A stretch of DNA of 42,328 nt from an uncultured Faecalibacterium sp. GTDB taxonomy: Bacteria; Bacillota; Clostridia; Oscillospirales; Ruminococcaceae. The stretch lies in the NCBI GenBank assembly GCA_964511805.1, contig CAZEIG010000001.1, positions 1 through 42,328 on the forward strand. The letters are read 5' to 3'. The translations under genes were made by a program, and so were the position numbers. The notes under the pieces are model-generated. The model ran no database searches. It was not told the DNA's origin and worked only from the letters and a program-made list of their open reading frames with translations. The stretch's first letter is position 1. The number at the start of each line of letters is the position of its first letter. Positions 1 through 42,328 of the stretch are shown here, one piece after another.

Positions 1-2
1 CC

Positions 3-1295
3 GTCATTGCCGAAGCCCCCAAGGGCGGCGCGTCCGCTTCGGCCAAAGCGGCCCCCCGGCAGGAGGGGGTCACCACCCTGACGGCCCGCCGCCTGGCTGA
101 CATCAGCACCACCGAAGAGAAAAGCCGGATCATCACCGGCATCAGCGAGCTGGACCGGGTACTGGGCGGCGGCATCGTGCTGGGCGGGGTAGTCCTGCTG
201 AGCGGCGAGCCGGGCGTGGGCAAGTCTACCATGCTGCTCCAACTCTGCGGGGCCATCTCGGATCGGTACAGTGTCCTCTACGTCACCGGTGAGGAATCGG
301 TGCGGCAGGTCAAACTGCGGGCCACCCGGCTGAATATCCCGCAGGAGAACATCTATCTGGTCGCCGAGAACGATGTGGACGAGATCTGCGGCCTGATCGA
401 GAAGGAGCGCCCCAACCTGGTGGTCATCGACTCGATCCAGACCATGCGCTGCGCCGACATCTCTTCTTCGTCCGGCACGGTGAGCCAGGTCAAGGAGAGC
501 ACCGCCCGGCTGCTGGCGGTGGCCAAAAAGCAGGAGATCCCCATGTTTCTGGTGGGCCACGTCAACAAGGACGGCGCCATCGCCGGCCCCAAGGTGATGG
601 AGCACATCGTGGATACCGTCCTCTACTTCGAGGGAGACAAGATGCTGCCCTATCGCATCCTGCGGGCGGCCAAAAACCGCTACGGCTCCACCAATGAGCT
701 GGGGATGTTCGATATGACCGGTCGGGGTCTGACCGAGATTGCCAACCCCTCCCAGCAGCTGCTGGAAGGCCGGCCTCTGGGTGTGTCGGGGAACTGTGTG
801 GCCTGCACCATGGAGGGCACCCGCCCCATTCTCAGCGAGATCCAGGCGCTGGCCGCCAAGACCACTTTCCCGTCGCCCCGGCGGGCCTGCACCGGCTACG
901 ACTACAACCGGGTCAACCTTCTCATCGCGGTGCTGGAGCGGCGGGCAGGCTACTTTTTCGGGAACCTGGACGTCTATGTCAACATCGTGGGCGGCATTGC
1001 TCTGCGGGACACCTCCTGTGACCTGACCGTCTGCCTGAGCATGATTTCCTCGCTGCTGGACAGGCCGGTCAACGACAAACTGATCGCCATCGGAGAGATA
1101 GGCCTGGGCGGGGAGATCCGCAGCGTCCCCAACCTGGAACAGCGTCTGCGGGAGGCCGAGCGAATCGGCTTTGAACAGGCAGTTATCCCCAAACACAGCC
1201 TGCGGCATCTGGATGCCGCCGACTACCCCGGCCTGAAACTAGTGGGCGCGGCCTATGTGTCGGAGGCGCTGGCGGTGCTGAAATCTGGAAAGTGA
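3..1295 (+). CDS. radA: DNA repair protein RadA/Sms (5'-truncated by window edge)
   Basis: Walker A GEPGVGKST, VIDSIQ, RadA KNRYG motif and Lon-like C-terminal domain; the frame is open from position 3. Confidence 0.97.
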   Translation, partial: VIAEAPKGGASASAKAAPRQEGVTTLTARRLADISTTEEKSRIITGISELDRVLGGGIVLGGVVLLSGEPGVGKSTMLLQLCGAISDRYSVLYVTGEESVRQVKLRATRLNIPQENIYLVAENDVDEICGLIEKERPNLVVIDSIQTMRCADISSSSGTVSQVKESTARLLAVAKKQEIPMFLVGHVNKDGAIAGPKVMEHIVDTVLYFEGDKMLPYRILRAAKNRYGSTNELGMFDMTGRGLTEIANPSQQLLEGRPLGVSGNCVACTMEGTRPILSEIQALAAKTTFPSPRRACTGYDYNRVNLLIAVLERRAGYFFGNLDVYVNIVGGIALRDTSCDLTVCLSMISSLLDRPVNDKLIAIGEIGLGGEIRSVPNLEQRLREAERIGFEQAVIPKHSLRHLDAADYPGLKLVGAAYVSEALAVLKSGK

Positions 1296-1313
1296 AATGC
1301 AAAGGTGAGCGAC

Positions 1314-1922
1314 ATGCAGAACAAGATCCTCTTATATATCCACGGCAAGGGCGGCAGCGCCCAGGAGGCGGAGCAGTACCGAAAGAACTGCCCCGGCTTT
1401 GAGGTAGCCGGCGTCGATTACGACGGCAGTTTCCCATGGACGGCGCGGCCGACGATCCAGGCGGCCTGTCTGAAGGCGGAGAAAACATTTGACCAGGTAT
1501 GGGTCCTTGCCAACAGCATCGGGGCTTACTTCGCGATGGACGCCCTGCAGAGCCGTGCGGTCCACAAAGCGCTCTTCATCTCCCCGGTGCTGGACATGGA
1601 GAGTCTCATCCTCGACATGATGTCTTGGGCGGTCGTATCGGAAGATGCGCTGCGCGCCGAGGGCGAGATTCCCACCCCTTTCGGGGAGACGCTGTCCTGG
1701 GATTACCTCTGCTTTGTCCGGGACAACCCCATCCGCTGGAACGTCCCGACCGAAATCCTCTATGCCGGACAGGACAACCTGACCTCCCGGCAGACGGTGG
1801 ACGCTTTCCTCGCCAGCCATCCCCGCGCGGGCCTCACCGTGATGGAAGGGGGCGAGCACTGGTTCCACACCGAAGCGCAGCTGACTTTTCTGGATGGGTG
1901 GATGCAGCAAGCAATACAGTGA
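1314..1922 (+). CDS. Alpha/beta hydrolase (YqiA-like esterase)
   Basis: IHGKGGS, nucleophile elbow ANSIG, GQD and GEHWFH; ATG 1314 follows AAGGTGA (GTG 1305 is an alternative start). Confidence 0.8.
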   Translation: MQNKILLYIHGKGGSAQEAEQYRKNCPGFEVAGVDYDGSFPWTARPTIQAACLKAEKTFDQVWVLANSIGAYFAMDALQSRAVHKALFISPVLDMESLILDMMSWAVVSEDALRAEGEIPTPFGETLSWDYLCFVRDNPIRWNVPTEILYAGQDNLTSRQTVDAFLASHPRAGLTVMEGGEHWFHTEAQLTFLDGWMQQAIQ

Positions 1923-1968
1923 AAGCTGTATCCAGCAGAGAATGACCATGACAGAGAGGACGGCAATT

Positions 1969-2379
1969 ATGACTTCTATGGAAATCGTGAAATATTTCTA
2001 TGAAACCATTGTTTCGGAAAACCGGATGGACGAGCTTCCCGATTTTATATCACCGGAATGCTGTGTGAACGACGGCGGCCGCCTGCTCCATATAGGCGTA
2101 GAAGGAATGGCAGAGCATATCGCCATGACCAAGCAGACCTATCCCGATTATGCCATCAAGGTCACGCGGCAGTTCTGCGACGGGGAATATATCGTTACCG
2201 AGTTCATCATGGAGGGCACCCATGAAGGGGAGTGGATCGGGATCAAACCGACCCACAAAAAACTGAAATTTACTGGCGTCGACATCGACCGGGTGATGGA
2301 TGGAAAAATCGTAGAGCACGGCGGCGCCGTCAATACCTTTCAGACGCTGCTGGAAGAAAAGCTGATCCGGCCGGTATAG
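1969..2379 (+). CDS. SnoaL-like ester cyclase
   Basis: GTHEGEWIGIKPTHKK and DRVMDGKIVEH signatures; GAGAGGA RBS before ATG 1969. Confidence 0.85.
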   Translation: MTSMEIVKYFYETIVSENRMDELPDFISPECCVNDGGRLLHIGVEGMAEHIAMTKQTYPDYAIKVTRQFCDGEYIVTEFIMEGTHEGEWIGIKPTHKKLKFTGVDIDRVMDGKIVEHGGAVNTFQTLLEEKLIRPV

Positions 2380-2406
2380 ACAGAAGCAAATACCGAGAGG
2401 GAAGAT

Positions 2407-2895
2407 ATGACAACAGATAAAACAAAGCTTCAAATCGCCCTTCTTCAAGTTACCCCCGGCGGGGCGTTGGAGGAAAATCTGGAAAAGGGCATTGCCTGCT
2501 GCCGGAAGGCCTGGGCAATGGGGGTAGACATCGTCCTCTTTTCTGAAATGTGGAGCAACGGCTACCGTATCGACGGCCGCCCCGCTGACCAATGGACCGC
2601 CGACGCCATCCCGGCGGACGGGGCGTTTGTCCTGGCTTTCGGCGCACTGGCAAAAGAGCTGGAAATGGCCGTCGGGGTGGCCTATACCCCGGCGTCGGAT
2701 GGCTCCCGCGACACCTGCATCCTGCAGGCCGGCGGGGAAGAGGGGATCTATATCGCTTCCCTGGACCTGGCCCAGCTTCGCGCCTACCGTGCCTGCGAGG
2801 TGCACGGTAACGCCTACCGACATCCGCGGAAGTATAGCCTGCTGACCCGGCCCGGGATCGAAGCGCCCTTCATCCGGGATTACTACCGCGCATAA
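2407..2895 (+). pseudogene. Carbon-nitrogen hydrolase with a large in-frame internal deletion
   Basis: Nitrilase N-terminus (IALLQ...LFSEMW) is joined near 2674-2680 to the C-terminus (GEEGIYIASLDL..LR); the segments carrying catalytic Lys and Cys are absent; only 162 aa. Confidence 0.75.
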
Positions 2896-2909
2896 AATCG
2901 AGGGAAATT

Positions 2910-4082
2910 ATGTCGATCTATCTGGACGAAAAGAACCCATCCAAACACAAGCCGTTTCAGGACGCCTCGCCCGATGTGGTGGACTATGTTCGCTATCTGG
3001 AAGTCATCGCGGGGAAGAGCGCCAACACGGCCTTCAATTACTACTGCGACCTGCGGAATTTCAGCCGCTTTATGAAGCAGCGCCGCGGCCTGGTGCCCGA
3101 GGATACCCCCACGCAGGAGATCGACCCCAAAGGTCTGGACACGGCTTTCTGGGCCAGCGTGACCAAGGAGGATATCTACGAATACCTCTACTTTCTGAAC
3201 CAGACCTGCGGCAACAAGAAGTCCTCGACAGCCCGGCGGCTGGCCAGCCTTCACGGCTTCTATGACTATATGGTCAATCATGCCAGCCGCCTGGAGCAAG
3301 ACCCCACCGTGGCGGTCAAGCCGCCCAAACAGGACAAAGTCCTGCCCAAGTACCTGACGGCCGACCAAGCTGTGGAGCTGATGGAAGCGACCCGCACCGG
3401 CAGCGACTTCCCCGAGCGGGACTACTGCATGGTGGTCCTGTTCCTGAACTGCGGGATGCGTCTGGCCGAGCTGGTGGGGATGAACCTGGAGGACATCGAC
3501 CTGAAAGGGCGGCAGATCCGTCTTTTCGGGAAGGGGCACAAGGAGCGGATCGTCTATCTGAACGATGCCTGCGTCGAAGCGCTGGACCGTTATCTTCAAA
3601 AGCGGGGCAGCGTCGAAGGGCTCTCGCCCAAGGAGCGGGCGGTCTTTATCACCCGCCGGCGGAAGGAACGGATCTCCAACCGGCGGGTGGAGCAGCTCGT
3701 CACTGGTGCCATGAAGGCCGCCGGTCTGAAGGGCTTCTCGACCCACAAGCTGCGGCATACCGCGGCCACCCTGATGTACCAGACCGGGAATGTGGATGTC
3801 CTGACCCTGAAAGAGTTGCTGGGCCACAGCAGCGTCGGCACCACCCAGATCTATACCCACTTGCAGGATACCCAGGTGCGCGCCGCCATCGAGGCCAATC
3901 CCTTGGGCACGTCCCGGCAGGGCAGGCAGGCCGCAGAAGCCGCCGCAGAAACGGAACCTGCGGCCGCACCTCTGCCGGAAAAGCCGGAGGAACTGGCAGG
4001 GGAGGGCACAGGGGAGCCGCTGCCCGACATCCTGCCCACTTTGGACGAGCTGGGGGAAGCGGCTCCGCCGGAGCTTTCCTGA
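2910..4082 (+). CDS. xerC: XerC/XerD-family tyrosine recombinase
   Basis: Complete catalytic set: GMRLAEL, GKGHKER, HKLRH, LGHSS, TTQIYTH; N-terminal SAM-like core-binding domain (ARRLASLHGFY); C versus D assignment is nominal. Confidence 0.9.
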   Translation: MSIYLDEKNPSKHKPFQDASPDVVDYVRYLEVIAGKSANTAFNYYCDLRNFSRFMKQRRGLVPEDTPTQEIDPKGLDTAFWASVTKEDIYEYLYFLNQTCGNKKSSTARRLASLHGFYDYMVNHASRLEQDPTVAVKPPKQDKVLPKYLTADQAVELMEATRTGSDFPERDYCMVVLFLNCGMRLAELVGMNLEDIDLKGRQIRLFGKGHKERIVYLNDACVEALDRYLQKRGSVEGLSPKERAVFITRRRKERISNRRVEQLVTGAMKAAGLKGFSTHKLRHTAATLMYQTGNVDVLTLKELLGHSSVGTTQIYTHLQDTQVRAAIEANPLGTSRQGRQAAEAAAETEPAAAPLPEKPEELAGEGTGEPLPDILPTLDELGEAAPPELS

Positions 4083-4101
4083 ACGGAGGTAAAATGCAGC
4101 A

Positions 4102-4884
4102 ATGGAACAGCTTCAAAATGTGCCTTTCGGCAATGTGATGGGTATGGTTTTCTCTCTGGCGGTGGCCTTTGGGCTGCCGGCCGGGCTCTTTCTCTACCTG
4201 TGGCGGAAAAAGAAGGCAAGCCCCCTCAGTTTTGTGGTGGGGATGGCCGTCTTTGTCCTCTTTGCGCTGGTGCTGGAAAGCTCGGTCCATTCCGTCGTTT
4301 TCAGCCTGACCGGCACCCTGCTCACCGGCAATCTCTTCCTGTACGCTCTGTATGGTGCCTTGATGGCCGCCGCCTTTGAGGAGACGGGGCGTTATCTTGC
4401 CTTCCGCTTCCTCTTGCGAAACCGCCTCACCCGGGAAAACGCCCTGATGTACGGCGCGGGCCACGGCGGCGTCGAGGCGATGGTCCTGCTGGGCATTACA
4501 TCCATCAACAACCTGGCCAATTCCGTCCTGGTGAACAACGGCTCAATGACAGGCGTCCTCGCCACGCTGGACGAAACCACCCGGCAGACCGTGACCGCCA
4601 ACCTGTCCACCCTCTGGGAAACGCCCGCCTACCTCTTTTTCATAGCCGGCTTTGAGCGGATCGTTGCCGTCTGTCTGCACGTTGCGCTGTCGGTCCTGGT
4701 CTACCGCGCCGTCAGGGACGGGAAGGCCCGCTGGTACTGGGCCGCCTTTGGCGCCCATTTCGCGGTGGATTTTGCGGCGGTGCTCCTGCCCAATGTCTCG
4801 ATCTTTTTCACCGAGGCTGCGTTTGTCCTTATGACAGCCGCCGCCGTCTGGTATGCCGCTAAGGTCTACCGGGAAACAGAATAA
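4102..4884 (+). CDS. YhfC-family glutamic intramembrane protease
   Basis: Multiple hydrophobic helices; FEETGRY, GAGHGGVE and ERxxAxxxH motifs. Confidence 0.85.
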   Translation: MEQLQNVPFGNVMGMVFSLAVAFGLPAGLFLYLWRKKKASPLSFVVGMAVFVLFALVLESSVHSVVFSLTGTLLTGNLFLYALYGALMAAAFEETGRYLAFRFLLRNRLTRENALMYGAGHGGVEAMVLLGITSINNLANSVLVNNGSMTGVLATLDETTRQTVTANLSTLWETPAYLFFIAGFERIVAVCLHVALSVLVYRAVRDGKARWYWAAFGAHFAVDFAAVLLPNVSIFFTEAAFVLMTAAAVWYAAKVYRETE

Positions 4885-4906
4885 AACGCTGAAAGGAGTT
4901 TTTGCA

Positions 4907-5467
4907 ATGACAGAGACCTGTATAGTCAACGGCTGCGCCTACACCCTCCGCAAGCTGCTGGGGAAAGGCAAGGGCGGCTATTCTTACCTCGCGGACGACG
5001 GGGAGGGCAGGGAAGTGGTGGTCAAACAGATCCACCACGAACCCTGTGACTACTACCAGTTCGGCAACAAGATCGAGGCCGAACTGTCCGACTATAGGCG
5101 ACTGTCGGCCATCGGGATCGCCATGCCCAAGATGCTCGACATCGACCTGGTCGCCGAGCGGATCGTAAAGGAGTACATCGCCGGGGAGACGGTATACCAG
5201 CTCGTCCTGCAGGACAAGCTGCCGGACATCTGCCTGGATCAGATGCGGGCCATGTGCTGCCTGCTCTACCCGGCCAATACCAACATCGACTATTTCCCCA
5301 CCAACTTTATCTTGCAGGACGGTATTCTATATTACGTGGACTACGAGTGCAACGACTACTACGAGTGCAACGACTACATGGAAGAATGGAACTTTGAAAA
5401 CTGGGGTATCAAATACTGGTCCAAAACGCCAGAATTTTTGGCGTATGCAGAAGAACATAAGTCGTGA
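4907..5467 (+). CDS. Small protein-kinase-like-fold protein
   Basis: Gly-rich GKGKGGYSY, VVVK, catalytic-loop-like NIDYFPTNF, VDYE; AAAGGAG RBS before ATG 4907. Confidence 0.7.
   Translation: MTETCIVNGCAYTLRKLLGKGKGGYSYLADDGEGREVVVKQIHHEPCDYYQFGNKIEAELSDYRRLSAIGIAMPKMLDIDLVAERIVKEYIAGETVYQLVLQDKLPDICLDQMRAMCCLLYPANTNIDYFPTNFILQDGILYYVDYECNDYYECNDYMEEWNFENWGIKYWSKTPEFLAYAEEHKS
5342..5377 (+). repeat. Perfect 18-nt tandem duplication
   Basis: TACGAGTGCAACGACTAC x2, giving YECNDY-YECNDY. Confidence 0.95.
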
Positions 5468-5471
5468 GGCC

Positions 5472-5549
5472 ATCATCGGCTTCGTGGATACCGATGTTGA
5501 GCTGTTGACCGGTAGCATCCGCTACACGTCGATGAAGTATACAAGATAG
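5472..5549 (+). pseudogene. 3' remnant of a GNAT acetyltransferase gene
   Basis: Translates IIGFVDTDVELLTGSIRYTSMKYTR*, resembling the GF.DT..E....GIR(Y/F)TPM tail of Firmicutes GNATs (recalled pattern); no start codon. Confidence 0.5.
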
Positions 5550-5560
5550 GAGGCACAGAC

Positions 5561-5776
5561 ATGAAAAACACCAATACCTGTCCCAAATGCGGCGGCCATG
5601 AGATCGTCAGAGTGCCCGGCAAAGCCGGGGCCTATGGTTCGGGTAATTATGTCCCGCTGGGCTGGTCGATCTTTACCACCGCGCCGGTCCATCGGTATGT
5701 CTGCTGCAGCTGCGGCTATGTAGAAGAATGGGTGGACCGGGAAGATGTTAACAAAATCAAAGAAAAATACCGATGA
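5561..5776 (+). CDS. Small zinc-ribbon protein
   Basis: CPKC...CCSCGYVEEW; AGGAGG RBS. Confidence 0.8.
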   Translation: MKNTNTCPKCGGHEIVRVPGKAGAYGSGNYVPLGWSIFTTAPVHRYVCCSCGYVEEWVDREDVNKIKEKYR

Positions 5777-5805
5777 AACGTTTGAAGAAATGGAGGTGAA
5801 TTGTC

Positions 5806-6222
5806 ATGACGGTTTCGAAAATGCACGCGGTCCTTCCGGCAGACGTCTGGAGAGTGTGGGATGTGGTCACCGATGTCAGGTGTTACCCCGACTGGCGCAG
5901 CGGACTAAGCCGGGTCGAGGTGCAGGACGAGGCCGTGTTTGTAGAGTACACCCAGAACGGGTACGCCACAAAATTTACCATCACAGAGACCAATCCCGGC
6001 AGGCGCTGGGCGTTCACCATAGACAACAGCCATATGACGACGGGCCGATGGGTGGGAATTTTCCGTCAGGTGGGGGCTGGGACGGTAGTTACCTTCGCAG
6101 AATATGTGACGGCCAAAAAATTATTCCTGCGGCCGTTTGTGAAACTGTACCTGAAAAGGCAGCAGGCGGTGTTTCTGTCTGACTTGAAAAAGGCACTGTA
6201 TGATGGCGAGGTAGAACTTTGA
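5806..6222 (+). CDS. SRPBCC/polyketide-cyclase family protein
   Basis: VWDVVTD..YPDWRSGL and VVTFAE; GGAGGTG RBS. Confidence 0.8.
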   Translation: MTVSKMHAVLPADVWRVWDVVTDVRCYPDWRSGLSRVEVQDEAVFVEYTQNGYATKFTITETNPGRRWAFTIDNSHMTTGRWVGIFRQVGAGTVVTFAEYVTAKKLFLRPFVKLYLKRQQAVFLSDLKKALYDGEVEL

Positions 6223-6269
6223 AAAGGCGCTGGATATTTTGACACGGGCAGGGTAATCAGGTAACTTGA
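6215..6269 (+). pseudogene. Possible 3' remnant of an ACT-domain gene
   Basis: NFEKALDILTRAG*; removing one A gives ...AGYQVT*, like the C-terminal helix of small ACT-domain proteins (recalled pattern). Confidence 0.35.
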
Positions 6270-6327
6270 CGGACAGGCGATAGAGCTTGCTGAGTTGTAT
6301 ACAACGCAATAATATGAGGATAATCGA

Positions 6328-6741
6328 ATGAAGAAAATCGGTCTGGCGGGCGGGATCGGCCCGGCGTCCACGGTGGAATATTATCTGGGCCTTACCAAAA
6401 ATCGCCTTGTCGAGCATGGATGCTATCCGGAAATCGTGAGAACACAACGAATCCATTATAAATAAAGCGTATAAAGCGTGATTACGTCAAATTAACGGAT
6501 ATAGAGACGCTTGGCGGGCTGATTTATCCCAATCTTGAAAATGGCATCGTTGTACCAGACGACAAAGAAAAAATCATCTCTATGGCGAATCGATACATTG
6601 CCAGCAAAGCGGCGACGGATTGATCCTTGGCTGTACTGAACTGCCGCTTACAGTCAAACAAGAAGATATCTGCTTGCCGGTATTGAGCACAACACAAATT
6701 TATTTTATATTGATGCGATTGAACGATTTGCAACTGCATGA
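6328..6741 (+). pseudogene. Aspartate/glutamate racemase family pseudogene
   Basis: MKKIGLAGGIGPASTVEYY (stop at 6463-6465), then IYPNLENG, ILGCTELPL and YIDAIERFATA* fragments separated by frameshifts; central part missing. Confidence 0.85.
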
Positions 6742-6843
6742 ATGGACGTCTAAGGCCGTGGAAGCCCAAAACGCATACACAGCATACACAAAGGACCTCG
6801 AAAGGCCTGAAATGGCCCGAGAGGGCTTTTTTCTCTCCCCTAA

Positions 6844-6871
6844 ACTTCGTATAACGTGTATTATACGAAAT
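6844..6871. other. dif: dif-like site-specific recombination site (11-6-11)
   Basis: ACTTCGTATAA-CGTGTA-TTATACGAAAT; arms 6842-6854 and 6861-6873 are 12/13 inverted; intergenic, at the +/- gene convergence point, ~2.8 kb from a Xer gene. Confidence 0.8.
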
Positions 6872-6961
6872 TTGCGTATAGAGAAAATAAGTCCCCCTCT
6901 TCTCTCCCAAACTCTCAAATCATTATTCCAACCAGCCGTTCCAGCGTCGAACCAGATCAGC

Positions 6962-7012
6962 AAAAAACGCACTCCTCTCCCCGCGCCTGTGCGCCGGATC
7001 AGAAGTGCGTTT
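6962..7012 (-). terminator. Intrinsic terminator after aguB
   Basis: AAACGCACT...AGTGCGTTT inverted repeat with an A-run at 6962-6967 (U-tract on - strand). Confidence 0.6.
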
Positions 7013-7039
7013 CTCTCATGGTTATTTATGGTGCTGCGG

Positions 7040-7918
7040 TCAGTCCATATCGCAGATGGCGCCGTAGCATTCCGGGCGGCGATCCCTGAACAGGCCCCAT
7101 TCCATCCGCGCCTGCCGGATGGCCGCAAAGTCATAGCTTGCCGTTAGGACTGCATCCCCATCCCGCCCTGCTTCTGTCAGGATCGCCCCTGTCTCGTCAG
7201 TCATAAAGCTGCTGCCGTAAAACCGCAGTGCGCTCTGCTGGCCACCGTTTTCCCTGCACGGCGTTACCACCTCGGTGCCATAGCGGTTTGCCGCAACGAC
7301 CGGCAGGACGTTGGCGGCGGCGTGGCCCTGCATGGTCCGTTGCCAGTGACCGACGCTGTCCACCGCCAGGATCGGCTCGCTGCCGATGGCTGTTGGATAC
7401 AAGATGAGATCGGCGCCTCCCAGTGTCAGGCAGCGCGCCGTCTCCGGGAACCACTGGTCCCAGCAGATCCCAACCCCTACCCGGCCGTACTGGGTATCAA
7501 ACACCCGGAACCCCGTGTTGCCGGGGGTAAAATAAAACTTCTCTTGGTAATAGTGATCATCAGGGATGTGAGTCTTACGGTAGATGCCGAGGAGGCGGCC
7601 ATCGTCCAGCATGGCGACGCTGTTGAACAGCCGTGTGCCGTCTTTTTCGTAAAAGCTGACCGGTATCACCAGATCCAGCTCGTGGCTGACCGTCAGAAAA
7701 CGCTGCACCGCTGGATTTTCATCTGCCGGCATGGCATAGTCATAGTATTCGTACCGTCGTTCCTGGCAGAAATACGGACGTTCAAACAGCTCAGGCAGAA
7801 GGACGATATGAGCCCCTTGGGAGGCGGCCTGGCGTACCAGCGTCTCGGCGTTGGCCAGATTTTGGGCCGGGTCGGCGCAGCAGGTCATCTGGATGGCTGC
7901 AACCACGGTCTGAGGCAT
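7040..7918 (-). CDS. aguB: N-carbamoylputrescine amidase
   Basis: LPELFERPYFCQ, YRKTHIPDD, YQEKFYF, GICWDQWFPE; adjacent to aguA. Confidence 0.95.
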   Translation of the reverse strand: MPQTVVAAIQMTCCADPAQNLANAETLVRQAASQGAHIVLLPELFERPYFCQERRYEYYDYAMPADENPAVQRFLTVSHELDLVIPVSFYEKDGTRLFNSVAMLDDGRLLGIYRKTHIPDDHYYQEKFYFTPGNTGFRVFDTQYGRVGVGICWDQWFPETARCLTLGGADLILYPTAIGSEPILAVDSVGHWQRTMQGHAAANVLPVVAANRYGTEVVTPCRENGGQQSALRFYGSSFMTDETGAILTEAGRDGDAVLTASYDFAAIRQARMEWGLFRDRRPECYGAICDMD

Positions 7919-7944
7919 TGCTTTCCCCTCCTTGTTATACCTTA

Positions 7945-9021
7945 TTACAATGGTATCTGCTGTGTGATGCAGTGGATGTTTCCCCCGCCTTGCAAAATTT
8001 CACGAGCCGGCAGGCCGATCACCTGCCGCTCCGGGCAGAGCTCTTGCAGGATGGCGCAGGCGCGGGCGTCGCACGCAGCATTTTCGCCACCGAACTGCGG
8101 CACCAGGACTGCATCGTTGGTAAAGTAAAAATTGACGTAACTGGCCGCCAGCCGTTCACCCGGCTCCCGGACGTCCTCACCGGGCGCGAATTCGTAGGCG
8201 GCGCAATCCGCCTCACTGCAAAGGATCGGATGATCCGGGATGGGCAGCTTGTGGACCGTCAGCGGGCGGCCCTTGGCATCGGTGGCACCTTCCAGATAAG
8301 CGAGATTCGCCGCCGAAAGTGGGTACTGCGGGTCGCTCTCGTCGTCGGTCCAAGCCAGAACGACCTCGCCCGGCCCCACAAAGGCACAGACGTTGTCCAC
8401 GTGCTCGTTGGTCTCGTCATTGTAGATGCCGTGCGGCAGCCAGAGGATCTTCTGCACACCGAGGCGGCGGCAGAGTTCCTCTTCGATTTCCTCGCGCGTC
8501 ATTGACGGATTCCGCCCAGCCGACAGCAGACAGCTTTCGGTGACAAGGGCTGTTCCCTCCCCGTCGGTATGGATGCTGCCGCCCTCCAGCACGAAGGGGG
8601 CCACGTCCTCCCAGGGCAGGCCCAGCGCATCACAGAAAGCCCCGGCGACGGCATCGTCCTTCTGCCAATCGGCGTAAAGGCCGTCCACTTCGCCGCCCCA
8701 TGCGTTGAATCGCCAGCTGATCCCCTTCAGCGCGCCGTCCTCGTTTTGGACGAAGGTGGGTCCCACATCCCGCGCCCATGCGTCGTCCGATTCGATGCAG
8801 AGCAGATGGACGCGGTCGAGGCCGGCAACGGCCTCGCGGGCCTGTTCCAGTTGATCAGGGCCGGCCAGAAGATAGAGGTCCTCGCTCTCGGTGATAGCCT
8901 TGAACACCCGGACAAAGGCCGCCTGTGCGGCGCCGGGGTCTTTTCCCCAACTGCCGGGCCGGACGGGCCAGATCATTAGGGTGGCGCGGTGGGGCTGGTA
9001 TTCAGCCGGCATTCTGTACAT
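7945..9021 (-). CDS. aguA: Agmatine deiminase
   Basis: MPAEY, DDAWARD, FNAWGG, LEGGSI, GGGNIHCITQQ. Confidence 0.96.
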   Translation of the reverse strand: MYRMPAEYQPHRATLMIWPVRPGSWGKDPGAAQAAFVRVFKAITESEDLYLLAGPDQLEQAREAVAGLDRVHLLCIESDDAWARDVGPTFVQNEDGALKGISWRFNAWGGEVDGLYADWQKDDAVAGAFCDALGLPWEDVAPFVLEGGSIHTDGEGTALVTESCLLSAGRNPSMTREEIEEELCRRLGVQKILWLPHGIYNDETNEHVDNVCAFVGPGEVVLAWTDDESDPQYPLSAANLAYLEGATDAKGRPLTVHKLPIPDHPILCSEADCAAYEFAPGEDVREPGERLAASYVNFYFTNDAVLVPQFGGENAACDARACAILQELCPERQVIGLPAREILQGGGNIHCITQQIPL

Positions 9022-9045
9022 GGGCAGCGTTCTCCTTTTATCCCG

Positions 9046-10197
9046 TCAGGACAGACGGGTCTTGAAATCCTGATAGCCGAAGCGGCGGACCAGTTCACAG
9101 CTCCCGTCCAGACGGCGGAGGGCGATGTCCGGCAGCGGCATACCGTTGAAGGTGTTATTCTTAACCATCGAATAGATCGCCATATCGCCGAAAACAAGCC
9201 GGTCGCCAACCTGTGGGCAGGCGTCGAAGCTGTATTCTCCGATGACGTCCCCCGCCAGACAGGTCCGGGATGCCAGACGGCAGGTGCAGGCCTTTTCACC
9301 CGGCAGGCCGCTGCCGTAGAGGGGCGGCCGGTAGGGCATTTCCAGGACATCGGGCATATGGCAGGCCGCAGAGGTGTCCAAGATCAGGACGGGCATATCG
9401 GACGCCTGCACAATGTCCAGCACCGTGGTGATGAGGGTGCCAGCGTTGAGGGCGATGGCCTCCCCTGGTTCCAGATAGACGGTGAGACCGTACTTTTCCC
9501 GGATGGAGAGGATGAGCGATTCGAGCGCCTGGATGTCGTAGCCGGGCCGGGTGATGTGATGCCCGCCGCCCAGATTGAGCCACTTCAGTCCCGGCAGAAA
9601 AGCGCCGAACTTCTCTTCAAAGGCCACAAAGGTCTCGACGAGGGGGGCGGCATCCTGCTCGCACAAGGTGTGAAAGTGAAGGCCCTCGACACCCCGCGGC
9701 ATGGTGTCCGGCAAGTTTTTGCGGCGGATGCCGAGACGGCTGCCGGGGGCACAGGGGTCGTAGATGGCGTGACCCTCCTGGGTGGAGTGCTCGGGGTTGA
9801 CCCGCAGGCCGACGCTCACGCCGGCCGCCTCCCAAGCGGGGCGGTGGGCCTCCAGCTGGGCTAGCGAGTTAAAGCTGATGTGGTCGCAGATGGACACCAG
9901 CTGCCCCATTTCTTCGGGGGTGTAGGCCGGGCAGAAAACATGATTTTCCCGGCCGGGCATTTCCTCGTGGGCAAGCCGCGCTTCAAACAGGCCACTGGCC
10001 GTTGCCCCTGCCAGGTACCGCCCGATCAGCGGGTAGACCCGGAACATCGAAAACGCCTTCTGCGCCAGCAGGATATGGCAGCCGGTGCGCTGCTGGACCC
10101 CCTGCAGGATTTCCAGGTTGTGGACCAGCGCGGCTTCATCCACCAGATAGACCGGGGTGCGCAGCCCCGGCTCTTTGTTTGTCAGCCGGTCCATCAC
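9046..10197 (-). CDS. nspC: Carboxy(nor)spermidine decarboxylase
   Basis: LAQKAFS, YDPCAPGSRLG, HFHTLCE, LGGGHHIT, CHMPDVLEMPY, CLAGD, FNGMPLP; ATG 10194 is an alternative start. Confidence 0.95.
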   Translation of the reverse strand: MMDRLTNKEPGLRTPVYLVDEAALVHNLEILQGVQQRTGCHILLAQKAFSMFRVYPLIGRYLAGATASGLFEARLAHEEMPGRENHVFCPAYTPEEMGQLVSICDHISFNSLAQLEAHRPAWEAAGVSVGLRVNPEHSTQEGHAIYDPCAPGSRLGIRRKNLPDTMPRGVEGLHFHTLCEQDAAPLVETFVAFEEKFGAFLPGLKWLNLGGGHHITRPGYDIQALESLILSIREKYGLTVYLEPGEAIALNAGTLITTVLDIVQASDMPVLILDTSAACHMPDVLEMPYRPPLYGSGLPGEKACTCRLASRTCLAGDVIGEYSFDACPQVGDRLVFGDMAIYSMVKNNTFNGMPLPDIALRRLDGSCELVRRFGYQDFKTRLS

Positions 10198-11456
10198 TCC
10201 ACCGTGGCAGGGTGCTCATCCACCACCCAAGGCAGACCGTACTGGTCCAGCATCTCCATAAAAGGATCGGGGTCCATCTCCTCCAGGTTGAAGACGCCGG
10301 GTTTCCGCCACTGGCCGTTAGCCACCAGGGCCGTGCCGATCATGGCCGGGACGCCGGTGGTGTAGCTGATGGCCTGGCTGCCCAGTTCCTTATAGCATTC
10401 CTGGTGGTCGCATACATTATAAATATAGATGGTCTTTTCCTTGCCGCCCTTGACGCCGGTGAAGATGCAGCCGATGTTGGTCTTGCCGACGGTGCGGGGA
10501 CCGAGGGAGGCCGGGTCGGGCAGCAGCGCCTTGAGGAACTGGATAGGAACGATCTCGTGGCCCTCAAACTGGACCGGGCTGGTGGAGAGCATCCCCACGT
10601 TCTCGAGACACTTCATGTGGGTCAGGTAGCTCTGGCCAAAGGTCATGAAGAAGCGGATCCTCTTGACGCCGGGGACATTCTTGGCCAGGCTCTCGATCTC
10701 CTCGTGGTGAAGCAGATACATATCCTTTTTGCCCACCTGGGGGAAATCGTATTCCCGCTTGATCTCCATCGGCTTGGTCTCCACCCAGTGGCCGTCCTCC
10801 CAGTAGCTGCCGTTGGCCGAGACCTCCCGCAGATTGATCTCAGGGTTGAAGTTGGTGGCGAAGGGATAGCCGTGGTCGCCGCCGTTGCAGTCCAGGATGT
10901 CGATGGTGTGGATCTCATCAAAGTAGTGCTTGAGGGCGTAGGCGGTAAAGACGCTGGTGACGCCCGGGTCGAAGCCGGAGCCGAGGATGGCGGTCAGGCC
11001 GGCGTCCTCGTACTTCTTGCGGTAAGCCCACTGCCAGCTGTAATCGAAGTAGGCGGTGAAACCCTCCTCCTTGCAGCGCTTCTCATAGGCGGCCCGCCAG
11101 GCGAGGTCGTCGGTATTCTCGGGTTCATAGTTGGCGGTGTCGACATAGTGGACGCCGCAGTCCAGGCAGGCGTCCATGATGGTCAGATCCTGGTATGGCA
11201 GGGCGACGTTCAGGACCAGGTCGGGCCGGTATTCCAGGATGACCCGCTTGACGTCCTCGGCGTCGTCGGCATTGACGGTGGCGGTGGTGATCTTGACAGG
11301 CATACCGGCGGCCTCCAGCCTGGCTTTGAGGGCGTCGCACTTGGAAACGGTTCGGCTGGCGATGCAAAGCTCAGGGAAGGTCTCGTGGTTCTGGCAGCAC
11401 TTCTGGATGGCGACGGAGGCAACGCCGCCGCAGCCGATGACAAGCAGTTTGCTCAT
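10194..11456 (-). CDS. Carboxyspermidine dehydrogenase (saccharopine dehydrogenase family)
   Basis: IGCGGVA, ALPYQDLTIMDAC, GFDPGVT, FATNFNPEINLRE, SQAISYTTGVPA; ATG 11456 follows AAAGGAG. Confidence 0.93.
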   Translation of the reverse strand: MSKLLVIGCGGVASVAIQKCCQNHETFPELCIASRTVSKCDALKARLEAAGMPVKITTATVNADDAEDVKRVILEYRPDLVLNVALPYQDLTIMDACLDCGVHYVDTANYEPENTDDLAWRAAYEKRCKEEGFTAYFDYSWQWAYRKKYEDAGLTAILGSGFDPGVTSVFTAYALKHYFDEIHTIDILDCNGGDHGYPFATNFNPEINLREVSANGSYWEDGHWVETKPMEIKREYDFPQVGKKDMYLLHHEEIESLAKNVPGVKRIRFFMTFGQSYLTHMKCLENVGMLSTSPVQFEGHEIVPIQFLKALLPDPASLGPRTVGKTNIGCIFTGVKGGKEKTIYIYNVCDHQECYKELGSQAISYTTGVPAMIGTALVANGQWRKPGVFNLEEMDPDPFMEMLDQYGLPWVVDEHPATVE

Positions 11457-11606
11457 GATAAGGCTCCTTTCGTTAGGACAATTCCGTCCCGGCCGGCTGA
11501 CATGTGTGGACGGCCGGGACACATACAGGGAAATTTTTGGGCGAGAGTGTGCGAACTGCGCAACAGGTAGAAATGGGTCCCCCCTGGAGCCCCCTGGAGC
11601 GAAGCT

Positions 11607-12470
11607 TTAGTCCTCTTCCTCTTTCAGGAGGTCCTCGACGTAGCGCGGCAGCATGAAGGCGCCGCGGTGCAGATGTGTGGTATAATACCAGGTCTTGATC
11701 CCCCGCTTGTTCCAGCGCTTGGGGTCAAAGTCCTTGAGGGGGTGGTATTTTTTGCTGGCAAAACCGAACAGCCAGTACCCCGCCGGGCAGGTCGGGATGT
11801 GGGCCTGGTACACCCGGCTGATGGGGAAAGAACGGTAGGCCCGCTTATGCATGGCGCGGCAGCTCTCTTCATCCTCATCAAAAAAGGGACTGCCGTGCTG
11901 GTAGACCATGATCCCGTCGTCGTGGAGGGCTTTGTAGCAGCTGCCGTAGAATTCCTTGGTGAACAGCCCTGCCGCATGGCCCAGCGGGTCGGTACAGTCG
12001 TTAATGATGAGGTCGTATTCGTCCTCTTTGCTGCGCAGAAAGCGCAGGCCGTCCTCATAGTAGACACGGACGCGGATGTCATCCAGACCACAGGCGTTGT
12101 CCGGGAAGAACTTCCGGCAGACGTCCACGAACATTTTGTCCGGCTCCACCACGTCGATGACTTCGATCTCCTGGTAATAGGACAGTTCACGGGCGACGCC
12201 GCCGTCCCCGCCGCCGATGACCAGCACCCGCTTGACATCAGGGTGGACGGCCATCGGGACATGGACAATCATCTCGTCGTAGGTGAATTCATCTTTTTCC
12301 GAGAAGATGACGCTGCCGTCCGAAGTCAGGAACCGCCCGAACTCCGGCGAATCAAAGACGTCGATCCGCTGGAAGTCGCTGGTGCCGCTGTAGAGCTGCT
12401 GTTCCACCCGGATGCAGGTCTTGACGTTGTTGGTGTGCATTTCACCGAACCAGTAATCCATTTCCTGCAA
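11607..12470 (-). CDS. speE: Polyamine aminopropyltransferase (spermidine synthase family)
   Basis: VLVIGGGDGG, INDCTDP, YWLFGFASK; TTG start follows AAAGGAGG. Confidence 0.9.
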   Translation of the reverse strand: MQEMDYWFGEMHTNNVKTCIRVEQQLYSGTSDFQRIDVFDSPEFGRFLTSDGSVIFSEKDEFTYDEMIVHVPMAVHPDVKRVLVIGGGDGGVARELSYYQEIEVIDVVEPDKMFVDVCRKFFPDNACGLDDIRVRVYYEDGLRFLRSKEDEYDLIINDCTDPLGHAAGLFTKEFYGSCYKALHDDGIMVYQHGSPFFDEDEESCRAMHKRAYRSFPISRVYQAHIPTCPAGYWLFGFASKKYHPLKDFDPKRWNKRGIKTWYYTTHLHRGAFMLPRYVEDLLKEEED

Positions 12471-12484
12471 GATGATCCCTCCTT

Positions 12485-13933
12485 TCAGCTCAAAACGTTC
12501 AATTCAGAGATGTCCTCACTGGCCGGGCCCTGCATCGAGCAACCCTTGGCCTTGGCGAACTCAATGTAGTCGATGATCTCCTGAGTGATGACCTCGCCGG
12601 GGGCCAGGATGGGGATGCCCGGCGGGTAGCACATGACGAACTCAGTGCAGATCCGCCCGGCCGTCTCCCGCAGGGGCAGGCTCTCTTTGGGCGAATAGAA
12701 GGCCTGCTGGGGGGTGGCCGCCACCTGCGGGGTGATGTACTCCGCCGTGAACAGGTCGCTCCGCGGTTTGGAATAGAGCCGCCGGATGTCAGCCAGGGCG
12801 CCCACCAGACGCTCAATGTCCTGGATGCGGTCCCCGATCGAAATATAGGCCAGGATGTTGGATAGGTCGCCGAATTCGATCTGGATGTCGTACTCGTCCC
12901 GCAGCAGGTCGTAGACCTCGATGCCGGTCAGTCCGATGCCGCGGGTATTGACGGCCAGCTTGGTGACGTCGAAGTCAAAGATGCTACCGCCGTTGATCAG
13001 CTCCGACCCGAAGGCGTAATAGCCGCCGATGGCGTTGATCTCCCGCCGGGCGTACTCCGCCATATCGATCACCTTGGAAAAGCTTGCCCTGCCCCGCATG
13101 GCAAGGTTGCGGCGGCTGATGTCCAGGCTGGACATCAGCAGGTAGGAGGCGCTGGTGGTCTGGGTCAGGTTGATGATGTTGCTGACATAGCCCGCGTTGA
13201 CCTCCGGCCCGCAGAGCAACAGCGAGCTCTGGGTCAGGCTGCCGCCCGACTTGTGCATTGAGACGGCGGCCATATCGGCCCCGGCCGCCATCCCGCTGAG
13301 GGGCAGGCTTGGCCCGAAGTAGAGGTGGGTGCCGTGGGCTTCATCCACCAGGGCCAGCATCCCATGGGCGTGGGCCAGCTCCACCAGACTGCGCAGGTCG
13401 GAGCAGATGCCGTAATAGGTGGGATTATTGATGAAGATGGCCACCGCATCGGAGTTGGCCTCGATGGCTGCGCGGACGTCTTCTACTTCCATCCCCAGCG
13501 GGATGCCCAGGTCTACGTCCACTTTGGGGTCGATGTAGACCGGCACCGCCCCGCAGAGCACCAGGGCATTGATGGCGCTCTTGTGGACGTTGCGGGGCAG
13601 GATGATCTTATCCCCCGGCTTGCAGGCCGTTAGCACCATGCCCTGGACGCTGCTGGTGGTGCCGCCTACCATCAGGAAGGCGTGGGCCGCGCCGAAGGCG
13701 TCGGCGGCCAGTTCTTCCGCCTCCTTGATGACAGAAACCGGATGGCACAGATTGTCCAGCGGCTTCATCGAGTTGACGTCGATCCCGACGCAACGTTCCC
13801 CCAGCAGCTCTACCAGCTCCGGGTTGCCGCGGCCCCGCTTATGCCCCGGCACATCGAAGGGCACCACCCTCTGCCGGCGGAATTTTTCCAGCGCCTCATA
13901 GATGGGCGCGCGCTTTTGACGTTCCCGGTCCAA
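12485..13933 (-). CDS. speA: Orn/Lys/Arg decarboxylase (AAT-fold), probable arginine decarboxylase
   Basis: FDVPGHKRG, PRNVHKS, VDEAHG, PLP-Lys SMHKS, YPPGIP; probable TTG start at 13933 after GGAGAGAGGG; substrate inferred from aguAB context. Confidence 0.88.
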   Translation of the reverse strand: MDRERQKRAPIYEALEKFRRQRVVPFDVPGHKRGRGNPELVELLGERCVGIDVNSMKPLDNLCHPVSVIKEAEELAADAFGAAHAFLMVGGTTSSVQGMVLTACKPGDKIILPRNVHKSAINALVLCGAVPVYIDPKVDVDLGIPLGMEVEDVRAAIEANSDAVAIFINNPTYYGICSDLRSLVELAHAHGMLALVDEAHGTHLYFGPSLPLSGMAAGADMAAVSMHKSGGSLTQSSLLLCGPEVNAGYVSNIINLTQTTSASYLLMSSLDISRRNLAMRGRASFSKVIDMAEYARREINAIGGYYAFGSELINGGSIFDFDVTKLAVNTRGIGLTGIEVYDLLRDEYDIQIEFGDLSNILAYISIGDRIQDIERLVGALADIRRLYSKPRSDLFTAEYITPQVAATPQQAFYSPKESLPLRETAGRICTEFVMCYPPGIPILAPGEVITQEIIDYIEFAKAKGCSMQGPASEDISELNVLS

Positions 13934-13976
13934 AAAACATCCCTCTCTCCTGTTTTTGATCCCAAAAGCGCCGCAC

Positions 13977-14011
13977 AAAAAAGGCAGCGCACCCTTGCGG
14001 GTACACTGCCT
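13977..14011 (-). terminator. Attenuator terminator in the polyamine operon leader
   Basis: AGGCAGTGTACCC-GCAA-GGGTGCGCTGCCT-TTTTT on the - strand, between promoter and RBS. Confidence 0.85.
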
Positions 14012-14345
14012 GTGAGAACAAATCATAGAGAAGCGGCCTGGCTGCCCTTTGTCAGAGGGCAGCGTCCTGCAACGCCCAGCCATACCGGGAGTAACTTCAG
14101 CAAATAGATCAAAGGACTGTTCTGCTGCTCTTATTGACGTTTCACAAGTGGTGTGCATCCGCACGGAGTTATAAAAAGTGACCAACTTATAAAATTTCCG
14201 GGCAATCTACCCGTTCAATAATTGTTGTGACGCTTTACGTCACACGCGGCAGCGGCCAGCCCTGTCCGATGAGCTTTAGGCATCCAAAAGGACGCCCGGC
14301 CTAATCTATTTGCGGGCGGACAAACGACAGCCCGCTTAGGCTCTA
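14012..14345 (-). ncRNA. Large structured cis-regulatory leader RNA, probably the ldcC RNA motif
   Basis: Many nested stems (TGTGACG/CGTCACA, TTATTGA/TCAATAA, GCTGCCCT/AGGGCAGC, GGCGTCC/GGATGCC) and a 10-nt long-range complement; position upstream of a polyamine decarboxylase in a Firmicute fits the described ldcC motif context; not confirmed by covariance search. Confidence 0.6.
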
Positions 14346-14350
14346 GCCCT

Positions 14351-14378
14351 ATTGTACCATGTTTTTTTCACTTGTCAA
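14351..14378 (-). promoter_or_regulatory. Sigma-A promoter of the polyamine operon
   Basis: TTGACA-16nt-TACAAT with extended -10 TG. Confidence 0.8.
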
Positions 14379-14528
14379 GCCGTGGATGCAAAACGCTTCA
14401 CTTTATTCATATATTTGGCGAAAAAGCGCGGTTTCCGCCGGACAGAATGGATGACATCCCTGCTCCAAAGCGTGGGATTTTGCCTTGTCAGCTTCGGTTG
14501 ACAAAATGCCAGCCAAGGTTGGTTGCAT

Positions 14529-14630
14529 ATGGGTGGTGCGCAATCCGTCATAATCATCGGCGGGACGACCGCCGTCCTGGTGTTTGCCTTGATGGCATTC
14601 TTCGCCTTCAACGTGACGTATGTCTGGTAA
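14529..14630 (+). CDS. Putative 33-aa single-TM peptide or remnant of a membrane protein gene
   Basis: MGGAQSVIIIGGTTAVLVFALMAFFAFNVTYVW*; followed by a terminator; weak RBS. Confidence 0.35.
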   Translation: MGGAQSVIIIGGTTAVLVFALMAFFAFNVTYVW

Positions 14631-14642
14631 AACGTTCTGCTC

Positions 14643-14681
14643 AAAAAGCTGCCGGCAGGGTCTGACCTTGCCGGCAGTTTT
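14643..14681. terminator. Bidirectional intrinsic terminator
   Basis: AAAAA-GCTGCCGGCAGGG-TCTGA-CCTTGCCGGCAGT-TTT downstream of pxpA. Confidence 0.8.
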
Positions 14682-14698
14682 GGCATGAGATGTTTTGG

Positions 14699-15454
14699 TT
14701 AGAAGGAAGCCGCTTCGATCCCCTCGGCCGCCAGGGCCGCCGAGATCTTTTGGACAAAGGCGAGGGCCTTGGGCCCGTCGCCGTGGACGCAGACCGAATC
14801 GGGGCGGATCGAGATGTCGGTGCCGTCGAAGGCCTGCACCTTCCCTTCCCGGACCATCCGGACCACCCGGGCGATGGCTTCGTCCTCGTCCTCGATCATG
14901 GCGCCGGGGGTTCCCCGCGGGACCAGGCTGCCATCGGGTCGATAGCCACGGTCGGCAAAGACCTCGCTGGCACAGGGCAGGCCGATGGCCTCGGCGGCCC
15001 GCAGCATCTCGCTGCCCGACAATCCCAGCAGGACGACCCCGGGGGCGGATTCCTTGACGGCGGCAGCGATGGCGTCGGCCAGGACCCGGTCCCGGGCGGC
15101 CATGTTGTAGAGAGCCCCGTGGGGCTTGACATGGTGGAGCGGGACGCCGTATGCGTCGCAGAAGGCCCGCAGTGCGCCGATCTGGTACTGGACGCTGGCC
15201 TTAACTTCGGCGGGCGGCATCTGCATTGGGTGACGGCCAAAGCCCTGCAGGTCGGGGTAGCCGGGATGGGCCCCCACCGCCACGCCGTACTCTTTGCACA
15301 TCTCGACGGTGTGGGCCATCACCATGGGGTCCCCTGCGTGGAGGCCGCAGGCGATGTTGGCCGAGTTGATGTAAGGGATGACCTGGGCGTCCATCCCGAT
15401 GGTGTAAGCGCCGAAGCTCTCGCCCAGGTCGCAGTTCAGGTCAATTTTGGCCAT
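14699..15454 (-). CDS. pxpA: 5-oxoprolinase subunit A (LamB/YcsF)
   Basis: IDLNCDLGESFG, ANIACGLHAGD, HVKPHGALYN, EVFADRGY, CVHGD; ATG 15454 follows AAGGAGG. Confidence 0.95.
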   Translation of the reverse strand: MAKIDLNCDLGESFGAYTIGMDAQVIPYINSANIACGLHAGDPMVMAHTVEMCKEYGVAVGAHPGYPDLQGFGRHPMQMPPAEVKASVQYQIGALRAFCDAYGVPLHHVKPHGALYNMAARDRVLADAIAAAVKESAPGVVLLGLSGSEMLRAAEAIGLPCASEVFADRGYRPDGSLVPRGTPGAMIEDEDEAIARVVRMVREGKVQAFDGTDISIRPDSVCVHGDGPKALAFVQKISAALAAEGIEAASF

Positions 15455-15468
15455 GGAAAACGCCTCCT

Positions 15469-16269
15469 TCAGTATTTCAGGCTGACGTTTTTGACGTCGG
15501 TGATGAACATATGCCCCGGCGCGTGGGTGATGCAGAACGACGGCTTGGAGTGCATCACCACGTTCTGCGGGGTTACACCGCATGGCCAGAAGACCGGCAC
15601 CTCGCCGGGACGGATGGTCACCGGGTCACCGTAGTCGGGGTGGGACAGATCAGCGATGCCGATGGCCTCGGGTGCGCCGATCTGAACCGGCATCCCGTGG
15701 ACGCGGGGCATCCCCGCCGTGATGGCCACAGCCAGCGGTACCAGCCTGTGTGGGATAGGCCGCATACTGACCACCATATTCCCGCTGAAGACACCGGCTG
15801 GCGCACAGGGGATGCTGGTATTGTACATCGGGACGTTGACCCCTTCCTCGATCTGGCGGACCGGGACGCCGGCCTCCAGCAGTTCGGCCTCAAAGGAGAA
15901 GCTGCACCCGATCAGAAAGCTGACGAGATCATCCCGCGCTTCAAAAAAGCGGGTCACGTCGGTATATTCGCCGGTCAGTTCGCCCTCTTCATAGACCCGA
16001 TAGCGGGGAATGTCGGCGGCGATGTCACTGTCCGGCGCCAATTGGGCAAAGGTTCGCTCCCCTGCGTCGGCTACTTCCAGCAGCGGGCAGGACTTGGGGT
16101 TACGCTGGCAGAAGAGAAGGAAGTCCCACGCCAGCGCTTTGGGCAGCACCACCAGGTTGCCCTGGGCGTAGCCATTGCAGAAGCCGGTGGTGGGGCCGGT
16201 GATCTCCCCCCGGCGGATCAGCGCCCGCACCTGGGAGGGCGCGGCGGCCCGATAATCAACAACGTTCAT
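15469..16269 (-). CDS. DUF1445/YcsI putative hydro-lyase (D-glutamate cyclase family)
   Basis: FCQRNPKSCPLL, IGCSFSFE, VVSMRP, VFWPCGVTPQ, ITHAPGHM. Confidence 0.9.
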   Translation of the reverse strand: MNVVDYRAAAPSQVRALIRRGEITGPTTGFCNGYAQGNLVVLPKALAWDFLLFCQRNPKSCPLLEVADAGERTFAQLAPDSDIAADIPRYRVYEEGELTGEYTDVTRFFEARDDLVSFLIGCSFSFEAELLEAGVPVRQIEEGVNVPMYNTSIPCAPAGVFSGNMVVSMRPIPHRLVPLAVAITAGMPRVHGMPVQIGAPEAIGIADLSHPDYGDPVTIRPGEVPVFWPCGVTPQNVVMHSKPSFCITHAPGHMFITDVKNVSLKY

Positions 16270-17264
16270 GCCATACGCTCCTTGATCTGTTGCAGTTTGG
16301 CGGCTTCCCGGCGGCAGGCTTCCGCCGCCTGACCGGCCGTCAGATAGGTAAAACCCAGCTTCTGCCCCGGCCGCATCTGGGCCATGGCCCAGACGTCCAC
16401 CGTGCAGAGGGTGGCGATCTTGGCATAACCGCCGGTGGTCTGGTGGTCGGCCAGCATGACGATGGGCTGACCGTTGGCCGAGATCTGGACCGAGCCGGCC
16501 ACGATCCCGTCCGACAGGATGTCAACTCCGTCCTTTGGCTCGATGACCGGGCCACTCAGTTTGCAGCCCATCCGGTCACAGTCGGCGGTTAGGCTGTAGA
16601 CCCCGTGAACCAGGGCCGCCTGCCCTGCCGCCGTGAAGGCGCCGGCCTGTGGGCCGGGCACCGCGCGGAAGAGGGGTAGCGGCTGCTCTCCTCCAAACCG
16701 CCAGGGCCGGAGGACTGTCCGCCCGTTCTCGCCCAGCGGTTTTTCCGCGCCGCGGCGGCATATCTCCTCCCAGCGCCGGCGGGCCTGGCCGGCGCTGCGC
16801 CCGACGGGGAGGAGGTCGCCGGTACGCAGCGCACGGCCGTCCAGCCCGCCGAGGCCGCACTTGAGGTCGGTGGAGCGGCTGCCCAGCACCGGCGGCGTAT
16901 CGATGCCGCCGTATACGGCCAGGTAGGCCCGCAGCCCGTCCCCGGCGGCCCCCAGGGTCAGGACCGACCCGGCGGGCGCCAGACAGGGGGCGAAGAATGG
17001 AAGTGCAGCGCCGTCCAGCGCCGCCGGCATCTCAGCCCCCGCCAGGGCGAATAGGGTGTCCTCTTCAAAGCGGAACGTCCCGCCCATGATGGTCAGCTCC
17101 AGCGCGGCCATGGTGTCATCTCCGTTGCCAGCCAGAAGGTTGGCGGCCCGGAAGGCATAGCCATCGGCCGCGCCGCAGAGCCGGTAGCCCTGCGCCCCAT
17201 GGCCGATTCGCCCGGCATCCTGCACCGTGGTCAGGGGGCCGGGCTTCAAAACGGTGATGCTCAT
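16266..17264 (-). CDS. pxpC: 5-oxoprolinase subunit C (KipA family)
   Basis: TTVQDAGR, LGSRST, GQPIVMLADHQTTGGYAKI. Confidence 0.92.
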   Translation of the reverse strand: MSITVLKPGPLTTVQDAGRIGHGAQGYRLCGAADGYAFRAANLLAGNGDDTMAALELTIMGGTFRFEEDTLFALAGAEMPAALDGAALPFFAPCLAPAGSVLTLGAAGDGLRAYLAVYGGIDTPPVLGSRSTDLKCGLGGLDGRALRTGDLLPVGRSAGQARRRWEEICRRGAEKPLGENGRTVLRPWRFGGEQPLPLFRAVPGPQAGAFTAAGQAALVHGVYSLTADCDRMGCKLSGPVIEPKDGVDILSDGIVAGSVQISANGQPIVMLADHQTTGGYAKIATLCTVDVWAMAQMRPGQKLGFTYLTAGQAAEACRREAAKLQQIKERMA

Positions 17265-17962
17265 CAGACTCCCTCCTGTTCCGCTGCGATCTGTTCAAAT
17301 TCCGCCGCGCCGATGGGGACAAAACGGATCCGGTCTCCCGCCGCATAGGGCAGCGGCCGACCGGGGTCGAACAATTTGAGGGGGGTGCGGCCGATCAGCT
17401 GCCAGCCGCCCGGCGAGGCCACCGGGTAAATGCCGGTCTGCTCGCCGCCGATCCCGACCGACCCCGCCGGGATGGCGGTGCGTGGGCTGTCCAGGCGGGG
17501 GCAGAAGAGTTTTTCATCCAACCCGCCGAGATAAGGGAAGCCCGGCAAAAAACCCAGCATATAGATCCGGTAGTCCCGGCCGCTGTGGAGCGCCACCGCC
17601 TCGGCTTCAGACAGGCCGGCGTGCCGGGCCACAAAGGCGAGGTCGGGGCCGTAGGACCCTCCATAGCAGACGGGGATCTCCACCAGACGCCCGGCCTCTT
17701 TCCCGCTGCCCGAAGGTTCCGGCAGGTCCGCTGTCAGGACGCGGAGCCGTTCGGTCAGGGCGTCGGGATCGGTCTGCAGCGGGTCGCAGCAGACCAGTAG
17801 GGATGCGTAGGCCGGGATGGTCTCAGTCACACCGGGGAGCCGGGCGGCCCGGATGGCGGCGTCCAATGCCATCACCCGGGCGCTGACCGCCTCTGAGATG
17901 GAGGCGCCGCAGACTGCCAGCACCGCCGCATCCCCCGCCGGGGAAAAAGTGACGCCTGTCAT
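17264..17962 (-). CDS. pxpB: 5-oxoprolinase subunit B (KipI family)
   Basis: IPVCYGG..GPDL, LGFLPGFPYL, QTGIYP..SPGGWQLIGRTP. Confidence 0.93.
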   Translation of the reverse strand: MTGVTFSPAGDAAVLAVCGASISEAVSARVMALDAAIRAARLPGVTETIPAYASLLVCCDPLQTDPDALTERLRVLTADLPEPSGSGKEAGRLVEIPVCYGGSYGPDLAFVARHAGLSEAEAVALHSGRDYRIYMLGFLPGFPYLGGLDEKLFCPRLDSPRTAIPAGSVGIGGEQTGIYPVASPGGWQLIGRTPLKLFDPGRPLPYAAGDRIRFVPIGAAEFEQIAAEQEGV

Positions 17963-17980
17963 CCTTTCATCCCCTCCCCG

Positions 17981-19048
17981 TCATCCGGCAAAAAAGCCTT
18001 TTTGGAGCACCGGGCCAAACCAGCGGTCCGAGTTGTGGGAATAGCGGACGGCGTAGGCGGTACACTGCCGCATCAGGCTGACGATGCTGACGTTCATCCG
18101 CGTGTCGAAGCCGTCCACCCCCGGCAGCAGGGAGCCGGTCATGTCGATCATCCCGTTGCGGGAGAGCACCCGCATGACTTCGCTCTCCATCTCTTCCCGG
18201 TGAAGGACGTTCATGTCCTTTTTCAGGTAGGCCATGGCGGCCATCAGGGCGTAACAGCCCCAGTCGGAGCAGGTGGCGGTGATGACATTGTCGGCGCAGG
18301 TGGCCGAAAGGATCCCGCCGCCGCATCCACAGCTGCACTCCCCCTCCGCAGTAAAGGGGACGTACCGCTTGATATGCTCCCCGATGGTTCCCATCCCGAT
18401 CTCGTTGCCGAGGTCCCCGATGGCGATGTTAAGGATACCCCGGGCCCGCAGTGCCGCCCAGAGGACGTCGCTCTTGGCCTGCAGGGCGCTGACATCTTCC
18501 CCGCCGGCGTTGTGATAGACACCCCGGGCGTTGGCGCCGCAGGCCTCGATCGAGACGACCGCCGCAGGCGGGCAGACGTCAATCAGCTTTTCCGCCACAG
18601 CGCCGGCCTCGGCCCGCTCCTTGGTGAAAGGCACCACCCCGATGCTCAGGGGAAGCTGACGCACCGCGTCTAGATCCCGGTAGCAGTGGAGACCCACCAC
18701 GTTGGCGCAACGCTCAAAGGCGGTGACGCTGTCCTCGGGGCAGACGATGACCGGCTTGGCGTCAAGGGCAAGAACCAGCGCCCTTGCCAGCAACATGGCG
18801 CTGACCGAGCCGTCCATCTCGGGCACCTTGTGGGGCAGCAGGACAAATCCCACCAGGATGTAGACCACATCCCCTTTCCGGACCGTCCGGCAGAGGGCCT
18901 CGGCGGCGTGCATGGCGATGGGCTCTCCGGTATAGGCGCGGGCCCCCGCGTAGAGAATCCGGCAGACGCCGTAGCCCCGCGGGTCTAGGCACATCAGAAC
19001 GTCGAGGTTCTCGCCCACGTTCCGCTTTTCCAATTCATCCCGGGTCAT
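17981..19048 (-). CDS. DUF4392 (glutamate-cyclase-associated domain) protein
   Basis: EMDG, GxYHNxxG, AIGDLGNEIGMG, SDWG, VDG motifs; ATG 19048 follows AAAGGGGGAG. Confidence 0.8.
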   Translation of the reverse strand: MTRDELEKRNVGENLDVLMCLDPRGYGVCRILYAGARAYTGEPIAMHAAEALCRTVRKGDVVYILVGFVLLPHKVPEMDGSVSAMLLARALVLALDAKPVIVCPEDSVTAFERCANVVGLHCYRDLDAVRQLPLSIGVVPFTKERAEAGAVAEKLIDVCPPAAVVSIEACGANARGVYHNAGGEDVSALQAKSDVLWAALRARGILNIAIGDLGNEIGMGTIGEHIKRYVPFTAEGECSCGCGGGILSATCADNVITATCSDWGCYALMAAMAYLKKDMNVLHREEMESEVMRVLSRNGMIDMTGSLLPGVDGFDTRMNVSIVSLMRQCTAYAVRYSHNSDRWFGPVLQKGFFAG

Positions 19049-19065
19049 AGATGCTCCCCCTTTCC

Positions 19066-19923
19066 TCAGCCCTCCAGGCTGGAAAGACCGGTGTAGGCGT
19101 AAAATTCGGACAGGACCTCCTGCTGGATGGCGCGGCGTGTGCCGGGGTCCTTGCAGCCGACGGGCCGACCGTTCAGCTCGTTGGCATAGAGGCAGAAGTT
19201 GGAGGAAGAAGAGACGATGATCTCGTCGGCCTCTTTCAGGAAGTCCATCGTAAAGGGCTTTTCTATCACCGTGATCCCCAGCCGGTAGCAGGACTGGATG
19301 ATGTGAGTCTTGGCGATCCCGCGCAGGATCAGCTCGTCGTTGGGGTGGGAGTAGAACACCCCCTCCTTCAGCACCGATACGTTGGAGTGGGCGCACTCGG
19401 TGACTATCTCGCCCCGGTGGAAAACCGTTTCGTCACAGCCCTGCAGGCTGGCGCGCTGGGCGGTGCGAACGCTGGGCAGCAGGTTCAGGGTCTTGATATT
19501 GCAGTGGAAAAAGCGGGTGTCCTCCTCGTCGTTGAGCTTGATGGGGCTTTCGGGGTCCCGCAGTTTGTTGGGACGGATAAAGACCCACAGCTTGCCGGGA
19601 ATATCCTCGGCATAGGCGTGGTTCCGGGGCGCGACGCCGCGGGTCACCTGCCAGTAGACGAAATTGACCTTGCCGTCCACCTGGGCCAGCAGGCCGGTCA
19701 GCAGCTCGCCCAGCTCGGCCTTGGGCATCGGGACGTTGATATCCAGGGCCTTGGCGCTGGTGTAAAAGCGATCCAAATGATCCTGCAGCAGAAAGACTTT
19801 GCCGTTTGCGCCGACGGTGGCGTCGTAGCAGCCGTCGCCGAAAAAGTGGACACGGTCATTGAAAGGGACCTGCAGCTCGTCGGGCGAGCCGACCTTGCCG
19901 TCATAGTATGCGATGGATTCCAT
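19066..19923 (-). CDS. dat: Class IV aminotransferase, D-amino-acid transaminase-like
   Basis: DRVHFFGDGCYD, YWQVTRG..PRNH, CNIKTLNLL, VTECAHSNV, ILRGI; ATG 19923 follows GGAGGTG. Confidence 0.8.
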   Translation of the reverse strand: MESIAYYDGKVGSPDELQVPFNDRVHFFGDGCYDATVGANGKVFLLQDHLDRFYTSAKALDINVPMPKAELGELLTGLLAQVDGKVNFVYWQVTRGVAPRNHAYAEDIPGKLWVFIRPNKLRDPESPIKLNDEEDTRFFHCNIKTLNLLPSVRTAQRASLQGCDETVFHRGEIVTECAHSNVSVLKEGVFYSHPNDELILRGIAKTHIIQSCYRLGITVIEKPFTMDFLKEADEIIVSSSSNFCLYANELNGRPVGCKDPGTRRAIQQEVLSEFYAYTGLSSLEG

Positions 19924-19946
19924 GGTGAAACTCACCTCCGTTTCTC

Positions 19947-20597
19947 TTATCCTTTGACGGGTTTTGCGCCGTACTTCCGCGCGATGATGGTCTCGATGAC
20001 CTCGACGCAGGTGTCCAGCCCCAGGGCGGCGCTGTCCAGGCAGAGGTCATAGTTGCCAGGCTGCTGCCAGCGCTGGCCGGTGTGGTAGTTGTAGTAGTGC
20101 TCCCGGTAGCGGTCCAGCCGGTCGATGTAGTGGATGGCGTCCCCCCGGCTGACCCCCTGCCGTTCCATCTCACGCTGGACGCGGGCTTCATAGGGTGCGT
20201 CGATGTAGACCTTGAGGACGTTGGGCTTATCCCTCAAAATGAAGTCGGCCGCCCGCCCGATGCAGACGTAACTCTCCTGGTTCAGCAGCTCCCGCAGAAC
20301 CTTGGCCTGGTAGTTGAACAGGTTCTGGTCGCTGATGAAGTTGCCGCTCTCAGGTGAGATGGCCCGGCCATCGTACACCTTCCGGCTGACCTTGTACAAG
20401 AGGGTCTTGCGGGTGTTCTCATCCGCCGCAGCGAAGATGGCTTCGCTGATCCCGCTGTTCTCCGAGGCCAGGCGGAGCAGCTTGCGGTCGTAGACGTCGA
20501 TACCGTAATCCGCCGCCAGTTTTTTGCCGATGTAGCTGCCGCCGCCCGACCCGCAGGTGCGGGTGATGGCGATGGCAAAGTATTTGCTTTCTGCCAT
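19947..20597 (-). CDS. Cytidylate-kinase-like family protein
   Basis: IAITRTCGSGGG, VCIGRAADFIL, YYNYHTG..W, YDLCLDS. Confidence 0.88.
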   Translation of the reverse strand: MAESKYFAIAITRTCGSGGGSYIGKKLAADYGIDVYDRKLLRLASENSGISEAIFAAADENTRKTLLYKVSRKVYDGRAISPESGNFISDQNLFNYQAKVLRELLNQESYVCIGRAADFILRDKPNVLKVYIDAPYEARVQREMERQGVSRGDAIHYIDRLDRYREHYYNYHTGQRWQQPGNYDLCLDSAALGLDTCVEVIETIIARKYGAKPVKG

Positions 20598-20610
20598 AAA
20601 AACTCCCTCC

Positions 20611-21309
20611 TCACTGGCCCAGATAGGCTTTCTTCACCCGTGGGTCGTTCAGCAGCTCCTGGGCGTCCCCCTGGATGGTGATCTTTCCGTTTTCCAGGAC
20701 GTAGGCCCGGTTGGAGATGGACAGAGCCATCCGGGCGTTCTGCTCCACCAGCAGGACGGTGATCCCCTGGGCGTTGACCTCCCGGATGATGTCGAAGATC
20801 TCCCGCACCAGCAGAGGCGACAGGCCCATTGAGGGTTCATCCATCAGGATCATTTTGGGTTTGGACATCAGGGCCCGGCCTACCGCCAGCATCTGCTGCT
20901 CGCCGCCAGAGAGGGTGCCCGCCAGCTGGCGGCGGCGCTCCTTCAGGCGGGGAAAGCGCCGGTAGACGTCCTGCCTGGTCTCCTCCATCCCGGTGGGGTC
21001 GGCATAGGCACCGATCTCCAGGTTTTCCTCCACGCTCATGTCGGGGAAGATATGCCGTCCCTCGGGCACATGGGCCAGCTTGAGGGAGATGATCTTGCTG
21101 GGCTCGGTCTTGATGAGGTCGTGTCCATCAAACTCAATGGAGCCGGAGGCCGCCTTCTCCAGCCCGGTGATGGTGCGGAGGGTGGTGGTCTTGCCGGCGC
21201 CGTTGGCGCCGATCAGGGAGACGATCTCCCCGTCCCGCACCTCCAGCGAGACGCCGTTCAGAGCCTGGACGGCGCCGTAGTGTACATACAAATCTTTGAC
21301 TGTCAGCAT
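20611..21309 (-). CDS. livF: Liv-type ABC transporter ATPase
   Basis: GANGAGKTT, VPEGR, AGTLSGGEQQM, DEPSMGL. Confidence 0.93.
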   Translation of the reverse strand: MLTVKDLYVHYGAVQALNGVSLEVRDGEIVSLIGANGAGKTTTLRTITGLEKAASGSIEFDGHDLIKTEPSKIISLKLAHVPEGRHIFPDMSVEENLEIGAYADPTGMEETRQDVYRRFPRLKERRRQLAGTLSGGEQQMLAVGRALMSKPKMILMDEPSMGLSPLLVREIFDIIREVNAQGITVLLVEQNARMALSISNRAYVLENGKITIQGDAQELLNDPRVKKAYLGQ

Positions 21310-22109
21310 CAGATCCCCTCCACAACATCGTTGTCTTTGCCCAGATAAGCTTCGATAACCTTCGGGGAGTTTGCCACCTCGGCGGGGGTACCGCAGGCGA
21401 TGGTGGTGCCGAAGTCCAGCACCTGGATCCGCTCGCAGATCTTCATGACCAGGCTCATGTCGTGCTCGATCAGCAGCACCGAGATCTTGAACTGGCTGCG
21501 GATGTAATCGATGATCTCCAGCAGCTCCTCGGTCTCGGTGGGGTTCATCCCGGCGGCCGGTTCGTCCAGAAGCAGCAGCTTTATGTCGGTGGCCAGGGCC
21601 CGGGCGATCTCCAGCCGGCGCTGCTCGCCGTAGGGCAGGTTGTCTGCCTCCACGTCCTCCTTGCCGGCGAGGTGGACCACCGCCAGCAGCTCCTTGGCCC
21701 GGGCAGTGATGGCCTCCTCCTGGCTCCAGTAGGACTTGGTCCGGAGGATGGCCTGGGGCAGGCCGTAGGTCAGCTTATCCAGCATGGCGGCCTTGACGTT
21801 CTCAATGACCGTCATTTTTTTGAACAGCCGGATGTTCTGGAAGGTCCGCGCGATGCCGGCGCGGACGATTTGATGGGTCTTTTTGCCATTCATTCGCTTG
21901 CCGTTGAGGTAGAAGGAGCCTTCGGTGGGCTTATACACCCCGGTGATGAGGTTGAAGACGGTGGTCTTGCCGGCGCCGTTGGGGCCGATCAGTCCCACCA
22001 GCTCGGACTCCCCGATCTCCAGGTTGAAGTCATCGACGGCTTTCAGACCGCCGAACTGGATGCCGAGGTGCTGGCAGCGCAGGACGGGAACATTTGCAGT
22101 AGCAGCCAT
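21309..22109 (-). CDS. livG: Liv-type ABC transporter ATPase
   Basis: GPNGAGKTT, RTFQNIRLF, LPYGEQRRLEIARALA, DEPAAG. Confidence 0.93.
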   Translation of the reverse strand: MAATANVPVLRCQHLGIQFGGLKAVDDFNLEIGESELVGLIGPNGAGKTTVFNLITGVYKPTEGSFYLNGKRMNGKKTHQIVRAGIARTFQNIRLFKKMTVIENVKAAMLDKLTYGLPQAILRTKSYWSQEEAITARAKELLAVVHLAGKEDVEADNLPYGEQRRLEIARALATDIKLLLLDEPAAGMNPTETEELLEIIDYIRSQFKISVLLIEHDMSLVMKICERIQVLDFGTTIACGTPAEVANSPKVIEAYLGKDNDVVEGI

Positions 22110-22112
22110 AGC

Positions 22113-23156
22113 TTACACCCCTTTCGTCTTTCTGCTGGCGGGCACGGCCTTGGCCGCCGCCTTCTTTTGGAACAGCGTTTTGAAGCCGCCCTCCTTCACC
22201 CAACGGAAGGAACGGATCAGGCTGAACTCCCAGCGACCGAAGATCCCACCCGGGCGGAAGAGCATGACCAGCACCAGCACCACCGAGTAACCCAGCATAC
22301 GGTAGGTGGAGAACTGGCGCATCAGCTCAGGCAGGGCCGACAGGAATGCCGCGCCGATGATCGAGCCAGTCAGGGAGCCGGTGCCGCCGATGATGACCTC
22401 ACTGAGCAGCTCGGCCGAGTAGTTGAAATCAAAGTTGGTGGGGATCATGGCGGTCATGTAGTGGGCGTAAACGCCGCCGCCGACCCCGGCAAAGAAGCTG
22501 GAAACCGCGAAGGTCAGTACCTTGTAGAAGATGACGTTGATACCAGAGGCCTCAGCCGCGATGTAGTCCTCCCGGATGGCCTGGACGGTGCGGCCAAACT
22601 TGCTGCGGACAAAGAGGAACATGATAGTGACGCAGACCACCATGATCCAGAAAGTGCGGCTGAAGTTGGACAGCCGGAGGATGCCGCTCATGGTGCGGCC
22701 GCCGCCGGTGATCTCAAAGTTGCAAAAGCAGACCCGGATGATTTCGGCGAAGGCCATGGTGACGATGGCCAGGTAGTCGCCCCGCAGCCGCAGGGCCGGG
22801 ATGCCCACCAGCACCCCCGTCAGCCCGGCCACCAGGCCGCCGGCCAGCACCGCGACGATCAGGAGAGCCAGGTCGGACAGGCCCCGCCCTGCCAGGGCGT
22901 TGGAGACGATGGCCGACACATAGGCGCCCACTGAGACGAAGCCCGCATGGCCGAGAGAAAATTCGCCCATGAAGCCGACCACCAGGTTCAGGGAGGCCAC
23001 CATGATGATGGTGTAGCAGGCGGTGGTGCAAACGCCCTGGACGTAGGTGGTGGAGCGCCCGAAGGCGTTGAACTGGAACAGGGCCGTCATGATGCAGAAG
23101 AGCACCACCACAGCCACTGCGTTGAGCAGATAGGAGGCTTTGCGTTGTTTGGTCAT
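22113..23156 (-). CDS. livM: Liv-type ABC transporter permease
   Basis: FSLGHAGF, LRLRGDYLAIVT, AIRED..AA. Confidence 0.92.
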   Translation of the reverse strand: MTKQRKASYLLNAVAVVVLFCIMTALFQFNAFGRSTTYVQGVCTTACYTIIMVASLNLVVGFMGEFSLGHAGFVSVGAYVSAIVSNALAGRGLSDLALLIVAVLAGGLVAGLTGVLVGIPALRLRGDYLAIVTMAFAEIIRVCFCNFEITGGGRTMSGILRLSNFSRTFWIMVVCVTIMFLFVRSKFGRTVQAIREDYIAAEASGINVIFYKVLTFAVSSFFAGVGGGVYAHYMTAMIPTNFDFNYSAELLSEVIIGGTGSLTGSIIGAAFLSALPELMRQFSTYRMLGYSVVLVLVMLFRPGGIFGRWEFSLIRSFRWVKEGGFKTLFQKKAAAKAVPASRKTKGV

Positions 23157-23169
23157 GTCAGGATCCTCC

Positions 23170-24060
23170 TCACACTTTCTCGCCGACGTTCTTGCCCAGA
23201 ATACCGGAGGGCTTCACCAGCAGGATGACGATCAGGGTGCCGTAGGTGATTGCCTCATACCAGCCGGGGGCGAACAGACGGACAAAGATCTCAATCAGGC
23301 CGATCAGGACGCCGCCCAGCATGGCACCGGGGATGACCCCGATGCCGCCCAGCACCGCCGCGATGAAGGCCTTCATCCCCATGGTAGTGCCCATGTCGTT
23401 GGTGACGCGGGGATAGGTGGTGCAGTACATCAGGGCGGCCACCGCCGCCAATGAGGAGCCTACCGCAAAGGTCACGGTGATGATCCGGTTGACGTTGATC
23501 CCCATCAGGGTGGAGGCATCCCGGTCCTGGGGGACGGCCCGCATGGCCCGGCCCAGCTTGGTCCGGTTGACAAAGAGCTGCAGACCCACCATAATGGCCA
23601 GACCGATGGCAATGGTCAGAACCACGTTGAGGGAGACGGTCACTCCGGCCACCGTGACCGAAGGCAGGGCGAAGATGGTGGAAACGTTGTGAGGCCGCGA
23701 ACCGAAGAGAACCATGGCCAGGTTCTGCAGAAAGATGCTCATGGCCAGGGCGGTGATCAGGGCCGACATCGAGCCAGCCTTCCGCACCGGACGGTAGGCG
23801 AAGGTCTCCACCAGGACGCCCACTACTGCGCAGACGGCGATGGCCGCCACCACCGCCAGCCAGGCGGGCATCCCGGCGTTAACCATCAGCGGGACAGTGT
23901 AAAACAGGGTATAGGAACCGATCATGATGAAGTCGCCGTGGGCAAAGTTGATCATCCGGATGATCCCGTACACCATGGTATAGCCCAGGGCAATCAGCGC
24001 GTAGATCGAACCCTGGTTCAGGCCGTTGATCAGGCTCAGAACAAAGAGTGAAAGCGTCAT
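23170..24060 (-). CDS. livH: Liv-type ABC transporter permease
   Basis: YALIALGYTMVYG..INFAHG, GRAMRAV, AAVLGGIG. Confidence 0.93.
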   Translation of the reverse strand: MTLSLFVLSLINGLNQGSIYALIALGYTMVYGIIRMINFAHGDFIMIGSYTLFYTVPLMVNAGMPAWLAVVAAIAVCAVVGVLVETFAYRPVRKAGSMSALITALAMSIFLQNLAMVLFGSRPHNVSTIFALPSVTVAGVTVSLNVVLTIAIGLAIMVGLQLFVNRTKLGRAMRAVPQDRDASTLMGINVNRIITVTFAVGSSLAAVAALMYCTTYPRVTNDMGTTMGMKAFIAAVLGGIGVIPGAMLGGVLIGLIEIFVRLFAPGWYEAITYGTLIVILLVKPSGILGKNVGEKV

Positions 24061-24177
24061 TTGTCCATTCCCCTTTCCCGGCAGCCGGCGGGTCCGGCTG
24101 CCATATAAAGCGCGCGGCGGCCTGAGAGCTGGCGCCGCGCGTGATGGTTTATGCGAAAGTTTTCCGGTCAGGCCTGT

Positions 24178-25413
24178 TTATGCCGCGGCAACCACGTTGC
24201 CCTCGGCGTCCAGGGTCTCGAACCACTGAACCTGGCCGTCTACGAAGGTGTTGAAGACGATCTGCTTTTCAGGGTCGCCGTTCTCGTCCAAGGTGAAGGT
24301 GCCGCCCACGCCAGTGAAGGTCATCCCGGTCATCCCTTCCACCAGGCTGGCGGTGTCGGATGCGCCGGCGTTGATGGCCGCCTGGTAGATCATGTAGATG
24401 GCGTCATAGTACAGGGAAGCGCAGGCGTTCAGGCTCTCGGTGCCGTAGAGCTCGGTGTACTTGGTGACGAAGTTGACGACTGCGGGCGAGGTGTCCTCGC
24501 TGGAGTAGTGGTTGGTGAAGTAACAGTTCTCAAACTGGGCCTCGAGGCCGGTGGTGTCCGAGCTGTCCCAGCCGTCACCGCCCATGATGGCGCCGGTGAA
24601 GCCGTTGGAACGAGCCTGGCTGACCAGCAGCGGGACGGTATCCTGGAAGCAGGGGTAGTAGAGGAACTCAGCGCCGGAGGCAACCACCTGGGCTACCTGG
24701 GAAGAAAAGTCTGTGTCGGTGGTGGTGCACTGACCCTCATAGACCACCTCGATGCCCAGCGCCTCGCAGTTCTCGATGAAAGCGTCCTTCAGACCGTTGG
24801 AATAGTCATCATCGTTGGCGTAGAGGACGGCAACCGTGCTGTACCCCTGGGATTCGACAAAGAGGGCGGCCATACGGCCCTGATAGGGGTCGATGAAGCA
24901 GTCGCGGAAGATGGTGGGGCCGGTCAGGGTGACGCTGGTGTTGGTGGCGCCGGTGGCCAGCAGCAGCATGTTGTCAGTTGCGGCCTGCTCGGCCATCGGC
25001 AGAGTAACCGAGGAGAAGAAGCTGCCCACCAGCGCCTCAGGGGCGTCCGACATCACCAGGTTGTAGGCGTTCATGGCCTGGCGGGCATCCTGGGCGTCGT
25101 CAGCGATCTGGCCGCCGTTGACGATCTCGATGGTGAACTCGCCGCCGCTGGAGTTGATCTCCTCCACAGCCATGTCAATGGCGTTCTGTGCGCCCTCGCC
25201 ATAGATGGCCGAGCCACCGGTCATCGGGCCGATGACGCCGATCCGGATGACGTAATCCTCCTTGCTGGCGGCGGAGGCTGTGCTCGAGGCGGTGGACGCT
25301 GCCGTCGAAGTCGTACCGCCCTGCTGGGTGGAGGACGAACAGCCGCTCATCAGGCCGGCCGTCACGGCCGCTGCCATGGTCAACGATAAGATCCTGTTTC
25401 GTGTTTTCATCAT
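24178..25413 (-). CDS. Liv-type ABC substrate-binding lipoprotein
   Basis: Signal peptide with lipobox LMSGC, Ser/Thr/Ala linker, IGVIGPMTG, FIDPYQG, GGDGWD; ATG at 25413 or 25410 follows GGGGAGGG. Confidence 0.9.
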   Translation of the reverse strand: MMKTRNRILSLTMAAAVTAGLMSGCSSSTQQGGTTSTAASTASSTASAASKEDYVIRIGVIGPMTGGSAIYGEGAQNAIDMAVEEINSSGGEFTIEIVNGGQIADDAQDARQAMNAYNLVMSDAPEALVGSFFSSVTLPMAEQAATDNMLLLATGATNTSVTLTGPTIFRDCFIDPYQGRMAALFVESQGYSTVAVLYANDDDYSNGLKDAFIENCEALGIEVVYEGQCTTTDTDFSSQVAQVVASGAEFLYYPCFQDTVPLLVSQARSNGFTGAIMGGDGWDSSDTTGLEAQFENCYFTNHYSSEDTSPAVVNFVTKYTELYGTESLNACASLYYDAIYMIYQAAINAGASDTASLVEGMTGMTFTGVGGTFTLDENGDPEKQIVFNTFVDGQVQWFETLDAEGNVVAAA

Positions 25414-25440
25414 ACTTATACCCTCCCCAAAGGCAACAAA

Positions 25441-25553
25441 AATACAAAAAGGCGCATTGCCGGTCGGTCCGGCAGACACGCCTTTGTGCTGCAGGGAACA
25501 AAAAACGAGGTCCACACAGAGGAGTCAGTCCCCTGCCGTGAACCTCGTTGTTC
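25441..25553 (-). promoter_or_regulatory. Leader with two tandem terminators, each overlapped by an ANTAR-like hexaloop hairpin
   Basis: GAAC-AACGAG-GTTC (25540-25553) and GCAC-AAAGGC-GTGT (25476-25489), loops with A1/G4, each sharing the 5' arm of a U-tailed hairpin. Confidence 0.6.
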
Positions 25554-25579
25554 TCGTTTGTCGCCTGATTGATATCAGC

Positions 25580-25609
25580 ATTATATAGCAGATGCAACGG
25601 TTTTTGCAA
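25580..25609 (-). promoter_or_regulatory. Sigma-A promoter of the liv-dat-pxp operon
   Basis: TTGCAA-18nt-TATAAT. Confidence 0.6.
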
Positions 25610-25725
25610 GCACTTTTTGTATCGGATTATCTTTTTTGTGAGAATACCAGAAAACACTTCACATTTTTTCTTCGAGAGAGCGCAAAACGCCGAAAAACTT
25701 AAAAATATTTTCCACCGCTTCCGTT

Positions 25726-26592
25726 TCAGCTCGTCTGCGCCAGCGGCTGGGTGCCGAAGTAGGCGCAGATGGCCTCGTAGTAGACCCGGGCGGCCAGCTG
25801 GCAGCCGTCCGCATCACCAAAGCGGTCCACGTCCTCGGCGCTGGTCACAAAGCACTGCTCAGCCAAAACCGCCGGGCACTCGGACTGTTCCAGGATGGTG
25901 AAGGTATCCTCGTCCCGCACCCGTATGTCGTTGGACTCGGTCAGGGAGCGCTCCCCGTTCACATAGTAGATGTACCGCACGCCGTCTACACCGCGCAGGC
26001 TGCTGCCGGCGTTTGCCATCCCGGCGGCAAGCAGCCGGGCAAAATAGACGCTCTCTCTGTGCCAGCTTCGCCCCGGGGTGATGGGGTAACACTCGAAGCC
26101 GCTGGCCGTAGAGCCCGCGGCCGCCGAATTGCCGTGGATGGAGAGGAGCAGGTCGGGGTTCTGGCTGTTGGAGCGCTCCACTCGCTCGGCAGGTGTGGCG
26201 GTGACCTCGTAGTTCTCCCGGGTGGTCACCGGCAGATAGTTGGGGTCTGCCTCCAGCCAGGCCAGCAGGGCGTCGGCGGTGGCGGCGGTCATCTCCCGTT
26301 CCACCACCACCCCGGTGGCACCGGGGTCGGTGCCGCCGTGGCCAGCGTCCACCGCTATGGTATAGGGCGGGTCCCCGACCTCCGGCCGGAAGTCCTCATC
26401 GGGCTCCCCCGTGGTGGGGGCGCTGGCCGCCGGCCACCAGGCCCAGTCGGCAATGGGCGTGGTGAGCAGGGTGATGGCCTGCCGCAGCGCCGCCCCGCCC
26501 ACTACCACGGCGGCAGCCAGGGCCAGGAACTGCCAGCGGAAGCGGCCCTTCTTCCCGTGTTTTCCTTTGGAACGTCTGTATGGTTGTTTCAT
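25726..26592 (-). CDS. Membrane-anchored N-acetylmuramoyl-L-alanine amidase (Amidase_3)
   Basis: Basic N-terminus plus TM segment; VDAGHGGTDPGA, E, LSIHGN, PAVLAE zinc motifs. Confidence 0.88.
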   Translation of the reverse strand: MKQPYRRSKGKHGKKGRFRWQFLALAAAVVVGGAALRQAITLLTTPIADWAWWPAASAPTTGEPDEDFRPEVGDPPYTIAVDAGHGGTDPGATGVVVEREMTAATADALLAWLEADPNYLPVTTRENYEVTATPAERVERSNSQNPDLLLSIHGNSAAAGSTASGFECYPITPGRSWHRESVYFARLLAAGMANAGSSLRGVDGVRYIYYVNGERSLTESNDIRVRDEDTFTILEQSECPAVLAEQCFVTSAEDVDRFGDADGCQLAARVYYEAICAYFGTQPLAQTS

Positions 26593-26635
26593 CCGTTTTC
26601 TGCGTCCTTTTAAAGTGTTCTGTTTATAACAACGA

Positions 26636-26671
26636 AGAAGGCCGCCCGAAGATTGCAGCCGGGCGGCCCTG
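26636..26671 (-). terminator. Probable terminator after mutS2
   Basis: GGCCGCCC...GGGCGGCC stem followed by TTCTT on the - strand. Confidence 0.5.
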
Positions 26672-26700
26672 TCATTCGATTTTTTGCGGCGGCGGCAAGG

Positions 26701-29118
26701 TTACTTGAGCTCCACCACCGTCACGCCGCTCTCCCCTTCGCCGTAACGGCCCAGGCGGAAGCTCTTGACCATCCGGTGGCCCCGCAGATGCTTCTGGATG
26801 CCGTTGCGGAGGGCGCCGGTGCCGTTGCCGTGGATGAGGTAGACGGTGGACTGCCCGCTCAGGATGGCCCGGTCGATGAAGGCGTCGGCCTCCTGGATGG
26901 CCTCGTCGACGGTCAAGCCCAGCAGGTTGCACTCCATCTTGGCATCCCGGTGGACCCGTTCCACATGGCCCCCGGCTGCGCGGCTGCCGTCCCCGGTCTG
27001 ACGGGTGTACCGCTGCCGGGCCTTGGTCTTGGGGGCGGCAGGGGCTTTCTCCATCTTATCCGGCTGCTTGAGCCCCTTCAGGGGCACCTTGGTCTTGACC
27101 ATGCCGGCCCGCACCAGGACGTTGCCGTCCCGGTCAGGCAGGGCCAGGACGGTGGCGAGCTGGCCCAGCTCGGCGATGCAGACTTCCTGCCCCACCCGGA
27201 CCTCCTTGAGGGGGACGAAGTCCCGTACCGGGTTGTGAACCACATCGGCGCCGGCCAGCAGCTTGGCACTTTCCTTCTTGGCGATCTCACGGGCGCGCTG
27301 GGCCCGCTGCTGGGCGCTGGTCTTTTCGTCCTTCTGGATCCGGCGGAGCTCTTCGGTCAGGTTATAAGCCTCGTTCTCTACCTGCTGGGCCAGGGCGCGG
27401 GCCTTGGCCCGGGCGGCTTCCAGCTCGTTTTCGCCCTGCCGGATCAGCTCTTCCTTCTTCTTCTGGGCGTCCTCCAGCTGATGGGCCGCCTCATAGCGGA
27501 GCTTCTCCACCTCGTCCTGGCTGGCCTTGAGCTGCAGCTTGAGGTCGTCCAGCTGGCCCAGCACCGCATCCAGCCGCTTGTCGTCGGCGGAAAGGTGCTG
27601 TTTGGCCGTGTCGATGATCTGGGCCGGGATGCCCAGCTTTTCGCTGATGAGGAAGGCGTTGGATTTGCCGGGGACGCCGACGCTCAGCTTGTAAGTAGGA
27701 CGCAAGGTCTCCAGGTCGAACTCGCAGCTGGCGTTGACCACTCCCGGCGTCTCGAGAGCAAAGACCTTCAGCTCGGCATAGTGGGTGGTGGCCATCAGCA
27801 GGACGCCCCGGCGGCGGAGGGCCTCGATGATGGCAACGGCCAGAGCCGCGCCCTCGGCGGGGTCGGTGCCGGCCCCCAGCTCGTCCAGAAGCACCAGGGT
27901 GCCGGGACCGGCCAGTTCGAGGATACCGGTGATCTTGGTCATATGGCCCGAGAAGGTGGACAGGCTCTGTTCGATGCTCTGCTCGTCGCCGATATCCACC
28001 AGATATTCCTGGAAGACGCAGACTTCGCTCCGCTCGTCGGCCGGGATTAAAAAGCCGCACTGGGCCATCACGCAGAGCAGGCCGGCCGTCTTCAGGGTGA
28101 CGGTCTTGCCGCCGGTGTTGGGGCCGGTGATGATGAGGGAGTCGTATTCCTGCCCCAGGGCGATGTCCACCGGCACGCACTTGGCCGGGTCGATCAGGGG
28201 GTGGCGGGCACGGATGAGGGAAAAGGAGCTGTCGTACCGGACGGCAGGCTTGAAGGCCTTCATCTCAAGAGCCATCCGCGCCTTGGCCAACAGGATGTCG
28301 ATCTCCAGCATGGCCTTGTAGCTGTACTGGAACTGGGGCTCGATGGCGGCCACCTGGCTCGAGAAGGCGGTCAGGATCCGCTCGATCTCCTGGGCCTCCT
28401 GGGCCCGGTACTGGAGGATCCGGGCGTTGGCCTCAACGACGGCCTGGGGCTCGACAAAGACGGTAGCGCCGGTGGAGGAAACGTCGTGGATGATACCGCT
28501 GACCTCACCCCGGTACTCGCTCTTGACCGGGACGACGTACCGGCCGTTTCGGATGGAGACCACCGCCTCCTGCAGGTACTTGGAAGACTCCATGTTGTGG
28601 ACCATCCCTTCCAGGCGGTCACGGATGGAGTTCTCGGTGGCGCGGATCTTTTTCCGCAGCTCGTTCAGGGTGTGAGAGGCGGTGTCTGCCATGGTGTCGG
28701 GCGCAAGGATGGCGTCCGAGATCTGCTGCTCCAGTCCGGGCTGGGGCGACAGGGCGTAGAACAAATCGTCGGTGGGCAGGGCATCGTGCTCGGTGGAGCC
28801 GTACCAACTGCTCAGGTTCTGGAAATTGCGGAGGGCACCCGCCACCAGCAGCAGCTCCCCCATCGAGAGGACGCCGCCCTTGACGGCCCGCGCGGCCAGG
28901 GCGCTGACCCCCTCCACCCTGCCGAACCGGGGCGAGCCGTTCTTGATCAGGAGGGTGTTGACGGCGTCGGTTTGCTCCAGCGCATAGCGGACTTCGTCGG
29001 GGTCGCACTGGGGGGTCAGCTCCAGCATCTTGGCCTTTGCTTCCTTGCAGACGCAGCCGGCGGCAGCCCGCTCGATGATCTTGTTCAATTCGAGTGTCTG
29101 TAAATAACTTGTCTCCAT
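26701..29118 (-). CDS. mutS2: Endonuclease MutS2
   Basis: ITGPNTGGKT, IGDEQSIEQSLSTFS, DELGAGTDP, C-terminal Smr domain (IHGNGTGALR); start METSY at 29118. Confidence 0.96.
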   Translation of the reverse strand: METSYLQTLELNKIIERAAAGCVCKEAKAKMLELTPQCDPDEVRYALEQTDAVNTLLIKNGSPRFGRVEGVSALAARAVKGGVLSMGELLLVAGALRNFQNLSSWYGSTEHDALPTDDLFYALSPQPGLEQQISDAILAPDTMADTASHTLNELRKKIRATENSIRDRLEGMVHNMESSKYLQEAVVSIRNGRYVVPVKSEYRGEVSGIIHDVSSTGATVFVEPQAVVEANARILQYRAQEAQEIERILTAFSSQVAAIEPQFQYSYKAMLEIDILLAKARMALEMKAFKPAVRYDSSFSLIRARHPLIDPAKCVPVDIALGQEYDSLIITGPNTGGKTVTLKTAGLLCVMAQCGFLIPADERSEVCVFQEYLVDIGDEQSIEQSLSTFSGHMTKITGILELAGPGTLVLLDELGAGTDPAEGAALAVAIIEALRRRGVLLMATTHYAELKVFALETPGVVNASCEFDLETLRPTYKLSVGVPGKSNAFLISEKLGIPAQIIDTAKQHLSADDKRLDAVLGQLDDLKLQLKASQDEVEKLRYEAAHQLEDAQKKKEELIRQGENELEAARAKARALAQQVENEAYNLTEELRRIQKDEKTSAQQRAQRAREIAKKESAKLLAGADVVHNPVRDFVPLKEVRVGQEVCIAELGQLATVLALPDRDGNVLVRAGMVKTKVPLKGLKQPDKMEKAPAAPKTKARQRYTRQTGDGSRAAGGHVERVHRDAKMECNLLGLTVDEAIQEADAFIDRAILSGQSTVYLIHGNGTGALRNGIQKHLRGHRMVKSFRLGRYGEGESGVTVVELK

Positions 29119-29129
29119 AAACGTTTGAT

Positions 29130-29918
29130 TCAGTCCTTTTTTGACTGTTGGTCCGGGTCCCAGGCAGAGAGGGACCGCAAAAATTTCAACGAATTGAATT
29201 GTTTGTCCATGTGGGCCAAGGCGTACTGTTCCGCCGCCGCAAACAGCAGCTTGGCGCTGCCGGCAGAAATGCGGAAACCGAACAGTCTTTTGTCCTCCAC
29301 AAGGCAGATGTACCGCACGGCGAAAAGCGCGCCCTTGTCCAGATTGCAGGCAAGGCCCTCTTTGGCGGCGCAATCCGCGCAGAGCAGGCGGCCGTCCTCG
29401 CAGTCGAGATAAAAGCGGTCGCCGTCGTAGGCGCCGCACGCCTTACAGCAGAGCAGCTGAGGCAGAAAGCCGCACTCGCAGATCATCCGCAGCTCGAACA
29501 CCGCTTTGACCAGCTTGGGGGCGGTTTTTTTTTCGCAGATCTTGTACAGGCAGTTCATCAGGAGCTTGAGCTCCTTCTCCGCCGGCTGGTCAGCCAGGGA
29601 GAGCGCCAGGGTGAACTCCACCATATACATGGCTACCCCCTGCGCCTCAAAGCTGTAGGCAATGTCCCGGAAGTCGGTCTCGTAGCCCGCCTCGATGACG
29701 GTATACATCCGGTCCTCGGTGTTCCGGCCGGGCCGGAGCACGAATTCAGAATAGCACAGCTGGCCGCAGGCCGCAAAGAGATGGCTGGTCAGCCGCATGC
29801 TGTTTTTGGCAAAGGCGCTGATCAGCCCTTTTTCAGCGGTGAGTATCTTGAGGATCCGATCCGACTCGCCGTACTCGATCTCCTGCAGGACCAGCCCCAT
29901 GATCACAAAATCGTCCAT
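29130..29918 (-). CDS. recO: DNA repair protein RecO
   Basis: YGESDRILKILT..GLIS, FELRM, CxxC...CxxC zinc motif; downstream of era. Confidence 0.9.
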   Translation of the reverse strand: MDDFVIMGLVLQEIEYGESDRILKILTAEKGLISAFAKNSMRLTSHLFAACGQLCYSEFVLRPGRNTEDRMYTVIEAGYETDFRDIAYSFEAQGVAMYMVEFTLALSLADQPAEKELKLLMNCLYKICEKKTAPKLVKAVFELRMICECGFLPQLLCCKACGAYDGDRFYLDCEDGRLLCADCAAKEGLACNLDKGALFAVRYICLVEDKRLFGFRISAGSAKLLFAAAEQYALAHMDKQFNSLKFLRSLSAWDPDQQSKKD

Positions 29919-30033
29919 CGTATCCTTCCTCTGCCGCTTCTGCGGCCCGGCCGCCCGAAGCGCGTTTATATTCCAGATAGCAGTCGATCTTTCCTGTAGA
30001 TGCAAACGCCTTCCAGCAGTTTTCAGCATCCAT
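29833..30033 (-). CDS. yqzL: YqzL-family small protein
   Basis: WKAFASTGKIDCYLEYK; conserved position between era and recO; GAGGTG RBS. Confidence 0.7.
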   Translation of the reverse strand: MDAENCWKAFASTGKIDCYLEYKRASGGRAAEAAEEGYDGRFCDHGAGPAGDRVRRVGSDPQDTHR

Positions 30034-30143
30034 CCGTCAGCACCTCGCTTTCCGTCGGCCTTCCCGACCGGCAGTCGTTAGTGTTGACCCCATCTTAACG
30101 CGTTATCCCCGGGAAATCTGTCCTGTTGTGGCGGGGCGGGCGG

Positions 30144-31085
30144 TCATTTGCGGCCGGTGTCCTGGCGGAAGCCGAGACTGTTGAGCATGAATTCATTGTC
30201 CCGCCAGTCCGGCTTCACCTTGACCCAGCACCGCAAGTTGACCCTGCAGCCCAGGAAGGCCTCGCAGTCCACCCGGGCCGCGCTGGCGATCTTTTTCAGC
30301 ATGGCGCCGCCCTTGCCGATGACCATCCCCTTGTGACTCTCCCGCTCGCAGTAGATGTTGACGTCGATGTCCACAAGGTTGGTTCCGGGGCGCTCTTTGA
30401 ACCGCTCCACCACCACAGCCAGACCGTGGGGGATCTCGTCCCGCATGAAGAGGAGGGCTTTTTCCCGGATCAGCTCGGCCACCAGCTCCTTTTCGGGCAT
30501 ATCGGTATAGGCGTCGTCGTCAAAGTAGTGGGGGCCTTCCACCGCATAGCGGCCCAGAACCTCGAAGAGTTCCTCGCAGTTTTTGTTGTCCCGGACGCTG
30601 ACCGGGTAGACCGAGTCAAAGACCTCGAGGGCTTCCAGCTCGGCCTTCCGCGCCTGGAGTTCGGCCTCATCCTTGACGAGGTCGATCTTGTTGATAACCG
30701 CGATGGCCGGGCCGCTGCGGCGGAGGGCGTTGATCAGCATCTCCTCCGACTCGTTCAGGCCGCAGTGGGGCTCGAAGAGCATCATGGATACATCCACGTC
30801 CCCCACCGAGTCGCTGGCGGTCTTGTCCATCCGCCTGCCCAGCTTGTTCCGGGCCTTGTGGACGCCGGGGGTGTCCAGCAGGACATATTGCAGCGGTCCC
30901 CGGGTGATGACGCCGGTAATCCGGGTACGGGTGGTCTGGGGCTTGGAGGTAACGATGGCCACCTTCTCCCCCACCAGCCGGTTGGTCAGGCTGGATTTGC
31001 CCACGTTGGGCCGGCCGATCACCGCCACAAAGACCGATGAGGTATCATAGTGGGGTGTGTGATCTGTCGTTGTCGTATGGTTCAA
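30144..31085 (-). CDS. era: GTPase Era
   Basis: GRPNVGKS, KPQTTR, DTPG, NKID, KH-domain VIGKGG. Confidence 0.97.
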   Translation of the reverse strand: MNHTTTTDHTPHYDTSSVFVAVIGRPNVGKSSLTNRLVGEKVAIVTSKPQTTRTRITGVITRGPLQYVLLDTPGVHKARNKLGRRMDKTASDSVGDVDVSMMLFEPHCGLNESEEMLINALRRSGPAIAVINKIDLVKDEAELQARKAELEALEVFDSVYPVSVRDNKNCEELFEVLGRYAVEGPHYFDDDAYTDMPEKELVAELIREKALLFMRDEIPHGLAVVVERFKERPGTNLVDIDVNIYCERESHKGMVIGKGGAMLKKIASAARVDCEAFLGCRVNLRCWVKVKPDWRDNEFMLNSLGFRQDTGRK

Positions 31086-31164
31086 GGTTCTTCTCTCTTT
31101 CCATTCATCTGCGCCGAAGGCGGCGCGCTCCTATCCCAAAAGTTCCCAAGGCATACACCGTCCG

Positions 31165-31656
31165 TCACTCGGTATAGCTGACGGTGCGGGGCAGCCCCAG
31201 CTGCAGCAGGACGGCCTCCTCCCGTTCCCGCATCCGGACGGCTTCCAGGCCGCCGTTCTCGTGGTCGTAGCCCAACAGGTGGAGCATCGAGTGTACGGTC
31301 AGGAAGGCCACCTCCCGCTGGAGGGAGTGGCCGTAGAGGTTGGCCTGCTCCATGGCCCGCTCCATGCTGATGACAATGTCCCCCAGCATCTTGCAGCCGT
31401 TGTTCTCGTCGATGTCGTACTTGCCGTCCACCCCCAGCGGGAAGCTGAGAACGTCGGTGGGCATCGGCTTGCCGCGGTACTGGTTGTTCAGTTCGGCGAT
31501 GGCGGCGTTATCCACAAAGGTCACGCTGATTTCAGCGGACCCTTCAAAATGCTCGTATTCCAGCACGGCGTTGCAGGCGCGACGGATCAGGATGCGCAGG
31601 CCGGACGGCACCTTGACCGCTTTCTGGGAGTTTGTGATCAATACTTTGTTGGACAT
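31165..31656 (-). CDS. ybeY: rRNA maturation endoribonuclease YbeY
   Basis: PTDVLSF, LGDIVIS, HSMLHLLGYDH. Confidence 0.97.
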   Translation of the reverse strand: MSNKVLITNSQKAVKVPSGLRILIRRACNAVLEYEHFEGSAEISVTFVDNAAIAELNNQYRGKPMPTDVLSFPLGVDGKYDIDENNGCKMLGDIVISMERAMEQANLYGHSLQREVAFLTVHSMLHLLGYDHENGGLEAVRMREREEAVLLQLGLPRTVSYTE

Positions 31657-31677
31657 ATCGGTCCGCTCCTTCCTTTT

Positions 31678-32640
<963 letters not shown>

Positions 32641-32842
32641 GTGATCCCTCCCGAAATCGGTCTGTCCTGGTTGTCGTTGCCATTTTTGAGAAAATTCTGC
32701 GTTTTTATTATATCACTAAAACTTCCTGTAGGAAACTGTGAAAAAGGCACAAAATATACAGCAGGATTCGAGCACTTTTCCATGGCCGGACGGCTCTGCC
32801 GGGCCTGCCGTCCCCTGTACGCGTCCGGCAGCGCAGAGGCGC

Positions 32843-32871
32843 TTGACACCACCCGGCTTTTGTGCTACAAT
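32843..32871 (+). promoter_or_regulatory. Sigma-A promoter of the tRNA gene
   Basis: TTGACA-17nt-TACAAT with extended -10 TG. Confidence 0.85.
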
Positions 32872-32898
32872 AGCCTGGCGCTGCGATAAACGCGGTAT

Positions 32899-32974
32899 GC
32901 TACTGTGGCTCAGCCGGTAGAGCAGCTCACTCGTAATGAGCAGGTCGTCCGTTCGAATCGGATCAGTAGCTCCA
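32899..32974 (+). tRNA. tRNA-Thr(CGT)
   Basis: 76-nt cloverleaf: acceptor GCTACTG/CAGTAGC, anticodon arm GCTCA-CTCGTAA-TGAGC, TTCGAAT T-loop, encoded CCA. Confidence 0.97.
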
Positions 32975-32978
32975 GCCC

Positions 32979-33021
32979 AAAGCCCCGAGGCCATTTGACG
33001 GTTTCGGGGCTTTTATTTTTT
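32979..33021 (+). terminator. Intrinsic terminator after the tRNA (likely bidirectional)
   Basis: AAAGCCCCGA...TCGGGGCTTTTATTTTT. Confidence 0.8.
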
Positions 33022-34060
33022 CAGCGGCCGCGGCGGGAGGGGGGCAGCTCCCGGCAAAGCTGGCATACGACCAGACAGCAGCCCAAAAAGGCCAGCACTG
33101 CACAGTCGGGTGGGACCCGCCGCAGAACGGCAGGGGTGCTGTGCAGGACGGCCGCCGCCTCTGCAGTCCCGCCGGGCAGAAGGAGCAGCAGCCGGACCGC
33201 CAGCAGAGGCCGGAAGGAGACCTCGGCAGGCAGGATGGTCCGCACCTGGAGCAAGGCCGAAAGCCCCTGCAGGCTGACGGCCGCGCAGCAGAGGTAACTC
33301 GCCCACCGGCCGCTGCGTGAGGCCAGGTCGCAGCCGGAACAGACTTCCAGCAGGATGGCGGCCGCCATGCCGCTTCCGGCGGGCAGCAGTGCCCCCAGCC
33401 CGCCCGCCAGCAGCCGGAAGTAGAGGACGAAGCCGCAGAGCTTGCAGTAGGTGATGGCGGCGTCGGCAATGACGCCATCCAGGCGGAGAGGCGACTGGGG
33501 CGCGGGCTGCTGTGGGGCTGGGTCCGGTTTTGCGGTGACGGGGGTCCGGCGGCCGAGACGGAGCAGGACCGCCGACAGCCACCCGGCCGCTATCTGAGCT
33601 GCAAACAGCCGAACGCCCAGTCCAGTGCTGCCCAGCATCCCCTGCCCCACTGTCAGCACCACAAAGGAAGGCCCGGAGCAGATGCAGGCAGGCAGAAGGG
33701 CGGCGGCTTCCTCCGGGCGGAGCCGGCCGCTGCGGACCGCCTGGGCTGCGGCATTGGCCGCCGGCGCAAAGCCCCCGGCCCAGCCCATCAGCAGGATGCT
33801 CCCAGCAGCAGGTGCTTTCGCACCTGTCAGGCAGGCGGCCGGCCGGAGCGGCGTCCCCAGCAGTTCCCCGCCGCCGCTGCGGAGCAGCAGGGTGGAAACG
33901 ATCAAAAACGAGAAGAGCGAGAGAAGCAGCGGCCCCCGCAGAGGGCCACCCCCTCCCGAAGGGCCGCTGCACAGGCCTGCGGCGCGGCAAAGGGCAGCAC
34001 AGCCGTCATCAGTGCCAGCGAAACAGGCAGAATGCGGCGGAAAAAACAGCGTCGACACAT
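33021..34060 (-). pseudogene. ylbJ: YlbJ-like sporulation integral membrane protein, frameshifted
   Basis: N-terminus MCRRCFF...ALREGVALCGG is in one frame and PLLLSLFSFLIVS...GGFAP...SGPSFV..VG...LEVCSG in another; switch at the G5 run near 33933-33937. Confidence 0.65.
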
Positions 34061-34145
34061 AAGCAGCCCCCCTGCTTCCATATATATGGACAGAGGCTGG
34101 ACAGAGGCCGCAGGCCATGCCTGCGCGGCAATGGGAGGGAAAAGG

Positions 34146-34436
34146 GTGTCGAAACAACGCAAAAAGCGGCTGACGCCGCAAAGCTGGCTCAAGCTGCTGT
34201 TCCGCCAGCCCCCTGCCGGGATGTACCGGCGGCCGTCGGTCTATATCAGCGGCACCCAGATGGAGATCGAGCACTTCAAACGGATCCGCACCTACGACGA
34301 GAGCAAGCTCTGCCTGGAGTTGTACGACGGCCGCTTTACCGTCTATGGGGACCAGATGAAGATCCTGTCCCTGGCCGCCCACCGAATCACCTTGAAGGGG
34401 CGGTTCCTGCGGACAGATTTTTCGGACGATGTGTGA
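34146..34436 (+). CDS. yqfC: YabP/YqfC-family sporulation protein
   Basis: IEHFKRIRTYDE...VYGDQMKI...ITLKG; GGGAGGG RBS with GTG start; precedes yqfD. Confidence 0.75.
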   Translation: MSKQRKKRLTPQSWLKLLFRQPPAGMYRRPSVYISGTQMEIEHFKRIRTYDESKLCLELYDGRFTVYGDQMKILSLAAHRITLKGRFLRTDFSDDV

Positions 34437-34448
34437 GGGGGCAGACGG

Positions 34449-35340
34449 ATGGACGCTGTACAGCTCTGGGCAGGGGTCACCTTCACCGCCCGCGGTGGGA
34501 ACATTGAGGGCCTGCTGGATGACGCGGCCCGGACGGGGCTCCAACTCCGCCAGATCACGGCCGCGCCCGGCGGTTTCACGGGGCGCTGTGCCGCCTGGCG
34601 GTACCGGCGGCTGGCCCGGCGGCGCAGGGTCCGGCTTCGGGTGGAGCGGCGGCGTGGGCTGTTCTTCCATCTGCGGCCCTACCTGCGGCTGGAGGTCGAG
34701 GCCGCAGCCGCCCGGCAGACGCCTCTCGGGCAAGCTGCAGACCCTGCACGCCAGGACGGGCGGCACCGTGGCCGCGGTCAATCTGAAAAGCGGCACCGCC
34801 CTTGTGGAGCCGGGCCAACAGGTGGAGGCCGGGCAGGCGCTGATCGGCACCGCCCGCACCGAGCGGGACGGCACCCCCATCTTTGCCCCGGCTGCTGGCA
34901 GTGTGACCGCCCGCTTCGAGTGGTCCGCAGCATATGACCAGCCCCTTTCCGCCGAAGTCCCCCTGCTGACTGGCAGGACCAGGACAGAGCTGCAGCTCTC
35001 CTGCGGGGGGCTGCGGCTCGACCTGCCGGGTTGGGGTTTCCTTCGCGGCGACGCGGCCGGGGACAACATCTCGGTCACCCGCCATCTCCAACTGGAACTG
35101 GGCGGCCTTCCCCTGCCGGTATCGGTGAAAGAGACGGTGCGGTATGAGCGTCTGACCGGCCAGACGGCCTACCCGGACGACCTCGCTCTTGCCATGGCCC
35201 GGCTGCACTGCCAGCAGGCGCTGGAAGCCGACTGGCCTGACGCCGAGGTTCTGACGGTAAAGGAGTCAGTGGAGATGGGCTCGGGCACGCTCCATTATGC
35301 CGTCACCTATACCCTGCTGGGGGACATCGTGGACTGGTGA
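34449..35340 (+). pseudogene. yqfD: YqfD/SpoIV sporulation protein, internally deleted and frameshifted
   Basis: N-terminus (...RVERRRGLFFHLRPYL) in frame 34449; C-terminus (ARTGGTV..V..GTALVEPGQQVEAGQALIG) in frame 34429; no TM segment after LRPYL. Confidence 0.7.
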
Positions 35341-35346
35341 GGACAG

Positions 35347-35394
35347 AAAAAACGGCCGGTCGTGCTGTGTGGCGCGGCCGGCCGTTTTTGTTTT
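35347..35394. terminator. Bidirectional intrinsic terminator
   Basis: AAAAAACGGCCGG...CCGGCCGTTTTTGTTTT between convergent yqfD and hslO. Confidence 0.85.
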
Positions 35395-36295
35395 ACGTTG
35401 CGGAAGGTTCCGCCGCTTCCCGGGCGGGCAGTTCGGCAAGCAGCTCGTTCAGGTCAAACTCATACTTGCTGTGGCAGAAATGGCAGACCACCTCACAGTG
35501 GGGGTCCTCATCCCGGAGCTTCTCCAGCTCCTTCCGGCCAAGGCTGAGGAGCATCCCTTTGGTGCGCTCCCGGCTGCAATCGCAGCGGTAGGCCACCTGG
35601 CGGGTTTCCAGTACCGAGGGCGCAAAGCCGGTTAGGGCCTTTTCCATCATCTCTTTGGGGGTGGTGCCGGCGTTCAGCATCTCGGTGACCGATGGCATGG
35701 CGGCGATGTTCTGTTCCAGCCGGGTGATCTCGGCGTCGGCGGCGCCGGGCAGCAGCTGGATGAGGTAGCCGCCCGCACAGCGGATGGTCAAATCGGTATT
35801 GACCAGGACCCCCAGGGCACAGACGGTGGGGATCTGCTCGCTGTAGGCGTAATAGCTAGTCAGGTCCTCGGCGATTTCCCCCGAGACCAGCGGCACCTGG
35901 CCGATGGTGGGTTCCTTCTGGAGCTTGTTGTCCCGGATGACGGTGAAGACGCCGTCCTTCCCGACGGCACCGCCCACATCCAGGTGGCCGTCCGCCCGGG
36001 GCGGCAGCTCGACCAGCGGGTGGTCGATACAGCCCTTGACGTTGCCGGTGCCGTCGGTGCAGGCGATGAGGAGGCCGGCGGGTCCGCCGCCGTCCACACG
36101 CAGGGTGATGCTGTCCCGCTCATCCTTCAGCATGGCCCCCATCAGGGACGCGCCGGTCAAAAGCCGGCCCAAAGCCGCGCTGCAGGTAGCGCTGGTGGTG
36201 TGAATCCGTTCTGCTTTACACACAATATCAGTCGAATCTACGCCGTAAAATACGATGCCTCCGTTCTCAGACAGGCCGCGGATCAGTTCAGCCAT
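35393..36295 (-). CDS. hslO: Hsp33 redox-regulated chaperone
   Basis: AALGRLLTG, SGEIAEDL..Y...SEQ, CDCS and CHFC zinc motif. Confidence 0.96.
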   Translation of the reverse strand: MAELIRGLSENGGIVFYGVDSTDIVCKAERIHTTSATCSAALGRLLTGASLMGAMLKDERDSITLRVDGGGPAGLLIACTDGTGNVKGCIDHPLVELPPRADGHLDVGGAVGKDGVFTVIRDNKLQKEPTIGQVPLVSGEIAEDLTSYYAYSEQIPTVCALGVLVNTDLTIRCAGGYLIQLLPGAADAEITRLEQNIAAMPSVTEMLNAGTTPKEMMEKALTGFAPSVLETRQVAYRCDCSRERTKGMLLSLGRKELEKLRDEDPHCEVVCHFCHSKYEFDLNELLAELPAREAAEPSAT

Positions 36296-37049
36296 CTTGC
36301 TCTCCTTCCAACTGTGTATAATTCTTGACCGCGCAGAAGAAATACCGCTCGCTTGTATCGGTCAGGGGGCCAAAACTCTCCCCGTCGCAGACCGATTCGA
36401 GGGTGAAGCCGTGTTTTTCCAGCGCGGCGCGAATCTCTTCGAGGGTGTATGTATACTCACAGAATGCCTCGTGGAACCGCTCGCCGCTCTCCCGGTCGTC
36501 GATGTCCAGGTCGATCCGGACCCGCCGCCCGTCCTCTTCCAGGGTGTTCTGCCAGACGCAGCCTGCCCCCTCGTCCTCGAAGGTGAAGGTGTTGTTCCCC
36601 AGCACCTCCCGATGCTTATAGGGGGTGTTCATGTCAAAGAGGAGCACCCCGCCTTTTTCCATAAAAAAGGCGGCATTGGCGATGGCCGCATCCAACGTGG
36701 GCAGGTGGTTGAAGGTGTCGAAGGTGGACACCGCCCCCCGGATGGTGCCGTAGAGGTCGAGGCTGCACAGATCCTGCTGGAGCAAAAGCAGCCGGCCGGT
36801 CAGCTCCAGCTGGTCGGCCTTGTCCCGGACCACGCAGAGCATCTCTTCCGACTGGTCGATGGCGATCATGTCGTAGCCGGCCTGTGCCAGCATGAGGGTC
36901 AGTTCGCCGGTACCGCAGCCCAGGTCGGCCAGGATGCCGCCGGTGATCCCGTGGGCATCCAGCGCCGCCTTGACGTGGGTGTAGAGGGCGTCATAATCGG
37001 CATCCTGGTTGAAGGCGTCGTAAAAGTAGGCAAACTCATTATACGCCAT
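36288..37049 (-). CDS. Class I SAM-dependent methyltransferase
   Basis: FAYFYD, ADLGCGTG, IDQSEEML; ATG 37049 follows GGGGAG. Confidence 0.9.
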   Translation of the reverse strand: MAYNEFAYFYDAFNQDADYDALYTHVKAALDAHGITGGILADLGCGTGELTLMLAQAGYDMIAIDQSEEMLCVVRDKADQLELTGRLLLLQQDLCSLDLYGTIRGAVSTFDTFNHLPTLDAAIANAAFFMEKGGVLLFDMNTPYKHREVLGNNTFTFEDEGAGCVWQNTLEEDGRRVRIDLDIDDRESGERFHEAFCEYTYTLEEIRAALEKHGFTLESVCDGESFGPLTDTSERYFFCAVKNYTQLEGEQDG

Positions 37050-37656
37050 CGGCCTGCTCCCCGCCTGCAAGGCTCTCGGCCACGGCGTCGTCCAGGATCT
37101 TCTGCAGCGCAGGGATGCCATAGCCGCTCTCGGCGCTGGTCAAGACCACCGCCCGGCAGCCGTAAGCCAGGCAGACTTTTTCAAAGGCCTGCCGGGTCGG
37201 TTCCAGCTGGCTCTTTTTCAGCTTGTCGGCCTTGGTCAGGGCCACCACAAAGGGGACCTGGTGGTAGTGGAGGTATTTGAGCATCTGGGCGTCGTCGGCG
37301 CTGATGTCGTGGCGGCAGTCCAGCAGCTGGACCAGCAGGGTGTGGCAGCGCGCCGCGCCGAAATAGCTGTTGATTAGCTCATCCCAGCGCCGGCGGTCGG
37401 CATTGCTCACCTTGGCGTAGCCGTAGCCCGGCAGGTCGACAAAGTAGCAGCTGTCTACCTGATAGAAGTTGATGGTGGCCGTCTTGCCGGGGGTGCTGGA
37501 CACGCGGGCCAGGTTCTTCCGGTTGCACAGCTTGTTGATCAGGCTGGACTTGCCTACGTTGGACCGGCCCGAAAAGATGATCTCGGGGCGGTCACTGTCA
37601 GGCAGCTGGCTGGAAATGCCGTAGCTCGCGAGGAAGTCCGCTTTGTTGTAGTTCAT
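37039..37656 (-). CDS. engB: Ribosome biogenesis GTPase EngB/YsxC
   Basis: GRSNVGKSS, STPGKT, DLPGYG, TKADK. Confidence 0.96.
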   Translation of the reverse strand: MNYNKADFLASYGISSQLPDSDRPEIIFSGRSNVGKSSLINKLCNRKNLARVSSTPGKTATINFYQVDSCYFVDLPGYGYAKVSNADRRRWDELINSYFGAARCHTLLVQLLDCRHDISADDAQMLKYLHYHQVPFVVALTKADKLKKSQLEPTRQAFEKVCLAYGCRAVVLTSAESGYGIPALQKILDDAVAESLAGGEQADGV

Positions 37657-37677
37657 TTTTTCTCCTCACCTTGGTCT

Positions 37678-40134
37678 TCAGCAGACGACACCCTGTTGCG
37701 GCGTCTTTTCCGGCTGGGGCGGCAGGATGGCGTTGGGGGTGGTCTTGGGCTTTCTGGTGCGGGTCCGGCGGGCCGTCGACAGGGCCTTGGGCTTGAGCAG
37801 GGCGACATCCAGCACCTGTGCCAGGGTGGAGACGGGCTGGAACTTGAGGTTCTCCTTGACCTCGTCGTCCACCTCGTACAGGTCGCTCTCGTTGTCCTTG
37901 GGGATGAGGACCAGCTTCATCCCCTCCCGGTAGGCCGCCATGCTCTTTTCACGCAGGCCGCCGATGGGCAGGACGTTGCCGTGGAGGGTGATCTCACCGG
38001 TCATGGCGACATCCCCCCGCACCGGCCGGCCGGACAGACAGGAGATGAGGGCGGTGGTCAGAGTGACGCCGGCCGACGGGCCGTCCTTAGGGACGGCGCC
38101 CTCGGGAGCGTGGATGTGCAGGTCGCACTTCTTGAGCTTTTCGGTGTCGATGCCATATTCCGCCGCGTGGACCCGGGCGTAGGTGATGGCGAGCTGGGCG
38201 CTCTCCTTCATCACGTCGCCCAGGGAGCCGGTGACGGTGATCTTGCCAGAGCCGTCCTCGATCACCTGCACCTCGATGGGCAGGGTCTCGCCGCCGACGC
38301 TGGTCCAGGCCAGACCGTTGGCAATGCCGATGGCGTTGTCCCGGTTGAGGAACTCGGGCTTGACCATCCGGGGGCCGAGCAGGTCCTCCAGCATGGAGGT
38401 GGTGACTGAGACGCTCTCGGCCTCCCCTGCCGCGATCTTCCGGGCGCACTTGCGCAGAACGCTGGTGATGGTCCGTTCCAGGCTGCGGACGCCGGCCTCC
38501 CGGGTGTAGCCGTCGATCAGGCCGTAGAGGGCCCCCTGGGAGAGGGTCACCTTGCCGGTCAGGCCGCAAAACTCGAGCTGCTTGGGCAGCAGGTGCTTGC
38601 GGGCAATGTTGTACTTCTCCACACGGGTGTAACTGGGCAGCTCGATGATGTCCATACGGTCCCGCAGGGGCGCGGGGATACCGCCCAGATCGTTGGCCGT
38701 CGTGATGAAGAGGACGTGGCTCAGGTCATAGGGGATATCCAGGAAGTGGTCCTTGAAGGTATTGTTCTGCTCGGGATCGAGCGCCTCCAGCAGGGCCGCG
38801 GCCGGATCGCCCAGGAAGTCCCCTGCCAGTTTGTCGATCTCGTCCAGCAGGATGAGGGGGTTCTGGCTCTTGGCGGTGATCATGGCGCTGATGATCTTGC
38901 CGGGCATGGCGCCGATGTAGGTGCGTCGGTGGCCCCGGATCTCGGCCTCATCACGGACGCCGCCCAGGCTTAGCCGGACGTACCTCCGTCCAAGGCAGGT
39001 GGCGATCGACCGGGCGATGCTGGTCTTGCCCACGCCCGGGGGACCCACCAGACAGATGATCTGCGCCTTGACGTCGGGGGCCAGCTTCCGGACGGCCAGC
39101 ATCTCGAGGATGCGGTCCTTGACCTTTTTCAGGCCGTAGTGGTCATGGTCCAGGATCTGCTGGGCCTTCAGGATGTCCAGGTCGTCCTCGGTATAGGTAT
39201 TCCAGGGCAGGTCGAGGCAGGTATCCAGGTAGGTCCGGATGACGGTGGCCTCCTGGTTGCTGCCCTGCATCTTGGCCAGCCGGTCCACCTCTTTGAGCAG
39301 CTTCTTCTCGCTCTCCTCTTCGAGGTGGAGCGCCAGGATGCGGCGGCGGTAGTCCTCCGCCTCGGCGTGGGTGTCGTCCCCCTCGCCCAGCTCGCTGCTG
39401 ATGATGTTGAGCTGTTCGTGCAGGTAGTAATCCCGCTGGTTTTTGTCCATCGACTCGTTGACTTTGTCGCTGATCTCCTTCTCGATCTGCATGACCTGGC
39501 ATTCCCGCCGCAGGAGCCGGATCAGCTTTTCCAGCCGGCCGGCGAGGGTTCCCTCGTCCATGACGGTCTGCTTATCCTCATAGCGGAGCAGAAGGTTAGC
39601 CGGGATGTACTCGCTCAGGTAGTTGGGGTCGTCGCTGGAGACGATGGAAAAGACGACGTCCTTGGCCAGCCGGGGGCTGAGGGCAAGGTACTCGTCAAAG
39701 ACGCTCTTGAGGCTGCGGACCAGCGCCTCGGTCTCGAGAGCGTCCTCTTCCCGGGCGCCGCGGACCGGCGCCAGCTGAACGGCCGCCAGCAGGAACTTGC
39801 CGTCGTCGCTCAGGTCGGTCATGTGGGCGCGGTACTTGCCTTCTACCAGGACCCGGACCAGATCGTCCGAGACGCGCAGCACCTGCTTGATCTCGGCCAC
39901 GACGCCGTAGGCGTAGAGGTCGTCCAGGCCGGGCTCGTCGGTGTCCATCCGCTTCTGGGTGATGAGGAAGACGTTGGAGTTATTGGACATCGCCCATTCG
40001 ATGGCGGCGATGCTTTTTTCACGGCCCACTTCAAAATGAACCAGGTTGTTTGGGAAGACCACCAGCCCGCGCAGGGCAATGGCAGGAAGATGGAGCACCT
40101 GGCACTCCACCTTGATCGTAACTTTCTCAGACAT
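37678..40134 (-). CDS. lon: ATP-dependent Lon protease
   Basis: [36 protein letters not shown]; ATG 40134 follows GGGAGG. Confidence 0.97.
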
Positions 40135-40220
40135 TGTGTGAACCTCCCACGGGCGGCGCACGGCGCGGGGCCGTCGCCGCCTTGTTTCAGGCTGTGCTTT
40201 GCAGCAGCACTGCTTTTTGT

Positions 40221-40249
40221 ATTATAGCCGCTTGCGGCGGCGGTTGCAA
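40221..40249 (-). promoter_or_regulatory. Sigma-A promoter of lon-engB-methyltransferase-hslO
   Basis: TTGCAA-17nt-TATAAT. Confidence 0.7.
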
Positions 40250-40315
40250 TGGGTCCCACTGCTTTTGCCAGAAAAGCAGGCCAGCGAAATTTTCCCATCC
40301 GCCGGCCGGCAGAGG

Positions 40316-40852
40316 CTACTGCCGCCTTTCTCTTACATTATATCCAAGCCGGGCCAGGGCGGGCAGCAGCGCCCGCAGGATCAGGGCGGTCAGGCCACCC
40401 ATCACCAGCCCCATCACCAGCATGACCGGCGCGTAATAGAGGGAGAGGGACGAGGAAATGATGACCCCGGCCCCCAGCAGCTGGCCCACGTTGTGGGCCA
40501 GGGCCCCGCAGACCGACAGGATGAACCAGGTGGGGCGGAAGGGTGAAACATCGTAGAGCAGCCACATGACCAGCAGGGAGAGCATCCCCCCGCAGAGGGA
40601 GAGGAAGCCAGCCGTGGCGCCCGACACCAGAAAGACAAAGAGCACCTTGAGCAGGTCGAGGATGAAGGCCTGTTTCGGCCCCATAAAAAGGAGGGCGTAC
40701 ATAACCACCACGTTGGCCAGCCCCAGCTTCATCCCCGGCAGCAGGCCCGGGATGGTCAGGCTGCCCTCTGCAAAGGAAAGGGCCATCGCCAAAGCGAACA
40801 GCATCCCCGAAAGGGCGATATGCCTGGTCTTTTTACGGTCGTGCTTGCGCAT
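40316..40852 (-). CDS. Gx transporter family membrane protein
   Basis: PGMKLGLANVV and GALAHNVGQL; hydrophobic throughout. Confidence 0.85.
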   Translation of the reverse strand: MRKHDRKKTRHIALSGMLFALAMALSFAEGSLTIPGLLPGMKLGLANVVVMYALLFMGPKQAFILDLLKVLFVFLVSGATAGFLSLCGGMLSLLVMWLLYDVSPFRPTWFILSVCGALAHNVGQLLGAGVIISSSLSLYYAPVMLVMGLVMGGLTALILRALLPALARLGYNVRERRQ

Positions 40853-40872
40853 GGGCTGCCTCCTGCGGGGCG

Positions 40873-42327
40873 TCAGGCCCCGGCTTCTTCGCTCTCAAGG
40901 GATCGTTCGTACTGTTCCTGCTCTTCTACGGCGGCTTCCCAGGCGGCGAACAGCTCCTCCTGATGGAAGCGCAGGTCCTCCAGCTCATCGCTCTTCTGAC
41001 GGAGCAGCTGGGGATCGTTGTAGACCTCGGGGGAGTTGATCTCGTTGTCCAGCTCCACTTCCCGGGCGCCGCACCGCTCCATCTCCTCCTCACAGGACTT
41101 GATCTTGGCCCGCAGCTCGGCCCGGCGGCGGCGCTGTTCCTTCCCGTAGCCGGCCTTGGCGGGCTCGGCCCTGGCCGGGACGGCGGCGTCCGGGGATGTC
41201 CGGCCCATCAGGGCGTCGTAGCTGGGGTAGATGGTGGCCTTGCCGTCTTCCAGATAGAGGATGGGACAGGCCAGGCTGTTCATCAGATGGCGGTCGTGGG
41301 TGACCAGCAGCAGGGTGCCAGTGTAGGCCATCAGGGCCTCGGTCAGATTCTCCCGGGTATAGATGTCGAGGTGGTTGGTGGGCTCGTCCAGAAAGAGAAG
41401 GTTGGGCCGCTCGAGGACGACCTCGGCAAAGCGGAGCCGGGCCAGTTCGCCGCCCGACAGGGAGGAACACTCCTTAAAAACGGTCTCCCCTCGGAAGCCC
41501 AGAAGGGCCAGATGGCTGCGGACCTCCAGCTCGGTCATCTGGGGGTACTTGTCCCAGATGGCGTCGATGACCCGGCCCGCGCCGGCCCGGACCTGCTGCT
41601 GTTCAAAGATGCTGGGCCGTGCACCGGTGCCCAGCCGGACCATCCCGCCCGAGGGCCGCCGCTTGCCGTCCAGCACCTGCATCAGAGTGGACTTGCCGGC
41701 GCCGTTGAGACCGGCGATGACCAGCCGCTGGCCGCGGCAGACGGTGTAGGTGAAGGGTTCCAGCAGGACCCGCTCCCCGATCCGGATGGTCAGGTTTTTC
41801 ATGATGACCAGCTCGTTCCAGGGCTCCACGTCGTAGGTGAAGCGGAAGTTGAGCCGGTTGGTCTCATCCTTGGGGGCCTCGGTGATCTCCAGCTTTTCGA
41901 GCTGCTTGCGGCGGCTCTGGGCCATCTTGGTGGTGGAGGCCCGGACCAGGTTGCGGTCGATGTAGTCCTGCAGCTTTTCGGCCAGGGCCACATCGGCGTC
42001 GTGCTGTTTCCGGCGCAGGGCGTCGGCGGCCTCCTTCTGGGGCAGATAGGCCGAAAAGTTGCCCTTGTAGGTGGTCATAGTCTGGCCAGAGACCTCCCAG
42101 ATCCTGGTACAGACATGGTCGAGGAAGTAGCGGTCATGGCTGACCACCAGCACCGCGCCGGAATAGCCCTTGAGGTAATTTTCCAGCCACTCCATGGTGG
42201 CAAAGTCCAGATGGTTGGTGGGCTCGTCCAGGATCAGGATGTCCGGCTTTTCCAGCAGGAGTTTGGCGATCCGCAGCCTTGTCAGCTCGCCGCCCGACAA
42301 AACGCCCACGTTCTTTTCCCAGGTATC
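40873..42327 (-). CDS. ABC-F family ATPase (5'-truncated by window edge)
   Basis: Two LSGGE/DEPTNHLD sets, SHDRYFL, inter-ABC linker, C-terminal coiled coil, no TM segments. Confidence 0.93.
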   Translation of the reverse strand, partial: DTWEKNVGVLSGGELTRLRIAKLLLEKPDILILDEPTNHLDFATMEWLENYLKGYSGAVLVVSHDRYFLDHVCTRIWEVSGQTMTTYKGNFSAYLPQKEAADALRRKQHDADVALAEKLQDYIDRNLVRASTTKMAQSRRKQLEKLEITEAPKDETNRLNFRFTYDVEPWNELVIMKNLTIRIGERVLLEPFTYTVCRGQRLVIAGLNGAGKSTLMQVLDGKRRPSGGMVRLGTGARPSIFEQQQVRAGAGRVIDAIWDKYPQMTELEVRSHLALLGFRGETVFKECSSLSGGELARLRFAEVVLERPNLLFLDEPTNHLDIYTRENLTEALMAYTGTLLLVTHDRHLMNSLACPILYLEDGKATIYPSYDALMGRTSPDAAVPARAEPAKAGYGKEQRRRRAELRAKIKSCEEEMERCGAREVELDNEINSPEVYNDPQLLRQKSDELEDLRFHQEELFAAWEAAVEEQEQYERSLESEEAGA

Positions 42328-42328
42328 C

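Follow-up and report, generated by a model that had tools for sequence, protein, structure and literature searches.

A probable dif site in a Faecalibacterium-group bacterium and the single Xer recombinase predicted to serve it

The window analysed here, a stretch of 42,328 nucleotides from an uncultured Faecalibacterium sp., contains a near-palindrome of 34 bases, found at 6841-6874 as a preliminary description had claimed. It raises the question of whether this is the chromosomal dimer-resolution site (dif), which enzyme acts upon it, and what its likeness to loxP means. The preliminary description took it to be the terminus site of a single-recombinase system together with the Xer-type gene nearby, and considered a lox-like nature to be the special trait of that system. 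The first part is supported by the single copy, the genus-wide conservation, the linkage to the only Xer-grade gene and the skew switch in closed relatives, but the second part could not be sustained. With a probability of about 0.88, the 28-bp core (Table 1) would be the dif of a Faecalibacterium-group bacterium, served by the single Xer encoded beside it.

Table 1. Positions of the features of the window, and of further family-type cores in other records.
Feature	Position	Strand	Remark
dif-like core, 11-6-11	6844-6871	none	Conservation confined to these 28 bp
Left arm of core	6844-6854		
Central region of core	6855-6860		
Right arm of core	6861-6871		
One-sided G-rich flank, AGGGGAG	6835-6841	-	2 bp from core, reading away from core
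Terminator-like hairpin with T-run	6814-6827	+	Directly beside flank; pattern match only
Xer-type tyrosine recombinase, 390 aa	2910-4082	+	Only Xer-grade gene in assembly
Small accessory genes around xer	1305-6222		Alpha/beta-hydrolase-like, SnoaL-like, truncated carbon-nitrogen hydrolase, YhfC, kinase-like, polyketide cyclase
Zinc-ribbon ORF, 71 aa	5561-5776		Among the accessory genes around xer
Broken gene, aspartate/glutamate racemase-like	6329-6745	+	By eye from translation
Polyamine operon	7040-14185	-	Directly after site; decarboxylase, speE, carboxy(nor)spermidine synthase and decarboxylase, aguA, aguB
Extra family-type cores	L310:93, L311:362, L312:84, L314:3864, L317:3250, L318:1310		Several at contig starts

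The conserved unit has the 11-6-11 geometry that the preliminary description proposed, and a non-coding site of about 28 bp with two 11-bp inverted arms around 6 bp is what is expected of an Xer/dif site. It lies between converging gene ends, with no gene start adjoining it, and the gene-orientation switch reported for this point is real: genes to the left are all on the plus strand (6,000 bp against 0), while to the right 25,143 bp are on the minus strand and 2,145 bp on the plus. The symmetry had been overstated, since the arms, given as 12/13 symmetric, match at 10 of 11 positions in the dif register and at 11 of 13 in the lox register, and twelve matches are reached only over 14 positions. 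Nor is the site symmetric in function, given its one-sided flank and the unequal conservation of its arms. The core is present once in the 1.85-Mb assembly, as had been predicted, and the runner-up differs at 9 of the 28 bases (6 of 22 when scored on the arms); for the 9-6-9 core, an order-2 Markov model expects about 3e-7 copies. The assembly is 82% complete, so a second copy of the site, or a second Xer, could be missing. Palindromes of the 11-6-11 type with at least 10 matched pairs occur at 158 places in the same assembly, so that symmetry alone is not rare, and it is conservation and position that set this site apart.

Within the genus, the core with its one-sided GGG flank was found in 82 of 91 genomes, including all 41 that are at least 90% complete, and a reversed-pattern control gave 0; the arms alone were matched in 22 of 24 same-genus genomes. 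Two identical copies of core and flank occurred in 2 of the 82 draft genomes and degenerate extras were few, as befits a site kept in one copy. Conservation near the xer orthologue, another expectation of the preliminary description, was seen in every one of the 20 genomes with both on one contig, at site-to-xer distances of 38-2,865 bp, the site being downstream of xer in 18 and upstream in 2; three other matching genomes include two without an xer match and one with xer on another contig. When relatives are aligned (22 rows, of which one odd row, L002, was mis-cut at a contig end), conservation ends at the 28-bp core, and the central 6 bp are constrained within the genus. A few genomes have extra copies with other central regions, and in two (G023, L315:4200; G011, L316:3086) a second, degenerate core comes after a DUF4363 gene, the same one in both, and precedes large ORFs without a Pfam match; in G023 it is 48 kb from the main site.

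Among relatives the xer-to-site distance ranges from 0.5 to 2.9 kb, which suggests gene gain beside dif, and in the window it is about 2.8 kb. The interval around xer carries small accessory genes, and GC falls to 0.50 at 5-7 kb of the window. The racemase-like remnant retains its start, has a mid-gene deletion or frameshifts, and continues as a C-terminal piece ending about 100 bp before the site.

The preliminary description also expected the cumulative GC skew to invert at the site. This is not so in the window, where GC skew rises to the end, purine skew peaks near 25,000, and AT alone of the cumulative skews peaks near the site, at about 6,970; AT skew and gene direction are the two features that switch in the window itself. 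The genome has a C-rich coding strand (third-position skew -0.20), and while this explains why G is in excess over the minus-strand genes right of the site, it fails to do so for the plus-strand genes on the left. Skews and gene switch are not independent evidence, because the skews partly track gene direction. In two closed relatives, however, GC, AT and purine skew do peak close to the site. In two chromosomes that are closed and start at dnaA (G020 and G013), it lies 48.7% and 53.2% of the way round, and the tile containing it is the one where gene direction and the skews reverse. In G020, over 140 kb, the cumulative GC, AT and purine peaks are offset from the site by -117, -23 and -20 bp; in G013, over 280 kb, by -843, +47 and -21 bp. 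With five further closed or two-contig chromosomes added, the site, or the palindrome that takes its place, is 48-55% round from dnaA in all seven. The GC skew peak is 0.8-3.2 kb from the palindrome in four of these five (80 kb each), the exception being G116, at 15 kb. One more genome, G167, departs from this pattern: its xer stands at about 70% of the circle from dnaA, and the search near it gave no site.

A palindrome so often close to xer could instead be an operator only, through which the Xer or another regulator controls xer transcription, with dimers being resolved elsewhere. In 36 of 40 loci across the family the palindrome precedes xer by 20-750 bp, and the site of the streptococcal XerS system, difSL, was speculated to overlap the xerS promoter (Le Bourgeois 2007, PMC1914069). 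It is hard to reconcile with an operator that the site is downstream of xer in nearly all of the genus, that in the window it sits 2.8 kb away between converging gene ends, and that its 6-bp centre is constrained. In the relative G032, moreover, the palindrome is 7.9 kb upstream of xer and coincides to within 49 bp with the peak of AT and purine skew. An exclusive operator role is therefore considered very improbable, although a dual role, as dif and operator, is possible where the site does lie upstream of xer.

The recombinase has the two-domain build, core-binding and catalytic, of a conserved chromosomal tyrosine recombinase, with an intact set of catalytic residues (R184, K208, H279, R282, H306, Y315), all six of which are invariant in 58 aligned relatives. 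It falls below the cut-off of every family model: it scores 216 against 335 for XerC, 202 against 330 for XerD, 183 against 220 for XerA, and 136 bits against 267 for XerS, the last with the catalytic half only, so that it does not class as a XerS. Its best PDB matches, by sequence and by fold, are archaeal XerA. Of three trees, all quick searches with SH-aLRT support only and with XerH and XerL left out, two place it in a clostridial clade (98-99) that includes plasmid copies. This lies outside XerC/XerD and XerA and at a great distance from P1 Cre. This clade groups loosely with lone Peptostreptococcales Xers and XerS-family proteins (93 and 83), the latter represented by genomes passing the XerS cut-off rather than by Lactococcus itself. 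The recombinases of three other Faecalibacterium records (L177, L186, L190), which have the same site and flank, form one clade with that of the window (SH-aLRT 100). The genes of the window are of an Oscillospirales type, and with these records they are the ground for the names Faecalibacterium for the genus and Ruminococcaceae for the family.

The hallmarks of XerC/XerD, a pair of paralogues and an asymmetric site that includes a XerD arm, were not found, and no gene passed the XerD cut-off in any of the five genus genomes tested. It could be argued that the dif is nevertheless recombined by two proteins, the Xer of the window and a divergent XerD-like partner missed by the searches. The arms are indeed unequally conserved, the one away from the flank reading TTCGTATAA in 79 of 84 exact matches and the flank-side arm being its exact complement in 22 of 84 (counted by eye), and true XerD persists in some related families. 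Against this, the runner-up to the XerD model in the closed chromosome G013 reaches 76 bits, compared with 198 for xer, the flank-side arm does not end in the XerD manner seen in ordinary dif predictions, and most family sites are symmetric at 11 of 11 positions; a hidden partner is considered very unlikely. In the other closed chromosome, G020, a further gene, XerA/integrase-like, is found some 105 kb away from the site; G013 has no such gene.

The pairing of palindrome and xer can be followed beyond the genus. An xer orthologue is present in 140 of 150 Ruminococcaceae genomes, and the family loci fetched for the palindrome count above were picked from these 140 for score or assembly quality, not at random. 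Their sites, obtained by a palindrome scan near xer, mostly have arms ATTTCGCTAAA. A XerD-like match at E<=1e-65 occurs in 11 of the 150 genomes, one of them over the cut-off. In other families, 8 of 15 loci have arms of the ATTATACAAAA type, and three of four tested have a true XerD, often close to xer. The one-enzyme claim is thus firm for the genus but is not carried over to those families, as several relatives there keep a true XerD. The helices expected to read the DNA (named by analogy with Cre; PMC7438526) vary together with the arms: helix J shows R-x-x-E/Q with TTCG arms and, for the most part, P-K-T-V-Q in the ACAAAA class, and helices B and D change stepwise towards Faecalibacterium. 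The relatives are not independent, so this covariation is to be taken as a lead.

Two patterns tried on the 150 family genomes were of little use. A degenerate pattern without the flank matched 34, with a control about as frequent and hence uninformative, and the family pattern at 3 mismatches matched 96 but also gave many control matches. Among the matches listed, extra near-perfect family-type cores with other central regions were noticed in G126, G164, G157, G059 and G055, and these could be traces of integration or mobile modules. One family genome has a pair of asymmetric XerC/D-type sites separated by 1.6 kb (G154:C80:616 and 2199), which resembles a plasmid dif module and may belong to a foreign contig.

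Plasmids carry the same kind of recombinase, named 'tyrosine recombinase XerC' in RefSeq, and five of seven fetched copies have their own symmetric site just upstream, although two of the records with such a site may be chromosome pieces. Ruminococcus albus pRUMAL01, the Clostridium butyricum megaplasmid and C. acetobutylicum pSOL1 (L295:1470, L296:1212 and L297:1368) have the same Xer type with a symmetric 11-6-11 site just upstream, and the arms of the C. butyricum megaplasmid differ from the left arm of the window at one position. An exact family-type core was also found in 36 viral contigs (L369-L404), 33 of them without a recombinase match within 1.5 kb, and these are candidates for phages that use the host Xer. 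The flank accompanies only four of the 36 phage copies, two of which are pieces with an xer gene.

The likeness to loxP had been stated correctly, the 13-bp arms matching those of loxP at 11 and 10 of 13 positions; the loxP arms used were those printed in PMC2018622, which are identical in the P1-like site of the phage contig L167. Such arms could belong to a genuine lox-type site that some mobile element, P1-like or other, with a Cre-like recombinase has left behind or still uses, and P1-like phage contigs with Cre homologues (L141, L167) share the inner arms, while lower-GC accessory genes lie beside the site. But a search with P1 Cre itself, used also for the tree and the alignment, gave no homologue in the assembly (best tblastn E 0.11), and the neighbouring protein is 21% identical to Cre (E 0.003), which is the longest branch in the tree. 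Neither a Cre-type recombinase nor a conserved 13-8-13 site was found: the outer, lox-specific positions vary among relatives, and the second arm base is T in almost all of them (21 of 22 rows on the arm away from the flank), the loxP-like C being private to the window genome, as is the loxP-like base of the flank-side arm. Since site and xer also recur across the genus and family, and at the terminus, the conservation profile largely refutes the lox-type reading, and an origin from such an element is hardly credible.

The same arms flank lone Xer-type genes elsewhere. A scan of species genomes for TTCGYATAA-N6-TTATRCGAA gave at least 120 stretches; of the matches listed (full flanks for 80), 42 have a recombinase-like match nearby, many of them weak, and the clearest are those closely followed by a lone Xer-type gene, in archaea, Patescibacteria, Chloroflexi and Peptostreptococcales. 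In ten of these records (L221, L227, L229, L231, L179, L182, L197, L204, L211 and L220) the lox-like symmetric site is directly upstream of a lone Xer-type gene, the hosts of such pairs being Peptostreptococcales, Patescibacteria, DPANN archaea, Methanocorpusculum and Chloroflexi, and these pairs are candidates for further single-enzyme dif systems. Lox-like cores with a further abutting arm, forming tandem half-sites, were seen in L185, L189, L209, L213, L237, L240 and L271, on Lachnospiraceae-type contigs. The lox-like core occurs in 56 viral stretches as well, 13 with a recombinase match and two with a Cre homologue, and an arm of the same form is the XerC-side arm of an ordinary dif prediction in Heliobacterium. 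In the protein, R258 and E261 align with R259 and E262 of Cre helix J, which read these bases (PMC7438526). The arms beside lone Xers, the XerC-side dif arm and this alignment together indicate that the loxP likeness is a shared family motif and not a link to Cre. As the family mostly has GCTAAA arms, Faecalibacterium would appear to have moved back towards the lox-like motif. Cre tolerates different spacers when they are identical in both sites and favours an inner TATA and an outer ATA (PMC2018622); the site keeps the inner TATA but has lost the outer ATA on both arms, and the odds that Cre would recombine two matched copies of it are put near even.

Among known systems, XerS/difSL of streptococci and lactococci (PMC1914069, PMC2965235) is likewise a single recombinase with a terminus site, gene linkage and an encoded FtsK. 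The site adjoins the recombinase gene in both, immediately upstream in most Ruminococcaceae, but in most Faecalibacterium it is downstream, and the 31-bp difSL has unequal arms, unlike the 28-bp core with its equal arms. XerL/dif of Legionellales (PMC9765430) provides a precedent for a symmetric one-enzyme dif, with perfect inverted arms that are also used by mobile elements. However, its arms have no homology to known Xer motifs, those of the window being XerC-like, and xerL is more than 400 kb from dif, whereas in this genus gene and site are linked; the likening of the two systems is one of sites and gene positions. Archaeal XerA/dif (PMC8371274, PMC5357621) also combines a single enzyme with an 11-6-11 site, and among the matches listed archaeal contigs have the same inner arms beside a lone Xer, but XerA forms a separate clade and archaea are without FtsK. 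The XerC/XerD-dif of E. coli (CodV/RipX in Bacillus) shares the 11-6-11 geometry and terminus position, and both arms of the window resemble the XerC-side arm of predicted dif sites; the differences are the lack of a XerD-type arm, of a second recombinase in the tested genus genomes, and the linkage of gene and site. With Cre/loxP of P1 the inner 8 bp of both arms are identical, but the outer ATA is not conserved, and the site is chromosomal, not that of a phage.

The single-enzyme systems XerS, XerH and XerA have been reviewed (PMC5357621), another study pools all in one Xer subgroup (PMC8138268), and about 500 recombinase/site pairs are reported in PMC10250229. No description of this site or family was found in the literature searched, from which subscription journals are largely missing. 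The largest dif survey (PMC3025954) covers, in its accessible part, 19 Clostridia, none from Ruminococcaceae, with no row for Faecalibacterium, Ruminococcus or Eubacterium, and its predictions for Clostridium failed or lay 137-174 degrees from the skew switch.

The flank of the site is a candidate KOPS-like motif in non-permissive orientation. AGGGGAG lies on the leading strand 89:21 in tiles of the two closed chromosomes G020 and G013 (16:3 inside head-on genes), and 33:3 in five other genomes (13:0 in head-on genes), where it is the first-ranked 7-mer; the ratio is 26:3 in 400 kb of held-out tiles and 8:0 in the window, the flank copy excluded. In the assembly from which the window comes it is 7:1 in head-on genes but only 25:17 in co-oriented genes, and in a word ranking confined to Faecalibacterium it was outside the top 15. 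The skew of 81-90% is around the 90% criterion of PMC3384302, and the polarity fits a KOPS-like motif. E. coli KOPS (109:56) and Bacillus SRS (30:6 overall, 2:2 in head-on genes), tried as polar motifs, gave a poorer fit. In the tiles of the two closed chromosomes GCAGGGGA is more skewed than AGGGGAG (67:3, and 16:0 in head-on genes), which leaves room for a longer polar motif or for a second one such as Chi. FtsK-gamma is encoded in four of five genomes tested, and in the assembly of the window the FtsK motor is on a contig (C215) whose end cuts it.

In most family loci the flank points towards xer and in several it points the other way, so that it is not a ribosome-binding site. In the XerS system a non-permissive KOPS 10 bp from difSL lowers recombination, and asymmetry has been argued to be necessary for control (PMC2965235). 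By analogy, the flank may give the site a direction, but it could equally be bound by the recombinase or by another protein.

Judged from XerS/difSL, XerH and XerL, the single Xer would likely bind both arms of the core, with two monomers on each site and four bringing together, at the septum, the two dif sites of a chromosome dimer, and would cut at the edges of the 6-bp centre, exchanging strands in two steps via a Holliday junction. With less confidence, FtsK/SpoIIIE, guided by AGGGGAG-type polar motifs, would deliver and activate this complex, and the near-symmetric site would owe its direction to the single reversed motif that lies at a fixed place next to one arm.

Faecalibacterium and its relatives are major gut commensals. 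The kind of system described is already known from XerS, XerH, XerA and XerL, which limits the surprise. A wider proposal is offered tentatively, and it is rather doubtful as a whole: that Ruminococcaceae use one Xer and a symmetric dif whose direction is written in the DNA and not in a second protein; that AGGGGAG serves to orient FtsK in this family, a single reversed copy 2 bp from one arm letting FtsK activate from one side only; that phages carry the flankless core to use the host enzyme outside that control; and that the Faecalibacterium enzyme re-evolved a loxP-like arm specificity. If this were true, a reversed AGGGGAG would do the job that the XerC/XerD pair does elsewhere. For practical purposes the site marks the terminus for genome assembly and is a candidate landing pad, and the arm and protein variants of the family form a natural series for specificity studies, possibly including new orthogonal recombinases. 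XerS has raised the question of how one enzyme acting on a symmetric site may obtain directionality and be coupled to cell division, and a polar motif fixed in reversed orientation is relevant to it.

Follow-up and report, generated by a model that had tools for sequence, protein, structure and literature searches.

Among the systems closest to the locus described here are the pxpABC operons (ycsF-ycsG-ycsI-kipI-kipA in B. subtilis, ybgLJK in E. coli, kipOTIA in C. difficile and pxpTABC in C. glutamicum) and the animal D-glutamate cyclase DGLUCY (C14orf159; EC 4.2.1.48; PMC5339696). As stated in the initial annotation, DUF1445 and DUF4392 lie in one chain in the animal enzyme (PMC5339696, PMC5132392; frog and bird proteins). 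The mouse cyclase is reported to yield 5-oxo-D-proline, a compound that humans excrete (PMC5339696). TON_0340, a DUF4392 protein of solved structure (PDB 4FC5), is described as a weak Mn-dependent phosphatase (1.9e2 per M per s) with an unassigned natural substrate (PMC5132392). The present locus shares PxpA, PxpB and PxpC with the known pxp operons and has the YcsI/DUF1445 gene interleaved among them as in B. subtilis. It differs from them in being joined to genes for DUF4392 and a D-amino-acid transaminase (Dat), in related loci sometimes also for Alr, in carrying a HAAT-type ABC importer instead of YcsG/PxpT, and in that pxp genes are restricted to this module in the bacterial order concerned (200-genome sample). 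A search of the open-access literature found no description of the pathway proposed below or of any 5-oxoproline racemase, and the pxp papers on C. glutamicum (PMC13274462) and C. difficile (10.1101/2024.05.01.592088) gave no matches to relevant terms in the text available for them.

The window, a stretch of 42,328 nucleotides from an uncultured Faecalibacterium sp., contains 12 ORFs, all on the minus strand; livK opens the series with its ATG at 25413, and the stop codon of pxpA at 14699 closes it. The gaps between them, from livK to pxpA, measure 117, 13, 3, -1, 13, 23, 17, 18, -1, -4 and 14 bp, which bears out the claim of 12 co-oriented, mostly abutting or overlapping genes. The features are as follows.

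25580..25609, minus strand: promoter-like site, sigma-70-type (TTGCAA-18-TATAAT); a resembling site lies upstream of livK in related loci
25499..25551, minus strand: leader hairpin 1 with U-tract, terminator-like, beginning with an ACRANGRSG motif
25443..25487, minus strand: leader hairpin 2 with U-tract, terminator-like, beginning with an ACRANGRSG motif
24178..25413, minus strand: LivK/LivJ-type (HAAT) amino-acid-binding lipoprotein, 411 aa (Pfam PF13458; nearest solved structures 3TD9 and 3IP5)
23170..24060, minus strand: LivH-type permease (Pfam and NCBIfam)
22113..23156, minus strand: LivM-type permease (Pfam and NCBIfam)
21309..22109, minus strand: LivG-type ATPase (Pfam and NCBIfam)
20611..21309, minus strand: LivF-type ATPase (Pfam and NCBIfam)
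19947..20597, minus strand: cytidylate-kinase-like protein, PF13189 (Pfam), accompanying the transporter genes
19066..19923, minus strand: D-amino-acid transaminase (Dat), 285 aa; Y33/R100/H102/K144 correspond to Y31/R98/H100/K145 of the Bacillus YM-1 enzyme
17981..19048, minus strand: metal enzyme of the DUF4392 / GLUCM-like_C family, 355 aa, predicted to act as a D-glutamate cyclase
17264..17962, minus strand: PxpB (Pfam and NCBIfam)
16266..17264, minus strand: PxpC (Pfam and NCBIfam)
15469..16269, minus strand: DUF1445 / YcsI / UPF0317 protein, 266 aa, candidate 5-oxoproline racemase, with invariant C122 and C230
14699..15454, minus strand: PxpA (Pfam and NCBIfam)

Pfam and NCBIfam assignments agree with the gene names given initially. 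The Pfam domains are Peripla_BP_6, two BPD_transp_2, two ABC_tran and Cytidylate_kin2 on the transporter side, and Aminotran_4, GLUCM-like_C (DUF4392), CT_C_D, CT_A_B, D-Glu_cyclase (DUF1445) and LamB_YcsF on the enzyme side; HMM searches thus confirm both DUFs, with E values of 1.8e-82 for GLUCM-like_C and 8.4e-69 for D-Glu_cyclase. NCBIfam cut-offs are passed by PxpB, PxpA and the 'putative hydro-lyase', and PxpC scores above the cut-off of the domain model TIGR00724 and below that of NF045499. All three subunits of the PxpABC 5-oxoprolinase are found in the one cluster, PxpC by its domain model.

The reading we favour, to which we give slightly less than an even chance, is that the operon converts D-glutamate back into L-glutamate by way of the lactam and at the expense of ATP, with Dat, DUF4392, DUF1445 and PxpABC acting in series. 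Dat would make D-glutamate from 2-oxoglutarate, using D-amino acids, chiefly D-alanine, as amino donors. DUF4392 would close the ring to give 5-oxo-D-proline, which DUF1445 would turn into 5-oxo-L-proline; the ATP-driven opening of this L-lactam to L-glutamate would fall to PxpABC. We infer all of these reactions, as well as their order and direction. For the pathway as initially annotated, sequence and comparative data speak for the D-transaminase, the DUF4392 metal enzyme, the 5-oxoprolinase and the linkage between them; its direction and the epimerase step remain presumptive.

The Dat protein carries the carboxylate trap and catalytic lysine (Y33, R100, H102 and K144, invariant in 37/37 aligned orthologues) that belong to the D-transaminase motif residues defined in PMC8401098. 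It shares equivalents of F26, Y31, Y88, R98, H100 and K145 with the Dat of Bacillus sp. YM-1 (PDB 1DAA/3DAA). It differs from this enzyme in the replacement of K35 (V in 24 of the 37 orthologues) and of V33 by alanine, so that the full end of motif 1, V33-x-[KR]35, is not kept (A35 and V37 at the equivalent positions); the P-pocket lysine is reported to be absent from other D-transaminases too (PMC8401098). Its best NCBIfam family is D-amino-acid transaminase, yet its score of 209.8 bits lies below the TIGR01121 cut-off of 277.45. Its residues support a canonical-type, D-specific transaminase.

Comparison of the DUF4392 protein with TON_0340 shows a shared fold (Z 34.2, r.m.s.d. 1.7 over 258 residues for the model) and conservation of all six acidic residues of the metal site, the protein here being about 85 residues longer and 27% identical. 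These ligands (E77, D79, E168, D212, E216 and D312) are invariant among the 53–54 aligned orthologues. DGLUCY likewise shares both domains, the metal ligands and both DUF1445 cysteines with the present locus. In contrast to DGLUCY, the two domains are encoded here by separate genes with pxpB and pxpC in between, and the genes for an oxoprolinase and a transaminase go with them. The DUF1445 protein is 44–49% identical to the bird and frog DGLUCY domains, whereas for the DUF4392 half, which represents a divergent subtype, identity to frog and bird DGLUCY is 24–25%. This long subtype is 24–29% identical to DGLUCY-type domains, and the DGLUCY pocket motifs ETDGPxG, ERxG and SNW are replaced by EMDGSVS, EACG (EAxG) and SDW. 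A search of representative proteins returned 1555 DUF4392 relatives, with no fusion among the best 150. In all five plasmid regions viewed, distant DUF4392 genes belong to catabolic clusters of various kinds, none of which has pxp genes. DUF4392 is nevertheless predicted to be the better cyclase candidate of the two DUFs. The unusual pocket could instead mean that the long type acts on another small metabolite (candidates include D-amino acids that are amidated or other than glutamate, related lactams and phosphate esters) and that its likeness to D-glutamate cyclase holds at family level only; TON_0340's activity as a phosphatase and the butyrolactam hydrolysis reported for a P. putida PxpABC paralogue (10.1101/2021.12.09.472016) are in keeping with this. 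We regard it as highly improbable, given that the DGLUCY-type subtype shares its gene context with the long one, that the efficiency of TON_0340 as a phosphatase is very low, and that the associations with Dat, Alr, MurI and MurD all indicate D-glutamate.

In DUF1445, C122 and C230 are invariant (119/119 and 118/118 aligned, among 120 long homologues; 50/50 in a further alignment), and in the model each is placed at a strand-to-helix turn. Two invariant cysteines at helix starts are a trait of the cofactor-independent racemases MurI, DapF and proline racemase. DUF1445 is the better epimerase candidate of the two DUFs, although its invariant Cys/His set could alternatively form a metal site. 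In fold searches, the matches that stood out were the protein's own family (2PIF, Z 26.8) and NrpR (3NEK, Z 8.2, r.m.s.d. 4.4, 161 aligned); a racemase fold was not among the matches, an absence that carries no evidential weight. A count by eye of fusions in the top 120 of 259 longer DUF1445 homologues gives about 69 with DUF4392, 13 with an unrelated OplA-type oxoprolinase/lactamase and 2 with PxpC. Fusions with DUF4392 occur in animals and many bacteria, in either domain order, and four proteins join DUF4392, a truncated MurD and DUF1445.

Such fusions would also suit a single DGLUCY-like cyclase made of both DUFs and devoid of racemase activity, in which case excess D-glutamate would be removed as D-lactam, either a dead end or excreted, and the L-lactam would be a separate task of PxpABC. 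Frog and bird DGLUCY retain both DUF1445 cysteines, and because the D-lactam is the product reported for the animal enzyme (PMC5339696), an active racemase domain is hard to reconcile with it. We nonetheless consider a racemase-free module very unlikely, as pxpB and pxpC separate the two DUF genes, DUF1445 is widespread without DUF4392 and fused to oxoprolinases, DUF4392 is also found without DUF1445, and an importer fits poorly with the discarding of a five-carbon nitrogen compound.

The module is kept across many gut bacteria. The co-occurrence that the initial annotation proposed to check is found: among 46 related loci from other species, 39 have every gene of the core DUF4392-pxpB-pxpC-DUF1445-pxpA, so that its gene order is not random. 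Of the seven incomplete cores, one has no pxpC match and the other six stop at a contig edge or close to it. Liv genes adjoin the core in 26 of the 46 loci and dat in 30. All 46 carrier genomes have a Dat-like gene, including the 16 with no adjacent dat, where the genes mostly form a tandem pair in an unrelated context; the idea that these carriers make D-glutamate without Dat was rejected on this ground. Among 200 genomes sampled from the order, 7/8 carriers have a Dat-like gene versus 19/192 non-carriers. In the same sample, pxpA and DUF1445 are confined to 8 genomes, every time within this cluster, and a pxpA match is absent from the other 192; PxpABC therefore does not serve as general L-pyroglutamate housekeeping in the order.

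This distribution bears on whether the module salvages lactams, recovering both enantiomers of 5-oxoproline that arise by spontaneous damage or come from diet or host, rather than serving to cyclise D-glutamate. PxpABC would then open the L form, the DUFs would handle the D form, and Dat would dispose of or supply D-glutamate. In records from Lactiplantibacillus and Paracoccus, and in B. subtilis (PMC10448178), DUF1445 does accompany pxp genes where DUF4392 is absent, and in SAR11 a HAAT-type ABC system for L-pyroglutamate uptake (SAR11_0655) is reported beside pxpABC (PMC11485210). Both clusters combine a HAAT-type ABC importer with pxp genes; the account of the SAR11 cluster consulted mentions neither Dat nor DUF4392 (PMC11485210). 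Yet the binding protein here barely resembles the pyroglutamate binder (PDB 8WCH, E 0.73), its near matches being amino-acid binders (E 1e-41 to 1e-27). The 192 genomes with no pxpA match argue that repair alone is not generally needed, and the strict dependence on Dat would be left unexplained, making salvage unlikely.

The return of D-glutamate to L-glutamate would meet a competing enzyme in the source genome, which encodes an intact-looking MurI, as well as Alr, elsewhere; MurI is also present in all 16 genomes of the source's DUF4392 clade. Because of this the route is redundant here and could cycle futilely. The ATP-driven route, as first annotated, is thus not needed for D-to-L conversion as such in the source genome, where MurI could invert D-glutamate without ATP. 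In the order sample, MurI is absent from 6/8 carriers versus 23/192 non-carriers, and from 5/7 dat-plus carriers versus 2/19 dat-plus non-carriers, counts drawn from related and partly incomplete MAGs; 21 of the 29 MurI-less genomes have neither the module nor a Dat match. Absence of MurI from carriers is what would be expected if both routes were interchangeable and futile together. It could also reflect a supply in the reverse direction, from L-glutamate or the lactam through 5-oxo-D-proline to D-glutamate for peptidoglycan in place of MurI, as the MurD-containing fusions and a divergent DUF4392 pocket with perhaps altered stereo-preference may hint. This is distinctly unlikely: the source genome has MurI, all 46 carriers have Dat, often with Alr, a pair that suffices for D-glutamate (PMC8401098), and PxpABC would have to be D-specific, whereas the characterised enzyme acts on the L form (cited in PMC11485210).

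Of 54 loci, 6 have an alr gene after pxpA, and in 3 of 5 cases checked the genome has no other alr. At such loci the favoured D-to-L route would use every gene in series, with L-alanine, 2-oxoglutarate and ATP giving pyruvate and L-glutamate overall. In a Pseudoalteromonas record, DUF1445-pxpA-DUF4392-dat lies directly downstream of a gene for a NagZ-like GH3 glycosidase.

A broader synthesis, doubtful as a whole, would make DUF1445 the founder of a new two-cysteine 5-oxoproline racemase fold and DUF4392 the true catalytic domain of DGLUCY, with animal DGLUCY harbouring an overlooked racemase domain. Alr, Dat, PxpABC and the DUFs would form a one-way, ATP-driven D-to-L glutamate route interchangeable with MurI across bacteria, turned by an attenuator-controlled importer into a luminal D-amino-acid sink in gut Clostridia. 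Should the favoured route itself hold, reactions would be assigned to two widespread families of unknown function, the division of labour between the domains of human mitochondrial DGLUCY would be revealed, and D-glutamate turnover would gain a route in addition to those by glutamate racemase and D-glutamate dehydrogenases. It would also pinpoint gut bacteria as possible consumers of D-amino acids and 5-oxo-D-proline.

The five-gene HAAT ABC architecture of the importer is complete (Pfam and NCBIfam), all five proteins score under the Liv equivalog cut-offs (NCBIfam), and invariant aromatic residues line the binding-protein pocket in the alignment. Import had been placed at the core of the system, a view not borne out by the related loci, about half of which have no Liv genes; because of this, and because several of these loci carry the genome's sole alr and sit in genomes lacking MurI, the module is better tied to general D-Ala/D-Glu metabolism. 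In the source lineage, the added importer and two-terminator leader would allow inducible scavenging of small (D-)amino acids present in the gut lumen. A role of the cytidylate-kinase-like protein as an antiterminator acting on the leader motif is not supported, since the motif occurs within 8 kb upstream in just 1 of 40 other PF13189 loci and ACRANGRSG is absent from three other operons combining Liv and cytidylate-kinase-like genes. Across 24 genomes, the promoter and motif pattern without the hairpin was no more frequent in real sequence than in a reversed control. An Rfam scan of 13900–26000 gave no real family, its lone match being an IRES (E 0.35). The whole leader folds with z = -6.05, and its tandem terminators upstream of livK are an addition to the earlier description of the locus.

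The gene order and identities proposed in the initial annotation are both borne out: the 12 genes of the module all lie on the minus strand between positions 25413 and 14699, separated by 117 bp after livK and by at most 23 bp elsewhere, with three overlapping junctions, and Pfam and NCBIfam searches confirm every assignment, including those of both DUF proteins. Every module enzyme gene is single-copy in the source genome (82% complete).

Components of the module (window 25413-14699, minus strand) and the databases identifying them
Importer: five-gene HAAT/Liv-type ABC set (Pfam, NCBIfam)
CMK-like protein: Cytidylate_kin2, one gene (Pfam/NCBIfam)
Transaminase: class IV aminotransferase (Pfam/NCBIfam)
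DUF4392: PF14336 (Pfam)
DUF1445: PF07286 (Pfam)
PxpB, PxpC and PxpA: one gene each (Pfam/NCBIfam)

The best reading of this arrangement, held with slightly less than even confidence, is a route from D-amino acids to L-Glu. The D-amino-acid transaminase (Dat) would form D-Glu from a D-amino acid and 2-oxoglutarate, DUF4392 would convert D-Glu to 5-oxo-D-proline, DUF1445 would convert this to 5-oxo-L-proline, and the oxoprolinase PxpABC would use ATP to yield L-Glu; the cyclisation step is energetically downhill. No other reading places alr (alanine racemase), dat, the two DUF genes and pxpABC in one series and accounts for the trade-off with glutamate racemase (MurI). The module is a variant of pxp operons, with component parts already known and a predicted chemistry. 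PMC5132392 already notes the DUF1445-DUF4392 fusion, and PMC12547972 lists split homologues of human GLUCM from the gut in one table row; no description of the pathway, or of a 5-oxoproline racemase, was found in the open-access literature.

The AlphaFold model of the DUF4392 protein (pLDDT 96) matches the solved structure of TON_0340, also a DUF4392 protein, with a Z score of 34.2. Six acidic residues of TON_0340 are described as binding Mn or positioning water (PMC5132392), and all six are invariant in the aligned orthologues. Closing or opening a lactam is chemistry that would suit two metal ions in a small cavity, and we infer that DUF4392 is the module's predicted D-Glu cyclase. Mouse DGLUCY, a cyclase carrying both DUF domains, is metal-dependent. 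Compared with DGLUCY-type domains, however, this DUF4392 is a long subtype with 24-29% identity and altered pocket motifs. Its closest named relatives come from Faecalibacterium, Gemmiger, Subdoligranulum and other gut Clostridia; more distant members occupy unrelated catabolic clusters in all five regions viewed. A different substrate is a rival reading that we consider improbable. At one locus (L091, G138:C62:1-5041), three short-type DUF4392 genes stand in tandem behind ABC ATPases, in a genome with no DUF1445 or pxp match.

Two structural-genomics proteins, 2PIF and 3DB9, share 51-55% identity with the DUF1445 protein; beyond these, the only fold match that stands out is 3NEK (Z 8.2), the regulatory domain of NrpR, a 2-oxoglutarate sensor. 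C122 and C230, each placed by the model at a strand-to-helix turn, are invariant in every homologue aligned, the DGLUCY proteins of frog and bird among them. Of 259 longer homologues, the best 120 were counted by eye: about 69 are DUF1445-DUF4392 fusions, many of them bacterial, while DUF1445 is joined to OplA-type oxoprolinases in 13 and to PxpC in 2. That DUF1445 is fused to oxoprolinases of two unrelated kinds suggests a role in feeding them, as expected of a 5-oxoproline racemase, for which it is a candidate. H191 and H249 are also invariant and allow a metal site. Mouse DGLUCY is reported to yield the D-lactam (PMC5339696), which counts against a racemase; a dead-end cyclase lacking any racemase is improbable, the oxoprolinase fusions suggesting otherwise. 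Many single-chain bacterial proteins (P0243-P0287 and others in the homologue list) join DUF4392 to DUF1445, in the order opposite to animal DGLUCY in those inspected. Four of the same 120 (P0297, P0300, P0301, P0312) run from DUF4392 through the N-terminal and middle domains of a truncated MurD to DUF1445, which occupies the place of MurD's D-Glu-binding C-terminal domain.

Searching species genomes with the DUF4392 protein as query gave 46 loci, of which 39 have the whole core DUF4392-pxpB-pxpC-DUF1445-pxpA; of the other seven, six are truncated at, or close to, the end of a contig and one has no pxpC match. dat lies directly upstream of the core in 30 of the 46, and Liv genes are present in 26. 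Among 200 further genomes sampled evenly from the order, PF14336 occurs in 10 and PF07286 in 8, with pxpA always alongside it in those 8, so that PxpABC occurs in this order only as part of the module; the two remaining PF14336 genomes hold short-type DUF4392 genes in other contexts. alr directly follows pxpA in 6 of 54 loci and is the genome's sole alr in three of five genomes checked. The system is layered: a five-gene core, then dat, then either importer or alr. Near-identical DUF4392 genes in Bulleidia, Coriobacteriaceae and Subdoligranulum records suggest lateral transfer or binning error. A Pseudoalteromonas record places DUF1445-pxpA-DUF4392-dat behind a NagZ-like glycosidase. Eighty metagenome loci, of which three were examined, are nearly all from one species.

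The best solved relative of the transaminase is the Bacillus YM-1 D-amino-acid transaminase (E 2e-44), whose D-specificity is attributed to Y31, R98 and H100 (PMC8401098). All 37 aligned orthologues keep the equivalents of these residues and of the catalytic lysine, pointing to a probable D-enzyme. The P-pocket lysine is absent and the score falls below the TIGR01121 cut-off, but the scores for L-specific BCAT families are far lower. All 46 carrier genomes, among them the 16 without an adjacent copy, have a Dat-like gene; of the non-carriers in the order sample, 19 of 192 do. The module thus depends on Dat. In seven carriers without adjacent dat (L246-L252), two dat paralogues lie in tandem; five of these pairs adjoin an Mrp/Mnh-like antiporter cluster, and most have a glycosyltransferase as neighbour.

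In the order sample, MurI is absent from 6 of 8 carriers versus 23 of 192 others (Fisher p 1e-4) and, among Dat-positive genomes, from 5 of 7 carriers versus 2 of 19 others (p 6e-3), both values being overstated by kinship. Across the 46 loci, which come from genomes of uncertain completeness, MurI exceeds the cut-off in 21 of 26 importer-bearing versus 6 of 20 importer-less genomes, many of the latter forming one clade. On a quick DUF4392 tree (54 rows), MurI status switches at least four and up to eight times. These patterns suggest two forms of the module. One, for housekeeping, lacks the transporter and often acts jointly with Dat in place of MurI; the other is accessory and carries the importer, as in the source genome, which has MurI and Alr outside the module. 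Against a universal role, 21 of 29 MurI-less genomes have neither module nor Dat match. Supply of D-Glu as the module's purpose fits the frequent absence of MurI from carriers, but we consider it improbable. Neither MurI nor Dat is matched by the queries used in 21 of the 200 genomes, including all five of one genus (g5) in the family of the source genome, one of them closed.

The binding protein is nearest to the amino-acid binders 3TD9 and 3IP5, whereas the SAR11 pyroglutamate binder 8WCH is distant (E 0.73); lactam salvage is unlikely. Its pocket positions hold aromatic residues invariant in 25 of 25 orthologues and different in paralogues; F132 aligns with F77 of 3IP5, which limits that binder to small ligands. 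Upstream (window 25443-25609, minus strand), a sigma-70-like promoter is followed by two terminator-like hairpins, each opening with ACRANGRSG; the leader folds with z -6.05. Such units, one or two per locus, stand ahead of livK in 21 of 25 related loci; of the 29 loci that begin with another gene, none has a unit ahead of it. The layout recurs before two other amino-acid ABC operons of the source genome (G000 C13:4283, plus strand; C55:7128, minus strand). These observations point to attenuation control. The units have no Rfam match and constitute a candidate attenuator family. The CMK-like protein, considered as a regulator of the leader, failed a general test.

Elsewhere in the window, a complete polyamine cluster identified by Pfam (7040-14185, minus strand; own promoter at 14351-14378) encodes Arg/Lys decarboxylase, spermidine synthase, carboxyspermidine dehydrogenase and decarboxylase, agmatine deiminase and N-carbamoylputrescine amidase. 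At positions 1305-6500, a tyrosine recombinase gene (2910-4082) accompanies SnoaL-like, nitrilase-like and hydrolase ORFs, and the GC content falls near 5000-7000; this may be a small insertion or just XerD context.
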